In this document: positions 1 to 64,000 of the stretch, piece after piece
Position numbering within the stretch: position 1 is the first letter of the stretch
Layout: every line of letters starts with the position of its first letter
DNA from: a candidate division WOR-3 bacterium
GTDB lineage: Bacteria; Hydrothermota; Tepidihabitantia; Tepidihabitantales; Tepidihabitantaceae
Assembly: GCA_965648905.1 (NCBI GenBank)
Contig: CBFGIT010000001.1
Span: forward strand, 1 to 64,000
Length of the DNA: 64,000 nucleotides
Reading direction: 5' to 3'
Program-made: the position numbers and the translations under genes
The notes under the pieces: generated by a model
Databases searched by the model: none
What the model was told of the DNA's origin: nothing
What the model saw: only the letters and a program-made list of their open reading frames with translations

Positions 1-74
1 AGCAGAATTGGTGATTCATCCATAATGCGGTCATCATAGCGTGCCGGCCAGCAACTGCATCACCTTTGTCAAGA

Positions 75-128
75 CTGACATTTTCCTTGTGCCATTACCC
101 TATGACATTATCGCTGTGCTATCACACT
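75..128. repeat. 27-bp tandem direct repeat (2 copies) just upstream of a promoter
   Basis: ctgacattttccttgtgccattaccct / atgacattatcgctgtgctatcacact, 20 of 27 positions identical. Confidence 0.6.
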
Positions 129-144
129 GTCAGTAGTCCGGATG

Positions 145-173
145 TTGACTTCGGCCCGGGTGTGCGCTAGGCT
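145..173 (+). promoter_or_regulatory. sigma70-like promoter
   Basis: TTGACT-N17-TAGGCT. Confidence 0.6.
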
Positions 174-444
174 TACTTGTACACAAGACAAGCCCGAGCG
201 GCTAGAGGCGCCCGGCATGGAGACAAGCGCCTGATGATGTCCCGCCCTAAGTCCGCGTACGCTCGGTGGGGCGCTACTCGAAGCTCCGTCCAAGGAGCTT
301 CTGACTTCCCGCGCCACCCGGAACCGGGGTCACGGCCGGCGCATTCGGCTCGGGCTGCCGAGACAATGGGTGCGCCGGTCCCGGAGCATGGAGCTGAGCT
401 GGCGACCACAGCCGCAGACTGGAACAACGTCATTAGGAGGAACA

Positions 445-3408
445 GTGAGTCAACGAAACATCAGCTTGCTTTCGCTGTTCGTTCTAGTCAGTTGTGCACT
501 TGGGCGCTTTGCCGTTAGCCCCCAGTATGGGCTCCAATTCCATCCGACCATCGCGTCCTGCCCATCGGGATTCGTTGTCGCGTGGTCGTGGGCGTACCTG
601 AGTTCTCCGCCTCTCATGACCATTTGGGCGAAGGAAGTAACACCAGGCGGGGACACCGGCACCTGGCACGATGTTGGAGATTGCTTTCGGCGTGGAGTGA
701 CCGGTGATTCGGCCGATGTTGCTTTCGACGGAACAACGTTCCTCATCGTCTGGCGCGAGAAAACCCTCCAGGAACCTCCCGACTTCAGTATCGGGGCCCG
801 CTTCTGCCTGCCGGATGGCAGCCCGGTCGGGCCAGTATTGACGCTGACGTCGCCGGTCCCGAGTGAGAAAACTAGCCCGTCGGTCGCCTTCAACGGCAGT
901 GAGTACCTGGTCGTCTGGCGGGACACAAGGACGGGCCAGGGCGACATATACGGGGTCCGCATTTCGCCCATCTCTACGCCGGGCGAGTTGGACGAGTTCA
1001 AGATTTCGAGTTCTCCCGAGGCCGAGGACCATCCCCGGTTGTCCAGCGCCGGGGGACGCTGGCTGGTCGCGTGGGAACGAGCGGGTGAGATACGGGCAGC
1101 AGCGGTCGAAGGGAATGGAAACCTCCTACCCGAGTTCGTAGTCACGGCACTTCCTACGTCCAACCTGGACCCGGAGGTCTCAACGAAAGGGACGAAATAT
1201 CTCGTGACGTGGAGACATGAGGAGCCTGTTGCCGTGTACGGAATCAGGTGCTTGGACACCGACACCTTGGCGTCCAAGGTTCTGATTCGGTCCGGTCCAG
1301 GCTTTTCTCCATCCGTGGCTTTTGAGAGCTATTACCAGAACTATGTTTCTGCTGTCGCCACGTCCGTCGGCGACGAATACAGCATTGCTGCCCAACGCGT
1401 GGGCGCCGCAGGAATGAAGATCGGTCCCGAGGAGAACGTATTCACTCTCTCCGGGGTGCGGCAGACAGACCCGGACGTGGCCTTCTGCGGCGAGCGATTT
1501 CTCGTGGTCTGGGTCGAGTGGGGGTGGTATCAGGTGAGGATATGGGGCGAGTTCGTCACCCCGTGGCAGGAGCACTTCTACTCCCGGTCTGCGCTGGCGA
1601 CGGCCTACAATCAAGGCCGCAGCCTCTGGCGAGACCCGGTGACGACGGCGCTGCACAAGGTCTACGAGAGTGGCGACAGCGTGCTCTATTCGTACTCGAC
1701 GGACCGGGGCGAGCACTGGTCGCCCTACGAGTGCGTTGACGCGGACGGGACATTCCCGTGCGTGGTCTGCGAGAATCAGGGCGCGAACCCGGTCTGGGTG
1801 TGCTATCGCAGGCAGGCCGACCACGCCGTAGTCTGCAAGGCGAGAACCAGCCAGGGCATTTGGCAGGAATACGTTGTCTTCGGCGGCTGCCCCGAGGTCC
1901 AGCCGGGACCGCCATCAATCTCACTCGCGTACATGTACGGGCCCTCGATTGCGCCGAGACTCTACGTTGCCTTCTCTGTTGACTGGGGTGGGGTAACGAC
2001 GATAGAGTTCCGCGTCGTCGAGCTTGGCCAAGGGGTCACCTATAGCTACACGGCTGACGCTGCGACAGCACCTGACTTCTGTAAGACACCGTCAGTAGCC
2101 GCAACTCCGGGGGACGAAGTTCACCTGGCGTGGAACAGAAACCGAGTCATCTACTATCGCCGGTGGCTCGGCGGGCAATGGTCTGACCCGCCTGCCCGAG
2201 TGTCGAGGCCTTCCTGGCCAGTTTCCGAGCCTGCCTACCACCCGTCGCTTGAAGCGTACGGCGAGTACGTCTACTGCACCTGGCGCGGGCCTGAAGAGAA
2301 TCAACTGCCTCCGCCTCCCGGCGACGTGTGGCGGGCTTGGCGCCGGCTGCCTTGGCCACCGGAAGTCTGGGAAGGCCATGCGGACCAAAGCAGGTCGCTC
2401 AATCTTGAATCGGACTTCCCGGTCATGACGACTGACTTCGTGACCGTCTGGCACGAGCAGGTCGGCGCCGGTTCTGTCAATAGCGACATCTGGGCCAAGT
2501 TCGTCACAGAACCCGAGCCGCGGCCGCTCTTCACGACGCCGCAGCTCTCGCAGTATCCTGACGTTGCGTCCTATTGGGACATCATCTCCGGCTTCCACTG
2601 CCTGACAACCTGGACCGAAGAACTGAACCCCGGCATGACCTATGAGGTTATGTCTGGCGACTGGACCTCGGCGCAGGGCTTCGACGGCTGGGAGCCAGGT
2701 TCCTACTACGCTGCGATGTTGGGAGACTCGGTTCCCTCGCCCTACTGCTTGGGCCGCGACGGCTGGCGCGGATTCCAGACCTTCCGAGTGGATTCTGGCT
2801 CTAATCGCCTGACGTACCGTTTGCCCTACTTGAGTCCGAATCGCTCTTACGCGCTCCGGCTTGTCGCCTACCACGAGGGTCGAAGTGAACGGAGGGCAGA
2901 TGTGATGCTGGACTCAGGCATCCAGGCTCGGGTCGTCTACAGACCGCGGACACCCGAGACTCTCTGGGTGCGCGTTCCCCAGCGGCTCTATCGGGACGAT
3001 GCCTGCATCACTCTGGACATAAGGCCAAGCGGCGTAGGCCCGGTGACCTTGGCCGGGCTGAAGCTCTTCCAAGTGGACGAGTGGCCGCGAGGACAAGGTG
3101 GAGGACAAGCAGCAGATGGCCAGACTGCCGCTGGCACCTGTCTAAGGCAGAACCGGCCGAACCCGTTCTCGACTCAGACCGCTATTCCCTACCAGCTCTC
3201 GCACGCGGGTGAAGTTGACCTCGCCCTGTTCGACGTTTCCGGTCGGGTCGTAAGGCGGCTGGGGTCAGGAGCTGAAAAGGCAGGCGCTCATGTCGCCAGG
3301 TGGGACGGAAGAGACGACCGTGGTCTGGTTCTGCCGGCCGGTGTGTACCTTTGCAGACTGGCGGTTGACGGTACCGTCCAAACGCGAAGGCTCGTCATTA
3401 CTCGCTAG
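445..3408 (+). CDS. Large secreted beta-rich protein with C-terminal FlgD-Ig/T9SS-type sorting domain
   Basis: AGGAGG (435-440) then GTG at 445; signal peptide; repeated P.VA.G..YLVVW motifs; C-terminal QNRPNPF..T.I.Y.L...FDVSGR.VR.L...WDGRD..G..LPAGVY. Confidence 0.8.
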   Translation: MSQRNISLLSLFVLVSCALGRFAVSPQYGLQFHPTIASCPSGFVVAWSWAYLSSPPLMTIWAKEVTPGGDTGTWHDVGDCFRRGVTGDSADVAFDGTTFLIVWREKTLQEPPDFSIGARFCLPDGSPVGPVLTLTSPVPSEKTSPSVAFNGSEYLVVWRDTRTGQGDIYGVRISPISTPGELDEFKISSSPEAEDHPRLSSAGGRWLVAWERAGEIRAAAVEGNGNLLPEFVVTALPTSNLDPEVSTKGTKYLVTWRHEEPVAVYGIRCLDTDTLASKVLIRSGPGFSPSVAFESYYQNYVSAVATSVGDEYSIAAQRVGAAGMKIGPEENVFTLSGVRQTDPDVAFCGERFLVVWVEWGWYQVRIWGEFVTPWQEHFYSRSALATAYNQGRSLWRDPVTTALHKVYESGDSVLYSYSTDRGEHWSPYECVDADGTFPCVVCENQGANPVWVCYRRQADHAVVCKARTSQGIWQEYVVFGGCPEVQPGPPSISLAYMYGPSIAPRLYVAFSVDWGGVTTIEFRVVELGQGVTYSYTADAATAPDFCKTPSVAATPGDEVHLAWNRNRVIYYRRWLGGQWSDPPARVSRPSWPVSEPAYHPSLEAYGEYVYCTWRGPEENQLPPPPGDVWRAWRRLPWPPEVWEGHADQSRSLNLESDFPVMTTDFVTVWHEQVGAGSVNSDIWAKFVTEPEPRPLFTTPQLSQYPDVASYWDIISGFHCLTTWTEELNPGMTYEVMSGDWTSAQGFDGWEPGSYYAAMLGDSVPSPYCLGRDGWRGFQTFRVDSGSNRLTYRLPYLSPNRSYALRLVAYHEGRSERRADVMLDSGIQARVVYRPRTPETLWVRVPQRLYRDDACITLDIRPSGVGPVTLAGLKLFQVDEWPRGQGGGQAADGQTAAGTCLRQNRPNPFSTQTAIPYQLSHAGEVDLALFDVSGRVVRRLGSGAEKAGAHVARWDGRDDRGLVLPAGVYLCRLAVDGTVQTRRLVITR

Positions 3409-3432
3409 CCAACTCCCTGAGCAGGACGCGCT

Positions 3433-5244
3433 GTGCGGCCCCGTATCCCGTCGCAAGCCAGTTACCTACTCCTGTTCGTGTTCGTAGCGCAAGCCTGGCC
3501 AGAGTACCGCCTTAGTCTCAGGGCCAGACTTGCCTCGGGCACATACGGGCGGGCGGGCGGGAATGTCCTCTGCTGTGACAGTGACCACGATTCTCTCCAA
3601 GAGCTGATTTTCTGGACCGGTACTATCTACCCGACGGATCCGCTGCGCTGGGAGGTCTGGGAGTACAGGCCGGTGAATCACTTCGTGCTGGCCTTCGCCG
3701 ATACGGGAGGATACCCCTATCCTCCTGGGATTACGACGGGCAACTTCCGACCGTTCGATGTCGGCGACATAGACCAGGATGGGTTGACTGACATGCTGGG
3801 CGTGAACTGGGACTTCGTCCCGACCTGTGACTCGCTCTACAATGTGCTAGTCGTCATGGAGAGCCCGGATTCGTTCTCGTATCCGGAATCGATGGTCTGG
3901 TCGTACCGCTACGCGCACGCGATGGCGTCAGTGGCCCCGCCGATGATCACACCCGACCTCGACCGAGACGGCAGGAAGGAACTGCTCTTCGCGGCCGGCT
4001 CAGAGTCCGTCGGGGCGGGCATCTGGGAAAACGTCGCCGACGACAGCAACGTGCTTGTCTGGAACCGCCACCGCGGGCATGGCTTCGCGTTCACGTGCGG
4101 CGACTTCGACCAGGACAGCAGCCGTGAGTTCGTTACCGCCGACATCGCCGGACTCGGGACTTCGGTATACGAGTGCACAGGCGCCGACCAGTACGAACTC
4201 GTGTTTGTGGACACGATGCACCTCCCCAACGCGCATGACGTGTTCTCGGGCAATGACCTTGACCAAGATGGCAGGCCAGAGTTCTTCGTCCGTTTCTGGG
4301 ACCACATTACCGACACGCTGTATCTCTACATGTGGGAAGGTGCTGCCGGAAACAACCGCTACCAGCATGTGCTGGTTGACCGGAAGGTCAGGAGGTCAAA
4401 CGGCGACGCCCGCAGCACTTGTGGGGACATGGACGGCGATGGCGTCGAGGAGTTGGTCTGGGCTCTACCACGGGACGTCTTCGTCTACAAGGCAATAGGC
4501 AACAACCAGTTCCAGGAAGTCTGGCAGTGGTGGGACGACCTCGGCAGGACTGAATGCCTGCTCACGAACGTGCACGACATGAACGGCAACGGGTACAATG
4601 ACCTTGTCTGTGCGGGCAACGGCAGGGTCTCGATGTTCGAGGTCGAGGCCATTCGAGTGACGTGGCCCGACACGCTTGGAGAGTTGAGGTCGGGCGACAC
4701 GTGCGAGATGCGCTGGCGCATCTACACCCCGCCCCGGTGCGATTCGGTGTCGCTGTTCCTGAAGACCGACACAGTCGTGCCGACTGGCGAGCGGTTCTGG
4801 CGACTGGACACGATTGTGACCGGCCTAGCGCCGACCGAGTCGAGCTATGCCTGGGTCGTGCCTGATACTGAGGTTGCCTGGGCCAAGGTGCTGGCCATCG
4901 TCTACGGCCCGGGCTGGCAGTTCGACGAGTCCGACTCCGCCTTCGCCATCGTGCCGGCCGGAATCGCGGCCGGGAACCCGCTCCCACCAAGGGAGTGGAC
5001 GCTTTCGGTCAGCCCGAATCCGGCTGCGGGCAGGGCGGTCGTCCGCTACGACGTGCCGGTCGCTTCAGAGGTCAGGCTGAGCCTGTACGATGCGTCGGGC
5101 CGTGTCGTGTCCGAGCTGGCTTCCGGCCAGCATCTGCCCGGCCGCTACTCTGTTCAACTCCGCTGGTCCGGCGTCTACTTTGTGCGTTTCGAGACGCCAT
5201 CTACGATCGTCAGCCGAAAGGTGATTCTGATAGAAGACGACTGA
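3433..5244 (+). CDS. FG-GAP/VCBS-repeat secreted protein with T9SS-type C-terminal domain
   Basis: Repeated GDxDxDG (GDIDQDG, DLDRDG, GDFDQD, GDMDGDG, DMNGNG); C-terminal SVSPNP...YDASGR...SGVYFVR. Confidence 0.8.
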   Translation: MRPRIPSQASYLLLFVFVAQAWPEYRLSLRARLASGTYGRAGGNVLCCDSDHDSLQELIFWTGTIYPTDPLRWEVWEYRPVNHFVLAFADTGGYPYPPGITTGNFRPFDVGDIDQDGLTDMLGVNWDFVPTCDSLYNVLVVMESPDSFSYPESMVWSYRYAHAMASVAPPMITPDLDRDGRKELLFAAGSESVGAGIWENVADDSNVLVWNRHRGHGFAFTCGDFDQDSSREFVTADIAGLGTSVYECTGADQYELVFVDTMHLPNAHDVFSGNDLDQDGRPEFFVRFWDHITDTLYLYMWEGAAGNNRYQHVLVDRKVRRSNGDARSTCGDMDGDGVEELVWALPRDVFVYKAIGNNQFQEVWQWWDDLGRTECLLTNVHDMNGNGYNDLVCAGNGRVSMFEVEAIRVTWPDTLGELRSGDTCEMRWRIYTPPRCDSVSLFLKTDTVVPTGERFWRLDTIVTGLAPTESSYAWVVPDTEVAWAKVLAIVYGPGWQFDESDSAFAIVPAGIAAGNPLPPREWTLSVSPNPAAGRAVVRYDVPVASEVRLSLYDASGRVVSELASGQHLPGRYSVQLRWSGVYFVRFETPSTIVSRKVILIEDD

Positions 5245-5400
5245 GAGTCGCTGGTCCGGTCCCAGAGCGGACTGGGCCTGGGCGGCGCGCTGATGCCTTG
5301 GTCGCGTCTCCGAAGCCATCTTGCTGCGAATCGGGCAGGCGCTCGAAGAGTATCACCTCGGAGCACGTGGCAGAGGAAGACGTCCGTGAGGCACGAGTCC

Positions 5401-5429
5401 TTGACTCGGCCCTGATTCGGCCATAAGAT
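5401..5429 (+). promoter_or_regulatory. sigma70-like promoter, probably leaderless transcript
   Basis: TTGACT-N17-TAAGAT, ATG 8 nt downstream, no SD. Confidence 0.65.
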
Positions 5430-5437
5430 TCGCCGCC

Positions 5438-6454
5438 ATGAGCGATACGTCTCCTGCTGCTTACGCCCTTGATTGCCGGGCGGTGGTCAAGAACTTCCGC
5501 CGCGGCCGGGGCCTGCGCAAGAAAGTCACGCGCGCGGTCGATGGGGCGACGCTTGCGCTGCGGCCGGGCGAGCTGTTTGGACTCTTGGGTCCGAACGGTG
5601 CAGGCAAGACCACGCTTGTCCGCTGCATCGCCACTCTGCTTATTCCGGACTCAGGGACAATCGAGGTCTTTGGTCATGACGCGTTCCGCGACTCGCTCTT
5701 CTGTCGCCAGCGCATCGGGCTCTTGACTTCAGGCGAGCGTACGCTTTACTGGAAACTCTCGGCCCGCGACAATCTGAACTTCTTTGCTGCGCTCTACGGC
5801 CTGACCGGCAAGGAACGGGACAAGCGGATTGATTTCCTGATCGACCTTCTGGGCCTGAAGGACGTTGAGCGCGAGCGGCTTGAGCGCTACTCCTCAGGGA
5901 TGAAGCAGAAAGTCAGCCTGGCCCGGGCCATCCTGCACAACCCGGACCTGGTCCTGCTCGACGAGCCGTCCTTGGGCCTCGACCCGCAGTTCGCCCGGTT
6001 CATCCGCCAGTTCATCAAGGACGAGCTGAACCGCAAGCAGGGCAAGACGATTCTTCTGACAACGCACTACATGGACGAGGCGGACGAGCTCTGCGACCGG
6101 ATTGCCTTCATCAACAAGGGAAGAATCGTGGACGTGAAGCCGCCTGAGCAGTACAAGCGCGACATCCCCCATACCGAGGTGCTGGAAATCCGCTGCCAGG
6201 GCCGGCCTGACGTTGCGCCGATTGAGCAACTGCCCGGAGTCGAGCGGGTGGCGGTCGAGTTCAAGGACGGCGTGACCGCGCTCAAGGTTGTGGCCCCGCG
6301 TGCCGAAGCGGTGCTCGCCGACGTCATTGAGCATCTGCGTGGTACGAGCAAGATTCTCGGCATCGACGTCAAGGAACCGACCCTCGAAGACGTGTTTCTC
6401 TACGTCACCGGCACGTCGCTCGGAGCGGACACGAGTGAACACAAGCCGGAATAG
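5438..6454 (+). CDS. ABC-2 type exporter ATP-binding protein
   Basis: Walker A GPNGAGKTT, signature YSSGMKQK, Walker B LLDEP, TTHYMDEA, C-terminal EPTLEDVF. Confidence 0.93.
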   Translation: MSDTSPAAYALDCRAVVKNFRRGRGLRKKVTRAVDGATLALRPGELFGLLGPNGAGKTTLVRCIATLLIPDSGTIEVFGHDAFRDSLFCRQRIGLLTSGERTLYWKLSARDNLNFFAALYGLTGKERDKRIDFLIDLLGLKDVERERLERYSSGMKQKVSLARAILHNPDLVLLDEPSLGLDPQFARFIRQFIKDELNRKQGKTILLTTHYMDEADELCDRIAFINKGRIVDVKPPEQYKRDIPHTEVLEIRCQGRPDVAPIEQLPGVERVAVEFKDGVTALKVVAPRAEAVLADVIEHLRGTSKILGIDVKEPTLEDVFLYVTGTSLGADTSEHKPE

Positions 6455-6493
6455 AGACGAAGGCAGAATGGCTGAACCGGGCCGGAACACGAG

Positions 6494-7321
6494 ATGAGCT
6501 TTGCGGCTGGTCTGCGCGTGGTCTGGGCTGAAGCGGGCAAGACGATGCGGATATGGCTTTCCTACCCTATTATGATTGCCTTCTGGGGCGTCTTTCCGCT
6601 GCTTTGGGTCATGCCGTTTGTGTTTCAGGGCAAGGCCTTGGTCGGCTCAATGAACTCAGCCGCATTCGAGCATCTGACCGGCTCGGGCAACTACATGGCG
6701 TTTGTCCTCATCGGCGCGATGGTTTCGACGTTTGTCTTCTCTGCGCTCTGGGGTGTGGGCAACTCGCTGCGCGAGGAGACCTACTGGGGCACGATGGAAT
6801 ACATCATCGCCTCGCCCACGCCGCCGCTCGTCATCCTTATCGGCAAGACCGTGGCTGAGTGGGTCTGGGCAACGGTGATGGCCCTGTTTCAGGCCGCAAT
6901 CATCGGCATCTTTTTCGGCGTCAGGTTCACCCTGGCCAATGTGCTGCCGGTGCTTTTGATTGTCGGGCTGCTGATGCTCGGGTTCTACGGCTTTGCCATT
7001 GCCTTTGCCGGATTCACTCTGCTCATCAAAGAAGTCCACGGCTGGGTGCATACGCTGGAATGGGTTTTCTTTCTCTTTTCGCCGATCCGCTATCCGGTTC
7101 AGGTCAACCCAATAACCTCGTTTGTCAGTATGCTGATTCCTTTGACCTGGGCCCTGGTGGCGATTCGCGGCATCATCCTGCTCAACCGGCAGCACGTCAA
7201 CCTCTGGCAGACCGTCGGCATCCTGCTGCTGATGGATGCGGTCCTGCTTGTCGGCGGCTATCTACTCTTCGGCGTGCTGGAACGCAAGACCCGCCGCGAC
7301 GGCACAGTCGGGATGCACTAG
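6494..7321 (+). CDS. ABC-2 type transporter permease
   Basis: About 6 TM helices, RE...GT.E motif, follows the ATPase. Confidence 0.88.
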   Translation: MSFAAGLRVVWAEAGKTMRIWLSYPIMIAFWGVFPLLWVMPFVFQGKALVGSMNSAAFEHLTGSGNYMAFVLIGAMVSTFVFSALWGVGNSLREETYWGTMEYIIASPTPPLVILIGKTVAEWVWATVMALFQAAIIGIFFGVRFTLANVLPVLLIVGLLMLGFYGFAIAFAGFTLLIKEVHGWVHTLEWVFFLFSPIRYPVQVNPITSFVSMLIPLTWALVAIRGIILLNRQHVNLWQTVGILLLMDAVLLVGGYLLFGVLERKTRRDGTVGMH

Positions 7322-7325
7322 AAGA

Positions 7326-8183
7326 ATGACAAAGGAGACCGCCGGCTTCTGGCGCAGGTTGTCGCACTATGCGCACGCGGTCTGGGCCGAGAACATCAAG
7401 GAGTGGAAACTCGAGCTCACCTATCCGGCCGACTTTGCCCGCAGCCTGATTGACCCGGTTGTCTATCTGCTGCCTTACCTGCTCTACGGCATCGCCCTGG
7501 TCGGCGGCCGCCAGTCCGCGCACCTCAAGGAACTGGTCGGCACCGGCGACATCATAACCTTTGTTACGCTCGGCTATGTCTTCATCGGGTTTCTGAACAT
7601 GGCGCTCTGGGCCATGGGCTTCAGCCTGCGCAAAGAGCAGATGTACGGCACGCTTGAACCGGTGTTTGCTGCGCCGGTTCCGCGCTGGGTGTTTGCCATG
7701 GGCATGGCGATGCACTCCATCCTGCACCAGGTTCTGATGATTGCGACCCAGCTTATCTTCATCCTCATCCTGTTCAGTTTGACCATCAACCCGGCCGGGC
7801 TCCTGCCGTCGCTGGCGATTGTCGGCCTGATGCTTATCGCGCTCTACGGCATCGGCATGATCATGGCCTCGACCACGCTCATATTCAAACAGGGCTGGCT
7901 GGTTTCCGAGGCCCTGGGCAGCATCATCATGGTGATTACGCCGATTGCCTACCCGCTTGCGGTCCTGCCCGCTTTCATGCAGAAGGCCGCACTCGCCGTG
8001 CCCACCACCTACGGCATCCTGACCGTGCGCCACTTCCTTCTGGGCGAGCAGATGAGCTTCTCGGTCGGTGCGTCGTTTCTGCGGGTAGGTGTGCTCTGTG
8101 TGGTCTGGGTTGCCTTCGGCCTTGTTGTCTTTGCGGTCATCGACCGCTACACCCGGCGGTCAGGCACCTTGAGCCACTACTAG
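7326..8183 (+). CDS. ABC-2 type transporter permease
   Basis: Paralog of upstream permease (LRKEQMYGTLE, YPL..LP); ATG at 7326. Confidence 0.88.
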   Translation: MTKETAGFWRRLSHYAHAVWAENIKEWKLELTYPADFARSLIDPVVYLLPYLLYGIALVGGRQSAHLKELVGTGDIITFVTLGYVFIGFLNMALWAMGFSLRKEQMYGTLEPVFAAPVPRWVFAMGMAMHSILHQVLMIATQLIFILILFSLTINPAGLLPSLAIVGLMLIALYGIGMIMASTTLIFKQGWLVSEALGSIIMVITPIAYPLAVLPAFMQKAALAVPTTYGILTVRHFLLGEQMSFSVGASFLRVGVLCVVWVAFGLVVFAVIDRYTRRSGTLSHY

Positions 8184-8197
8184 CCGACGAGGAACCA

Positions 8198-9214
8198 TTG
8201 ACTCGTCTTTCAGGCTCCAGGCTTCGTCCCGGCGTGGCCAGATCTGCGCTGCTTGGTATCACCATGGGCGACCCGGCCGGCATCGGGCCGGAAATAGTCT
8301 TGAAGGCGCTGACACGCATGAGCGCAAGTCAAAGGGCAAAATGCAGAGTCATCGGCTGCCAGAAGGTGTTTGCGCAGGAAGAGAAGCGACTGGCAACTCG
8401 GGTTAACCTTTCGGTTGTCGACGACTCGGTCAAAGACCCGGGCCGGTATTCCCATGGCCGGCCGCAGAAGAACTGCGGCAGAGCAGCGCTCGCGGCGCTA
8501 GAGTGCGGTGTCGACCTGCTCCGCCGGGGCGAGTTCGCTGCGCTCGTCACCGCACCGGTCTCAAAACAAGCGCTGCGCCTTGCCGGTTTTTCCTGGCCGG
8601 GCCAGACCGAGTTCCTTGCCGACCGGCTCGGTGCAGCTCATCACGCCATGCTCGCCTGGACGCCGCGGTTCAAGACCGTGTTCGTCACGATTCATCTGCC
8701 GCTTGCCCTTGTCAGTCGCCGCATCACACCCGAGACGGTCTTGGAAAAGGCCACGCTGCTTGACCAGTTCCTGCGCCAATCTGCAATCTGCAATCTGCAA
8801 TCTGCAATGCCGAAACGTCCCCGCCTCTGCGTCCTCGCCTTCAACCCACACAGCTTTGAGTTCAGCCGCGGAGAAGAAGAGCGGATTGCCGCCGGGGTCA
8901 AACTCTGCCGCGATTCCGGCATCGATGCCTCTGGCCCGGTCCCGGCCGACGCTGCCTTTGCCGGCCTGCTTTCGCCCGGTGGTTCGGCGATGCGGTTCGA
9001 CGGCTACGTCTCCATGTATCATGACCAGGCGATGATTCCGGCCAAACTGCTTGCGCGTGGCCGGGGTGTGAACGTGACCCTGGGCCTTGGCCACGTCCGC
9101 ACCTCGCCCCTGCACGGCACCGCGTTCGACATCTCGGGCAAAGGCATCGCCTCGCCCGACTCGATGACCGCGGCGATCCGCCTTGCGGCAAAGCTGGCCG
9201 GAGTCGGCAGTTGA
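8198..9214 (+). CDS. pdxA: 4-hydroxythreonine-4-phosphate dehydrogenase PdxA
   Basis: ITMGDPAGIGPEI, VTAPVSK, GQTE, T.H.PL, NPH, MYHDQ, VNVTLGL..VRTSP.HGTAFDI; start uncertain. Confidence 0.9.
   Translation: MTRLSGSRLRPGVARSALLGITMGDPAGIGPEIVLKALTRMSASQRAKCRVIGCQKVFAQEEKRLATRVNLSVVDDSVKDPGRYSHGRPQKNCGRAALAALECGVDLLRRGEFAALVTAPVSKQALRLAGFSWPGQTEFLADRLGAAHHAMLAWTPRFKTVFVTIHLPLALVSRRITPETVLEKATLLDQFLRQSAICNLQSAMPKRPRLCVLAFNPHSFEFSRGEEERIAAGVKLCRDSGIDASGPVPADAAFAGLLSPGGSAMRFDGYVSMYHDQAMIPAKLLARGRGVNVTLGLGHVRTSPLHGTAFDISGKGIASPDSMTAAIRLAAKLAGVGS
8777..8808 (+). repeat. CAATCTG heptamer x4 inside pdxA
   Basis: Four perfect copies plus CAAT, encoding QSAICNLQSAM. Confidence 0.85.
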
Positions 9215-9307
9215 GCTCGGTACCGTCGCCCGGGTTGCGAATCGGCTTGTGTTCGATATAGTCTCTGCCGTGAAGTACCTGTCGGCCGGTCGCGGGTGAG
9301 CGGCAGT

Positions 9308-10705
9308 ATGCGCCACCACCGTTCGACCCCTAATCCGCTGTTGATTCCCGAACTGCGCGAGGCGATCGCGAACGGGGATTCGGCCGAGCTGCGTGAGTTC
9401 CTGACCCACACCCACCCGCAGGCCGTGGCCGACTTTCTCGCCGCGCTGGAACCGGCCGAACTGGTGGCCGTGCTCAAGCCGGCGCCGTCCGCGACCCGGG
9501 CCGAGGTATTCACTCATCTTGACTCGGAACTCCAGTTGGCCCTGGTCGAGTTGATGCCGCGCGACGAGCTGGGCCGGCTGCTCTCCGACATGCCGCCGGA
9601 CGACCGCGTTGACCTGCTCCGTCAGCTTCCCGAGGACCGGCGCGAGACCCTGCTGCCGGCCATGGCTCAGGCCGAGCGCGAGGATGTCCGGCGTCTGATG
9701 TCCTACCCGGAGGGGACAGCCGGGGCGATCATGACCTCGGAGTACGCAACCCTTTCCCCGGACGAAACCGTGGCCGACGCACTGGCCCGGCTCCGCCGCG
9801 AAGCTCCGGACAAGGAGACTATCTACTACAGCTACGTGATCGACGGCCAGCGTCACCTGCTCGGCAGCGTCTCGCTCAAAGACCTGATTCTTGCCCGGCC
9901 CGAGGCCCGGGTGCGCGACATCATGGGGCCGGACCCAATTGCGGCCCGGGTTACTGACGACCAGGAGACCGCAGCCCGAACCATCCAGAAGTACGACCTG
10001 ATTGCGCTGCCCGTGGTTGACGAAGGAAACGCGCTGGTCGGGATTATCACGCACGACGACGCTGCCGACGTGTTGACTCAGGAGCAGACCGAGGACGTCG
10101 AGAAGTTGATGGGTATCAGCGGCCAGCACGAGTCATACGTCTACATGAAGACGACGCCGCTCGAGCATTTCCGCAATCGGGTCGGCTGGATTCTTGGGCT
10201 GGCCGTGCTCGGTCTGGTCTCCGGGTTCATCGTTCAGCGGTTCGAGGCGCTCCTGGCTCAGGTCGCTCTGCTCGCGACCTTCATGCCGATGCTCGCCGAC
10301 ACCGGCGGCAACACCGGCAGTCAGTCGGCCACGCTCGTGATTCGGGCCCTGGCCCTGGGCGAGATTGTGCCGCGCGACTCGGTGCGCGTGCTCGTGCGGG
10401 AGTTTCTGACCGCACTGCTGCTGGCGGTCGTACTTGGGTTGTTCGCATTCGGCCGGGTGATGCTGTTTCACGGCGGTCGGACCCTGCCGCCGGGCGTGAC
10501 GCCGATTGGCGTCGGCGTGGCCATCGCCTGCGCACTTGGCATTCAGGTCGTGACCTCGACGCTGATTGGTGCAGTCCTGCCGCTGGCTGCAGCCCGGTTG
10601 CGGGTTGACCCGGCGGTCGTGGCCAGTCCGGCTCTGACGACGATTGTCGACATCACGGGCCTGCTCATCTTCTTCACAACGGCGAAGCTGATGCTCGGTT
10701 TGTAG
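9308..10705 (+). CDS. mgtE: Magnesium transporter MgtE
   Basis: YPEGTAGAIMT, CBS pair, GIITHDD, TGGNTGSQS, DPAVVASPALTTIVD. Confidence 0.93.
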   Translation: MRHHRSTPNPLLIPELREAIANGDSAELREFLTHTHPQAVADFLAALEPAELVAVLKPAPSATRAEVFTHLDSELQLALVELMPRDELGRLLSDMPPDDRVDLLRQLPEDRRETLLPAMAQAEREDVRRLMSYPEGTAGAIMTSEYATLSPDETVADALARLRREAPDKETIYYSYVIDGQRHLLGSVSLKDLILARPEARVRDIMGPDPIAARVTDDQETAARTIQKYDLIALPVVDEGNALVGIITHDDAADVLTQEQTEDVEKLMGISGQHESYVYMKTTPLEHFRNRVGWILGLAVLGLVSGFIVQRFEALLAQVALLATFMPMLADTGGNTGSQSATLVIRALALGEIVPRDSVRVLVREFLTALLLAVVLGLFAFGRVMLFHGGRTLPPGVTPIGVGVAIACALGIQVVTSTLIGAVLPLAAARLRVDPAVVASPALTTIVDITGLLIFFTTAKLMLGL

Positions 10706-12410
10706 ACGGCCGCCGCCCGACGAGCACGGTCTCAAAGACCATCCAGAGTTCGAGCAGCAGACAGGCAGCGCTGACTCCGAACAAGAGCCAGTTGCCGACC
10801 GACACGAACTGCCGTATCTTCAAGACAAGGGCCCAACTTGTCATCACCAGCATGAACAGCGCCGGCCCGAGCGCCAGCCAGTAGAACTTCGTTCTGGGCC
10901 GGAGCCAGACCGCCACGACCAGCAGGGCCAGTCCGGCCAGAAGCTGGTTGACGGCACCGAACACCGGCCAGAGCTTCAGTGCACCGGCGCCGTTCGCGCC
11001 GGTGGCGAATGCCAGCGCACCGGCGCTCACCACCGCCAGGGTTGTCGCAATCCAGGGCTTGCCCAGGACCGGTACCCGGGCCGCAGTTGCCAGCTCGCTG
11101 ATGACGTAGCGCTGAAGCCTGGTTGCGGTATCCAGGGTCGTACCGGCAAAGCTGGCAACCAGCACGCCCATCACCGCAATTGCTGCGCCGGTCGGAATCC
11201 CGAGACTGCCCAGGAGGTTGGCCGCGCCGGTGACAAAGGCGTCAAGGTTGGCGTTCATCCCTTCGGCCGCGCCCCAGCTCGCATAGTGCCGGGTCCAGGC
11301 TGCAACCCCGGTAAGCACGCTGCCGTCCGCGGTCCGATAGGCCAGGCCGATGCCGGCGCAGCAGGCGATGATGACGAGCACGGCCAGGGCCGACTCGACC
11401 AGCATCGCGCCGTAACCGACAAAGAACGCATCCGGCTCGCGCGCGACCTGTTTCGACGAAGTGCCGGACGACACCAGCGAGTGGAAGCCGGAGATGGCGC
11501 CGCAGGCAATGGTAATGAACAGCACGGGCCAGAGCGACGGCGCACCGGGCACGGCCGGGCGGAACGCCGGCGCGACCAGATTCATGTTGCGGAAAAGCCC
11601 GGCGGCAAACACCCCAAGTGTCATGAGCCCGAGCGCGACAACCAGCTCCCAGGCATTGATGTAGTCGCGCGGCTGGAGCAGAGTCGTGACCGGCAGCACC
11701 GACGCGACAAAGGCATAGACGAGCAGGATGATGGTCCAGACTCCGGTGGCCGGAATGCCGAACAACGGAGGCATGACCAGCGGGAACCGCCAGCCGAGCG
11801 CGATCGTGCCGTACATCAGGAGGATTGCCGCGATGTCGAAAAAGAGCAGTCGGCTGGCCAGGTGCCGACGATACACCAGCCAGCCGAGCGCAACCGCAAT
11901 CGGAATCTCGGCCCAGACCGGAATCACCGAAGCAGGAAACCGGTTGAAGATGAGCGCGATGACCAGACCGAAGATGGCAATCACGACCCAGAGAATCAGC
12001 AGTACCACCAGGAAGAAGATTGTCCGTACCCGCGGACCGATGAGCTCGCGGGTGATATCGGCAATCGAGCGGCCCTGATTGCGCAGGGAGACAACCAGCG
12101 AGCCGAAATCGTGGACTCCACCCATGACAATCGAGCCGACAAAGACCCAGATGAAAGCCGGGACCCAGCCCCAGATGACGCCGATTGCCGGTCCGACAAT
12201 CGGGCCGGTTCCGGCAATCGAGGTGAAGTGGTGACCGAAGACGATGATGCGGCGGGTCGGGACAAAGTCAACGTCGTCGCGCCGAGTTACCGCCGGAACC
12301 GCGGCATTCGGGTCAATCCGGAAGATGCGCCGGGCCAGAAACCGGCCGTAGGTACGGTAGGCCACAATGTAGCCGACAAACGCACCGACCATCAGCAGAA
12401 TCGTGTTCAT
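10674..12410 (-). CDS. cstA: Carbon starvation protein A (CstA) family transporter
   Basis: FGHHFTSIAGTGPIVGP, GGVHDF, LLQPRDY, ITIACGAISGFHSL, TTLDTATRL. Confidence 0.92.
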   Translation of the reverse strand: MNTILLMVGAFVGYIVAYRTYGRFLARRIFRIDPNAAVPAVTRRDDVDFVPTRRIIVFGHHFTSIAGTGPIVGPAIGVIWGWVPAFIWVFVGSIVMGGVHDFGSLVVSLRNQGRSIADITRELIGPRVRTIFFLVVLLILWVVIAIFGLVIALIFNRFPASVIPVWAEIPIAVALGWLVYRRHLASRLLFFDIAAILLMYGTIALGWRFPLVMPPLFGIPATGVWTIILLVYAFVASVLPVTTLLQPRDYINAWELVVALGLMTLGVFAAGLFRNMNLVAPAFRPAVPGAPSLWPVLFITIACGAISGFHSLVSSGTSSKQVAREPDAFFVGYGAMLVESALAVLVIIACCAGIGLAYRTADGSVLTGVAAWTRHYASWGAAEGMNANLDAFVTGAANLLGSLGIPTGAAIAVMGVLVASFAGTTLDTATRLQRYVISELATAARVPVLGKPWIATTLAVVSAGALAFATGANGAGALKLWPVFGAVNQLLAGLALLVVAVWLRPRTKFYWLALGPALFMLVMTSWALVLKIRQFVSVGNWLLFGVSAACLLLELWMVFETVLVGRRPSTNRASASPL

Positions 12411-12589
12411 CGCGCTCCTGCCCGATGCCGGTAGAGAGACGGCTCTGGTCCTTCGATGGTCAAAGGCAATCGGCGGCCGGAAAACACGGCGTGATGATAG
12501 TCGGAAGCAGCCGGAAGTCAACCTGTTGGCAGTCGCCCCTTTCGCCTCTCGCTTCCTGCCCTTTGACTTACCTCGGCTTCAAGGTCGGT

Positions 12590-12617
12590 TTGACTTCGGA
12601 GCCGCGCCGGATATAGT
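12590..12617 (+). promoter_or_regulatory. sigma70-like promoter of the lysS operon
   Basis: TTGACT-N16-TATAGT, ATG 8 nt downstream. Confidence 0.6.
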
Positions 12618-12625
12618 TGACACCA

Positions 12626-14140
12626 ATGACCACTAATCGGCCCGAACCAGCACCAGCCAGCGGCCATGACCGGGAAGTGCGGCTCGGCAAGCTCGGACGG
12701 CTGCGCGAGCAGGGTGTCAACCCCTATGCCTACCGGTATGACCGCACGCATTCATGCCAGGCGGTCATCGAACGATTTGCCGAGCTGGAGAACAGCGAAG
12801 TGCGGGTCGCGGGACGGCTGATGTCGCGCCGTGAGCATGGCAAGACCCAGTTCGGCCACATTCAGGATGCTTCAGGCCGGCTTCAGCTCTACCTGCGCCA
12901 GGATACGCTCGGCGACGAAGCATTCTCCCGCCTCAACCTGCTCGACCTCGGCGACTTCGTCGGCGCCCAAGGCCAAGTATTCCGCACGCGGACCGGCGAG
13001 GTGACGGTCAACGTCAAGGAACTGGTCTTGCTCGGCAAGTCTCTGCGGCCTTTGCCTGAGAAGTTCCACGGCCTGCGTGACATCGAAACCAGATACCGGC
13101 AGCGCCATGTTGACCTGCTGGTCAACGAAGAGTCGCGGCGCGTGCTGCTGGCGCGCAGCCGCATCGTCGGGCTGGTGCGGGAGTTTCTTACCGAGCGCGG
13201 TTTCATTGAGGTCGAAACACCGGTGCTTCAGCCCATCTACGGCGGTGCCGCGGCCCGGCCGTTCACCACTTACTACGACGTGCTTGAGCAGCAGATGTTT
13301 CTGCGCATCTCGGACGAGCTGTATCTGAAGCGGCTGATTGTCGGCGGACTGGAGAAGGTGTTTGAGATTGGTCGTGACTTCCGCAACGAGGGCCTGGACC
13401 GAACCCACAACCCTGAGTTCACTCAGATGGAGCTGTACTGGGCCTTTGTTGACTACCACGACGTGATGAAGCTGACCGAAGAGCTGTTTGCCTTCCTGGC
13501 CGTGAAGCTGCACGGCCGGACCGAGGTCCGGTTCGGCAACCACATCGTTGACCTCGGTCGGTGGCGGCGCCTGAAGTTCGTTGACGCGCTGGCCGAGCGC
13601 ATTGCGGCCGACCCGCTTGAGCTTTCCCTGCCGATGCTCAAGCAGGTTGCCGACCGGGCCGGCGTTGCAGCAGGCGAGGGCATCTCCCGGGCCAAGCTTC
13701 TGGACAAGCTGTTCACCGAGCTGGTTCAGGACCGGATCGTCGAACCGACGTTCGTCATCGACCATCCCAAGGTCACGACGCCGTTGGCTAAGACCCACCG
13801 CGACAATCCGAACCTAGTCGAGCGGTTCGAACCGGTGGTCTGCGGCATGGAGCTCGGCAACGCCTTCTCCGAACTCGCCGACCCGCTTGAGCAGCGGCAG
13901 CGGTTTGAAGAAGGCGTGGCGCAGAACGAGGAGTTTGCTACGGTCGACGAGGACTACTGCGAAGCACTCGAATTCGGCATGCCGCCGACCGGCGGGCTGG
14001 GCATCGGCATCGACCGGCTGACCATGCTTCTGACCAACTCGCCCAACATCCGGGATGTGATTCTGTTTCCGCAGCTCCGGCCCAACCGGGATTCAAAGAA
14101 TCAAGGAGACGAGGAGTTCTGCCCGGCTCCCGAACCCTAG
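12626..14140 (+). CDS. lysS: Lysine--tRNA ligase (class II)
   Basis: OB-fold N-terminus, LPEKFHGL.D.E.RYRQR, FRNEG..HNPEFT, GMPPTGGLGIGIDRL. Confidence 0.97.
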   Translation: MTTNRPEPAPASGHDREVRLGKLGRLREQGVNPYAYRYDRTHSCQAVIERFAELENSEVRVAGRLMSRREHGKTQFGHIQDASGRLQLYLRQDTLGDEAFSRLNLLDLGDFVGAQGQVFRTRTGEVTVNVKELVLLGKSLRPLPEKFHGLRDIETRYRQRHVDLLVNEESRRVLLARSRIVGLVREFLTERGFIEVETPVLQPIYGGAAARPFTTYYDVLEQQMFLRISDELYLKRLIVGGLEKVFEIGRDFRNEGLDRTHNPEFTQMELYWAFVDYHDVMKLTEELFAFLAVKLHGRTEVRFGNHIVDLGRWRRLKFVDALAERIAADPLELSLPMLKQVADRAGVAAGEGISRAKLLDKLFTELVQDRIVEPTFVIDHPKVTTPLAKTHRDNPNLVERFEPVVCGMELGNAFSELADPLEQRQRFEEGVAQNEEFATVDEDYCEALEFGMPPTGGLGIGIDRLTMLLTNSPNIRDVILFPQLRPNRDSKNQGDEEFCPAPEP

Positions 14141-14162
14141 GCCCCTGGGCCTTGCCCGCGGC

Positions 14163-15383
14163 ATGAGATTCGAGCTCTTCATGGCCGGACGGTACCTGCG
14201 CGGCCGCGGACGCCGAATGCTCTCCGGGATTACCGCGATTGCCATCGGCGGAGTGTTTGTCGGCGTCGCGGCAATCATCATCGTCCTCTCGGTCGAAAAC
14301 GGCTTCCACAAAGAACTCAAAGACCGGATTCTCGGCGCCACGCCCCACATCGTTGTCACCCAGTTTAACTACGCGCCCCTGCCGTACGCCGGGCCGCTTG
14401 ATACCCTGCAGGCGCGCATCGGCCGGATTCCCGGGGTCCTAGAGGTAGCTCCATTTGTCTATGCCAAGACCCTGGTTCGCTCTGAGAACGGTGTCGAAGG
14501 CGTCGTGATTCGCGGCATCGACCCGAACAAGGAGAGCGAGATTACCGACGTCGGCGGCACTGTGGTTCAGGGCGGGTTCAGGTTCGATTCGGCCGGGGTC
14601 GTGCTCGGAGTCGAACTCGCCCGGGTACTGGGGCTTGCGGTTGGCGACCGGGTTAACCTCGCCTCGCCGTTCGGCGGAACGAGCACGCCGCTCGGATTCG
14701 TGCCGCGCACGCGCCATTTCCGGGTCAACGGTATCTTCGACTGCGGCATGTACGAGTACAATTCGAGCTTCATCTACTTGGCGCTGGCCGATATCCAGGA
14801 GTTCCTGGACATGAAAGGCTCAATCACCGGTTACGAGGTCCGGGTCCGGGACGTGTACGCTTCGGGCGCTATTGCCAAGCGAATTATGATGACCCTGGGC
14901 TACCCGTTTCGGACGACCGACTGGATTGCTCAGAATCGCAACCTCTTCACCGCGCTGCGGCTGGAGAAGGTCGTGACGTTCATCGTGCTCGTCCTGATTG
15001 TTCTGGTGGCCGCGTTCAACATCATCGGCATGCTGATGATGATGGTCATGCGTAAGACCCGCGAAATCGGCATTCTCAAGGCGATTGGAGCCCGCCCCGA
15101 AACCGTGACGCGCATCTTTGTTGCCGCGGGCGGGCTGATCGGTGTCATCGGCACAACGCTGGGCGCGGCGTTCGGGTTTGTCATCTCCTGGGCCCTGAAT
15201 CACTACCGGATTGTCTCTCTGCCCGGCGACGTCTACTTCATCAAGAACCTGCCGGTCCAGATGCAGTGGCAGGACTTTGTTATCGTCTGTCTGGCCGCGC
15301 TCGTCATCACGTTCGCGGCAACCATTTACCCGGCGCTCCGTGCGGCCCGGCTCATACCGCTGGAAGCAATCAGATATGAATAG
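14163..15383 (+). CDS. Lipoprotein-releasing ABC transporter permease (LolC/LolE family)
   Basis: GVAA.I.VLSV.NGF, VAAFNI, K.REIGILKAIGA, YPA.RAA...P.EAIRYE. Confidence 0.9.
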   Translation: MRFELFMAGRYLRGRGRRMLSGITAIAIGGVFVGVAAIIIVLSVENGFHKELKDRILGATPHIVVTQFNYAPLPYAGPLDTLQARIGRIPGVLEVAPFVYAKTLVRSENGVEGVVIRGIDPNKESEITDVGGTVVQGGFRFDSAGVVLGVELARVLGLAVGDRVNLASPFGGTSTPLGFVPRTRHFRVNGIFDCGMYEYNSSFIYLALADIQEFLDMKGSITGYEVRVRDVYASGAIAKRIMMTLGYPFRTTDWIAQNRNLFTALRLEKVVTFIVLVLIVLVAAFNIIGMLMMMVMRKTREIGILKAIGARPETVTRIFVAAGGLIGVIGTTLGAAFGFVISWALNHYRIVSLPGDVYFIKNLPVQMQWQDFVIVCLAALVITFAATIYPALRAARLIPLEAIRYE

Positions 15384-16095
15384 CAGTCCGGCAGTCGAGG
15401 AACCAGCCGGGCCCGCGCCGGTGCTTGTCGCCGAGGACGTCTGGCGCGTGTTCGACTCCGGGCCCGAACAACTGACGGTTCTGCGCGGCGTCAACCTGTC
15501 GGTCCGTCCTGGCGAACTGGTGGCCATCCTCGGCCCCTCAGGAACCGGGAAATCGACCTTGCTGCACATTCTGGGTGCACTCGACCGGCCCACGCGCGGT
15601 CGTGTCTTCCTTGATTCCGAAGACGTTTTCCGGTACTCTGAATATCAACTGCCGGACCTGCGGAACCAGAAGGTCGGATTCGTCTTCCAGTTCCACCACC
15701 TGCTGGTCGAGTTCACGGTCCTAGAAAACGCGGCCATGCCTCTGCTCGTGGCCGGCCGGAGCCGGCGGGAAGCACTTCGCCGGGCCGAGGAGGTTCTGAC
15801 TGAGGTCGGATTCGCCTCGCGGCTGAACCATCGGCCCGGCGAACTTTCGGGCGGCGAGCGGGCCAAGGTCGCCCTGGCCCGTGCGCTCGTGAACCGGCCG
15901 GCAGTCGTCCTGGCTGATGAGCCGACCGGAAACCTGGACTCAGCCTCGGCCGCGGCACTGATGGACCTGTTCGCTCGACTGCGCGAAGAAAGGAAGATGA
16001 CCGCACTGGTAGTAACTCACAACCGGGCAGTGGCCGAACGTGCCACCCGACGTCTGCTTCTTTCTGACGGAGTACTCCAAGATGAAGAAATGTGA
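15376..16095 (+). CDS. lolD: Lipoprotein-releasing ABC transporter ATPase LolD
   Basis: GPSGTGKSTLLH, GFVFQFHHLL.EF, LSGGE, ADEPTGNLD. Confidence 0.9.
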   Translation: MNSSPAVEEPAGPAPVLVAEDVWRVFDSGPEQLTVLRGVNLSVRPGELVAILGPSGTGKSTLLHILGALDRPTRGRVFLDSEDVFRYSEYQLPDLRNQKVGFVFQFHHLLVEFTVLENAAMPLLVAGRSRREALRRAEEVLTEVGFASRLNHRPGELSGGERAKVALARALVNRPAVVLADEPTGNLDSASAAALMDLFARLREERKMTALVVTHNRAVAERATRRLLLSDGVLQDEEM

Positions 16096-16579
16096 TCTCT
16101 GCCGCGAGAACGAAGCCAGCATCAAGGTCCATCAGATGGACTCGGGCGGTAAGGTGACCGAACTTGCCGTCTGCACCGAGTGCGCCCGGCAACGGGGCCT
16201 GGCCGAGGTCAAGCCGGCCAAGACCGCGTCGGTCGAGGTAATGGCCGAACTCAAGGCCGGACTCAAGGAAAAAGACGCCGCGCTGGTCTGCTCGCACTGC
16301 GGCACGACACTGGCCGACTTCAAGCGCCAGGGCCGGCTTGGCTGTGACTACTGCTACATCGCCTTCCGCGAAGAACTCCTGCCCCTGATTCGGCGCCTGC
16401 ACGGCGCAACCCAGCACCTGGGCCGGACAACCAGAACCGGCCGCAAAGACGCTCATGTCCGGCTGACCACAGACCGGATCCGGGATGCCCTCTCTGCCGC
16501 GATCAAGAACGAGGACTACGAGAAAGCTGCGGCACTGCGCGATGAACTGCGCAAGGTGGAAGATGAAGCTGGGAAGTAA
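16082..16579 (+). CDS. mcsA: McsA, protein arginine kinase activator
   Basis: Four CxxC motifs, GRLGC..CY, C-terminal UVR domain EDYEKAA.LRD. Confidence 0.9.
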   Translation: MKKCDLCRENEASIKVHQMDSGGKVTELAVCTECARQRGLAEVKPAKTASVEVMAELKAGLKEKDAALVCSHCGTTLADFKRQGRLGCDYCYIAFREELLPLIRRLHGATQHLGRTTRTGRKDAHVRLTTDRIRDALSAAIKNEDYEKAAALRDELRKVEDEAGK

Positions 16580-17606
16580 CGGCGTTGGCCGCTGGCTCAC
16601 AGCCTCAGGCCCGGACTCGGACGTCGTCATCTCCTCGCGCATCCGACTGGCCCGCAACCTCGCCGGCGTGCCGTTTGTCCCGCGCGCCAAGAAAACCGAG
16701 CAGGAACAGGTCATCGACGCAGTCCGCTGGGCACTCAACGCCGCCGGACTTGACAACTCAGGCCGGTTCATCGACGACCCGCTCCTCTCAGAAAACCAGG
16801 GCCAGTATCTCCTCGAACGGCACATTATTTCCCCGGACTTCCTCTCCTCCAAAGCGCGACGCGGCCTGTACGTCAACACCGACGAGACCCTCAGTCTCAT
16901 GGTCAACGAAGAAGACCATCTCCGGCTCCAGGTCCTGGCCTCAGGCCTGGCGCTCCTTGACGCGCTCCAAACCGCGCTCAGCCTCGACGACAAACTCGAA
17001 GCCCAGGTTCAGTACGCCTTCTCGCCCGAATTCGGGTTCCTCACCGCGTGCCCGACCAACGTCGGCACCGGCCTGCGGGCCTCGGTCCTGGTCCACCTGC
17101 CCGGCCTGGTCCTGACCCGGGAAATCGACAAAGTCCTGCGCGGCGCACTCCACATCGGACTCGCCGTACGTGGACTCTACGGCGAAGGCAGCGAAACCAG
17201 AGGCAACTTCATCCAGATCTCCAACCAGAAAACGCTGGGCCAGTCCGAACAGGAAATCGTCGACTCGGTCGCCGACATCAGCCGTCAGGTCGTGGATTAC
17301 GAGCGCAAGGCCCGCGAGTACCTGATGAAGAACCTGCGCATCGAGCTTGAAGACAAAGTCTTCCGATCCTTCGCCATTCTCAAGGGCGCGCGCATCCTCT
17401 CATCCGACGAAGCGATCAACCTGATTGCGACCCTGCGGCTCGGAGTCGCGCTGGGAATCGTCAATGAGATTGACCTGGCAGGGGTGAGCCGGTTGCTGAT
17501 TCTGGTGCGGCCGGCCAATCTGCAGGCAATGCTCGGTGAGACTCTTGAGGCTGCCCAGCGTGATGAACGGCGGGCGGCGTTTGTCCGCGAGACCCTGGTG
17601 CGGTGA
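16563..17606 (+). CDS. mcsB: Protein arginine kinase McsB
   Basis: SSRIRLARN, MVNEEDHLR, LTACPTNVGTGLRASV, QISNQ.TLG. Confidence 0.94.
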   Translation: MKLGSNGVGRWLTASGPDSDVVISSRIRLARNLAGVPFVPRAKKTEQEQVIDAVRWALNAAGLDNSGRFIDDPLLSENQGQYLLERHIISPDFLSSKARRGLYVNTDETLSLMVNEEDHLRLQVLASGLALLDALQTALSLDDKLEAQVQYAFSPEFGFLTACPTNVGTGLRASVLVHLPGLVLTREIDKVLRGALHIGLAVRGLYGEGSETRGNFIQISNQKTLGQSEQEIVDSVADISRQVVDYERKAREYLMKNLRIELEDKVFRSFAILKGARILSSDEAINLIATLRLGVALGIVNEIDLAGVSRLLILVRPANLQAMLGETLEAAQRDERRAAFVRETLVR

Positions 17607-18988
17607 TGAATGATAAGGGCGTGATGTTTCGTTCCCTGCCTTCGGTCGACAGGTTGCTTGCCGATGCCCGGCTCGGCCCGGTCCTTGGCCGGGTGCACCG
17701 ACGGATGGCGGTGCGGGCGGTAAGGGAGTATCTGGAGGAGGTGCGGGCCGACATCACTGCGGGACGAACTCGGGAGTTCTGTATCGAGGAACTGCGGGAG
17801 CGGCTTGAAGGCGAGATTCGGCCGACTCTGGTCCGTGCAATCAACGGCCTCGGTGTCATCCTGCACACCGGTCTCGGTCGGGTTCCTTTGTCGCGCGCAG
17901 CGCATGAAGCGCTGGCCGATGCGGCCGAGCACTTCTGCTGTCTCGAGATTGACCGCACCACCGGTCGCCGCGGCAGCCGGTACCGGCACATCGAGCCTCT
18001 TCTCTGCGAGCTGACCGGCGCGGAAGCGGCCATGGTCGTGAACAACAACTGCGCGGCAACGCTCCTAATTCTCACCGGCCTGGCGCGCGGCCGGGAGGTT
18101 GTGGTCTCGCGCGGCCAGCTTATCGAAATCGGCGGTGCGTTCCGGATTCCGGAGGTGATGCTTCAGAGTGGTTGTCGAATGGTCGAGGTTGGCACGACCA
18201 ACCGTACCCATCTGCGTGACTACCGCAGCGCCATTAGCGCCGATACGGCACTGCTGTTGCGCGTCCACACTTCGAACTACCGGATCACCGGTTTCACCAA
18301 AGAAGTCGGGCTTGACGAGTTGGTCGCGCTCGGGAAAGAGCACTCGATCCCGGTTGTCGACGACCTGGGCTCGGGCGCACTCATCGACCTTTCGAAGTAC
18401 GGTCTGCCCAAGGAGCCGCTGGTACAGGAGTCGGTTGCGGCGGGCGCAGACCTGGTCTGCTTCTCCGGCGACAAACTCATCGGCGCATCCCAGGCCGGGA
18501 TCATTGTCGGCCGGAAGAAGTACGTTGACCTGCTCAAGAAACACCCATTGACCCGGGCCCTGCGCTGCGGCAAGCTCACCTATGCGGTACTTGAACGTAC
18601 TCTCCTGCTTTTTCTCGACGAGGAGCAGGCCGTGAAGGAGCACGCTTTGTTCCAGTTGCTTCTGAAGCCGGTGGCGCAGTTGCAGACTGAGGCGACCGCA
18701 CTGAAACGCCGGGTCGGCCCGGCCCTGGCTGGTAAGGCTGAACTGCGGGTCCGGCCGTGCCGGGCTGAAGTCGGCGGCGGTTCGCTTGCGACCGAGAGCC
18801 TTGAATCCCGTTGCCTGGCCCTGAAGCCAAGAGCCATTTCTGTGGACGAGCTTGCCCGCCGGATGCGGCGCAACCGCCCGCCGGTGTTCGGTCGGGTCGA
18901 GCACGACGAATACCTGCTCGACTTTCGCACGATTCGCCGGGATGAAATCCCCTTGATCGCTCAAGCCCTGCTTGCCGCGCTGAGCTAG
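17606..18988 (+). CDS. selA: L-seryl-tRNA(Sec) selenium transferase
   Basis: IN..G..LHT.LGR, VVNNN.AA, VSRGQLIEIGG.FRIP, EVGTTNRTH, DDLGSG, FSGDKL. Confidence 0.95.
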   Translation: MNDKGVMFRSLPSVDRLLADARLGPVLGRVHRRMAVRAVREYLEEVRADITAGRTREFCIEELRERLEGEIRPTLVRAINGLGVILHTGLGRVPLSRAAHEALADAAEHFCCLEIDRTTGRRGSRYRHIEPLLCELTGAEAAMVVNNNCAATLLILTGLARGREVVVSRGQLIEIGGAFRIPEVMLQSGCRMVEVGTTNRTHLRDYRSAISADTALLLRVHTSNYRITGFTKEVGLDELVALGKEHSIPVVDDLGSGALIDLSKYGLPKEPLVQESVAAGADLVCFSGDKLIGASQAGIIVGRKKYVDLLKKHPLTRALRCGKLTYAVLERTLLLFLDEEQAVKEHALFQLLLKPVAQLQTEATALKRRVGPALAGKAELRVRPCRAEVGGGSLATESLESRCLALKPRAISVDELARRMRRNRPPVFGRVEHDEYLLDFRTIRRDEIPLIAQALLAALS

Positions 18989-19007
18989 GGACCGACCGGC
19001 AGTCCGA

Positions 19008-19907
19008 ATGCTCCACCTTTCGGTTGACGTCGCTTCCCGGTCAGGCCGGGGCCTGCGCACTGCAGGCCCGCTGGTTGCTTTGGCCCTTGCAACCGCGGCC
19101 GCGGTCGCAAGTGTTTTCGGACTAGACGAGGTACAGAAGGTTGCTGGTTCCTGGTGGTTCGTTGCCGCCGCGTGTCTGTGCGGGCTGAGTGGTCTTGTCG
19201 GTGCGGTCAGACTGATTGGGCAGCGAAGACGGACGGCTGCGCTGTCACACTTCGGACTCGCACTCGGAATCGTCGGCATCCTTCTGAACCAGACCTTGAG
19301 TCGCGGCGGCTACCTGTTCCTGCCGGTTGGAGCCGGAGCACGGAACTACTGCCTAGCACAGAACCTGAAGGGGGTTGTTGAGCTGCCGTTCTCGGTTCGG
19401 CTCGACTCGCTCGGGGTGCGGACCAGCCGTGGCTTCAGACCTGCGCCCGCGGCACTTATCCGCGCCACGGCCGGCACGAAAGCTTTCGCCGCATCACTGA
19501 CTTGGAACCATACCGTCACGGTCGATGGTTACCGGCTGGTGCTGTCCCGTGTCGTTGAGCAAGGGTTCCTTGAAGAGTACGAACTGGCGGTGGGCGAAGA
19601 CGAATACTCGCTCCTGCACAACCAGCGTGTCCGTCTCCGGCCCGGACTGGAAGTCACAAGCTTCGGCTTCGACGTCGAACACAAACAGGTCGGTCTGGTC
19701 GTGAACAATACCCGGCAGTGGCTTGCAGTCGGCGATTCGGCAGCGGTCGAAGGCGCACGTCTGCGACTGACTGCGGCATCTTTCGCACCAGCAGTTGGGG
19801 CGGTATTCGTCGCTAACGACGTCCGGCTGCGGCCGGTGCTGTTCATCGGCTTTGGTCTTGTGCTTCTGGGACTGCTGGGCGAGGCTCTTAGGAGAGCCGA
19901 ACCGTGA
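19008..19907 (+). CDS. Membrane protein, possible divergent ResB/CcsB-like cytochrome c biogenesis partner
   Basis: N-terminal TMs ending in H.GL, ELPFSVRL, one C-terminal TM; coupled to ccsA. Confidence 0.5.
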   Translation: MLHLSVDVASRSGRGLRTAGPLVALALATAAAVASVFGLDEVQKVAGSWWFVAAACLCGLSGLVGAVRLIGQRRRTAALSHFGLALGIVGILLNQTLSRGGYLFLPVGAGARNYCLAQNLKGVVELPFSVRLDSLGVRTSRGFRPAPAALIRATAGTKAFAASLTWNHTVTVDGYRLVLSRVVEQGFLEEYELAVGEDEYSLLHNQRVRLRPGLEVTSFGFDVEHKQVGLVVNNTRQWLAVGDSAAVEGARLRLTAASFAPAVGAVFVANDVRLRPVLFIGFGLVLLGLLGEALRRAEP

Positions 19908-20653
19908 CCGAGCCAGTCCTGCTCTGGCTTGCCCTTGGTGCCTATGTTGTGTCAGGCCTTGTGACCGTGCTCGGCCGCAGGCCGGCCTTCTGGCCGGGCG
20001 TCGTACTTTCAGGATTGGGCCTAGTCCTGCAGGTCGTGTTTGTCGTGCTCCGCGCTATCGCAACCGGGTTTTTGCCTTTTGCCTCGCGATTTGAGGCGCT
20101 GGCGCTCTTCGCCCTGGCCGCGCAGGGAGCAGGGCTTCTGGTCTACCTTGGCACGCGCCAAGGCTCGGCCAAGGCCGGCACTGACCTGGCCAGTGTGCTG
20201 CTGCTCGCGGGTGCGCTTGCTCCGGTCGGATTCCATCGTGGCGGTGACCTGAACCCGCTGCTTGACAGCCCGTGGTTCGCCGGACACATTCTCGCCGCGT
20301 TCGCCGGCTACGGCTGTCTGGCTGCCGGCCTGGTCTGGAGCGTTGTCCGACTGTTCGACCGTGCTCTGGACCGAAACCCGTCGGTCCCGCTGCGCCTGGC
20401 CCGGGCCGGGCTTCTCCTGCTCGGAACCGGCATCCTGACCGGTGCGGCCTGGGCCGACACTTCATGGGGCAGCTACTGGAACTGGGACCCGAAAGAGTCA
20501 TGGGCCCTGTTTGCCTGGACCGTGATGCTCGTCTACCTGCACTTCCGGTCCGGCCGTGTGCGCGACGTCGTCTTCTATGGTCTAGGCTGCGCCGCGATGA
20601 TGTTTACGTTCTTCGGCATCAATCTGCTCAGGTGGGGACTGCACCGATACTGA
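19904..20653 (+). CDS. ccsA: Cytochrome c biogenesis protein CcsA/ResC
   Basis: WWD domain TGAAWADTSWGSYWNWDPKE, L.SPW..H, terminal GLHRY. Confidence 0.9.
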   Translation: MTEPVLLWLALGAYVVSGLVTVLGRRPAFWPGVVLSGLGLVLQVVFVVLRAIATGFLPFASRFEALALFALAAQGAGLLVYLGTRQGSAKAGTDLASVLLLAGALAPVGFHRGGDLNPLLDSPWFAGHILAAFAGYGCLAAGLVWSVVRLFDRALDRNPSVPLRLARAGLLLLGTGILTGAAWADTSWGSYWNWDPKESWALFAWTVMLVYLHFRSGRVRDVVFYGLGCAAMMFTFFGINLLRWGLHRY

Positions 20654-20682
20654 TTGACGCTGGCGGTTGCCGCCGGTATCCT
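20654..20682 (+). promoter_or_regulatory. sigma70-like promoter
   Basis: TTGACG-N17-TATCCT. Confidence 0.5.
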
Positions 20683-20697
20683 CAAGTAGACACCCCC

Positions 20698-22158
20698 ATG
20701 ACTATCGCACAAGCCCTTGCGAACCTGGGCCGGCTCTATGACCGGCTGCTCGAACTCCGGGCTGACCGGAGTCTGTACCTTGTCGGCGGAACCATCCGCG
20801 ACGTGCTCATGGGCCGGGAGCCGACCGACTTTGACTTTGCCGTGTCCGGGTCTGGGCTTGGGTTCGCTCGAGCCTTTGCCCGCAAGGCCCGTGGCCGACT
20901 GGTTGTCCTGTCTGAGCCGGATGACGAGGCACGCGTGGTCTGCCGCGAGGACCTGGTCTTTGACTTCACCGGGTTCGGCAATCTATCAATCGAGCACGAT
21001 ATCCGGCGCCGTGATTTTACGGTCAATGCCCTAGCCGCGGAGATTGACCACGGTCAGCCAGGCCCGATTATCGACCTCGTGCAGGGCCAGGATGATATCC
21101 GGGCACGTGTCATCCGGCCAGTGTCCGAAGACTCATTACGCCTGGACCCGCTGCGTCTCTTGAGAGCAATGCGCTTTGCCCTGGAGCTGGGCTTCGAGGT
21201 TGCCCCGGACGTATACGAGCAGGCACGCTCAGTTACCCTGCGCGAGACCGCGGCTGAGCGGATCGGGGCTGAGCTGCTGCGCATCATGGACCAGCCCGGT
21301 TCATACCCGTTCATCCTGCGGCTTTTCGAGCTGGGCCGGCTGCAGGAGATTTTGCCCGAGCTTGGGCCGGTGTTCGACGACCCTGAGCTGCGCCACCATA
21401 CGTTTCAGACCTGCTACAAGGTCGAGGAGCTCATCGCCCAGCCCGGATTCTTCGCCCGGTATGAGCCGGAGTGGGATGCATACTTTGGGCAGAAGGCAGA
21501 ATGCAGAGTGCAGAATGCAGAGTGCAGAACGGCGGACGGCGCGGAGCGAGCAGCGAACAGTGAGCCTGTGCCTTATCGTCGCGCTCTGCTGAAGCTTGCC
21601 GGGCTGGTGCATGACATCGCCAAGCCTGAGACCCGGTTCACAAACACCGAAGGCGAGGTCCATTTCTATGGCCATGACAGCCTGGGCGCGAGGGTCGTCG
21701 GCCGCGTGGCACGCGAGCGCCTGCGCTTGTCCCGGGCCCAGACCACGATGCTCAAGACGCTCACTGCCGAGCACATGCGCCTGCACCTGCTTGCCACGAC
21801 GCCTGACCTGACCGATCGTGCTGTTCGGCGTTACTTCCGTGATTTGGGCCCGGAAGCACTCGGCCTGATGATTCTCTGCGTGGCCGACGGCTGGGCGACC
21901 GCGGGTCGAACCTCGCATCTTGAGGATACCATCGCGCGGATGTTTGACCAGAAGCGGGCTGAGGACTCGGCCCGTCGCGTCCGGCGGCTGGTTACAGGCG
22001 ACGACCTGATTGAGCTTGGACTCAAGCCCGGCCCGGCGTTCAAGGTGATTCTGCAGGAGCTTGAGGACCTGCAGGTTGAAGGCCGGATTACGTCGAAAGA
22101 GCAGGGAATCGAGTATCTGAAAACCCACCTGACCGGCCTGGCCCGGACTGACTCATAG
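20698..22158 (+). CDS. CCA-adding enzyme/poly(A) polymerase family nucleotidyltransferase with HD domain
   Basis: VGG.IRD, D.DF, DI.RRDFTVNA, DPLRLLRA.RF, ERIG.EL, HDIAKP, FYGH. Confidence 0.9.
   Translation: MTIAQALANLGRLYDRLLELRADRSLYLVGGTIRDVLMGREPTDFDFAVSGSGLGFARAFARKARGRLVVLSEPDDEARVVCREDLVFDFTGFGNLSIEHDIRRRDFTVNALAAEIDHGQPGPIIDLVQGQDDIRARVIRPVSEDSLRLDPLRLLRAMRFALELGFEVAPDVYEQARSVTLRETAAERIGAELLRIMDQPGSYPFILRLFELGRLQEILPELGPVFDDPELRHHTFQTCYKVEELIAQPGFFARYEPEWDAYFGQKAECRVQNAECRTADGAERAANSEPVPYRRALLKLAGLVHDIAKPETRFTNTEGEVHFYGHDSLGARVVGRVARERLRLSRAQTTMLKTLTAEHMRLHLLATTPDLTDRAVRRYFRDLGPEALGLMILCVADGWATAGRTSHLEDTIARMFDQKRAEDSARRVRRLVTGDDLIELGLKPGPAFKVILQELEDLQVEGRITSKEQGIEYLKTHLTGLARTDS
21489..21530 (+). 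repeat. GCAGARN heptamer x6 inside the nucleotidyltransferase gene
   Basis: GCAGAAG GCAGAAT GCAGAGT GCAGAAT GCAGAGT GCAGAAC, encoding QKAECRVQNAECRT. Confidence 0.85.
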
Positions 22159-22166
22159 CGCAGGAC

Positions 22167-23126
22167 ATGACTCCGTCTTTCGTCTACGGCCCGGTTCCCA
22201 GCCGCCGTCTCGGTCTTTCCCTAGGCATCAATATCATCCCCCACAAGACCTGCACTCTCGACTGCGTCTACTGCCAGTGCGGCCGCACCACGGACAAGGC
22301 CGTGCAGAGAAGGTCTTTCTTTCCGGTTGATGAAGTTGTCGCCCAGGTGCGCGCCGCGGTCAAGCGTTCGCGGCCGTCATACCTTACTTTCTCCGGTGAA
22401 GGCGAGCCGACGCTCAACAAGGACATCGGTCGAATCATCCGCCGGCTCAAGGCCGAGACGAGCATTCCGGTCGCGGTGATAACCAACTCGACCCTCCTGA
22501 CCGATCCGGTGGTCCGGCGCGACCTGTCCGCGGCTGACCTGGTCGTGCCGTCGCTCGACGCTGCCGACCAGCGCGTATTCTCTTGGATTGACCGGGGCCG
22601 CCGGGAACTCGCGGTGAGTGATATCATCGACGGTCTGGTTCGGTTCCGACGGCACTTTCGTGGTCAGATGTGGCTTGAGATTATGCTTGTCAAGGACGTG
22701 AACGATTCGGTCGAGCATCTGATGAAGCTCCGGCTTGCTGCGGAGCGGATCCGGCCTGACCGGGTGCACCTGAACACGGTTGTCCGGCCGCCGGCCGAAA
22801 AGTGGGCCCGGCCGCTTACCCGGGACGACCTTGAACAGGTTCAGATGCTTTTCGGACCGGGTGCAGAGGTCGTTGCGTCCTCGGTCCCGGTCAGGTCCAG
22901 GACACTCTCTGGCGACCCGGCACCGGCGCTGGTCGCGCTTGTCTCATCACGGCCGGTGACCGAGGAGGATGTTGTGCGCGCCCTGAGGCTTGAGCCGGGC
23001 CGGGCGCGTCAGGCCCTTGCCCGCCTGGTCGCCCAAGGTCGAATCCGGCGCGTTCGGTTCCAGGGCAAGGTCTACTTCGAGAAGCCGCAGGCGAAAGGCG
23101 AGAGGCGAACGGCGAATGGCGAATAG
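22167..23126 (+). CDS. Radical SAM protein (TYW1-like/COG0731 type)
   Basis: YGPVPSRRLG.SLGI, CTLDCVYC, GEPTL, PSLDA. Confidence 0.88.
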   Translation: MTPSFVYGPVPSRRLGLSLGINIIPHKTCTLDCVYCQCGRTTDKAVQRRSFFPVDEVVAQVRAAVKRSRPSYLTFSGEGEPTLNKDIGRIIRRLKAETSIPVAVITNSTLLTDPVVRRDLSAADLVVPSLDAADQRVFSWIDRGRRELAVSDIIDGLVRFRRHFRGQMWLEIMLVKDVNDSVEHLMKLRLAAERIRPDRVHLNTVVRPPAEKWARPLTRDDLEQVQMLFGPGAEVVASSVPVRSRTLSGDPAPALVALVSSRPVTEEDVVRALRLEPGRARQALARLVAQGRIRRVRFQGKVYFEKPQAKGERRTANGE

Positions 23127-23145
23127 CGAACGGCGAACGGCGAGC
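23090..23145 (+). repeat. GGCGAAN heptamer x8 spanning a gene junction
   Basis: GGCGAAA GGCGAGA GGCGAAC GGCGAAT GGCGAAT AGCGAAC GGCGAAC GGCGAGC. Confidence 0.85.
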
Positions 23146-24996
23146 TTGGTTGGAGTCCTGGCCTTTGCGGTCGGGCTCGTCTGCTGTGCTCGAAATGACC
23201 GGTTGGAAAGCAGGAGCGGAGAGAAGGAAAGGCCGCTCGTCTATCCTCGAGTGTTGTTTCTGACCACCGGCTCTGATGGTGCTGGCACACTGCCGTCAGG
23301 AGCCAATATCTGTCTTGAGACATTCAGCAGCCTGGGCGCGATTGTTGAAATCGCCGACAAGACGGTACTGCTCGACTCGGCCCGGCTCGCGTCAGCCCGC
23401 ATCATTGTCGCGCCGACCATTGCCGGGTATCACGATGCGGACCGGACCTTCTCGCTTTCGTTCCTGGACGACGCATCGATGAGGAATCTTGCCGCCTGGG
23501 TTGAGGCCGGCGGCATCCTCATCGCCGGCGAGAATGTCGGCCGGAACACAATCGAGGGCGAGGACCGGGTGACGTCCGGGGGAATCCTTGATGGCGAGGA
23601 GTGGCCGCTGGCCCGGGTCTTCGGCTATTCACTGGCAGAGACTAACCTCAAGGGGTTCTGGATGGTCAAGGACTCTGCTGCCCTGCTGCTTGCCGGCTTC
23701 CGTACCGAGCTGGCGCCGGTCCTGCCCGAAGCGTGGCTGCTCGTGCCGGTCGACTCGACCGTGGCCAGCGGCGTCCAGGTGCTTTCTTACTGGGTGCGCG
23801 ACCGCACGCGTCATCCGGCCATCACTCTGAATCGCTGCGGCCGCGGCTGGGGCATCCTGGTGCCGCTCTTTCTTCTGCTTCAGCCCGCCTTTGACGGCGG
23901 GGCCGGCGACGTGCCGGCCATCGCCGAGTTCTACGCCCGCGTCTTTGCGCTGGCGTTCGACGGACCAGCGGTCTACGTCAACCCATGGCCGGGCGCGCAT
24001 CGAAGTGCTCTGGCCGTAACCCTGAATGAAGCCGAGGTCGCCGATTCGATTGCCGAACTGAAGCTGCGGACAACGCTTTCCCGCTTGCTCGCCGCGCCGG
24101 GCGTGGCTCGGCTTGATGTTTTCGTCACCGGGCTGCTGCCCGATTCGGTTGTCGCCCGGCTGAAGAAGGAACCGAAGGTGAAGCTGGCGAGTCTCAGTTA
24201 CAGCCATCGATTTTTCACCGAACTCGACTTCTGCCGCACGATGTGGGAAATCGTCCGACTCGAAGACCGCCTGCGCCTGCCCTTGACCGGGTTTCGTTTC
24301 CCGTTCAGCCGCCGCACCCCGGCCGGGCTGTTCAGCCTGGCCCGGCGGGGTTACCGGTACGAGTCGTCGGTGTATATCAATCATGTTTCGGGACTTGCCG
24401 GTGCGCTGTTTCCCTACAATCTGCCGGTCTGGGTCAAGGGCCAGTACTGCCTGGTTACCGACATGCTCGAGCTTTCGCCGACGATTGAGGACTGGGACTT
24501 CTACGGCGCAGGGGTTGCTTCGACGGTCTACGGCGATTCGGCCCAGGCCCGTGATGCGCGCCGGTTCGCGGCCCGGCTTGAATCCCACTGGCAGAGCCTC
24601 GTGCGTGCCCGGCGCGGAATGATGATCCTGACCCTGCACTCGGCGTACAGCGGGCACTCGGGAATAACCCTCGCACCGGTGACAGATTTCCTGGCCGCTG
24701 CGGCCCGGGCCGGAGACGTCTGGCTTGCCGGCATGGACGACATCGCCAACTGGTGGAACGCCCGGCGTAACGTCGAGATCAGAGTGACCAGCTCAAACCA
24801 GAAGACCGTACTCAGGTTCGCCAACAATAATCCTGAGCCGGTGCGCAATCTCGCGGTTCGACTGACCGAGCCCGGTCTGAACATCCAGACCCGGGGTACG
24901 GTGGTCAGCCGCGTTGAGCGCACCGAAGAAGATGGGACCTTCACCTATCTTGTCTTCGACCTGGACAAGACCGCTGAACTGGAGGTTACAAGATGA
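23116..24996 (+). CDS. Putative lipoprotein with polysaccharide-deacetylase-like C-terminal domain
   Basis: Hydrophobic leader with Cys; class I GATase-like middle (WVEAGG.LI); HR...GFRFP...YRYESS...PY motif series. Confidence 0.55.
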   Translation: MANSERRTASLVGVLAFAVGLVCCARNDRLESRSGEKERPLVYPRVLFLTTGSDGAGTLPSGANICLETFSSLGAIVEIADKTVLLDSARLASARIIVAPTIAGYHDADRTFSLSFLDDASMRNLAAWVEAGGILIAGENVGRNTIEGEDRVTSGGILDGEEWPLARVFGYSLAETNLKGFWMVKDSAALLLAGFRTELAPVLPEAWLLVPVDSTVASGVQVLSYWVRDRTRHPAITLNRCGRGWGILVPLFLLLQPAFDGGAGDVPAIAEFYARVFALAFDGPAVYVNPWPGAHRSALAVTLNEAEVADSIAELKLRTTLSRLLAAPGVARLDVFVTGLLPDSVVARLKKEPKVKLASLSYSHRFFTELDFCRTMWEIVRLEDRLRLPLTGFRFPFSRRTPAGLFSLARRGYRYESSVYINHVSGLAGALFPYNLPVWVKGQYCLVTDMLELSPTIEDWDFYGAGVASTVYGDSAQARDARRFAARLESHWQSLVRARRGMMILTLHSAYSGHSGITLAPVTDFLAAAARAGDVWLAGMDDIANWWNARRNVEIRVTSSNQKTVLRFANNNPEPVRNLAVRLTEPGLNIQTRGTVVSRVERTEEDGTFTYLVFDLDKTAELEVTR

Positions 24997-25640
24997 AAGC
25001 GATGCCACTTGTCTGTGCCGGCCTGGCTGCGCTGCTGGCTGGTTGTGCCGACCTGACCTACGACGCGACCGCGCCGACCGTCACGATTGTCTACCCGGTA
25101 TCGTGGTCGACATTTGCCCGCGAGACTATCGAAATCCGGGCCGACGCTTACGACAACGTTGAACTTGACCGGGTTGTGTTCCATGTCGACGGTGAGTCGG
25201 CAGGCTCGGTCCAGACCAAGCCTTACCACCTGCGCTGGTACCCGGACACAACCGGGGGGCATTCGATTCACTGCGTGGCATACGACGCCGCGGGCAACGA
25301 AGCTCACTCCAGCCCGGTCGTAGTGACGATTACCTCCAGCGAGCCGCCGCCTGACCTGGAGCCGCCGTACGTCGCCCTGGTACGGCCCGCATCCTGGTCC
25401 GTGGTGCAGGAGACGGTGAGGATTGAGGCGATTGCCGGGGACAACCGGGGAGTACGCCGGGTCGTTTTCTTCCTCGACGGCGATACGCTGGCCGTGCCGG
25501 GTGGCCCGCCGTGGGTTCATTATTGGGACAGCCGCTCGGTCGGGAATGGCTACCATACCATCTACGCCGCGGCCGCAGACAGCTCGGGCAATCTCGGCTA
25601 CTCGGCCGTGCTCACGGTCGACGTGCGCAACGCGCCGTGA
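24993..25640 (+). CDS. Lipoprotein with two bacterial Ig-like domains
   Basis: LLAGC lipobox; two repeats of D..P.V....P...A.DN..V.F.VDG...PY..WD...G.H.I...A.D..GN. Confidence 0.8.
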   Translation: MKAMPLVCAGLAALLAGCADLTYDATAPTVTIVYPVSWSTFARETIEIRADAYDNVELDRVVFHVDGESAGSVQTKPYHLRWYPDTTGGHSIHCVAYDAAGNEAHSSPVVVTITSSEPPPDLEPPYVALVRPASWSVVQETVRIEAIAGDNRGVRRVVFFLDGDTLAVPGGPPWVHYWDSRSVGNGYHTIYAAAADSSGNLGYSAVLTVDVRNAP

Positions 25641-25668
25641 GCCGTAATGGCTTGAAGGACCGCGGCAG

Positions 25669-27123
25669 TTGACACTGCTCTGGCTGGCAGTTGACATCCT
25701 TGCCGTCTACTTCGGCTTGGACGTGGTCATCAACCTGATATTCCTTGCCGTATTTCTGGTCGTCTTCCGCCGCGGTCGGATCAGCCGGCAGCAGTCCGGC
25801 CAGACGCCCGGCGTGGCGATTCTCGTGCCGGCGTACAACGAAAGTGCGACCGTGGCCGAGAGTGTCCGTTCGCTCCTGGCGCTCGACTACCCTGAGTTCG
25901 AGGTGATTGTCATCAACGACGGCTCGGTCGACGCGACGCTCGAGGCGGTCAAAGACGCGTTCCGGCTGCAGCCCGACAATCGGGAATATCTGGACCTGCT
26001 CGGCACCGTGCCGGTGCGGGGTATCTACCGGTCACGCGTCGACCCGCGGCTGCTAGTCGTGGATAAACCCAACTCGGGCAAGGCCGACTCGCTCAACGTC
26101 GGGCTTGCTCTTACCGACATGCCGCTGGTCGTCACAATCGACTCCGATTCGCTGCTCGCGCCATCGGCCCTCGGTCGGCTGGCCGGGCTGTTTCTTGAGC
26201 GCAATGCCGCTGCTGCGGGCGGGCTCATTACCGCGGCCAACGAGGTCCGGGTCGAGCAGGGCCGGGTTGTTGCCAGTTGCCTGCCGCGCCGTGGGCTGGT
26301 GATGTTCCAGCTCGTCGAGTATCTTGTTTCCTACACGGTCGGCCGCATCGCGTTTTCCTCGGTCAACGCCTTGATGGTTCTGTCCGGTGCGTTCACGATG
26401 TTTGACCGAAGGCTGCTGCTTGAGTGCGGCGGTTTTCTGACCCGGCACAACCGGCATCCCTATGTCGCGGGGGTCACCGGCGGCCGGTCGGTCGGCACGG
26501 TCTGCGAGGACATGGAGGTAATCGTACGCCTGCACCGGTACGTCCGCGAGCAGAAGCTCCGGCGCCCGATCGTCTTTGACCCATGGCCGGTGGCCTGGAC
26601 CGAGGTTCCTTCGACCGTACGTCAGCTTGCTCGGCAGCGCAATCGCTGGCAGCGCGGCCTGCTTGAGTCACTCGCTCTCCATCGGCAGATGTGGTTTGAG
26701 CCTGGTTATGGCACAGCCGGACTGATCGGCATCCCCTACCAGCTCGTCTTCGTTGCCCTTTCTCCTGTCCTGCAGGTGCTCGGCACCGGACTTCTGGTCT
26801 GGCTGCTTGCCGTGCGGCAGGCCAGTGCTCTGTGGCTGGCCGGTGCGCTGGGCGCGACCGCGCTCGCAGGCGGAGCCATCACCGCCATGGTCACGACTGC
26901 GGTGGAGCGACGGTTTGCCCGCGACTCGGCGGTGAATGTCCAGGCGATGCGTTATCACACGTTCGGCGACTGGCTCCGGCTTGTCGGATTTGCCGTTATC
27001 AGCGGCCCGGTGTACGGGCCGCTCAGAACTGCTTTTCAGCTCTGGGGCACATGGGACTGGATTGTTGGCCAGAAGTCGTGGTACAAGTTCGAACGCACCG
27101 GTTTTAGCCAGGCCAAGCCATGA
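25669..27123 (+). CDS. Processive GT2 glycosyltransferase (PgaC/IcaA-like)
   Basis: VPAYNE, NDGS.D, NSGKADSLN, IDSD, CEDME, QRNRW, flanking TM helices. Confidence 0.9.
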   Translation: MTLLWLAVDILAVYFGLDVVINLIFLAVFLVVFRRGRISRQQSGQTPGVAILVPAYNESATVAESVRSLLALDYPEFEVIVINDGSVDATLEAVKDAFRLQPDNREYLDLLGTVPVRGIYRSRVDPRLLVVDKPNSGKADSLNVGLALTDMPLVVTIDSDSLLAPSALGRLAGLFLERNAAAAGGLITAANEVRVEQGRVVASCLPRRGLVMFQLVEYLVSYTVGRIAFSSVNALMVLSGAFTMFDRRLLLECGGFLTRHNRHPYVAGVTGGRSVGTVCEDMEVIVRLHRYVREQKLRRPIVFDPWPVAWTEVPSTVRQLARQRNRWQRGLLESLALHRQMWFEPGYGTAGLIGIPYQLVFVALSPVLQVLGTGLLVWLLAVRQASALWLAGALGATALAGGAITAMVTTAVERRFARDSAVNVQAMRYHTFGDWLRLVGFAVISGPVYGPLRTAFQLWGTWDWIVGQKSWYKFERTGFSQAKP

Positions 27124-28622
27124 CCGCACTGCTGCTTGCTCTCATCGCCGCGCCCATCACCGTGGCCGAGGTCCACGAACTGGTGGAGGCGGGTCGCGCC
27201 GCCGAGGCCTTGCCCCGGGCCGAGTCGGCCGCACAGGCCGCGCCCGACGACCGACCAATTCAGAAGGCTTTCGCGCTCATCCTCCGTAACATCGGCGAGC
27301 TCGACTCCGCGGTTCGAGTGTACGACCGGCTGCTGGCATCTGACTCGTCCGACGACGATACGCGCCTCGGCAAGGCGCTGGCCGTCTCATGGCAGGGCCG
27401 GCTGGCCGAGGCGCTCGCAATTTACGAAGAAATCCGGCCCGGCACCGAGCACTACTTTGATGCCGTAGTCGGCAAAGGCCGCGTCACCGGCTGGATGGGA
27501 CGATACCGCGAGGCCCTGCGCTGGTTCAAGGTGGCCGACTCGATTCTTCCCGGCAACCGCGAGGTACTCGAACGCCGGGCCCAAGTGACCGGTTGGTCCG
27601 GCGACCACGGTCGCGCCATCCAGCTATACCAGCAATTGCACAGCCTCGACCCGGACAACGCCGACTACGTCCTCGCCTTGGGGCAGAACCATGAGTGGTC
27701 AGGCCTGGCCGTGACTGCGCAGAGTTATTACCGGCAGGCGGCGAGACTCGCGCCCGGCCGCAAGGATGTGCACGAGGCGCTCGGCCGGGTTGAGGAGGCG
27801 GCAGCCTGGCGGGCATCGCTCACCTGCGTTGACGCCGCGGACTTTGACGGCGACGTGCAGGGGCGATACCGTGAGTACCGGCTCCGGTTGGAGCCGCGGT
27901 TCGGCGACCGGTTCCGACCAAGCGGCAGCGCGTCGTGGTCAGGCAACCGGCGCGGAACGCTGGGCCGCAACTATCTTTTCTGCCGGGCCGGGCTCTCGTT
28001 TCAGCCACTCTCTTGGCTCGAACTCGCCGGGCAGGTGCAGGGCGACGCGTTCACGTTCGCCTTCAAAACCGCGACGGTGCGCTGGGAAGCCGAGCGCGGG
28101 CGGCTGACGTGGTCGGGCGACCTTGGGCGCGTGCTGTACGAACCGGCCCAGAACATCGGCGCACTCACCGGCTCTACCCAACTAGCACTCCGGCCAGGTG
28201 CGGGCTTCAGGCTCTCCGGCCGTGCCGTTCGGACCCACATCATCGACGACGGCAACGGGAAGAACGCGCTCTTCGCATGCGCCGGGTACGATGTTCTGTC
28301 CAGACCGCGGGTGGGAGTACAGTACACCCTGAGCTACGATGACTTCCGCGTCCGGTCCCCGCGCTACTACTCCCCTCAGAACCTCGTCACTCACCAGGTC
28401 GGTGTTGTCTTCTCCGCACGCCGGGGCGGCACAGGCCTATCGGCGGATGCGGCCGGCGGCGTGAATACGGTCGGCGAATGGGTGGCCCGCGCCAACGCCG
28501 CCCTGGACCAGCGCATCCTGCCCAGGACCAGTCTGTCGCTTGAGATTGACTATGCCCAGACCATGGTACGCGGTCGGTACCTGTACGCAAGCGTCGCGGT
28601 CGGGCTCTCCCGTTCACTCTAA
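27120..28622 (+). CDS. TPR protein with probable C-terminal outer-membrane beta-barrel (PgaA/YaiO-like)
   Basis: Signal peptide, TPR repeats (LA...SWQG...EA...Y), alternating beta strands, YYSP motif. Confidence 0.65.
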   Translation: MTALLLALIAAPITVAEVHELVEAGRAAEALPRAESAAQAAPDDRPIQKAFALILRNIGELDSAVRVYDRLLASDSSDDDTRLGKALAVSWQGRLAEALAIYEEIRPGTEHYFDAVVGKGRVTGWMGRYREALRWFKVADSILPGNREVLERRAQVTGWSGDHGRAIQLYQQLHSLDPDNADYVLALGQNHEWSGLAVTAQSYYRQAARLAPGRKDVHEALGRVEEAAAWRASLTCVDAADFDGDVQGRYREYRLRLEPRFGDRFRPSGSASWSGNRRGTLGRNYLFCRAGLSFQPLSWLELAGQVQGDAFTFAFKTATVRWEAERGRLTWSGDLGRVLYEPAQNIGALTGSTQLALRPGAGFRLSGRAVRTHIIDDGNGKNALFACAGYDVLSRPRVGVQYTLSYDDFRVRSPRYYSPQNLVTHQVGVVFSARRGGTGLSADAAGGVNTVGEWVARANAALDQRILPRTSLSLEIDYAQTMVRGRYLYASVAVGLSRSL

Positions 28623-28623
28623 G

Positions 28624-31600
28624 ATGCACGGCAAGTACCTGGTCATCGCACTGCTTCTGGCCGTGCTGGCCGTGCTGGTCGTCGGCCTGACCCGGCTCGA
28701 ACAGCGCCGGTCTCGGCCCGTGGTCGTGATAGCAGCCCAGCCACCACCGCCCCCCTTCGAAATCACCGCGACCCGCGAGGAACTTGCGGCCCGGGCCGCT
28801 CAGGCAAAGGTCTTGTTCCGGTGCGCGGGCGACGAATTTGAGCACCTGACGACTGCGAGCAGCCTGCGCGGCGAGAAGCGTGAGGCCTGGCAGAAGTTCT
28901 TCGCGGCCGGCGTCAACCTTGGCGTTGCCCTGCCCGGCCACTATCCGACCGAGTTCGGCGCCACGTTTGAAGACTACTCCCGCTGGCTGTGCCAGATGGG
29001 CGACGTGAGGCTGAACGTCCTCCGCACCTACACCATTCTGCCGCCTGAGTTCTACCAAGCGCTGGCACAATACAATTTCAACCATTCGGACCGGCCGGTA
29101 TACCTTATCCAGGGTGTCTGGGCTGAGCCCCCGGCGTCGGGTAATCTCTTCGAGCCGGGATACACCGATTCACTCAAACGGGAGATATGCAACGCTGTGG
29201 ATGTCGTCTTCGGCCGTGCGGTTCTGCCCGAGCGGGCAGGCCATGCCCACGGCGCGTATTCGGCCGATGTGTCGGCGTTCACCCTCGGTTTTCTCTTCGG
29301 TCGCGAGTGGGAGAGTGAAGTGGTCCGGCATACTGATACCGTCAATGCGACGGTTCGCCGCTACGAAGGGCGCTTCATCGGCATGCCGGTCGGCAGTCCG
29401 ACCGAGGTCTGGCTTGCCGGCATGATGGACTACCTGACAAGCTACGAGGTGCTCACCTGCTCGACCATGCATCCGGTTGCGTTCGTCACCTGGTTGCCGC
29501 TCGACCCGCTCCACCATTCGACCGAGTACACGAGTCGCGGGCGCCCCGGTGACCACGACAACGACCTGGTCGTCCTCGACCCGATGCACATCCAGACCAC
29601 ACCGGCGATGCGGGCCGGGGTCTACGCCGCCTACCATGTCTACCCCTACTACCCGGACTACATCTTTCTCGAACCGGCCTATCGCAACTACCGCAACCGC
29701 CACGGCGAGCCCGACAACTATGCCGGGTACCTGCATTACCTGAAGCAGCACCATGCCGGCATGCCGCTGGTCGTCGCCGAGTACGGCGTACCCTCGGCGC
29801 GCGGCAACTCACACCACAGCGGCCTAGGCATGGATCACGGCGGCCACAACGAGGAAGAACAGGGACAACTCAATCTGAGGATGCTTACCGCCATCTATGA
29901 CGAAGGCCTGGCCGGCGGCATCGCGTTTTCCTGGCTCGACGAATGGTTCAAGCGCAACTGGCTGGTCGACGATTTCGCGGTTCCGGCCGACCGGGTCCGG
30001 CTCTGGCACAACGTCCAGAACCCGGAGCAGTGCTTCGGTATGGTGAAGTTCGGTCGTGAGCTCGTTGCCCTCGACGGCCGGACCGACGACTGGCACGGCC
30101 GACCGTACGCCCGGAGTGACGCGACCCTGCTGCGCGCCCTGTGGCTTCAGGCCGACGAAGAATATCTCTATCTCCGGCTCGACCTGAAACGGTCCCCGGA
30201 CTGGTCGCACCAGCGGGTCGGCATCGCCATCGACACCTACGACCCGCGCCTCGGCAACACCCGGCTCGGACCGGTCGGCCTCGAGTGCACCAACGGCACT
30301 GAGTTCCTCGTGCTGCTCGACGACACGAACCGGGCCCAGGTGCTGGTCGACAGCGCCTACTCCCTTTTCTCTGACCCGACCTCGCCGGTCGAGCCGCGCT
30401 ACCGCACGCTGGCCGGCAACGACGGCAGCTTCATCACCCAGCAACTGATGAACAACCATCCCCGGTTCACCGCCACCGGTGAGACAGTCCCGGCACAGGT
30501 GACCGAGTATGGCCGGCTGGTCTTTGGCCGCTCGGCCGACAACTCCCTTGCTGACTGGTACGAGCGGTATGGAATCATCGAACTGCGCCTGCCCTGGGGA
30601 GTGCTGTCCGTTTCCGACCCCTCGTCGTTTCAGGTCATCCAGAATGATACCCTGACCCCGGGCATTGAGAGTGCGACCACCAATGGTTTCGCCTTCTCGG
30701 CGTTCATCATGCACGATACGACCACCGGCGCTACTGGGCTCGTTTCATCTCTGCCGGCCGCGACCGGAGCCCGACTCGGCTTTACCCGTCGCTGGCGCTG
30801 GTCCGGCTGGGAGATGCCGCGGTGTGTCGAAAGATTGAAGCAGGGCTATCATGTGTTTGCCGCCGGGCTGGCAGGGATTACGGCCGACTCTGCTCTGCGG
30901 CGGACAAGCCTCGACCGCCTTGCCGGCATCAGCACCAAAGGCATCGTGGCGCGCATCGCCCGGTTTCGCGACGATGCGCCGCTCGCGGTTTCCCTTACTT
31001 TTGACGACGGCTCCTATGACCTCTTCACCAACGCGCTTCCGTTCCTTTCGGTCTACGGATTCAAGGCGAACTTCGGGCTCGTGTCCGACTGGACCGGGCC
31101 TGACGCCGACTGGCACACGGAAAAGAATGGCACCTCGTTCAAGCGCTTGGGAATACCTGAGGTCAAAGCGCTCCTGGCTGATGGCCACCGCGTGTCGGCC
31201 CACGGCGTGTCGCACGAGCCCGACGAGATGAGCGGCAACGCGGCCGAAGTACTCGATGTCGTGCGCTCATCCAAGGCCGCGCTGGAGCAGGCACTCGGCA
31301 CGCCGGTGAGAAGCTTTCACTACCCCTACAGCGTGGTTCGGCCCGAGAACCTGGCCGCAGTGCGCCGCAGCGGGTTCTGGTTCGGCCGCACCGCCGGCGA
31401 CCGGCATAACATTCCGGCCAGCTTCGACCGATTCCTGCTCACGAGCTTTGCGTTCTACAACGACACCCTGCCCGACCTGGCCGGGCTCGTCCGTATCCTC
31501 GAACAGGGCCGCGGTCAATGGACGGTCATGCTCCACCATCATGTCCTCGACTCGACTGCGCCCGAGCTTGCGACCATGGCCCGGCACGGCGTGATTCATA

Positions 31601-31935
31601 CTTACTCGGTCACGCCGCTGACCTTCGGCCGGCAGATGCGACTTGTCCGCAACAGCGGCGCCTGGGTTGGTCCGCTTGAGGAAGTGGGCCGCTACCTGCT
31701 CCAGTACCGAAAGGCACGGCTCGACCTGCGCCAGTCACCGCAGTCGGCCACGCTGCGCATCGACGCTGCGGCCCGAGACCTGCCGCCGGTACCAATGACG
31801 GTCGTACTCGAGATTCCGTGGCACTGGGTCCGGGTCACGGGTTCGTTGGCTGACGGCACCTATTCGCCCTATGCGGGCCGGTTGTCGCTCGATGTCCTGC
31901 CCGGCAAGGATGTGAATCTGAGCCGCGCCGACTAG
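28624..31935 (+). CDS. Glycoside-hydrolase-like TIM barrel fused to a CE4 polysaccharide deacetylase
   Basis: N-terminal anchor; F.AGVNLG, RTYT, GREWE, YHVYPYYP, AEYG, F.W.DEW.K; C-terminal SLTFDDG, AH..SH, F.YPY. Confidence 0.75.
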   Translation: MHGKYLVIALLLAVLAVLVVGLTRLEQRRSRPVVVIAAQPPPPPFEITATREELAARAAQAKVLFRCAGDEFEHLTTASSLRGEKREAWQKFFAAGVNLGVALPGHYPTEFGATFEDYSRWLCQMGDVRLNVLRTYTILPPEFYQALAQYNFNHSDRPVYLIQGVWAEPPASGNLFEPGYTDSLKREICNAVDVVFGRAVLPERAGHAHGAYSADVSAFTLGFLFGREWESEVVRHTDTVNATVRRYEGRFIGMPVGSPTEVWLAGMMDYLTSYEVLTCSTMHPVAFVTWLPLDPLHHSTEYTSRGRPGDHDNDLVVLDPMHIQTTPAMRAGVYAAYHVYPYYPDYIFLEPAYRNYRNRHGEPDNYAGYLHYLKQHHAGMPLVVAEYGVPSARGNSHHSGLGMDHGGHNEEEQGQLNLRMLTAIYDEGLAGGIAFSWLDEWFKRNWLVDDFAVPADRVRLWHNVQNPEQCFGMVKFGRELVALDGRTDDWHGRPYARSDATLLRALWLQADEEYLYLRLDLKRSPDWSHQRVGIAIDTYDPRLGNTRLGPVGLECTNGTEFLVLLDDTNRAQVLVDSAYSLFSDPTSPVEPRYRTLAGNDGSFITQQLMNNHPRFTATGETVPAQVTEYGRLVFGRSADNSLADWYERYGIIELRLPWGVLSVSDPSSFQVIQNDTLTPGIESATTNGFAFSAFIMHDTTTGATGLVSSLPAATGARLGFTRRWRWSGWEMPRCVERLKQGYHVFAAGLAGITADSALRRTSLDRLAGISTKGIVARIARFRDDAPLAVSLTFDDGSYDLFTNALPFLSVYGFKANFGLVSDWTGPDADWHTEKNGTSFKRLGIPEVKALLADGHRVSAHGVSHEPDEMSGNAAEVLDVVRSSKAALEQALGTPVRSFHYPYSVVRPENLAAVRRSGFWFGRTAGDRHNIPASFDRFLLTSFAFYNDTLPDLAGLVRILEQGRGQWTVMLHHHVLDSTAPELATMARHGVIHTYSVTPLTFGRQMRLVRNSGAWVGPLEEVGRYLLQYRKARLDLRQSPQSATLRIDAAARDLPPVPMTVVLEIPWHWVRVTGSLADGTYSPYAGRLSLDVLPGKDVNLSRAD

Positions 31936-32190
31936 CCGGTTCTCTGCCAGACTCGGGAACATGGCTGACGGGCCAGACGGGCGCAACCTGGGTCTGGGCA
32001 GGACCAACTCTCGTCCTCAGTTCATTAGGCCTCGGTTCTACCCAATTTATAACGAGTCTTATACAGGCCATCAGCCCGAATGCCTCGTCTAACTGACGAG
32101 TTGATAAGAAGATACGATGAACGGCGCATCCCGTCCTCCTGCCTTCCCGGTACTATCTGACACAGCATCGGTCATGTCATCGTCCAACCC

Positions 32191-32500
32191 ATGCTGCACG
32201 CGAATTCCAGTGCGACCCCAACGGGCGAGGCGCAACGCATGCTGTCCAGTATCATGCTGACCATGCCACCTGCGGTTCCAAAGAGCACAGCGCCCCGCAC
32301 CCGGCATTGCGCCGGCACCTGCACCCGAAACGCTACGGCCGCCTCCGCTCGTAGCCGCATCAGCAGCAGCACGGCTGACGACGCGCTGAAATCCAAAGGC
32401 CGACTCGTGCCGAGCCCAGATTGTGTGTCGCCGGCTTCGTCATTGTGCAGACGTGAATTGCGGCATAGCCTTTTCTGCACCTGCAGTCTGGCGGTACCGT
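32191..32500. repeat. Degenerate 12-bp-periodic tract
   Basis: Cut into 12-mers from 32191, 24 of 26 units start with a purine and most end in NSC/NSG. Confidence 0.5.
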
Positions 32501-32534
32501 GGCCGGTGCGGCAGCAACGGCCGCAGTCTATCTC

Positions 32535-32562
32535 TTGACCTTTTGTTGGCCGCGGCTACGAT
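32535..32562 (+). promoter_or_regulatory. sigma70-like promoter, leaderless
   Basis: TTGACC-N16-TACGAT, GTG 5 nt downstream. Confidence 0.55.
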
Positions 32563-32567
32563 GGCCG

Positions 32568-33881
32568 GTGGTCAAGCACTTCGCCCCGGTGCTCAAGATC
32601 CGCAACTTCGCACTGCTCGTTTCAAGCGCCAGCGTTTCCCAGTTCGGAGACCGGTTGACCCACATGTTGCTGATTACGGTCATCGGCGCCACCCGGCCGG
32701 GCAGCCTGCTGGCGTTTTCTGCCGGGTCGCTTGTCTTCATCGTTCCGACCATGGTTCTTGCACCGCTGGCCGGGGTGCTGGCCGACCGCTGGGACAAACG
32801 CCGGGTCGTGTTTCTGGCTCACTTCGCCCAGTCTGCTCTGCTTGTGGTTGCCGCCCTGCTGATTGCCTGGTCGGGAAGCTTCGCACCTTTCTGGGTCGCC
32901 CTGTTTCTGTTCTTCGGACTGGACGTGTTCAACAACACCGCTCTGCCTGCGCTTGTACCCGGGATTGTTGCCCGGCGCAAGCTGCTCTTGGCCAACTCGG
33001 TGAATCTGACGTTTGGCCGGGTCGCAACTATTCTCGGCATGGTTGCGGGCGGGTTTCTGCTCCGCTGGACCGGCTGGAAGTACGGGATGTTCATCAATGC
33101 GTCTACCCATCTCTGCGCCGGGCTGCTGGCATTCTCCATGTCCGGCGGTACGCGAAAGCGGGGACAGTCCCAAGGAGCGCGAGAACGCGCGGGACCGGCC
33201 CGCCTGCGCGCGACGCGCGGGCAGGCCCCGCTTTCGACCGGCTTGGCCGGACTGGTGCGCGATTCGGTCCGACGACTGGTCTTTGACCTGGCCGAGCTGG
33301 TTCGGGTCGTGGCCGTGAATCGGGTGGTCGCGTTCGTCATGGCTTCGGTCGTTGTCGCCACGTTTGTCTCTTCGGTTTCGTACACCGTGCTCGTGTTCGT
33401 GGTCCAGCAGGTACTCGGACTGGGCACTGCGGGCGTGGGCCTGGCCGCCGGGGTCATGGCGGTCGGGATGGTGGCTGGTGCCGCGGGCATGGGTCTGCTC
33501 CGGGCAAGGGTGAACCGGCCGATGGTTGTGGTTGTAGTCATTGCCGGGTATGGGCTGTTGTTCCTTGCCGGCCCGCTGCTGCTCTCGATTCCTTTTGTCG
33601 TGGTTGTCGCCCTGGCTGCCGGAGTGATGTTCTCTTTGCTGGGCATTGTGCAGAACACGATGCTGCACGAGACGGTCGAGCCCGAGGTTCAGGGCCGGGT
33701 CTTCTCAACCCGGGAGTTCGTGGTCAATCTGACGTTTCTTCTGAGCACGCTTCTGGTCGGCGCACTCGGCGACCTGACTTCCTATCGGGTGGTCTTTGTT
33801 GTTATCGGGCTGGTCTTGACCGGGCTTGGTGTGCTCGGCTGGTTTGCAGCCCGGAAACTGGGACGGGCCGGGTACGGATGA
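32568..33881 (+). CDS. MFS transporter (H+ antiporter-like)
   Basis: RNF.LL....VSQFGD, AGVLADRWDKRR, L..ANS, QGRVFS; about 12 TMs; start placed after promoter. Confidence 0.88.
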   Translation: MVKHFAPVLKIRNFALLVSSASVSQFGDRLTHMLLITVIGATRPGSLLAFSAGSLVFIVPTMVLAPLAGVLADRWDKRRVVFLAHFAQSALLVVAALLIAWSGSFAPFWVALFLFFGLDVFNNTALPALVPGIVARRKLLLANSVNLTFGRVATILGMVAGGFLLRWTGWKYGMFINASTHLCAGLLAFSMSGGTRKRGQSQGARERAGPARLRATRGQAPLSTGLAGLVRDSVRRLVFDLAELVRVVAVNRVVAFVMASVVVATFVSSVSYTVLVFVVQQVLGLGTAGVGLAAGVMAVGMVAGAAGMGLLRARVNRPMVVVVVIAGYGLLFLAGPLLLSIPFVVVVALAAGVMFSLLGIVQNTMLHETVEPEVQGRVFSTREFVVNLTFLLSTLLVGALGDLTSYRVVFVVIGLVLTGLGVLGWFAARKLGRAGYG

Positions 33882-34710
33882 TGGTGTTGTCAATCAGACG
33901 GGTGCTGCCGAAGCGGACTGCCAGGGCGATGAGGACCCTGCCTTTGATTCGGGCTACGGGCCTCAGTTCGTCAGTGTCCACCAGCTCGATATAGTCAATC
34001 CGGCCGCTGGACCGGCGCTCGATAAGCCGCCGCATTGCCGCCTTGATTGTCCCGGGTCGCTCGACCCCGCGCCGAACCATCTTGCGGGCAAGGACAAGGG
34101 AGTGATACAGGACCGGTGCTTCGGCCCGCTGAACCGGAGTGAGATAGGTGTTACGCGAGCTCATGGCCAGACCGTCCGGCTCGCGCACGGTCGGCACGAT
34201 AACGAGCTTCAGGTTGTAACCCAGGTCGCGAACCATACGCCGAATGACAAATGCCTGCTGCGCGTCTTTCTGGCCGAACACGGCAACATCGGGTTGCACG
34301 ATGTTGAGCAGCTTGGCAACGATGGTTGTCACCCCGCGGAAGTGGCCGGGCCGGGACCGTCCGCAAAGGCCTTGGGTGAGTCGTTCGACTTCGACAAAGG
34401 TAGCATATCCGGCCGGATAGACGTCGCGGACAGTCGGACAGAAAAGGATGTCGGCGCCGGCCTGCTTAAGGAGCGTGCGGTCACGGGCAACGTCGCGGGG
34501 ATAGCGCTCGTAGTCCTCGTTCGGGCCGAACTGAGTTGGGTTGACGAACAGCGAGACGACGACAAGGTCGGCGTGGCGACGGCATACCCGGACCAGTTCG
34601 AGATGGCCTTGGTGCAGGTAGCCCATGGTCGGGACCAGGCCGATGCGGCCGCGGCAGCGTAATGCGCGGGAGCGGCGCTGCATCCCGGCAACCGTTCGAA
34701 CAACAATCAA
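33802..34710 (-). CDS. panC: Pantoate--beta-alanine ligase
   Basis: VPTMGYLHQGH, FVNPTQF, RPGHFRGV, FGQKDAQQ, DGLAMSSRN, RLIDN; TTG start inferred. Confidence 0.95.
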   Translation of the reverse strand: MIVVRTVAGMQRRSRALRCRGRIGLVPTMGYLHQGHLELVRVCRRHADLVVVSLFVNPTQFGPNEDYERYPRDVARDRTLLKQAGADILFCPTVRDVYPAGYATFVEVERLTQGLCGRSRPGHFRGVTTIVAKLLNIVQPDVAVFGQKDAQQAFVIRRMVRDLGYNLKLVIVPTVREPDGLAMSSRNTYLTPVQRAEAPVLYHSLVLARKMVRRGVERPGTIKAAMRRLIERRSSGRIDYIELVDTDELRPVARIKGRVLIALAVRFGSTRLIDNTIIRTRPVPVSGLQTSRAHQARSRPAR

Positions 34711-34714
34711 GGCT

Positions 34715-35554
34715 TCAGGGCTGTCTGGAGGGCGGGGTGTGGAAAGTATGTTCTTCGTCGGGAAAACGTCCACAGCGGACGTCGTCGCAGTAGCGTGCGA
34801 CCGCAGACTCGATTTCCGGCCCGAGCCGGGCGTACTGGCGCACAAACTTGAGCGGCGGGGAGTCAGACAGGCCGAGCATGTCCTGGAGTACGAGTATCTG
34901 GCCATCGCACTCAGGTCCGGCGCCGATGCCGATTACCGGAATCGCCAGCTCCTTGGTCACCCGGGCCGCGGCCTCGGCCGGCACCTTTTCGACTACGATT
35001 GAGAAGCAGCCGGCGGCCTGCAGCTCTTTAGCGTCGGCAACAAGCCGGTCCTGCTCCTCGAGGCGGCGGGCCTGGAGCCGGTAGCCGCCCAGTTGATGGA
35101 CCGACTGCGGCGTCAGGCCCAGATGTCCCATGACCGGGATGCCGAGCGTGACCAGGCGCTGGACCGCAGGGAGAACCGGGCCCGCGCCTTCGAGCTTAAC
35201 CGCCTGCGCACCGACCTTGAGCAGCCGGCCGGCATTGTCGACCGCAGACTCAAGAGACACCTGATAGGAAAGAAAAGGCATGTCGGCCACAACCAGGGCC
35301 CGAGCCACGGCCGAAGCCACGGCCCGCGTGTGGAAAAGCATCTCTTCCATGCCGATGGGTAGAGTCGTTTCCATGCCGTGCCAGACATTGGCCGCCGAGT
35401 CACCGACAAGAATGAGGTCAACCCCGGCCTGGTCGAGAATCCTCGCGGTCGGATAGTCGTAGGCGGTGAGACAGGCGAGTTTCTCGCCCCGTCGCTTCTT
35501 ACGGACCAGCTCGACCGTGGTCAGTCGTTCTGGTTTCTGCTCGTGAGTTGACAT
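34715..35554 (-). CDS. panB: 3-methyl-2-oxobutanoate hydroxymethyltransferase
   Basis: LTAYD, LVGDS, ADMPF, VKLEG, GHLGLTPQS, IGIGAG..CDGQILV. Confidence 0.96.
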   Translation of the reverse strand: MSTHEQKPERLTTVELVRKKRRGEKLACLTAYDYPTARILDQAGVDLILVGDSAANVWHGMETTLPIGMEEMLFHTRAVASAVARALVVADMPFLSYQVSLESAVDNAGRLLKVGAQAVKLEGAGPVLPAVQRLVTLGIPVMGHLGLTPQSVHQLGGYRLQARRLEEQDRLVADAKELQAAGCFSIVVEKVPAEAAARVTKELAIPVIGIGAGPECDGQILVLQDMLGLSDSPPLKFVRQYARLGPEIESAVARYCDDVRCGRFPDEEHTFHTPPSRQP

Positions 35555-35576
35555 CGTGCCGTGCCCTGGTGCAGTC

Positions 35577-36209
35577 TCATCCCCGGCTGCGCGGTGAGTA
35601 GAACCGGCGTCCGGTCTTGGTCGTCTCGATCGCCCGGAACAGCTCTTCGAAGTCGTCACGGTTGGTGACAATGTCAAGCCGCTCGGTATTGACGATGAGC
35701 AGCGGGGTTGAGTCGTAACGCAGAAAGAAATGGTTGTAGGCATCGGCCAGCCCGGCCAGGTAGTCATAGTCGATTGCGACCTCAAACCGTTGCCCACGCT
35801 CGCGGATTCGAGCCATGAGCACGTCAACGTGCGCCTGGAGGTAGATGACCAGGTCCGGCCGCGTCACCTCGGCAATCAGTGCCTGGTAGAGCCGTTCGTA
35901 CAGAGCGAGCTCATGGTCGGTAAGGTTGTAGGCCGCGTAGATGCGGTCTTTCTCGAAGAAGTAGTCGGTGACAACGTTCTGGTCGAACAGCTCGGGCTGT
36001 CTGAGCTCCTGCTGCTGCTTGTGGCGCGCAAGCAGGAAGAACACCTGGGCCTGAAACGCATAGCCGCGCATGTCGGCATAGAACCGCTCAAGGAACGGGT
36101 TCTCTTCAGTTGCTTCCAGAATCAGGCGGGCATCAAGACGCTTGGCCAGCAGTTGAGCCAGGGCGGTCTTGCCTGCGCCGATCGGCCCCTCAACCGCGAT
36201 GTACTTCAT
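35577..36209 (-). CDS. Deoxynucleoside kinase
   Basis: EGPIGAGKT, NPFL..FY, PDLVIYL, RI..RG. Confidence 0.9.
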   Translation of the reverse strand: MKYIAVEGPIGAGKTALAQLLAKRLDARLILEATEENPFLERFYADMRGYAFQAQVFFLLARHKQQQELRQPELFDQNVVTDYFFEKDRIYAAYNLTDHELALYERLYQALIAEVTRPDLVIYLQAHVDVLMARIRERGQRFEVAIDYDYLAGLADAYNHFFLRYDSTPLLIVNTERLDIVTNRDDFEELFRAIETTKTGRRFYSPRSRG

Positions 36210-36679
36210 CAGGTGACCACCCGCCGCACACCGCTGGTCCCGGTCTGTGCCAGGAGGGCCTGCACCGAGAGACCGAGCCGGGGATGGCAGAGCTCTGGTG
36301 CCAGCTCGGCCAGGGGCACGAGTACGAAGGGCCTGGTGTGCATGCGCGGGTGAGGCAGAACCAGACCGGGCAGGGCAAGGACCGAAGATTCGTAGAGCAG
36401 CAGGTCGATGTCTATCACCCTTGGACCCGGGCCCGGCACACGACCAAGACGCTGTTCAATCGCTTTGGTACTTTGGAACAGGCCCTCAGGCGCAAGCCCG
36501 GTTGTCAGTTGGACCACGCCGTTCAGGAACAGTGGGGCACCCGGCATGTCGACCGGCTCGGTCTCGTACCAGGACGAACGCCGGGTCTGGCCCAGGCTGC
36601 CGAGCTCGAGCACGGCTCTTTCAAGGGTGGCCTGACGGTCGCCAAGGTTGGCGCCCAGGCCCAGATACGCTTCGGCCAT
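36209..36679 (-). CDS. folK: 2-amino-4-hydroxy-6-hydroxymethyldihydropteridine diphosphokinase
   Basis: YLGLG.NLGDR, YETEP, GPRVIDIDLL, LPHP.M..R.FVL.PL. Confidence 0.94.
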   Translation of the reverse strand: MAEAYLGLGANLGDRQATLERAVLELGSLGQTRRSSWYETEPVDMPGAPLFLNGVVQLTTGLAPEGLFQSTKAIEQRLGRVPGPGPRVIDIDLLLYESSVLALPGLVLPHPRMHTRPFVLVPLAELAPELCHPRLGLSVQALLAQTGTSGVRRVVT

Positions 36680-36685
36680 GAACTA

Positions 36686-36713
36686 AGAGTAGACAGCCGG
36701 AAGCAACTGTCAA
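36686..36713 (-). promoter_or_regulatory. sigma70-like promoter of folK operon, leaderless
   Basis: TTGACA-N16-TACTCT, ATG 6 nt downstream. Confidence 0.6.
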
Positions 36714-36719
36714 ACCCGG

Positions 36720-36929
36720 CTAGGACTGCTCAATCGGCCGGACCTTGAGGGCCCTCGGGCCACGCGGCGTGTCGGTCGTCTCGAACTGAACCCGCTGCTT
36801 GGGTTCAAGCGGCCTGTACTCCTGGCTGACCAGGTCGCCGAAGTGGACAAACACTTCGCGGCTGCCGTCATCCGGGGCGATGAAGCCGTAACCTTTCTGG
36901 GCATCGAACCACTTCACTGTTCCAGTCAT
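36720..36929 (-). CDS. Cold-shock domain protein
   Basis: GTVKWF...KGYGFI, VFVHF. Confidence 0.92.
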   Translation of the reverse strand: MTGTVKWFDAQKGYGFIAPDDGSREVFVHFGDLVSQEYRPLEPKQRVQFETTDTPRGPRALKVRPIEQS

Positions 36930-36958
36930 TCGGAGGTGTGCCTTTCGGTACAGCGCCT

Positions 36959-37034
36959 ACTCTAGACGACCGGCCCGCGAAGTCAAGAACTGCCTTCGGC
37001 GAACGGTTGACCGCTCACGGCCCGCCCCTATAAT
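36959..37034. promoter_or_regulatory. Back-to-back sigma70-like promoters (csp and nnr)
   Basis: Minus strand TTGACT-N16-TAGAGT (36986-36959); plus strand TTGACC-N16-TATAAT (37007-37034). Confidence 0.6.
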
Positions 37035-37043
37035 CTGACCTGT

Positions 37044-38609
37044 ATGATGCAGCGTATCGTTACCACCGAAGAAATGAAGGGAATTGACCGTCGGGCCACG
37101 ACCAGTTGGCACATTCCGGGCATGGTCCTGATGGAGAATGCGGGCCGCTCAGTCGCCGATGCAGTTGAGCGCACATTCGAGAACCTTGCCGGCCACGCGG
37201 TTCTTGTAGTCTGCGGCAAGGGGAACAACGGCGGCGACGGCTTTGTCGCGGCCCGTCATCTGGCCAATCGTGGGATTCTGGCTCACTGCATCCTGCTCGG
37301 CCGGGCCAGCGAGCTGCGTGGTGACGCCCGTGCCAACTACGATATCCTCGTTGCCGGCGGGGCTGAGGTTACCGAGCTCGACTCGGCCGATGACCTTGTG
37401 CCGGCTCTTGTTCTCCACACGGTTGTGGTCGACGCCATCCTCGGCACCGGCCTGGACAAACCGCCCCGCGGACTTGTTGCCCAGGCGATTGAGATGATTG
37501 ACGGTGCCGGCCTGTTCACGGTCGCGGTCGACGTTCCGTCCGGTCTCGATTCGACCACTGGCGCAGTTCCGGGCGTTGCCGTCCATGCCGACCTGACCGT
37601 GACCATGGGCCTAGCCAAGACCGGGCTCTGGCTCTACCCGGGCCGCGAATACGTCGGTCAACTCGAACTGGCTGACATCGGCATTCCGGCGCCCCTGCTT
37701 GATGGCGGCGACACGTTCCTGCCTGATGACGAGGCGGTTGCCGAACTGCTGCCGCAGCGCACCCGCCACGGTCACAAGGGTACATTCGGTACCTGTCTTG
37801 TGGTTGCCGGTTCCCAGGGATTCTCCGGTGCGGCGTCTCTTGCCGGAGCAGCCGCGGTCCGCTCCGGCTGCGGTCTGGTTCGACTGGCGATTCCGTCCGG
37901 CATCGCGCCAATCGTCGAGGCGCGAGTGTTCGAGCCGGTGAAGCATCCGCTGCCCGAGACCAGCCTCCATACCATCTCGTCGGATGCAGTTCCGCTCGTG
38001 CTCGAACTTGCCCGGTCGTGCGACGCGATCGCGGTCGGCCCGGGCATCGGCACGAGTGATGAAACCCGCGACTTCCTGCTTCAGCTCCTTCCTGAACTGG
38101 ATAAGCCGGTTGTGCTCGACGCTGATGCCCTCAATATCGTCGCCCGTAACCGGGACGTGCTGCGCAGAGTCCGGGCACCGGTTGTCCTCACGCCCCATCC
38201 CGGAGAGTTCAGCCGGCTTACCGACCTTGCGCCGGATTCAATCAATGCCGACCGCATCGGCATCAGCCGCCGGTTCGCCACTGAAAACGGCGTCGTGCTG
38301 GTGCTGAAGGGTGCTTCGACCGTGGTCGCCGGCCGCGACGGCCAGGTCATCATCAACCCGACCGGTAACTCCGGGCTGGCTTCCGGCGGCACCGGTGACG
38401 TGCTCACCGGGCTGTTGGCCGGTCTGCTTGCCCAGGGCATGAAACCGCTCGATGCCGCGACTGCTGCGGTCTATCTCCACGGCCTTGCGGCCGACATCGC
38501 GGCCAAAGATACCACCGAGTACTGCCTCGCTGCCGGCGACCTGCTCGCATTCCTGCCCGACGCCTTCCAGGCGGTCCTCCGTCGTCCCTCTGAACCGCTC
38601 GACTCCTGA
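37044..38609 (+). CDS. nnr: Bifunctional NAD(P)HX epimerase/dehydratase
   Basis: LMENAG, CGKGNNGGDG, D.PSG, HKG.FG, VLDADAL, LTPHPGEF, GGTGDVL. Confidence 0.93.
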   Translation: MMQRIVTTEEMKGIDRRATTSWHIPGMVLMENAGRSVADAVERTFENLAGHAVLVVCGKGNNGGDGFVAARHLANRGILAHCILLGRASELRGDARANYDILVAGGAEVTELDSADDLVPALVLHTVVVDAILGTGLDKPPRGLVAQAIEMIDGAGLFTVAVDVPSGLDSTTGAVPGVAVHADLTVTMGLAKTGLWLYPGREYVGQLELADIGIPAPLLDGGDTFLPDDEAVAELLPQRTRHGHKGTFGTCLVVAGSQGFSGAASLAGAAAVRSGCGLVRLAIPSGIAPIVEARVFEPVKHPLPETSLHTISSDAVPLVLELARSCDAIAVGPGIGTSDETRDFLLQLLPELDKPVVLDADALNIVARNRDVLRRVRAPVVLTPHPGEFSRLTDLAPDSINADRIGISRRFATENGVVLVLKGASTVVAGRDGQVIINPTGNSGLASGGTGDVLTGLLAGLLAQGMKPLDAATAAVYLHGLAADIAAKDTTEYCLAAGDLLAFLPDAFQAVLRRPSEPLDS

Positions 38610-40039
38610 CCATCCTCCTTCTCGTCGCCATCCTCGGCCTGTATCAGCCCGAGCTGTGGCAGGTCTATCCTTCGATGGACGAGATTCGCTGCATCTCAAC
38701 CAGCCCCAGCCGCCTGTTTGTCGCCGTGCCTCAGGGTGTCTACATCCTCAACCGGTTTGACTACTCCTATGTCCGCTGCCTGAACCGCGCCGACGGCATC
38801 GACGGCGATGTGGAGCTCTGTGCCTGGAACCCGGGCCGCGGGAACCTGCTCGTCACCACGGCCGACCGCGTCTACGAGTACTCCGACGTTTCCGACCGGG
38901 TCAGTCAGCTCTTCCCGCCCTTTTCCGAAGTCCGTTCCATCGGCATTGCCGACGCGGCGTACTTTGATACCGACAAAGGGCTGTTCAGGAAACACCGCAC
39001 TCTACCCGAGTTCACCCCGGTCCAGAACTTGCCGCGTGAAGTCGCCTGGTACGGTGAGCGCGACACCTCCCGACCTCAGGACTATGTGTTTCTCAACCCC
39101 TACTTCGTCGCCGACGAGCACCTCAACCAATACACAATCTCCCAGGTCAGGCCTGACCCGGTGCGCCGCAAGCTCTTTGTCGTGGCACCGGGCTACGGGC
39201 TCCTGGTGTACAGCCTGTCTTCCGGAACTCGTGAAACACTCATTCGGCTTGGACCGGCTGACCGGGCGCGCAACTTCATCCGCTTTGACGGGCAGCTCTG
39301 GTTCCTGACCCCGAACCGCAGCACGGCGCTCGACCCGCTCGGGCATTGGCGCTACTTCCTCACCCGGCCCGGGGACCCACCCCAGACTGCATCCCGCCTC
39401 CTGCAGCGCGGCGTCACCGACCTCATCCGTAACGAACGCCTGTTCTGTGTTCTTTCTGAGTCCGGTCTGCCAGCTCTTGATTCCTCGAGTCATCCTCCTC
39501 TGCTCGTCGGTACCAGTGATGGCATCTATCGCCTTGACGGAAAAGGCAGACTCAGCTCCGTACTCAAGCTCAATCGACCGGTCTACGCGCTCGCCCGGCT
39601 TAGAGACTCGGTGCTTGTCGGCACTGATGTCGGTCTCTTTCTTCTTACCGGCGACTCTCTGCTCAGTATCACCGACCCGTTCGGCCGCTCTGACTGGGGC
39701 GTGTACGACATCGTGCAGAGCCGAGCCGGCCTCTTACTTGCCAACCTCGGCGGCGTCACGATGCGCGCGCCGGACGGAACGTGGCTGCGCCTTGTCCCAC
39801 CCGGTTTCGACCTGTCCCAGCCGGTTCGGGCCCTTGCCCAAGGCGGCCACTACCTGTTCGCGGGCACGCCTGCCGGCCTGCTCGCCTGCAACACCAAAGA
39901 CCAGTCCTGGACCGTGATTGACTCGAGTCTGGGTCTGCCCGCGCCGGACATCATCGGCCTCTCTGCCGACGACCACTATCTCTGGATTGCCTCGCCCGGC
40001 CTGCTCGCCCGCTTCGACTATACGAAAGCTCTCAAGTAG
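38606..40039 (+). CDS. Exported beta-propeller-like hypothetical protein (probable CTG start)
   Basis: Repeated VGT..G.Y/F.L blades; signal-like TILLLVAILG lies upstream of first ATG (38675). Confidence 0.65.
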   Translation: MTILLLVAILGLYQPELWQVYPSMDEIRCISTSPSRLFVAVPQGVYILNRFDYSYVRCLNRADGIDGDVELCAWNPGRGNLLVTTADRVYEYSDVSDRVSQLFPPFSEVRSIGIADAAYFDTDKGLFRKHRTLPEFTPVQNLPREVAWYGERDTSRPQDYVFLNPYFVADEHLNQYTISQVRPDPVRRKLFVVAPGYGLLVYSLSSGTRETLIRLGPADRARNFIRFDGQLWFLTPNRSTALDPLGHWRYFLTRPGDPPQTASRLLQRGVTDLIRNERLFCVLSESGLPALDSSSHPPLLVGTSDGIYRLDGKGRLSSVLKLNRPVYALARLRDSVLVGTDVGLFLLTGDSLLSITDPFGRSDWGVYDIVQSRAGLLLANLGGVTMRAPDGTWLRLVPPGFDLSQPVRALAQGGHYLFAGTPAGLLACNTKDQSWTVIDSSLGLPAPDIIGLSADDHYLWIASPGLLARFDYTKALK

Positions 40040-40133
40040 GTCCGGCTCCTGCTCGCCCTTCTACACCCTGACCTTTGGCTTGCGCGTCGGGCGCACCGTG
40101 TCCTCTGGTTCAATTTCGGATTCCGTGTGCGAC

Positions 40134-40162
40134 TTGAGCGCCACTCCCAACCCGAGTATAAT
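40134..40162 (+). promoter_or_regulatory. sigma70-like promoter
   Basis: TTGAGC-N17-TATAAT. Confidence 0.55.
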
Positions 40163-40277
40163 TATCTGCCAGTCCGCGGGGTGACACTGCGGCTGGCACG
40201 GCGCGTGCGCGAGCAGCAGCGCGGGGCTGCCGTAAGTCGCAGGCGCTCTGGGTCTGCATCCGCATCTGGAGTCTGTC

Positions 40278-43200
40278 ATGCCGAGAACCTTCTCCGCTTG
40301 GCTTGTCTGCACTGTCTGTTTTTCCTCGGCGCTCGCCTTGCCGGGCGCACGTTACCTGATAATCACCGCTGACGCTCTGGCCGGTGCGGTTCAGCCGCTG
40401 GCCGAGTGGAAGACGACAAAGGGAATGGCGGCAAGAGTCGTGCCGCTTTCCGAGGCCGGAACCACGCCCGCCGCAATCAAGGCATACATCCTCAACGCGT
40501 ATCAGAACTGGCCGGTTCGACCCGAGTTCGTGCTGCTGGTCGGCAGTCCGACCCTGGTACCAAGCTATCAGAGCTGGGATGACGGCTACTATGGGAACAT
40601 GGTCGGTAATCGGCTGGTCGAGTTGCCGGTCGGCCGTCTGCCTGCGGCGACCGCGCGCGAGTGCAGCACCATGGCCGCCAAAATCCTGGCCTATGAGAAC
40701 CCCGCACCCGGTGCTGATTCAACGTGGTATCTTAAGGGCACGACCGTGGTGCGCGAAGACGTGCCGCCTGATGCTTACTACATGGCCGACGCCCGGCTCG
40801 TGCACAACTGGTGGCTCGGTGCCGGTTACACCATGGTCGAGAGTCTGAGCAACGTCTACGGTGATTCCAGCACTGACGTCAATGCGGCCGGAAGTGAAGG
40901 TCGGGCCTTTGTGCTCTATCGCGGTCAGGCAACGGCAACCTGGTACACACCATTTCACCAGGTCACTTTTGGTAGCTGGACCAATGGCACCAAACTGCCA
41001 GTCATTGTCAGCGCGACCTGCTATACCGTGACCTTAGCACCGGGCGAGTCGTTCTACGGCGACCAGGCAGTGCGGGCCGGGACTCCGGCTGTGCCCGCGG
41101 GCGCAGTCGCATTCTTCGGCCCAAGCCGTGGTGCGAGCAGCGTGTCGCGCTACCGCAGCGCGGCCGCGCGCGGGTTCTTCCGCGCCCTGTTCGAGGAGAA
41201 CAGGTTCCGACTGGGCGACGCCTGTCTGCGCGGCAAGTTCGCGGTTGATTCGCTCTACGGCGACTCGGTCCGCTACATCGAGTGGAACCTGCTCGGCGAC
41301 CCGGAGCTGAACGTCTGGACCGGTGTACCGCGGCGACCGACTGTTGTTCACGACACGGCCGTGTCTAGAGACAGCACTGTTTTTCAGGTTGAAGTTCGGG
41401 CCTCGGGCGCACCGGTGGCCAATGCCCTGGTCTGCGTCGCCATGGACTCAACGGTCTACGAGTACGGTGAAACCGACGACGCCGGTCGGGTTCAGCTTGT
41501 CATCTGTCCGCTCCATTCCGGCAACCTGACTGTCACTGTGACCGGCCGGAACCTGAGGCCTTATCAAGGCACCTGCCGCGTGACCGGTCAGGACATTGCG
41601 TGCACCAGGGTTGTGGCGCCGGTCGGCGTGATTGACTCGGGCACGGTTGTTACTCCCGAATGTGAGCTGTTCAACGCCGGCAGCACAACAGAAACCTACC
41701 CGGTGCGGATGCGCTTTGGCGGCACGTATGACCAGACCGTGGTCGTGGTCGGACACCCGGCCGGAACGACGCGTCGGGTCCAGTTCGCGAGCTGGACCGC
41801 CCTGCGCCGGGGCACGTTTGCGGTCCGTTGCTCGTGTTCTTTGACCGGTGACCGGGACAGCACCAACAATCTCGCGGTTGACTCGGTCTCGGTCCGAGTC
41901 AGAGATGTTGGTGTCGCCGTGCTTGTTGCCCCGCGCGGCGGAGTTCTTGTCGGATTGCCAGTGGTACCGGCCTGTACGGTGCGTAACTACGGGACCAGTA
42001 CTGAAGACTACCAGGTGCGGATGACAATCGGTGCCGATTACTGCGAGTCGGTTGCAGTTGCCGGACACCCGGCCGGCACAAGCCAACTAGTCCAGTTTCC
42101 GACCTGGCTGGCCGGCCCGCCCGGCGCGCTGGCCGTGCGTTGCTCTACCGAGCTCGGGCCGGACCAGGTCAAGGCGAATGACTGGGCCACCGCCCTGATT
42201 GCGGTCGACTTCGTGGATGTGATGGTGAAGGCGGTACTGCGGCCCTTTCTCGTCGGCCGCGTCGGCCAGGTGGTCATTCCGCGTTTGCGCATCGGCAACT
42301 CCGGCGGTGCTGCCAGCGTCTGCGGCCTCAGAGTCGAGATCTATGACCCGGCCAACGTTCTGGTCTATGCTGCGGCCGACACCGGACTTGTGGTTGAACC
42401 GGCTGCGGTGCTGGAGCACGATTTTGCCCGGCCCTGGGTGCCGGCCGCAACCGGTGCCTATCGGATCGTCGCTTTCGTCAGCGCAATGGGCGATACCTGC
42501 CAGGCCAACGATACCCTGCGCTCAACCTGCACGGTTCGCACCGGCACAATCGGCTGGCAGTCCGGCCCGGCCCTTGTGTCGGGTGCCGGCCCGGTTGGTG
42601 CCGGTGGCTGGCTGGCCGGCGCCGAGGGCGACCTGCGCTTCTACGCAGCCAAGGGTAACCGCACCGCCGAGTTCTACTCCTTTGACCCAGTCAGCATTGC
42701 TTGGACCACTCGGCAGTCACTACCGGCCTTGCCGGACGGACAGCTTCCGGGAAAGGGAGCCGCCGGCTGTTCCGACGGTCAGGGCTGGGTCTATGCTGTC
42801 AAAGGCAACAATACCCTGAGCTTCTACCGATACCGGACCAGCGCCGACTCCTGGCAGACACGAGCCGACGTGCCGCTGGGTACCTACCGGAAAAAAGTCA
42901 AGGCCGGAACCGACCTGGTGTTTGCTCCTGGGCCGGACTCGTCCGGGCCCGGCTCTGTCTACCTGCTCAAAGGGCCGAAGGATGAGTTCTATCGCTACGA
43001 CCCGGGCCGCGACGCCTGGCAGACACTCGCCTCACCCCCGGCTGGCCGGGCTCCGAAGTGGAACCTCGGGTCCTGGCTGGTCTCTGACGGCGACAGCCTG
43101 ATCTACGCGCACAAGGCCAAGTACCACGACTTCTGTGTCTACAACCTGAAGAACAATACGTGGAGCAGCAAACCCTCGGGCATGCCGCTGGTCAGCCGGA

Positions 43201-43799
43201 TTACGGGCAAGAGCAAGGAATCCAAGGACGGCGGCTGCGCAACGTGGTTCGAGTCGAGCATCTATGCGCTCAAAGGCGGCAGCACCCAGGAGTTCTGGCA
43301 GTACACGCCGCGTTCCGACTCCTGGCATGAGCTTGACACCATGCCTCAGGTCGGCACAGGCGGCAAGAAGAAGAAAGTCAAGGCCGGGGCTGACATCGTC
43401 GGATTGGGTGGAGTCCTCTACGCCCTCAAGGGCAACAAGACTCTCGAGTTCTGGCAGTACGTGCCGCAGACGCTGGACGCGGTACGCTTGACGCCCGACG
43501 CCGGCGGGGTGGTAACAAACGTGATGCGTGACGCGTCTGATTTCGTGCGTCTGTCACCCAACCCGCTGCGCACCGGCTGCACGACACTGAGGCTGAGTCA
43601 ACGGCTGACCCAGTATTCCGATGGTCCGCTAGAGGTCAGTATCATTGACGTCTCCGGTCGTCTCGTTTTCCGTTCGTCATTCGCCACTCGGACTTCGTCA
43701 TTGCCTCTTGACCTGCGTGGTTTGAGCGCCGGCGTCTACGCCGTGCGTCTGTCCAGCGGCAGCAACTCGGTGACAAGGAAGCTCGTGGTCCAGCACTGA
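40278..43799 (+). CDS. C25 (gingipain-like) cysteine peptidase family protein with CARDB, Kelch-like propeller and T9SS-type C-terminal domain
   Basis: YLIIT...PLA.WK..KG, VLLVG, VGRLP, ATC, NLLGDP; repeated YA.KG..T.EF; LSPNP...DVSGR...LSAGVY. Confidence 0.85.
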   Translation: MPRTFSAWLVCTVCFSSALALPGARYLIITADALAGAVQPLAEWKTTKGMAARVVPLSEAGTTPAAIKAYILNAYQNWPVRPEFVLLVGSPTLVPSYQSWDDGYYGNMVGNRLVELPVGRLPAATARECSTMAAKILAYENPAPGADSTWYLKGTTVVREDVPPDAYYMADARLVHNWWLGAGYTMVESLSNVYGDSSTDVNAAGSEGRAFVLYRGQATATWYTPFHQVTFGSWTNGTKLPVIVSATCYTVTLAPGESFYGDQAVRAGTPAVPAGAVAFFGPSRGASSVSRYRSAAARGFFRALFEENRFRLGDACLRGKFAVDSLYGDSVRYIEWNLLGDPELNVWTGVPRRPTVVHDTAVSRDSTVFQVEVRASGAPVANALVCVAMDSTVYEYGETDDAGRVQLVICPLHSGNLTVTVTGRNLRPYQGTCRVTGQDIACTRVVAPVGVIDSGTVVTPECELFNAGSTTETYPVRMRFGGTYDQTVVVVGHPAGTTRRVQFASWTALRRGTFAVRCSCSLTGDRDSTNNLAVDSVSVRVRDVGVAVLVAPRGGVLVGLPVVPACTVRNYGTSTEDYQVRMTIGADYCESVAVAGHPAGTSQLVQFPTWLAGPPGALAVRCSTELGPDQVKANDWATALIAVDFVDVMVKAVLRPFLVGRVGQVVIPRLRIGNSGGAASVCGLRVEIYDPANVLVYAAADTGLVVEPAAVLEHDFARPWVPAATGAYRIVAFVSAMGDTCQANDTLRSTCTVRTGTIGWQSGPALVSGAGPVGAGGWLAGAEGDLRFYAAKGNRTAEFYSFDPVSIAWTTRQSLPALPDGQLPGKGAAGCSDGQGWVYAVKGNNTLSFYRYRTSADSWQTRADVPLGTYRKKVKAGTDLVFAPGPDSSGPGSVYLLKGPKDEFYRYDPGRDAWQTLASPPAGRAPKWNLGSWLVSDGDSLIYAHKAKYHDFCVYNLKNNTWSSKPSGMPLVSRITGKSKESKDGGCATWFESSIYALKGGSTQEFWQYTPRSDSWHELDTMPQVGTGGKKKKVKAGADIVGLGGVLYALKGNKTLEFWQYVPQTLDAVRLTPDAGGVVTNVMRDASDFVRLSPNPLRTGCTTLRLSQRLTQYSDGPLEVSIIDVSGRLVFRSSFATRTSSLPLDLRGLSAGVYAVRLSSGSNSVTRKLVVQH

Positions 43800-43850
43800 C
43801 CCCGGACTGCCGGTTGCTCACGCCGGACCGAGGTCAGGGCGGCGCTTCGC

Positions 43851-45569
43851 TCAGCGGGTCAGTCGGCCGAATGTGGCAGGGTCGTGTTCGAACGGCACCT
43901 GCCAGACCGCGATGTCGTTGAGCCGGGACTGGAATCGAACCGCGTTCGCCGCCCAGTCTTTGCCGACCGGACCGAACTCAGCGAGCGGACAGGAGAGCTC
44001 GGCAGTCCAGAAGTCCTTGTCCCGGTGCGTAACGACGCACCAGTTGCCGTCCCACCCGTAGTCCTTCCTGCTTTGACTTCCTTGCATGACGCAGCGGCGG
44101 TCCGCGATTGCGCCCGCGGCATTGACGAACAACTGGTAGTACTCACGGTCTGACCCGAAGCTGAGTACGAGGTTGACGTGGTCATCATCGCTCACCCGGC
44201 TGTCGCGCTCGGTGGCGGTGGTTCTGATACGGGCGGTATCTGATTCCTGACACCGGATTGCCATAAAGAGCAGACTGTCATCCGCGCCGAGCCAGACTTC
44301 GACCGGCTCGATGGCCCGGCGTGCCCCAGTTCTTGCGCCGAAGCCGCGCAGGGACGCAGGAGTCTGCCAGCAGGGGTCGTCGAGCCTGCCGTCAAGCAAA
44401 GGGCGTGCACATACCTGAATCAGCCGGGCCTCGCGCCGGACCGGCAGGCAGGCGCTCAGTTCGGTTCGCCTCCCCGGCAGGTACTCAAACGGCATGGTGT
44501 ACCAAGGGAGCGGGTAGGTAATGTCCGACCCGGGCAGGCTGAGCAGAAATGATTGGCTGAGACTGGCGTGGGGTGCCAGAGCAAAGCCCATCCGGCCAGG
44601 AAGGACCTTCCAGGCGCTCGCTGAGTCGTGCCAGACAAACTCGCCCGATGCATGCGCTGCCGTCAAGTTGCGAAGCGTTACCTGCGCGGATGTCGACAGG
44701 CGGTCAGCCTCGGGCACACTCAGACGCTCGATCGTCACAACCTCGCGCCGGGCCTGGTCTAGTGCCTGAACTGCTTCCCATGTCACGACGCTTGCTGGGA
44801 GTGGTGCGTAGCGGCCCGGCTCGCGCACCGTGATGGTCACGGTGTCACCGTTGATGCGGCACCAGAGGTAGTTCTGGAACCCACCCTGTTCCCGATTGTC
44901 GAATCGCTTGGTGCGGCTGCCGGACGGCCCGACCTGGATGTATCGGATGCTGTCCTGAGTGTGGGTGCAGTAGAAATGGTCGTGGCCGGTGAAGACGTAG
45001 TCAACACCGTAGCGCAAGAACAAGTCATGCATCGCGTCAGGTTGTCCGGTCTCAAGCGCATGTCGCCACCAGGGCCGGTGCATCAGGACGAACGTGTGCC
45101 GGCTGCGGCGGGCCCGGGCAAGCTCGGATTCAAGCCCGCGCAGCTCAGAACCGGGCATGGATTCAAATGCGGGCCAGCGGCTGTTGTCAACAACGACGAA
45201 GCTGGCGTTACCGAGGCGAATGGTTCGCCGCCGCGGCCCGACCCGTCGAGCAAAGACCGTCTCGCTCGCCGCATCAAAGATGTCGTGGTTGCCCGGGCAG
45301 GCGTAGAACGGCACCCCGACCGAGCGGACCAGACCAAGCACCGAATCCCACTCCTGATTGAGCGCAACCCCATCCTTGGTGTAGCCTTCAATCAGGTCTC
45401 CAACGCTGAGAACGAAGTCCGGGCCAAGCAGTTTGACCTCGTCGAGTATCTGAGCAAAAACCCTGGGCCGGGCACTGCCGGTTCGGTCGCCGAGCACGGC
45501 AAAGGTGAGTGGAGCTGCAGCGAGGGACCAGCCGCAGGTCAATAGGAGCAGTGCGCTGCGTTTGGGCAC
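43851..45569 (-). CDS. Secreted metallophosphoesterase with C-terminal CBM9-like domain
   Basis: FAVLGD, VGDL, PGNHD, MHRP, GHDH; LDGRLDD..W, WTAE...P. Confidence 0.8.
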   Translation of the reverse strand: MPKRSALLLLTCGWSLAAAPLTFAVLGDRTGSARPRVFAQILDEVKLLGPDFVLSVGDLIEGYTKDGVALNQEWDSVLGLVRSVGVPFYACPGNHDIFDAASETVFARRVGPRRRTIRLGNASFVVVDNSRWPAFESMPGSELRGLESELARARRSRHTFVLMHRPWWRHALETGQPDAMHDLFLRYGVDYVFTGHDHFYCTHTQDSIRYIQVGPSGSRTKRFDNREQGGFQNYLWCRINGDTVTITVREPGRYAPLPASVVTWEAVQALDQARREVVTIERLSVPEADRLSTSAQVTLRNLTAAHASGEFVWHDSASAWKVLPGRMGFALAPHASLSQSFLLSLPGSDITYPLPWYTMPFEYLPGRRTELSACLPVRREARLIQVCARPLLDGRLDDPCWQTPASLRGFGARTGARRAIEPVEVWLGADDSLLFMAIRCQESDTARIRTTATERDSRVSDDDHVNLVLSFGSDREYYQLFVNAAGAIADRRCVMQGSQSRKDYGWDGNWCVVTHRDKDFWTAELSCPLAEFGPVGKDWAANAVRFQSRLNDIAVWQVPFEHDPATFGRLTR

Positions 45570-45575
45570 AGGCGG

Positions 45576-46220
45576 TCAGGGGACGATGACATGCACGGTG
45601 CGGGACACAGACCAGTCGCCGAAACCGTGCGCCTCGTCTCGTACCCGCACCCGGACCTGATATGCACCCGGTTCGCGCCAGACATGGACTGCCCGACAAA
45701 TTGCGCCCGAGGCATAGCCGGCCGCAACATAGGTCTCGCCATCACCCCAGTCGAACTCATAGGTGACAAGGTCGGATTCAGGGTCAGTGACCGTGGCTGA
45801 GTACTCGGTGATTGTGTCAAGAAACGTCGTGTCCGGGCCGAGCACACGCCCGGGCGTGCCCGGAGCGGAATTGATGACCGTGACGGTCAGTGCTTCAGAC
45901 CAGTCTGAGAGCCGGCCCGTGTTGTCGAGCGCCCGGGCACGCACTGGAAAGCAGCCCGTGTCAGCCCAGGCGTGGTCGAACCAGACCGTGTCGCCCGAGC
46001 GTACTGCCGGGCCGGTATCCACCGTGCCGTCACCCCAATGGCAGAGATACTGCACCCGCTCCGGTCTCTCGCTTTGCCCCGTGATTCGAAACCGGCCCAG
46101 TGCCCGCTGACCCAGGGTGTCGGGCCCGACCGGCCGGTAAGGCATGCTCGGCAGCCTGGTCTGGCAAGAGGGCAGGAGCGCTGCCCAGATGAGCAGCGCT
46201 CCTGCAACTAGCTGACGCAA
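45576..46220 (-). CDS. PKD-like domain lipoprotein
   Basis: Lipobox-like LPSC; two WGDG...H.W...G...VR.R..D..G..DWS repeats. Confidence 0.7.
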   Translation of the reverse strand: MRQLVAGALLIWAALLPSCQTRLPSMPYRPVGPDTLGQRALGRFRITGQSERPERVQYLCHWGDGTVDTGPAVRSGDTVWFDHAWADTGCFPVRARALDNTGRLSDWSEALTVTVINSAPGTPGRVLGPDTTFLDTITEYSATVTDPESDLVTYEFDWGDGETYVAAGYASGAICRAVHVWREPGAYQVRVRVRDEAHGFGDWSVSRTVHVIVP

Positions 46221-46232
46221 GCGAACCCGCGC

Positions 46233-48380
46233 CTAGCGCCGGCCTCCGTACTTGCCGGTATGGCGGACGTCGTGCCGGAACATCGGCCACGGGGTCGTTG
46301 CCAGACCTTGGTTGAGTCGGCCGGCAATCGCAAAGATGCCGGATGAGGCCGAGATGTAGATGATACCGTACTGGTCAACCATTGCCGACGGTTGGCCGTC
46401 AAAACCCAGCCGCCGCGGTTGCGGGGTCTTACCGTTCCGGCGCATCATCGCAGGAACAACCAGGTCGAGCGCCCAGCGCTGGGTACCATCGGAGTTGATG
46501 GCCCGCAGGGTGTCGGCGTCGTCGGCCACGTAGAAGACGCCGTCGAGGCAAAGGCACGGCGTCGAGCTGATTGACCAACTGCTGATTGTCGCCGGCCAGC
46601 CGGGCACGGTGTCGTGCGTTGCCGGGTCAATCCGGTACAGCCTGCCGTCGTCCGCGGCAAAGTAGACGTGACCATCGGTGCCGAAGATGGGTGAAGATGA
46701 AATCGGGGTGCGCGGGCTGGGTGGATTCCACGGAATCTCAAAGCTCCAGAGAACCTGGCCATCCTTGATGGCGTGCAACCGTCCGGCCTCGGTTCCGACA
46801 TAGATGGTGCCGTCGGTCCAGACCGCGGGCGAGGAAACGACCCCGGCCGAATCGCCGGTCCAGACAGTCCAGTTCTCATCGCCGTTCGCCGTGAACGAAT
46901 AGACATAGCCCGAGTCGTCACAGACGACGATGTTGCCCGAGGGGTCCATGACCGGCGAGGAGATAAGCTCGCTGCGCAGGGTCTTGCTCCACGGCTCGGT
47001 CCAGCTCGAACCGTTGTCAATCACCTTGTGGAGCTTCTTGTCTTCACCGCCGAAGTAGACCGCATTGCCGTCAACCAAGGGCGAGGTCGCAACGTCGTCG
47101 CCGGTCAGGGCCGTGGCCGGCCAGTGCCAGATGGTGTCTCCGGCCGGGCCAAAGGCATAAAGCGCGCCGTCGCCGCAGCCGGCGTAGAACCGACCGTTGG
47201 CACCGACCGCGGGCGAGGAGCTGAACGCATCCGGGTCGGCCGTGGTCCACTCGTTGAGCAGCTCGGACTGGTAGGCATCGAAGAAGTACATCTTGCCTTC
47301 GTCGCTGCCGCAGACTATGCCCGGCCAGGTGCCGCCGTGGGCGTTGAGGGTAGTCAATGCCGGCGAGGCGAAGAACGCATCGTCCAGGGCCCAGATAATC
47401 TGGCCTTCATCAACGATGATGAGCGTATCGACCGCCGGGTTCTGAACCGCGGCGCCGAGTTGGTCGACCGCCCGCACCCGGTACTCATACGCGCCCGGCG
47501 CGCCGGTCGGCAGCCACTGCGCAACCGCGTAGGCACCCGATGCGGTAAGCGGCGAGACGACCGAGTCGCCGGTCGGGAAGTAGAACGTGTAGCGGATGCT
47601 GTCACCCTGCAGGTCGGTTGCCTGGGCGTAGAACCGGTAGGTCGGGCCGTTGGCGATGCCGCGGCGCGGATTGGCGCTGCGGACGAACCCGAGGTTAATC
47701 GGCGGAGTGTTCACCGCGTCGATGTAGATGCTCTCCGGTTCAGACCAGGCCGACGTATCGCCGGCCGGGTCGATCGCCATACAATAGACCTTCTTGCTGC
47801 CCCGTATGCTGTAGCGTATGGAATCGCGGGCTTCGGCGCCGCTGCGCACCAGCCGGGTGGTAGTAACCATCCCATCACCCCAGTAGAACTTGATGCGCAC
47901 CGAGTCGCCATCCGGGTCGGTCGCCGAGGCCCGGGCATAGACCAGCGAGTCGATCCAGAACTTGCCGCTCAGCGCCGGCTTGGTCGGCCGGTTCGGCGGT
48001 TCGTTCACGCCCGGCGTGGTATCGCCGACCACGCGCACCGTGCACGGGTCAGACCAGTCCGCCGACCAGTTGCCCTTGGCGTCCTTGGCTTTGACGCGAA
48101 TGGCGTAGTAGCCGGCTTCAGTCCAGGCGTGGGTCTTGCTCATTGTGTCGCCGGACTTGATGAGGTCGCTCGTATCAAACGAGCCGTCTTTCCAGTCGAA
48201 CACGTAGAGAATGTCATCCTTGTTCGGGTCGGTCGTCACCGACTTGTAGGTGGCGCTGTCGTCAACCTGAACAAGCACCGGCCCAATTGGCTTGGCCGGA
48301 ATGCGAGGCGGCTTGTTCTTGCAACCGGTGAGTGCAACCAGGGCCACAAGGACAAGCACGACGGCAAGGCTTCTGCGCAT
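46233..48380 (-). CDS. Lipoprotein with PKD-like repeats and PQQ-like beta-propeller
   Basis: GGAGG RBS; LTGC lipobox; DP.GD...F.WGDG repeats; SSP...DG.IYVG...G.L.A repeats; WPMFRHD..HTG. Confidence 0.8.
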   Translation of the reverse strand: MRRSLAVVLVLVALVALTGCKNKPPRIPAKPIGPVLVQVDDSATYKSVTTDPNKDDILYVFDWKDGSFDTSDLIKSGDTMSKTHAWTEAGYYAIRVKAKDAKGNWSADWSDPCTVRVVGDTTPGVNEPPNRPTKPALSGKFWIDSLVYARASATDPDGDSVRIKFYWGDGMVTTTRLVRSGAEARDSIRYSIRGSKKVYCMAIDPAGDTSAWSEPESIYIDAVNTPPINLGFVRSANPRRGIANGPTYRFYAQATDLQGDSIRYTFYFPTGDSVVSPLTASGAYAVAQWLPTGAPGAYEYRVRAVDQLGAAVQNPAVDTLIIVDEGQIIWALDDAFFASPALTTLNAHGGTWPGIVCGSDEGKMYFFDAYQSELLNEWTTADPDAFSSSPAVGANGRFYAGCGDGALYAFGPAGDTIWHWPATALTGDDVATSPLVDGNAVYFGGEDKKLHKVIDNGSSWTEPWSKTLRSELISSPVMDPSGNIVVCDDSGYVYSFTANGDENWTVWTGDSAGVVSSPAVWTDGTIYVGTEAGRLHAIKDGQVLWSFEIPWNPPSPRTPISSSPIFGTDGHVYFAADDGRLYRIDPATHDTVPGWPATISSWSISSTPCLCLDGVFYVADDADTLRAINSDGTQRWALDLVVPAMMRRNGKTPQPRRLGFDGQPSAMVDQYGIIYISASSGIFAIAGRLNQGLATTPWPMFRHDVRHTGKYGGRR

Positions 48381-48469
48381 ACGTCCTCCAGATTTGATGC
48401 TTACAGGTGCCAATTTGATATAGAACATACCCAATCGTCCACCGGAGTCAATAGCGACCGAGGCCCGGA

Positions 48470-49093
48470 TTACGGGGCTACCAGCTCAACGCTCTCAATC
48501 CGCTCCCACACCCGGCCGTCACGGGTGCGCGTGCGTCGGTGTTCCCACCTGACCGGACCGCGCTCAGGCGCGAACCAGATAGAACCGGGCCAGGCTTCTT
48601 CCGCGGTGTGAACTAGGACTCTGAGGCAGTCGGCGAACCTGCCGGCCGGGACCAAAACGGTCTGGCGGCCCACGACCTCGAAAAGCTGCTCGCGCCGGGC
48701 GTTGCCGAACCATGCCCGACCCGACCGGGGCCGCGCCGCCAAGAGCAGAATCCAGTCCGCATCGGCCGAGCCGAAGTCGGTGACAAGCCAGGGCAGGAGC
48801 AGGAAGACACCGGCCGGACGTCGCTGGAAGAAAAGAGTGTAGAGCTGGGTCGGGCCGCGACTGATTTCCATGACAAAGTAGTGGCCGAGCTGCTGCTCGT
48901 TTCGTTCCGCGACAATCTGTGCTGCACCAGGCAAACGTGAGACCTCGACCGTCTCACCATCGGCGACCTCGCAGGCCCGGAACAGCAGCTCCCAGTGCGA
49001 GTTGCGGGTGAGCGGGAAGTAGTCAGGCTGCCGGCAACCAGGGCCCGTGAGCACGACCGAAAACAGGACGGCCAGACGAGCACCGCAACTCAC
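48470..49093 (-). CDS. Hypothetical lipoprotein
   Basis: GC lipobox, DYFPL...W, V.VPAG.F.DC, W.A...G.V. Confidence 0.65.
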   Translation of the reverse strand: MSCGARLAVLFSVVLTGPGCRQPDYFPLTRNSHWELLFRACEVADGETVEVSRLPGAAQIVAERNEQQLGHYFVMEISRGPTQLYTLFFQRRPAGVFLLLPWLVTDFGSADADWILLLAARPRSGRAWFGNARREQLFEVVGRQTVLVPAGRFADCLRVLVHTAEEAWPGSIWFAPERGPVRWEHRRTRTRDGRVWERIESVELVAP

Positions 49094-49099
49094 AGACAG

Positions 49100-49128
49100 A
49101 GCCTAAGCCGCCGCGGTACAGGAGTCAA
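49100..49128 (-). promoter_or_regulatory. sigma70-like promoter, leaderless
   Basis: TTGACT-N17-TAGGCT, GTG 6 nt downstream. Confidence 0.6.
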
Positions 49129-49188
49129 CACCGCCGGAAGCAACGCAAGTGTTCCTTGACTTGGCCCGGGCCGCGGGTTGAATTAGAC

Positions 49189-50568
49189 ATGCGTGTGCTC
49201 GGCTGCCTGGCTCTGGTGGTGTCAGTCGCGTTGAGCGACTTCGAACCCGATTGCCAGATCGATAGCGGCCTGGTCAGTGCCTTCAGTGCCGCGGCTGACC
49301 CAGCCGGCAAGGTCTGGGTCGCGGTTGCCCGTGATAACGGCGAGGTGCGTTTGCTGCGGTCCGCGGACTACTGCCGGACCTGGGATAATGTCTTCCAAGT
49401 TCAGTTCGATTCAGGAGTGGGTCAGCTCCAGGTCCTCCCGGTATTTGGCGAGTCGAGTTTCATCCATGTGTTTGTGCTCAGCCGACAGGGTTCGGGCGAC
49501 CTCTGGCTCTGGCGCGTCCGGCCTGACGATTCGGACTGGGAATTGCTGCCGCTGGCGGTTGGTCCGGACACGGTCGATGACTTCTCGACAACTGCGGACA
49601 AGGACAGCTTCTACTACTTGTACTGTCTCTACGCCAACGAACATCGCACTGGTCAGACCGGCCGATTCGTCCGTTCCACTGATTTCGGCCGGACCTGGGG
49701 CATGGCGACCGACTGGTGGAACTGCTGGGACCCATACATCAGCCATACCCGAGGTTCGACCATCCACTGCGTCTGGCGCTACGCCTTGACCGGAACCGAG
49801 ATTCACTATCAGTCGAACCGGCACTACGGTGCTGCCCGTTACTGGTCGCCCAGGCGCGTGCTGTCGAGCGGTCACGACCGATGCTGGGACCCGGTTGTGG
49901 TTCAGGCCGATACTACCGACGAGTGGGATGCAACCGTCTGGGCGTTCTACACGGTAGGGCGGCGCGACACAAGTCACACCGACATCGGCTACGCAAGAAG
50001 CTGGAACTGCGGCTGGGACTGGACCCCCGGCCGTTCTTTCAGTGACCCCTACCGGGACGAGAGCCCGGCCGATGCAGCGATGGGGCTCGCCGGTGCTCGT
50101 GGTTTCGCGAGCCTGCTCTACGCCTTCGGCGGCGACCGCTACGGTGACACGGTCGTCCTCTGCCGCCGCGTATCCTGCGCTCTCCATCCGACCGTGTGGT
50201 CGGCACCGGTTCAGGTAAGTCAGATACCGGTGGCTCGAGGCCCGGCGTCAGTCAAAGCGCAACTGGTCCACTGCCCAGGAGCACCCGACCCGCTTCCGGT
50301 TGTGTTCTACTGCGGACAGAGTCAGGATGGCCCGCGCGGCGTCTACTGCTCGGCCCCGTGGCTCGAGCGCATGCCGGACCAGTCCGGACGCAGCCCGACT
50401 GCCCTCGGGCGTCGGTCGCCGGTGCTGTCCGGCCGAGTATACGATGTCAACGGCAGACTGGTCGGCCGCGTCCTGCCCGGCGCGCGGCAGTGCGCTCCGG
50501 TGCTGCGGCCGGGTGTCTACATTGTGCAGGACAACACCAGCCGTTCCCGGCTGACAATCGTGCACTGA
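49189..50568 (+). CDS. Secreted Asp-box (BNR) repeat protein with short T9SS-like C-terminus
   Basis: RSADYCRTW, RSTDFGRTW, RSWNCGWDW; YDVNGR...LRPGVYIV. Confidence 0.7.
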   Translation: MRVLGCLALVVSVALSDFEPDCQIDSGLVSAFSAAADPAGKVWVAVARDNGEVRLLRSADYCRTWDNVFQVQFDSGVGQLQVLPVFGESSFIHVFVLSRQGSGDLWLWRVRPDDSDWELLPLAVGPDTVDDFSTTADKDSFYYLYCLYANEHRTGQTGRFVRSTDFGRTWGMATDWWNCWDPYISHTRGSTIHCVWRYALTGTEIHYQSNRHYGAARYWSPRRVLSSGHDRCWDPVVVQADTTDEWDATVWAFYTVGRRDTSHTDIGYARSWNCGWDWTPGRSFSDPYRDESPADAAMGLAGARGFASLLYAFGGDRYGDTVVLCRRVSCALHPTVWSAPVQVSQIPVARGPASVKAQLVHCPGAPDPLPVVFYCGQSQDGPRGVYCSAPWLERMPDQSGRSPTALGRRSPVLSGRVYDVNGRLVGRVLPGARQCAPVLRPGVYIVQDNTSRSRLTIVH

Positions 50569-50576
50569 ACCAGACG

Positions 50577-52388
50577 GTGCGCCCGACCGCGAACCGCCTG
50601 ATTATCCCGCCCATGTCGGCCGAGGAGATGGCGGCGCTCGGCTGGAACCGATGTGATGTAATAATCGTCACCGGTGATGCCTTTGTTGACCACCCGGCAT
50701 TCGGCAGCGCGGTCATTGCCCGTGTGCTTCTCGCCGCCGGATACCGGGTCGGCATCATTGCCCAGCCTGACTGGCGCAAGCCTGATTCGGTCACGCAACT
50801 CGGTCGGCCCCGGCTCTGCTTCGGCGTGACTGCGGGCAACGTCGACTCAATGCTCGCCAATCGCGGCCCATCGTCCGTACCCCGGCGCAAGGACGACTAC
50901 TCGCCTGCTGGCCAGCCTCTCAGACGGCCGGACCGGGCAACCCTGGTCTACTGCAATCTGCTCCGCCAGGCCTACAGAGACGTCCCCCTGGTCATCGGCG
51001 GTATCGAAGCCAGCCTGCGCCGGCTCGCCCATTATGACTACTGGGAAGATGCCGTGCGCCGGTCGATACTGCTCGATGCGCGCGCCGGTATCCTGCTCTA
51101 CGGTATGGCCGAGCGGTCAATGGTCGAGGTCTGCCGGCGCCTGGCCGTTGCCCGGGAAGCCGACCTCACCGGCATCCCTGGTTCGGTCGTTGCTCTGAAG
51201 AACCTGCCGACGAACCTGCGGCACGTGCTGATTCCCTCATATGATGAATGCAGCGCGAACAAGGACCGGTTCAATCAAGCGTTTCAACGCTGGCACCGCG
51301 AGGCCGACAATCCGGCCGGCAGCGCGGTTGTCCAGCCGCACGGTGACCGGCTGGTTGTTCAGCACCCTCCGCCTGCGCCGATGACCGAACGCGAACTGGA
51401 CGCGGTCTACGACCTGCCTTTTACCCGGCAGCCACACCCGAGCTATCATGACCGGATTCCGGCGCTCGAGACGGTCAGGTTCTCAATCACCTCGCACCGG
51501 GGCTGTGTCGGCTCCTGCACATTCTGCTCACTTGCTGCTCATCAGGGCCGCATCATTCAACGCCGCAGTCCTGGCTCGATTGTCCGTGAGGCCGCGGCGA
51601 TTGTGCAGATGCCTGAGTTCAAGGGTCACGTCACCGATGTCGGCGGTCCGACCGCGAACATGTACGCGGCAACCTGCCGACCGATGGCAGCCGGCCGGGT
51701 CTGCCCGGAACGAAGCTGCACCTGGCCCAGACCCTGTCCGAACTTGAGACTCAACCTCAAACAGGAGCTCGCGGTACTTGAGGCGGTGCGGCGCGTGCCC
51801 GGAGTGAAGAAAGTCTCGGTTGGAACTGGTGTCCGTTACGACCTGCTTGCCGACCAGGCCGGAGAAAGCTACCTTGAACAACTGTGCCGCCGGTTCGTGT
51901 CTGGTCAGCTTCGCGTCGCGCCCGAGCACGTCTCGAACCGCGTGCTCGCGGCAATGCGCAAGGCAGACCACGCAAGCTACCAGCGGTTCCGGTCGCAGTT
52001 CAGCCGGCTGAACCAGAAGCTCGGCCAGAAGCAGTACCTGATACCGTACTTCATCTCCGGCCATCCGGGTGCGACCCTCGACGATGCGGTTGAGCTGGCC
52101 GAGTTTCTGGTTCGCATCGAACGGTTCCGTATTCGCCAGGTCCAGCAGTTCACACCCCTGCCGATGACCGCAGCCGCGGCGATGTACCATACCGGCAAAG
52201 ACCCGTTCACTGGTCAGGCGCTGCACGTTGCCGGTGAACGGGAACAACGCCTGCAGCGTCTTCTGCTCCAGTTGCACTCGACCGACGACATCGAACGAGC
52301 AACGCGGGCGCTGCGTGCCTTTGGCCGGCCCGACCTCGCGGCAAGAATCGGTCGGCTGTGGTCAGCCCGCACCCGGCCCCGACATTGA
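50577..52388 (+). CDS. ygiQ: YgiQ family radical SAM protein
   Basis: GDAFVDHPAFG, GNVDSM, RPDRA, GGIEASLRR.AHYDYW, RGCVGSCTFC, DVGGPTANMY, APEH. Confidence 0.93.
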   Translation: MRPTANRLIIPPMSAEEMAALGWNRCDVIIVTGDAFVDHPAFGSAVIARVLLAAGYRVGIIAQPDWRKPDSVTQLGRPRLCFGVTAGNVDSMLANRGPSSVPRRKDDYSPAGQPLRRPDRATLVYCNLLRQAYRDVPLVIGGIEASLRRLAHYDYWEDAVRRSILLDARAGILLYGMAERSMVEVCRRLAVAREADLTGIPGSVVALKNLPTNLRHVLIPSYDECSANKDRFNQAFQRWHREADNPAGSAVVQPHGDRLVVQHPPPAPMTERELDAVYDLPFTRQPHPSYHDRIPALETVRFSITSHRGCVGSCTFCSLAAHQGRIIQRRSPGSIVREAAAIVQMPEFKGHVTDVGGPTANMYAATCRPMAAGRVCPERSCTWPRPCPNLRLNLKQELAVLEAVRRVPGVKKVSVGTGVRYDLLADQAGESYLEQLCRRFVSGQLRVAPEHVSNRVLAAMRKADHASYQRFRSQFSRLNQKLGQKQYLIPYFISGHPGATLDDAVELAEFLVRIERFRIRQVQQFTPLPMTAAAAMYHTGKDPFTGQALHVAGEREQRLQRLLLQLHSTDDIERATRALRAFGRPDLAARIGRLWSARTRPRH

Positions 52389-52420
52389 CAGGCGACCGGT
52401 TTCCAAGGATATTACTGATT

Positions 52421-53050
52421 ATGAAGTCGCGTCAACTCGTATTCCTTGTTCCGGTCCTGTTGGCCTTTGTCGCCTGCGACGAAATGGTGCCGGACGACGG
52501 CCTCACCGACCTGACCGGCGATCCGTTCAACCTGAACAGCAACATCAACGTCGTAGCGATTACCGGCAATGCCGGCTTGAGCCCCAAGGGTCCGTTCACG
52601 CTCGGCATGACCATCTCATCGAAGAGCTCCAATGTCGAGACCGATGTGCTGCCCGCCGGTCTGCTGCTCAAACGGCGCAAGAGAGATACGCAGCACATGC
52701 TGCTCCTCAAGGCACATACCGTGACAACCGGCACCGGCACCAAGACCGAACTGCTCGGAACGTTCTGCTGCAACAAGAACCGGCCCTCGCCCGACGCCGG
52801 CGATACCTTTGACCTCGGGCCGGTCACCAACAACGCCGGACTGAAACAGATCGTCAATCTCGTGCAGGACAAAGACATCTCCGGGGGCACGGCGATGTGG
52901 CTGGTGCAGCGCGCCGTGTACCTGGTGACCGATTCGACCGGCCTGACTCAGGCCTACATCGATTCACTCGAGGCATTACCTGACGAAAACAGGCAGGCGC
53001 GCCGGTACGACGCGGTCGTCAATTCACCCGGGCGTGCATGTTTTCGTTGA
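52421..53050 (+). CDS. Hypothetical lipoprotein
   Basis: ATG at 52421, FVAC lipobox, FCCN..R..P, Q.AV motif. Confidence 0.7.
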   Translation: MKSRQLVFLVPVLLAFVACDEMVPDDGLTDLTGDPFNLNSNINVVAITGNAGLSPKGPFTLGMTISSKSSNVETDVLPAGLLLKRRKRDTQHMLLLKAHTVTTGTGTKTELLGTFCCNKNRPSPDAGDTFDLGPVTNNAGLKQIVNLVQDKDISGGTAMWLVQRAVYLVTDSTGLTQAYIDSLEALPDENRQARRYDAVVNSPGRACFR

Positions 53051-53074
53051 CAAGCGCGCCAGGATTCGTAATCT
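53047..53074 (+). promoter_or_regulatory. sigma70-like promoter
   Basis: TTGACA-N16-TAATCT. Confidence 0.65.
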
Positions 53075-53218
53075 TACCGCGATGGATTCTACGACCCCGA
53101 GCCTGCGGGTCGCATCTGGACCGCTCCTTAGCTCTGACATCACGCACGACAATTGTCCGTTCCGTACGACCGCAGCCGCGAGTGCGGCGCGGTCAAGCTC
53201 TAAACCAAAGGAGGTCTG

Positions 53219-53263
53219 ATGCCTGTAAAGAAGAAGAAGGCCGCGAAGAAAAAGAAGAAGTAG
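53219..53263 (+). CDS. 14-aa lysine-rich micro-ORF MPVKKKKAAKKKKK
   Basis: Perfect SD AAGGAGGT immediately upstream of ATG; own promoter and downstream hairpin. Confidence 0.6.
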   Translation: MPVKKKKAAKKKKK

Positions 53264-53280
53264 GCTGCTCGAAAGCAGAC

Positions 53281-53325
53281 GCCGCTCGCCGGTGTGGCCG
53301 AGGCCACCAAGGCGAGCGGCCGTTT
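53281..53325 (+). terminator. Strong hairpin after the micro-ORF
   Basis: GCCGCTCGCC..GTGGCC-GA-GGCCAC..GGCGAGCGGC then CGTTT. Confidence 0.55.
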
Positions 53326-53369
53326 CTACCATGTCCTGCGCTGCGGGCCTTCTGTCCTGATTCGGTTCC

Positions 53370-53813
53370 GTGAGCCGCATCCTCTGTCTCGACTACGGTG
53401 AACGCCGCACCGGTGTGGCCGTGTCCGACGAAACCGGAACGATTGCCCGGGGTCTGTCGACCATAGCCTGCCGGTCCGATACCGAGCTGCTCAATGCAGT
53501 TCAGCAACTCGTCGCCGACTACGCCATTGCCGAGATTGTCCTCGGACTGCCGCTGAGCCTTTCGGGAAAGCCGAGCGCCCGCTCGGAAAAGGTCAAGGCC
53601 TTTGCCGCACGACTCACTCAGTCAACCGGAATCCGAGTGACGCTGGTCGACGAGCGGCTTACGACCGCGATGGCGAATCGGGCACTTTCAGAAACGCAGC
53701 AGCCGGAGCAGAGTCGCGAGAAGCGTCGTGTACGGTCCAGGCCGCGCGGCGATGCCGACCGGGTCGCTGCCACGATCATTCTCGAAGATTATCTGGCCCG
53801 GATGAGAAGCTAG
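53370..53813 (+). CDS. ruvX: YqgF/RuvX family nuclease
   Basis: LDYG.RR.GVAVSD, VLGLP, DERLTT, D..AA.IILE.YL. Confidence 0.92.
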   Translation: MSRILCLDYGERRTGVAVSDETGTIARGLSTIACRSDTELLNAVQQLVADYAIAEIVLGLPLSLSGKPSARSEKVKAFAARLTQSTGIRVTLVDERLTTAMANRALSETQQPEQSREKRRVRSRPRGDADRVAATIILEDYLARMRS

Positions 53814-54758
53814 ATGAGATTCGTTCGCCTGGTTCAGTTGGCTGCGTTCCTGCTTGCCTGCCGGACAACCAGTCCGCAACCCGGACCCCGGGTCGAAGTT
53901 CGGGTCCGGGCCGGGATGTCCGCAACTGAACTGGCTGACACCCTGCTCGCCCGCGGGGTCATCAGGAACCGGTTTCGGTTCATGACCCTGGCACGCTTCC
54001 ATTCCTATGAATCGCGCATCGTCTCCGGCCGGTACCACCTGCGCCTGGGAACAGATGAAGCGCGGGTCCTGCGACTGTTGAGCCGGGAAGTGCCGGCACT
54101 GGTGATGGTCACTGTTCCTGAGGGACTCACCTGCCGGCAGGTGGCCGAGCTTCTGTCAGAATGCGGCATCTGTCGTGCCGAGCAGTTCCTGGCCGCCTGC
54201 TTCGACACCGTGCTGCTGCGCGAACTCGGCATTCCGGCAACTTCGGCCGAAGGTTTTCTCTTCCCGGAAACCTACCAGTTAAGCACAACTGAGCCGCCGG
54301 CCGACATCATCCGACGGATGGTGCAGCAGTTCTTTGCCGTACTCAAAGACTCATCCGGCCCAGACCTGCTCGCCGCGGTCACGCTCGCCTCGATTGTCGA
54401 GAAGGAAGCGCGGTTGCCCGAAGAGTTCCCGCGGATTGCCGGCGTGTTTGTCAACCGGCTGAGACGCCACCTGCCTCTGCAATCCTGCGCCACGGTTCAG
54501 TATGTGCTGCCTGAGCGCAAGAACGTGCTCGCAGTTGAGGACACCAGGTACCCCTCACCCTACAACACCTATCTCCACGTCGGACTGCCGCCCGGCCCAA
54601 TCTGCAATCCGGGGCGGCGTGCGCTGGCCGCAGCCAAGAATCCCGAGCGTCACGACTACGTCTTCTTTGTTGCCCGCGGAGACGGCAGTCACGTCTTCTC
54701 CCGCACTGCGGCCGAGCACGACGCCGCCTGTGCCCGTGTGCGCCGCGGTCGCTCTTAG
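53814..54758 (+). CDS. mltG: Endolytic transglycosylase MltG
   Basis: T.PEG, EGFLFPETY, ASIVEKE, VFVNRL, SPYNTY...GLPPGPICNPG. Confidence 0.93.
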   Translation: MRFVRLVQLAAFLLACRTTSPQPGPRVEVRVRAGMSATELADTLLARGVIRNRFRFMTLARFHSYESRIVSGRYHLRLGTDEARVLRLLSREVPALVMVTVPEGLTCRQVAELLSECGICRAEQFLAACFDTVLLRELGIPATSAEGFLFPETYQLSTTEPPADIIRRMVQQFFAVLKDSSGPDLLAAVTLASIVEKEARLPEEFPRIAGVFVNRLRRHLPLQSCATVQYVLPERKNVLAVEDTRYPSPYNTYLHVGLPPGPICNPGRRALAAAKNPERHDYVFFVARGDGSHVFSRTAAEHDAACARVRRGRS

Positions 54759-54778
54759 GTCGTTGTCGACTTCTGGGC

Positions 54779-54806
54779 TTGACCAACTGCGAGTTGGGCC
54801 TAATAT
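54779..54806 (+). promoter_or_regulatory. sigma70-like promoter
   Basis: TTGACC-N16-TAATAT, GTG 6 nt downstream. Confidence 0.6.
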
Positions 54807-54812
54807 GGAGCA

Positions 54813-56153
54813 GTGAAGACCATCCGCGACGCGGTCCACGGTGACCTTGATTTCACTGACGACGAGCTTCAGGTCATCAACACCGCCTGCTTCCAGCGCC
54901 TGCGCGGCATCAAACAGCTCGGCGCCGCGTATCTTGTCTACCCGAGCGCAACCCATACCCGGTTCGAGCACAGCCTGGGTACGTGCGGTGTCGCCCGACA
55001 GACAATCGCCCATATCCGGCGCAACTGCGGGGCACGGTCGGTGAGCGCGGACGACGAACGGCTCATCGCCATCTACGCCCTGGTCCACGACCTGACCCAC
55101 ATCCCGTTCGGGCATACCATCGAAGACGAACGTCGGGTGTTTCCCCGTCACGACCAGAACACGGCGCGGATTGACTACTTCCTTACCCGGACCGATACCG
55201 GCCGCGCTCTAGCAAAACTCGGCTTGGCACGACCGGTCGAAGAGCTGATGAAACGCAAGCGGCTGGAGAGGGGTGGGCCGACGTTCCACTACGACATTGT
55301 GTCGGGCACAATCTGTGCAGACCTGCTCGACTACCTCGAGCGCGACTCCTACTTCACCGGGCTCTCTCAGAGGTACGATGAGCGGCTCTACAAGTACTTC
55401 GTCATTGAACAGGGCGGTCTGGCAATCAACCTGATTCGTTCCGGATTGTTTCGCACGGACGGACTTTCCGAGACCCTGAACGTACTCCGCATGCGCTACG
55501 TCCTCTCTGAGCGCTGCTACTACCACCCGGCCAAGAACGCCGCCTCGGCCATGGTCTCAAAGGCGCTCGAGCTGTGCGTTGACTCGGGCAAGATGCGGCT
55601 TTCCGAACGCTCGTTCTACGATGTCGGCGACGAAGGGTTCCTGCGCATCCTCCAGGCCGGGCCTGGCCCGGCAAAGTATCTGGTTGATGCCTTTCTTGCC
55701 CGGCGGCTGTACAAGAAAGTCTATCTTGTGTCGCGCCGGAGCATCCCTTCAACCGAGCGGTTCGCTGCTTATCATCTCGACCCGGGCAAGCGGGCCGAAG
55801 CCGAGGCCTGGCTGGCGCGTAAGCTCAAGGTGCCGTTCCGCTCTGTGGTCGTCTACTGCCCCTCCTCCACGATGCAATTGCGCGAGGCGAATGCGCAATT
55901 CAAGCTCGCTCCGGGCGAACCGCCGCGCCGACTTGAAGGCAATCAGGAAATCGAGAACCTCAAGCGCCAGCAGGAGAATCTCTGGAAGTTCTTTGTTTTC
56001 CTCGACCCGGCGCACGCGGACAGATCCGCAACTGCTGGTCAACTGTGTGAAGAGTATTTCGGGCAGGCCAACGAACTGCCTGAGCTGGGCCTGGCTCAAC
56101 CCTGTGGCCCAACCGATCCGTTACGCAAGAACAGAACCGAAACGGAGGTCTAG
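54813..56153 (+). CDS. HD-domain phosphohydrolase (COG1078/dNTPase-like)
   Basis: D.VHG, FQRLR.IKQLG, HTRFEHSLG, HD..H.PFGH, D.LDYL.RD, Y.H. Confidence 0.88.
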   Translation: MKTIRDAVHGDLDFTDDELQVINTACFQRLRGIKQLGAAYLVYPSATHTRFEHSLGTCGVARQTIAHIRRNCGARSVSADDERLIAIYALVHDLTHIPFGHTIEDERRVFPRHDQNTARIDYFLTRTDTGRALAKLGLARPVEELMKRKRLERGGPTFHYDIVSGTICADLLDYLERDSYFTGLSQRYDERLYKYFVIEQGGLAINLIRSGLFRTDGLSETLNVLRMRYVLSERCYYHPAKNAASAMVSKALELCVDSGKMRLSERSFYDVGDEGFLRILQAGPGPAKYLVDAFLARRLYKKVYLVSRRSIPSTERFAAYHLDPGKRAEAEAWLARKLKVPFRSVVVYCPSSTMQLREANAQFKLAPGEPPRRLEGNQEIENLKRQQENLWKFFVFLDPAHADRSATAGQLCEEYFGQANELPELGLAQPCGPTDPLRKNRTETEV

Positions 56154-56539
56154 TGCACTGTCGAAGTTGTGGTAAAGAGGTCGTTGACACGGCCGAGGTC
56201 TGCGTCGGCTGCGGTAGCAAGCCCAATGCCGGCACCAAGTACTGCCAGAACTGCGGGGTCGAAACCGATCCCAGGGCCGAAGTCTGCGTCAAGTGCGGGG
56301 TCAGACTCGCGACCGCGGCGGCAGTTCAGAAAGAAGGCAAAGACTGGCTCGTGGCCCTGCTGCTTTCCATCTTCCTGGGTAAGCTGGGTGTGGACCGGTT
56401 CTATCTCGGCTACATTGGTCTTGGAATCCTCAAGCTCGTCACCGTGGGCGGCTGCGGCATCTGGTGGCTTGTTGACCTGATTCTCATCGCCTCCCATAAG
56501 CTGAAGGATTCAGACGGGCGAGAACTGGTCAGGAAGTAG
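56153..56539 (+). CDS. Zinc-ribbon plus TM2 domain protein
   Basis: Four CxxCG; LLSIFLG.LG.DRFYLG...GILKL.T.GG.GIW. Confidence 0.88.
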   Translation: MHCRSCGKEVVDTAEVCVGCGSKPNAGTKYCQNCGVETDPRAEVCVKCGVRLATAAAVQKEGKDWLVALLLSIFLGKLGVDRFYLGYIGLGILKLVTVGGCGIWWLVDLILIASHKLKDSDGRELVRK

Positions 56540-56552
56540 CAACCGCCGGAGA

Positions 56553-56885
56553 GTGTCAAGAACGACAAACGGTTCCAGGCCCGGAAGACTTGTTCTCGGC
56601 CTGGTCCTGCTTGCCGTTCTTGCCGCCCTGGCTCTGGTTCCGGTTGAGCTGGTCGAGCGCCTGCCTTCTCTCTGCCTGAACCGCCGCCTGTTCGGATTCT
56701 GCCCAGGCTGCGGTACAGTGCGTGCGCTCTCGCACCTGCTCCACGGCGACGTAGCCGGAGCACTCAGATACAACCTCAACTGCCTGATTGTCGCGCCGCT
56801 CCTGGTCGGACTCGCGGCTTGGCATGTCGTGACTGCCATGAAGCCGCGCGACCCGAGAAGAAAGGCTCAAATACCCGCAGCTTGA
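56553..56885 (+). CDS. DUF2752 family membrane protein
   Basis: C.....G..CPGCG..RA...LLHGD...A..YN. Confidence 0.8.
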   Translation: MSRTTNGSRPGRLVLGLVLLAVLAALALVPVELVERLPSLCLNRRLFGFCPGCGTVRALSHLLHGDVAGALRYNLNCLIVAPLLVGLAAWHVVTAMKPRDPRRKAQIPAA

Positions 56886-56977
56886 GTTCGGCCAGTGCGC
56901 CTTGGTCGCTCGCGCCCGGACATGACCATTGACCGACCGCCATCCGGCTTTGTTTCTGCTCGCGTCATCTGGTCCAA

Positions 56978-57245
56978 GGTGCAGCGATAGCCCGCGTCAG
57001 CACTGAAACCGAAGCCGCGACGCACGCCAAGACAGCGACCGGTCCAAACAGGCAAGAACCGGCACGCACAACTGCCTGAGCAACTGCTTGGGCAGCGGGC
57101 TCGGCGTTTGCTTCTGCCACCGCGCGCGATGCCGCTGGCGACAACGCCCGAAGTAGCTGTCCGACTTGCACTTGCGGCATCACGCCGCGCACGACCCAGA
57201 AGAGCGCCTGCCCAACTTCACTTCTTTTCATGCTAGCAGTCATGG
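56978..57245. repeat. Degenerate 12-bp-periodic tract upstream of the capsid-like gene
   Basis: 12-mers from 57062: gcacgcacaact gcctgagcaact gcttgggcagcg ggctcggcgttt gcttctgccacc ...; consensus about RCNYSNRCNRNY. Confidence 0.55.
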
Positions 57246-57448
57246 CGTGGGGGACGGCCTCCCCCCTGTCCACCTCCACGGTAGTATGAAGAAACAGCGG
57301 CAAATCCGGCCCACAGAACCGTATAACACAGTGAAGACACCGGGACACGACCGGAAATGCGCGGGACTGTGCCTTGGTCTGGTGCGTCCAACGCACTGGC
57401 TGTCCCGCAAGTTCCGCACTGACCTGACCCGACTGGAGAAGTAACATC

Positions 57449-57829
57449 GTGAACAACAAAGACAGGCCGTTTCCCTCACCCGCAGCCGAACGCGCGGTGA
57501 ACCGCTATGCCGCAAAGCTTGAACGCGGACTCGCCGACACACGCAGCGACCGGGACCTGGCCGCTCAGACCGGGCGCTATCGCGCCGCCGCCGAACACGC
57601 CGACCTGCGCACCGTGCAACTGCGCCGGGTCCTGTGGGACATGGGCGTGCATTCCACGCTCTACTGCGTCTACCGTGCCTTCACTCTGCACGTCGACAGA
57701 CAGGTCCGCAACTACGAACACGAGACCCTGCGAATCCTGGTCAACCACGCCATCGAGCGCTGGACCCGCCGCGGCTGCGACCCGGTTGTACTGAAGGCAA
57801 TCTGCGTCCGCGTCTTCGCGTTGGGATGA
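57449..57829 (+). CDS. Alpha-helical protein resembling SIRV2-type (Adnaviria) major capsid protein
   Basis: GGAG at 57435, GTG start; VL...GV......Y..F.L.V.R.......L...VN....W...G.DP.VL.AI pattern; CDS likely, homology judged by eye. Confidence 0.6.
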   Translation: MNNKDRPFPSPAAERAVNRYAAKLERGLADTRSDRDLAAQTGRYRAAAEHADLRTVQLRRVLWDMGVHSTLYCVYRAFTLHVDRQVRNYEHETLRILVNHAIERWTRRGCDPVVLKAICVRVFALG

Positions 57830-57921
57830 GTCGAGGCTTCAGTACCGCCGAGCTCGGGTCTGAGACTTGACTGGCCACTGGCGCTTGTTCCTTGGTCATT
57901 CCCCGCATTCTGCCCGTTGAC

Positions 57922-57998
57922 CTGCCTCCTCGCCTCTCGCTCTCTGCCATCTTGACCTTTGATACTTACCCTTTGCCCTTTGACTTATCTCCTCGCCC
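57922..57998. repeat. Pyrimidine-rich degenerate heptamer array (about 11 units)
   Basis: ctgcctc ctcgcct ctcgctc tctgcca tcttgac ctttgat acttacc ctttgcc ctttgac ttatctc ctcgccc. Confidence 0.65.
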
Positions 57999-58041
57999 TT
58001 CCACGCCGGGTTCTCTGCCCAGAGCGGATTCAGGAGCCCCG

Positions 58042-58290
58042 GCCCAGACCGCAGCCGCAGTGACTGGCGCAGTGCCGGGCGCAGCGACAAGCGAAGCTCA
58101 AGCGGAACCAGCGGCCCCAACTTCTTCTCCGGCCAGCGCACCGATTAGGGCAACCCTGACCGTCTGGGTAGCCATGCAGGGAATGGTCACGCCGGCCCGC
58201 GTGAAGTCGGCGCGCTCGGTTAGAACGTCTGGTGGCGTTCAAACGCAGACGGAAGAGAGGACTCACGTAGCTGAAACTGCCGCCGCGCCC
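58042..58290. repeat. Degenerate 12-bp-periodic tract downstream of the capsid-like gene
   Basis: gcccagaccgca gccgcagtgact ggcgcagtgccg ggcgcagcgaca agcgaagctcaa gcggaaccagcg gccccaacttct; decays after about 58190. Confidence 0.5.
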
Positions 58291-58323
58291 CAGCTTCCTT
58301 CACTCAGTCCGGGCGCTGACGGG

Positions 58324-58349
58324 TCGGGGCGGCCCGAAGGCCGCCCCGA
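58324..58349 (-). terminator. 11-bp perfect hairpin with cUUCGg loop downstream of the S8 gene
   Basis: Minus strand TCGGGGCGGCC-TTCG-GGCCGCCCCGA; no clear U-tract. Confidence 0.6.
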
Positions 58350-58376
58350 ATGAATCGGCGTCCGTGTCGGTTCGAG

Positions 58377-61300
58377 CTAGCGCTGGAGCACGAGTTTCTG
58401 ACTGACTGAGTAAACGCCTGCGTTCAGACGCACCGTGTATACGCCGGCACTCAAGCCACGCAGGTCGAGCGGCAATGACGAAGTCCGAATGCCGAATGAC
58501 GAGCGGAGGACGCGGCGGCCTGAGGCGTCGTAGATGCTGATGCTCGGGACACGATCCGAAATGCCGGGCACTTGGGTCATGTCCCAGCACAGCGTGGCGA
58601 AGCCGGAGCGGAGCGGGTTGGGCGTGATGGTGAACCCGGCCGGTCGCCTATCGAACGCCGAGGCCAGTACGCCAGACCGGGCTGCCCGGCCCGTGGCCAG
58701 GGGCAGTACGGTTGAGCCCGGTGTGTACATCCAGAACTCCTGGGTCTTGTTGCCCTTGAGCGCAAAGCACATGCCGGATCGGCCTGATACGTAGGGCGTG
58801 ATGTCGCCGCCGAGCTTGACCTTCTTCTTCTTGCCGGTCGAGCCAAGCTCGGGCATCGCTTCCTGTTCCTGCCAGGAGTCGGCGGCAGCCAGGTATTTCC
58901 ACAGCTCGGTTGTGTTACCGCCTTTGAGCGCGTAGACGCCGTCGTGCAACCACGCACCGGCCGCGCCGTCTTTCGACTTCTTGGACTTGCCCAGTCGGCC
59001 GATGAGCGGCATGCCCGGCCGATTCGGACCCCAGGCATCGTCGATGATGTCATAGGCGAAGAGGACGTGATACTTGGCCTGGTGCACAAACACGGTCCGG
59101 TCGTCGTCATAGACCGCAAACGAGCCCGGGCCGAGCTTAAGTACGGGCGCGGGAATTGAGGCAAGTGGAGTCCAAGAGTCACTCACCGGGTCATAGCGGT
59201 AGAACTCGTTCTTGTCGCCCTTGACAAGGTAGACCTTGCCCTGGGCATACGCGACATCAGCGCCGCCTTTGACCCGCCGGTTTGAGGTGCCGAGCGGGAC
59301 CGGCTCAAGGGCTGACCAGGAGTCGTGTGCCGCATCGTACCGGTAGAAGCCCTGGGTGTTGTTGCCTTTGACCATGTAGACCAGGCCGTTACCGTCAGCG
59401 CAGGCATTGGCGCCTTTGCCGACCAACTTGTTCTCAACTCCGGCCGGAATCGGGCGGCGTGCGCTCCAGGAGTCGCCGACCGGGTCATAGGCGTAGAAGT
59501 CCGCGGTCTTGCCCCCGGCCGCAGCGTAGACCTTCATCGTTGCCGGCTCACCGACAACAAACGCACCAGCCTTGGCCGCAAGGGGCAGGCGGGCACGTTC
59601 AAGCCAGGGCGGCGGCGGCGGCCCGGTGATGAAGCTGAACTGACCGGTGAGCGTATCGTTGGCCGGGTTACCGTCGTAGGCAACACTGGTCGAGCAACGA
59701 GTCGTGTAGCTGCCTGGATCGTGTGGTTTGGGCAGAGTATCAAAGCCTACCATCACCGAACTGCCCGGAGCCAGACTGGTGACCGTGCGGCTGCTTGAGT
59801 AGATGACCGAGTTGGCCTGGTCCAGAATCCGGAAGAACACGGTCGGCGCAGCGGCAAAGTTGCCCTGGTTGCGCACGGTTGCTGCCGGCACAACGACTGC
59901 GCCGGTATCGACACTGCCGACCGGAGAGTTGATTGCGCTCACGCCCACGTCCACCCGGCCGACGGTGAATGCCTGAGCTAGCGAATCGTTCGCCGGCACT
60001 TGATCACCGCTCATCCTTGAGCGGCAGACCGCAGTGTACGATCCGGTCCAGGCATCCCAGTTCGGGAAGGTCGCGGTTGTATCGACACCCGAGGGCAGAC
60101 CCAGAGGCAGGTCCAGGCTCTCAAGATACGCGGGCGATGAGTTGATGGCGAAGAACAGGCGGACCGGGTCGCGCTGCGTGCCGTAGTTGTGCACGACCGC
60201 GGCTGGCATGGTCGGCCCGGGCGGCACCATGCCTGAGGGCGACACAATCTGCGTTACACCGACATCACGCACCGCAACATAGACCGTGCCAAGCACCGTG
60301 TCGTTCGCGGCTACCATGTCTGCGGCGAGCATGGTCGTGCATCTTGTTGCTAGGGCACCGCGCTGGAGCGCGGTCCAGGACGCAAAGTTCACCGCCTGCG
60401 ATGCACCGGCAGCCAGATTGGTCACGGTCTGGGTGTTCGAGTAGCCAGAGCCGATGTTGAGCCGGACATTGAACGTCGCCGCCTGAGTCCCGTTGTTCCG
60501 GACTGTGGCCTGGGGCGCAATCACTGCGCCCGAATCGACCGTGCCGGTCGGAGCATTGATCGATACTGCCTCGGCGTCGAGCACGCGGACAAACACGTTC
60601 CCGGTCGCGATGTTGTTAGCCGGAACCATGTCACCAGTCAGCATCGTGGTGCATCTTGTCGCCAGAGTGCCGCGCTGGAGCGCGGTCCAGGACGCAAAGT
60701 TCACCGCCTGTGACGCACCGGCGGCCAGATTGGTCACGGTCTGGGTGTTCGAGTAGCCGGAGCCGATGTCGAACCGGACATTGAATGTCGCCGCCTGAGT
60801 CCCGTTGTTCCGGACTGTGGCCTGGGGCGCAATCACTGCGCCCGAATCGACCGTGCCGGTCGGCACATTGATTGATACTGCTTCAGCATCGAGCACGCGC
60901 ACAAGAACTGACCCGGTGTCACGGTCATTAGCCGGGGCAATGTCACCCGGGAGTTCGGTCGAGCATCGCACCACCTGGATACCGCGCGGCCAGTTCGAGC
61001 CGGCCAAGAAGGTCACATAGCGTGCCGTGCCCGGCGCATGAGCGGTGATGGCTGCGATCTGGTTGTAGCTCGACCCGATTCTCATCCGCACCTGGTAATC
61101 AACCGTGCTCGAGCCGTAGTTGTACACTGTGCAGGCCGGAACCACCGACTGGGTCGAGTCGATCGTGCCGGTTGGTACTATGATGCGGCGCACGCCGACG
61201 TCGCCGACCTGGCGGCTGACGTCACCGGTAATGGTCCAGGCAAAGGGCTGGCGCGCGCTCGTTGCCACTTGGAAACCGTAAACCCGGATCGTCCAGACCC

Positions 61301-63308
61301 CGGTCGCCGGTGAGTTGACGCGGACGCACTCCTCAACGTTCAGCGTATCCCAGACAGTCGGGTTCGGCGTTGACTGGCCCCCAGAATACTGGTTGCCGCG
61401 ATAGACTGTTCCGCCCGGAGCAATCACTTCGAGGTTCAGGTTGTTGACCAGGGTGCGCGACGCGCTGGGCGCGGCTGCAGTGTCGGTCCAGGCCAGGGCA
61501 ACTCGCAGCGGAATCGAGGAGTTCACCACGAACTGCTCTTCCTTGTACTGGCCGGTGCTCACGCCCGAGGTGTCGTCTTTGATAATCAGCTTGCGCGTAT
61601 CACCAGCAAAATAGAGCACCGAGTCAGCATCAATCCGGCCCCAGCCGATATCGAAGCTAGGCACGACGTACGACCCGATGTTCGGGTCAGCCGAAGCAAC
61701 GGCCATCGAACGCAGCAGGGCCGCGCTGATATACGAGATGCTGTCAGCCGGGTTCGCAGTTCCGGTCGGATAGTAGCCCTCACGCAGATAGCAGCGCATC
61801 AAACCGACCGTGCCGTTGACTGCTGGCGTTGCCATTGAAGTTCCGGACATCTGCTGGTAGGTATTGGTCCCGGACGACGTCGCCGAGTACAGATTCACCC
61901 CTGGCGCGCAGACCGTCGGCTTCAGCCGATTGTCCGCGGTCGGCCCGCGGCTGGAAAAACTGGCAATGGCGTTCGACGAAGTGCCGTTCTGGGTCGCACC
62001 GACCGTAATCACGTTCTTGGCAATACCGGGATTGCGGATCCGCCGCGTGCTCGTCTCGTTGCCGGCAGCCATGATATTGAGGAAATCCTTGTATACCCAG
62101 GAGTAGTTGTCGGTCGAGGCGTCCATCAGCAGATAGGTTCCGCTCGAGTTGGACCAGCCCCAACTTCCCGAGTGCTGACGAATCGGCCGCAGCGAGTCAG
62201 GCAGACCCCGGCCAAGATAGACCGAGTCCCAGAGCGGAGTCAGGTCATCGCTGATGACGAAGGTCCCGGAGCTGTTGGTCAGGTCAACAAAGTAGAGGCG
62301 TCCCTTGATTGACATGCCATCGTAGTAGCTGGTCCCGCCCGTGACCGAGTCGTCGCCCGCCACCGTGCCGTTGACGTGGCTGCCGTGGTAGGGCGTTTCA
62401 CCCTGTTGTGCGCCCTGATACAGCTTGAACGCAACGACTTTGCGGTGCGTCGGCCATATCCCGGGCGCAGTCACCGACAGGTTCGGGTCACGGAAAAGGT
62501 TATGGCCAAGGTTCAGTCCGGTGTCGGTCGTTGATAGAATCACCCGCTGGCCGCGCACACCTTTCGCCCAGACCTTGCGCGCCGTCATGCTCGTGTCCGG
62601 CGGCGCAGTTGACTGCCAGCCGGTCTGCACGACCCACTGGCAGTTGTTGTTACACAGCTCAGGCTCGGTCCAGAGCTGAACCCAGATAACCTCCTGCAGC
62701 CGGGCAATCGCCGGTATTGCCGAGGCCGGAACCGTCACCGTTATCGACGTGCAGAACTCAGACTCGACCACATCGGCATACGCCGCACCCTGGTCAGCCA
62801 GCACCTGAAGAATGGGTCGGTGCTCCTCGCCCGGGGTCACGACGATGACCAGTTTGACGCTGCCCGAAGCACTAAGCAGTACGTCCTGTAACTTGTACGC
62901 CGGCTGAAACAGACCGACCCAGTGCACCATCGGCAATGCCTGGACTGCGGCCTTCTGGGCCGGTTCGAGCTTGGCCAGAACCGCGTAGCTCGGCAGGTAG
63001 CCGAAAGGCCGGACATCAATTCGCCTGAGCTCCTGATACCACTCCGGCCTTATCGGGCCGTTGAACTGGATGATGTGGTAGGCAGGGCCGGGCTGGTGTT
63101 CGGAAAGCGCCAGCTCCGGCGGGATTGCAGACACGCCGGTTCGGGTATCGACCACGAACCCGTTGGAAAAACTGACTTCGTTCAGCTCATTTCCTGCCAC
63201 CGGGTCAAAGTGCCGCGCCGGGCCCATGCTGTAGTGCGATGACGGTCGGGCAGAACCGTTGCTGGCCAGCGCGCAAAGAACGGACAGGCAAACGACGAGC
63301 GCTTTCAT
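58377..63308 (-). CDS. S8 subtilisin-like peptidase with CARDB repeats, Kelch-like propeller and T9SS-type C-terminal domain
   Basis: GGAGG RBS; DTG, HGSHV.GT, AAGN, SGTSMATP; NNLNLEV; ITPNP...YDASGR...LSAGVY. Confidence 0.92.
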   Translation of the reverse strand: MKALVVCLSVLCALASNGSARPSSHYSMGPARHFDPVAGNELNEVSFSNGFVVDTRTGVSAIPPELALSEHQPGPAYHIIQFNGPIRPEWYQELRRIDVRPFGYLPSYAVLAKLEPAQKAAVQALPMVHWVGLFQPAYKLQDVLLSASGSVKLVIVVTPGEEHRPILQVLADQGAAYADVVESEFCTSITVTVPASAIPAIARLQEVIWVQLWTEPELCNNNCQWVVQTGWQSTAPPDTSMTARKVWAKGVRGQRVILSTTDTGLNLGHNLFRDPNLSVTAPGIWPTHRKVVAFKLYQGAQQGETPYHGSHVNGTVAGDDSVTGGTSYYDGMSIKGRLYFVDLTNSSGTFVISDDLTPLWDSVYLGRGLPDSLRPIRQHSGSWGWSNSSGTYLLMDASTDNYSWVYKDFLNIMAAGNETSTRRIRNPGIAKNVITVGATQNGTSSNAIASFSSRGPTADNRLKPTVCAPGVNLYSATSSGTNTYQQMSGTSMATPAVNGTVGLMRCYLREGYYPTGTANPADSISYISAALLRSMAVASADPNIGSYVVPSFDIGWGRIDADSVLYFAGDTRKLIIKDDTSGVSTGQYKEEQFVVNSSIPLRVALAWTDTAAAPSASRTLVNNLNLEVIAPGGTVYRGNQYSGGQSTPNPTVWDTLNVEECVRVNSPATGVWTIRVYGFQVATSARQPFAWTITGDVSRQVGDVGVRRIIVPTGTIDSTQSVVPACTVYNYGSSTVDYQVRMRIGSSYNQIAAITAHAPGTARYVTFLAGSNWPRGIQVVRCSTELPGDIAPANDRDTGSVLVRVLDAEAVSINVPTGTVDSGAVIAPQATVRNNGTQAATFNVRFDIGSGYSNTQTVTNLAAGASQAVNFASWTALQRGTLATRCTTMLTGDMVPANNIATGNVFVRVLDAEAVSINAPTGTVDSGAVIAPQATVRNNGTQAATFNVRLNIGSGYSNTQTVTNLAAGASQAVNFASWTALQRGALATRCTTMLAADMVAANDTVLGTVYVAVRDVGVTQIVSPSGMVPPGPTMPAAVVHNYGTQRDPVRLFFAINSSPAYLESLDLPLGLPSGVDTTATFPNWDAWTGSYTAVCRSRMSGDQVPANDSLAQAFTVGRVDVGVSAINSPVGSVDTGAVVVPAATVRNQGNFAAAPTVFFRILDQANSVIYSSSRTVTSLAPGSSVMVGFDTLPKPHDPGSYTTRCSTSVAYDGNPANDTLTGQFSFITGPPPPPWLERARLPLAAKAGAFVVGEPATMKVYAAAGGKTADFYAYDPVGDSWSARRPIPAGVENKLVGKGANACADGNGLVYMVKGNNTQGFYRYDAAHDSWSALEPVPLGTSNRRVKGGADVAYAQGKVYLVKGDKNEFYRYDPVSDSWTPLASIPAPVLKLGPGSFAVYDDDRTVFVHQAKYHVLFAYDIIDDAWGPNRPGMPLIGRLGKSKKSKDGAAGAWLHDGVYALKGGNTTELWKYLAAADSWQEQEAMPELGSTGKKKKVKLGGDITPYVSGRSGMCFALKGNKTQEFWMYTPGSTVLPLATGRAARSGVLASAFDRRPAGFTITPNPLRSGFATLCWDMTQVPGISDRVPSISIYDASGRRVLRSSFGIRTSSLPLDLRGLSAGVYTVRLNAGVYSVSQKLVLQR
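60280..60903 (-). repeat. 312-bp (104-aa) near-identical tandem CARDB duplication
   Basis: gtgcatcttgt at 60337 and 60649; long identical DNA runs. Confidence 0.9.
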
Positions 63309-63346
63309 GGTGCCTCCTGGATTATTGCTCTGGACCGGGTGAAGTA

Positions 63347-63375
63347 ATCCTACCGGGCATACCATGAAGTGTCAA
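63347..63375 (-). promoter_or_regulatory. sigma70-like promoter of the S8 gene
   Basis: TTGACA-N17-TAGGAT. Confidence 0.65.
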
Positions 63376-63458
63376 AATCGGCCGGGCCGATGTTGAACCT
63401 CTGCCGGACTTGGCTAGAATCGCTTTCTATCCGCCGAACCTGCCCGAAAGGACCACTC

Positions 63459-64000
63459 ATGCGACCCGTACTGCGCCTGTTATCCGACAGCCTGGTTGAA
63501 CAGGTCCTGGCCGAAGCCCGGACTCTCCTCTGCGGTCTGGGAATGATCGTGCACAACGACGCGGTGTTGCGACTGCTTGGTGAGCACGGTGCCGAAGTTG
63601 ACCTTGCCCGCCACCATGTTCGGTTCAACAACGACATTATCGACTATGGCCTCAAATCCGCTCCCCGCTCATTCAAGCTGTTCGACCTGCTCGGCAACCA
63701 GACCCATGAGTTTGCTGGCGACAACGTCTATTTCACCCCTGGCTCGGCCGCCTTGAATATCCTTGACTCCAGCACCGGCCAGATGCGGCGACCGAAGACT
63801 CCGGACTATGTCGAGTACGTTAAGCTCGTAAGCGGGCTTGACCACCTTGCGGCTCAGAGTACGGCGCTGATTCCTGATGACGTGCCGGAGCGCATCTCGG
63901 ACAGCTATCGGCTGTATCTGAGCCTGCTCTTTGGCGAGAAGCCGGTTGTCACCGGCTGCTTCACTATCGAGTCGTTCGCGGTGATGCGTGACATGCAGGT
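63459..64000 (+). CDS. mttB: Trimethylamine methyltransferase (MttB) family protein, 3'-truncated by window
   Basis: My translation: MRPVLRLLSD...L..LG..V.N...L..HGA.VD....VRF......LKSAP..F.L...G......G....FTPGS.A..ILD...G..R; open to the window end. Confidence 0.8.
   Translation, partial: MRPVLRLLSDSLVEQVLAEARTLLCGLGMIVHNDAVLRLLGEHGAEVDLARHHVRFNNDIIDYGLKSAPRSFKLFDLLGNQTHEFAGDNVYFTPGSAALNILDSSTGQMRRPKTPDYVEYVKLVSGLDHLAAQSTALIPDDVPERISDSYRLYLSLLFGEKPVVTGCFTIESFAVMRDMQ

Follow-up and report, generated by a model that had tools for sequence, protein, structure and literature searches.

A chromosomal protein family of candidate division WOR-3 bacteria with very probable homology to the capsid protein of Adnaviria

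We analysed a stretch of 64,000 nucleotides from the genome of a candidate division WOR-3 bacterium (hereafter the window, i.e. the whole stretch at its full length) and found that the gene located at 57449..57829 on the forward strand belongs to a protein family which is very probably homologous to the capsid protein of Adnaviria over nearly its whole length, N-terminal arm and C-terminal bundle included. The SIRV2-fold capsid protein defines this virus realm. The family is universal in sufficiently complete genomes of one WOR-3 order and was not found elsewhere in the phylum. Within it, the window gene is an orphan paralogue of the type named A below, lineage-specific and lacking its usual partner gene. 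We consider it probable that the window gene represents a cellular, non-virion family which shares ancestry with the viral capsid protein and whose products would act as DNA-coating dimers.

The window gene and its relation to adnaviral capsid proteins

The window gene was delineated from its open reading frame and translation, and assigned from profile matches, model matches and tree placement. It starts with GTG, ends with TGA and encodes a product of 126 aa; a GGAG motif read from the sequence 10 nt 5' of the GTG (57435..57438, forward strand) is the likely ribosome-binding site. The start was considered settled because the homologue alignment begins at the same residue: the three nearest homologues (90, 61 and 60 % identity, labelled 'candidate division WOR-3 bacterium' where named) share an identical start residue. 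GC content at codon positions 1, 2 and 3 is 0.69, 0.47 and 0.80, a pattern also seen in the adjoining genes. The dN/dS ratio is 0.36-0.45 overall and 0.36-0.42 against the two nearest relatives, with dS around 1 and thus near saturation, which indicates purifying selection that is not strong. A consensus scan revealed neither a sigma-70 promoter nor a convincing terminator near the gene. The protein carries a net charge of +7.9 for a pI of 10.0, and its predicted model contains five helices and no strand, in keeping with the first-pass annotation, which had described a basic, all-helical ORF of 126 aa preceded by a ribosome-binding site.

Taken alone, the window protein gave scores below significance. 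The Pfam family Sulf_coat_C (PF12193) was its top match, but at an E-value of 0.21, its 12.1 bits falling well short of the 25.2 required, and was accompanied at E ≤ 1 by a single other family, DUF7115; sequence searches of the PDB using either this protein or a four-sequence profile returned no adnaviral chain, and single-sequence queries of PHROGs and of the ESM Atlas were uninformative. An exhaustive HMM search of 1.84 billion representative sequences yielded 201 relatives at E ≤ 1e-3, 89 of which were aligned as the family alignment. Among these 89 members, Sulf_coat_C matches 30 at E ≤ 1 (best E-value 2.3e-5) and MCP_C (PF21660) matches three. No member was seen to pass the Sulf_coat_C cut-off of 25.2 bits, the best place in the genome reaching 24 bits; the same model nevertheless marks three places below its threshold in this genome, against zero in 14 control genomes.

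When the family profile was run with hmmsearch against 177,635 PDB sequences, the top match was the SSRV1 capsid protein (E-value 4.7e-5), and 8 of the 15 matches were adnaviral capsid chains, among them SSRV1, AFV1 ORF132 and ORF140 (0.006-0.015), SFV1 (0.008) and, twice, SIRV2 (0.016). A significant adnaviral match was thus obtained once the depth of 89 members had been reached. For profile-profile comparison, a reference alignment of seven capsid proteins was built from GenBank records (SIRV2, SMR1, MRV1, SSRV1, ARV1 and both AFV1 genes). With hhalign, the 89 members match these seven capsids at 96.3 % probability (E-value 1.5e-9, 117 columns), the alignment running from position 11 to 127 of the family and from 6 to 136 of the capsids, i.e. 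including the N-terminal arm. An alignment of 13 sequences of a separate subfamily (S-type, see below) matches the same capsids at 94.7 % (E-value 6e-8, 109 columns), its motif R-W-K-A-K-Y-N falling in register with K-W-Q-A-K-F-N of SIRV2. Against SIRV2 ORF134 (AJ344259) alone, the probability is 46.6 % (E-value 2e-4), query positions 42-119 facing SIRV2 positions 43-122. The alignment with the C-terminal bundle of the SIRV2 coat protein, which had been proposed in the first-pass annotation, was recovered with the real ORF134.

The AlphaFold2 model computed on the family alignment (pLDDT 93.5, pTM 0.81) begins with a long helical arm (helices 11-26 and 37-64) and continues into a helical bundle at the C-terminus (69-88, 91-107 and 112-123). 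This monomer model was aligned to each of 48,161 PDB representatives, and the first seven ranks were occupied by seven adnaviral capsid chains, some adnaviral capsid structures having been included in the training of AlphaFold2. In rank order, the tabulated figures are 13.5, 76 and 1.2 for 3f2e, 12.7 and 98 for 6wq0, 12.3 for 3fbz, 12.2 for 3fbl, 10.5 and 113 for 5w7g_B, 9.2 for 6d5f and 7.8 for 6wq2. Foldseek also placed the same capsids first, with weak E-values (0.3-0.6 in the PDB and 0.07 in BFVD). The model of a fused family member is headed by the same seven chains; its N-terminal partner domain gave no adnaviral match in the fold list, and with a pTM of 0.48 the inter-domain arrangement is not confidently predicted. 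Homology was accepted because the database-corrected sequence evidence agrees with the fold ranking, so that the kinship with the SIRV2/Adnaviria capsid fold put forward in the first-pass annotation is upheld by both the profiles and the predicted structure.

Copies, subtypes and genomic surroundings

The window gene had been described as solo, which holds for its locus and fails for the genome, where family ORFs number at least 11 by the deep HMM (E < 1e-8), with four weaker ones besides (a narrower profile gave five places); the partner gene, the fusions, the sigma cassettes and the defence islands detailed below had likewise been overlooked. Using the deep profile at E ≤ 1e-5, the family was found in 65 of the 272 genomes of the phylum, this one included. 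It is present in 64 of the 65 other genomes of one WOR-3 order (43/43, 10/10, 5/6, 2/2 and 4/4 in the families f1 to f5, respectively), the single genome devoid of it being 0.6 Mb in size and 68 % complete, and in none of the 207 genomes of the rest of the phylum. Positive genomes hold from 2 to at least 15 matches each, for at least 538 matches overall. Such an order-wide presence argues for vertical inheritance. Beyond the phylum, presence was probed weakly, by a narrow-pattern contig scan and a word-indexed search. The latter returned 581 clusters, all annotated as 'hypothetical' and free of Pfam domains, WOR-3 being the sole organism name; the former gave one Bifidobacterium match (48 % over 29 residues) that was taken as chance.

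Family anatomy was surveyed at 60 loci from relatives and four regions of the genome under study (three of them also among the loci), where ORFs were predicted with a codon model before clustering; further regions of this genome served for separate checks. Three groups emerge from a quick maximum-likelihood tree of 72 members, which was rooted at its midpoint and has only SH-aLRT values as support. The A-type (36 sequences) usually lies directly downstream of a divergent paralogue, which we named A0 and whose kinship rests on its E-values of 1e-8 to 1e-11 with the family HMM. A0 and A genes overlap by 4 nt at five loci (L028, L029, L033, L043 and L081), and 19 fused two-domain proteins were found, always with the same domain order. 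The B-type (14 sequences) always follows a gene for a sigma-70-family (ECF-type) factor, in a recurring cassette ordered [A0]-A-sigma-small protein-B. Three such sigma cassettes exist in the genome under study, on contig C10, where an HPr-like protein is encoded between sigma and B, on contig C52 and at 182-184 kb of contig C1. The cassette sigma factor passes the NCBIfam model TIGR02937 (sigma70-ECF superfamily, 70 bits for a cut-off of 42.9). At 16 of 62 loci this sigma gene is found on the same strand at no more than 1.5 kb, and the B-type clade is tied to the factor; the other 46 loci and the window copy have no such gene nearby. Finally, the S-type (17 sequences) comprises stand-alone genes for proteins of about 122 aa, preceded by long gaps and showing 85 % mean column identity across metagenomes.

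Conserved arginines and an invariant-like tyrosine mark the N-terminal arm in the family alignment. The median pI of the family is 9.7 and exceeds 8 in 83 of the 89 members, for 9.8-10.2 in rudiviral capsid proteins. A search for a shared promoter, based on 5-mer/4-mer dyads in the upstream regions of 80 family genes and 614 controls, gave only GC-rich pairs enriched 3.7-fold. The A0-A pair was also considered as a type II toxin-antitoxin module and rejected, as both proteins match the family HMM, occur fused and have no toxin or antitoxin match in Pfam, NCBIfam or PADLOC.

At the window locus, the gene is preceded by one encoding a DUF2752 protein (56553..56885, forward strand, Pfam E-value 9.9e-13) and faces, in convergent orientation, that of a secreted S8 protease of 1,662 aa with CARDB, Kelch and T9SS sorting domains by Pfam (58377..63365, reverse strand). 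RuvX, YceG, an HD-domain protein and a TM2/zinc-ribbon protein are encoded further upstream, and no integrase, replication or virus gene was found in the flanks. This Pfam annotation matches the earlier description of a gene set between DUF2752 and an S8 protease without viral genes nearby. Most of the 563-nt gap on the 5' side is occupied by a copy of a dispersed repeat (57002..57390, forward strand), delimited by blastn, nhmmer and alignment. It is 76 % identical by blastn to positions 134742-135117 of contig C2, and nhmmer gave 11 further matches, i.e. ten in the same genome and one at positions 7207-7506 of locus L026. No Rfam family was found in 56500-58500, repeat included, a chance P24 fragment aside.

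In a genome of the same genus (G182), a copy of the repeat lies directly 5' of an A0-A pair. The window locus is shorter than this repeat locus by about 395 nt, and the part missing from it holds, in G182, the partner gene, about the size of A0. The YceG-HD-TM2 block is kept in G182, on contigs that break on both sides, and another gene follows DUF2752 there, which makes the family gene of the window non-syntenic in that genome. In the tree, the window copy forms a clade (SH-aLRT 99) with another copy of its own genome (C1:191953-192303) and one G182 copy, both of which have an A0 partner, unlike the window copy. This absence and the lack of synteny in G182 together identify the window copy as a lineage-specific, partner-less paralogue.

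Around the family loci surveyed, neighbours are cellular and vary from one locus to the next (thiolase, enoyl-CoA hydratase, pseudouridine synthase, TsaE, Mfd, glycosyltransferases and T9SS cargo among them), and no virus gene was detected. The intragenomic DNA common to copies extends over 459-1,486 bp only, on which ground a large mobile element was rejected. No relative was found on IMG/VR viral contigs with two pattern sets, one of them from the S-type. According to the coordinate tables, no more than 2 kb separates at least 15 of the 60 loci of relatives from a contig end, because near-identical paralogues break short-read assemblies. 

Defence genes were assessed with PADLOC at E ≤ 1e-8. 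Matches were obtained for 25 of 114 genes at most 3 kb from a family gene (a random 114 of 265, the matches coming from 21 loci), for 17 of 130 genes that lie at least 5 kb from one at the same loci, and for 6 of 124 genes in eight arbitrary 20-kb regions of the genome under study, a baseline drawn from this one genome only. By Fisher tests, in which loci of related genomes are not independent and the models include generic domains, near genes differ from the baseline with an odds ratio of 5.5 (p 8.6e-5) and far genes with an odds ratio of 3.0 (p 0.028), near versus far giving p 0.089. Among the near matches are restriction-modification types I, II and IIG and the models PglX, DrmD, MkoA, AbiU, Old/GajA and HmaC. 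In the genome under study, HicAB, a helicase-nuclease, a DUF5131 protein and a NYN protein are encoded between two family genes at 182-192 kb of contig C1, and an Eco57I-type enzyme and a PDC-M19A-like gene are found on contig C52. The family proteins themselves matched no PADLOC model, and no defence gene adjoins the window copy, the HD protein giving at most a weak dGTPase-like match (6e-10). The survey of homologues called for at the outset thus revealed an order-wide family with housekeeping and defence neighbours.

Function, origin and relation to known systems

We propose that the family protein would act as a dimer, as its viral relatives do, i.e. as a homodimer in the case of the window protein and as a heterodimer where a partner is encoded; features bearing on the dimer are the 4-nt gene overlaps and the constant order of the fusions, together with the low pTM of the fused model. 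The basic N-terminal helices would run along double-stranded DNA, and many copies could coat it into a nucleoprotein filament, with DNA protection, compaction or silencing as possible uses. On this basis we infer a nucleoid or DNA-protecting role for the family. The links to sigma factors and to defence islands suggest that the proteins are used conditionally, during stress or to counter foreign DNA, and are not housekeeping components of the nucleoid. Replacement of HU by the family was considered and set aside, as the genome has two HU genes and therefore no nucleoid gap to fill.

Several other readings were weighed against that of a cellular, DNA-coating relative of the capsid protein. The proteins might be defence or anti-mobile-element factors, which would coat and silence incoming DNA in the manner of xenogeneic silencers or interfere with the assembly of an unknown filamentous virus. 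The enrichment of PADLOC matches near family genes relative to the baseline and the nature of these matches speak for it, as do the C1 and C52 copies embedded amid defence genes, the variable copy number, the lack of synteny of the window copy within the genus and its dN/dS. Yet no PADLOC model matches the family itself, the neighbours of the window copy yield only the weak dGTPase-like match, the column identity of the S-type is unlike that of arms-race genes, the near sample covers 114 of 265 genes from loci that are not independent, and unrelated variable genes also gather in defence islands; we regard this explanation as unlikely. Its mechanism, DNA coating, overlaps with that of the reading we prefer, and it is the purpose that differs. 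We give somewhat less credit still to the idea that the proteins partner the ECF-type sigma factor, as anti-sigma factors or co-regulators, through protein-protein contacts and without coating DNA. Anti-sigma domains of ECF factors are small helical bundles encoded beside their sigma factor, which fits the strict position of the B-type behind a sigma gene whose product passes TIGR02937, found at 16 of 62 loci, and the tie of the B-type clade to this factor. Against this, sigma genes are missing from the vicinity of the window gene and of 46 of the 62 loci, the strong basic charge and the arm arginines better fit nucleic-acid binding, and it is DNA-wrapping capsid proteins to which the sequences are specifically homologous. 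No anti-sigma chain appeared in the best 50 of the 48,161 fold comparisons, a short list that need not contain one.

That the gene belongs to an adnavirus-related bacterial virus, integrated or degraded, appears very improbable. The protein is homologous to a viral hallmark, the tandem paralogous genes recall AFV1 ORF140/ORF132, the fused forms resemble the fused capsid genes described for archaeal rod-shaped viruses in a preprint (bioRxiv 10.1101/2025.08.23.671958), and many copies lie near contig ends. However, a provirus hardly accounts for 2 to at least 15 scattered copies in 64 of the 65 other genomes of the order, with cellular neighbours that differ at each locus, repeated DNA of only 0.46-1.5 kb around copies, window flanks devoid of integrase or replication genes and no IMG/VR relative with the two pattern sets; the contig-end positions are explained by near-identical paralogues breaking assemblies. 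The trace of a bacterial adnavirus-like element, one of the two branches left by the first-pass annotation, finds no support on these grounds. Equally far-fetched is a chance or convergent likeness, i.e. an unrelated small helical bundle resembling the capsid fold. Four-helix bundles are common, the single-sequence scores are insignificant (Pfam E-value 0.21, no adnaviral sequence match in the PDB), and Foldseek E-values are no better than about 0.07. These points are outweighed by the database-corrected E-value of the deep profile (4.7e-5) with 8 adnaviral chains in 15 matches, by two independent subfamily profiles reaching 94.7-96.3 % over 109-117 columns with N-terminal arm and motif included, and by the first seven of 48,161 ranks being adnaviral for two different models.

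The preferred reading, a cellular family with shared capsid ancestry, leaves the direction of origin either way: the family could descend from a capture from a virus, or the capsid protein from a cellular ancestor. Of the domesticated capsid proposed in the first-pass annotation, the cellular status is therefore retained (order-wide, multi-copy and chromosomal), capture being one of two routes. As a real outgroup for the adnaviral capsid tree, the WOR-3 family allows a test between a cellular ancestor and capture in the origin of the realm, and it offers soluble non-viral proteins for asking if A-form DNA wrapping exists outside virions. A bolder version, to which we lend only tentative credence, would make the family the first relative of the Adnaviria capsid known from cells, of which homo- or heterodimers coat chromosomal or foreign DNA as a virus-like filament, possibly in A-form, and which its own ECF-type sigma factor switches on; it would then be either the cellular source of the hallmark protein of the realm or the outcome of an ancient cross-domain capture.

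Among known systems, alpha/beta-type SASPs of Bacillus and Clostridium form a multi-gene family of small DNA-coating proteins, dispersed and monocistronic, under the control of alternative sigma factors, and hold DNA in an A-like form. The WOR-3 family may be likened to them in lifestyle, purely by analogy, as a multi-gene family of small proteins with a link to an alternative sigma factor. It is unrelated to them in sequence and fold, the window protein having no SASP match in Pfam at E ≤ 1, no shared promoter was found for the family, and we know of no sporulation context in the order. H-NS, Lsr2, MvaT, Rok and the bacterial histone of Bdellovibrio are likewise small oligomerising DNA-coating proteins, whose paralogues are often found in genomic islands. 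Their folds are unrelated to that of the family, in which Histone_HNS gave chance-level matches in 2 of the 89 members (best E-value 0.037).

The closest comparison is with the adnaviral capsid proteins themselves, i.e. those of Rudiviridae (SIRV2, SSRV1), AFV1 (ORF132 and ORF140), SFV1, SIFV and PFV2. Both sets share a size of about 125-135 aa, a pI around 10, an N-terminal helical arm followed by a C-terminal helical bundle (as predicted on the family side), the profile homology over 109-117 columns and the N-terminal basic-aromatic motif. ORF140 and ORF132 of AFV1 adjoin as divergent capsid paralogues, like the A0-A pairs. Single genes, divergent pairs and fused two-domain genes all occur on both sides, fused capsid genes being reported for some archaeal rod-shaped viruses (bioRxiv 10.1101/2025.08.23.671958). 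Unlike the capsid genes, which sit in virus genomes beside virion or replication genes, those of the WOR-3 family are carried by bacterial chromosomes throughout an order, in 2 to at least 15 scattered copies with no virus genes nearby, show ties with ECF-type sigma factors and with defence islands, and fall below the Pfam cut-off.

No report of bacterial homologues of the adnaviral capsid protein was found in the open-access literature searched. A 2024 review (PMC10848233) presents the adnaviral capsid as unique and the realm as unconnected to viruses of bacteria. For PF12193/Sulf_coat_C, the open-access search returned only a December 2025 preprint, in which the SIRV2-like capsid tree is rooted with DUF732 (PF05305), a three-helix bacterial domain found by structure only and taken there as the nearest structural neighbour outside viruses. 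DUF732 is a partial structural analogue and does not figure in the list of 25 Pfam families obtained with the 89 members, whereas the WOR-3 family matches the capsid proteins full-length at the level of sequence profiles.

Dispersed repeats flanking the family gene

A dispersed repeat was identified 5' of the window gene (57449..57829, plus strand) that encodes a member of the WOR-3 family of SIRV2-fold, adnaviral capsid-like proteins. This copy covers positions 57002-57390 of the window (more broadly 56930-57400), on the plus strand. The repeat is about 270-460 nt long and gave 11 further nhmmer matches, 10 of which are in the same genome (contigs C2, two copies; C11, three copies; C3, C13, C8, C1 at 149.6 kb and C49), the remaining one being found in the same-genus genome G182, upstream of a family gene pair (A0 partner and A-type gene). 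Its conserved core, GGGGAC-GGCCTC(C/T)CC, is able to fold into a short hairpin. No Rfam family was found for this repeat; its translations are non-protein-like in appearance, and the window copy contains an in-frame stop.

On the 3' side of the family gene, window positions 57930-58195 showed dispersed matches of 37-181 nt to several contigs of the genome (C4, C12, C28, C52, C55 and C1 at 91 kb), some of them near contig ends; the match on C55 adjoins a weak family fragment.

Upstream HD-domain gene and synteny with G182

Further 5', at a distance of 1.3 kb from the family gene, a protein with HD and HD_assoc_2 domains is encoded (window 54813-56153, plus strand); it weakly matched the dGTPase model of PADLOC (6e-10). 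In G182, the region syntenic with window positions 50000-64000 is divided among at least three contigs (C25, C64 and C138 of that genome), with breaks exactly around the position of the family gene and inside the repeat-rich S8 protease.

Sigma cassettes and a variable island

One sigma cassette of the genome is located on contig C10 (locus L087, C10:65290-81622; cassette at 7989-10670 of the locus, minus strand). In it, a family gene (192 aa) is followed in turn by genes for an ECF-type sigma of 222 aa, an HPr-like protein of 152 aa with a long basic tail and an unknown protein of 110 aa, and then by another family gene (128 aa); a gene for a DrmD-like SNF2 helicase adjoins it in divergent orientation. 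A second sigma cassette stands at the start of contig C52 (locus L103, C52:1-6000), where a 342-aa protein encoded between the sigma and family genes matched PDC-M19A, a model for a candidate defence system, at E 4e-14, and an Eco57I-type restriction-methylase gene lies downstream.

Loci L041 (6938-7213, minus strand) and L066 (7527-7793, plus strand) and five others carry, between the sigma gene and the B-type family gene, a gene whose conserved product is some 90 aa long. This protein had no match in Pfam, NCBIfam or PADLOC, and its motif resembles E-L-D...G..P-D-I-E.(Y/F)-L-A..P-G...L-R-P.

On contig C1, two family genes flank a variable island (8722-17262 of locus L086, C1:174472-194471) containing HicB/HicA, an ECF-type sigma, a NucS-like protein, DUF5131, a NYN nuclease and an AAA_11/AAA_12 helicase carrying an MTES_1575 nuclease domain (MkoA-like).

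Separately, in a 4,132-aa protein (P0048) from the HMM search of 1.84 billion representatives, five separate stretches matched positions 50-94 of the family profile (E 1.5e-15).
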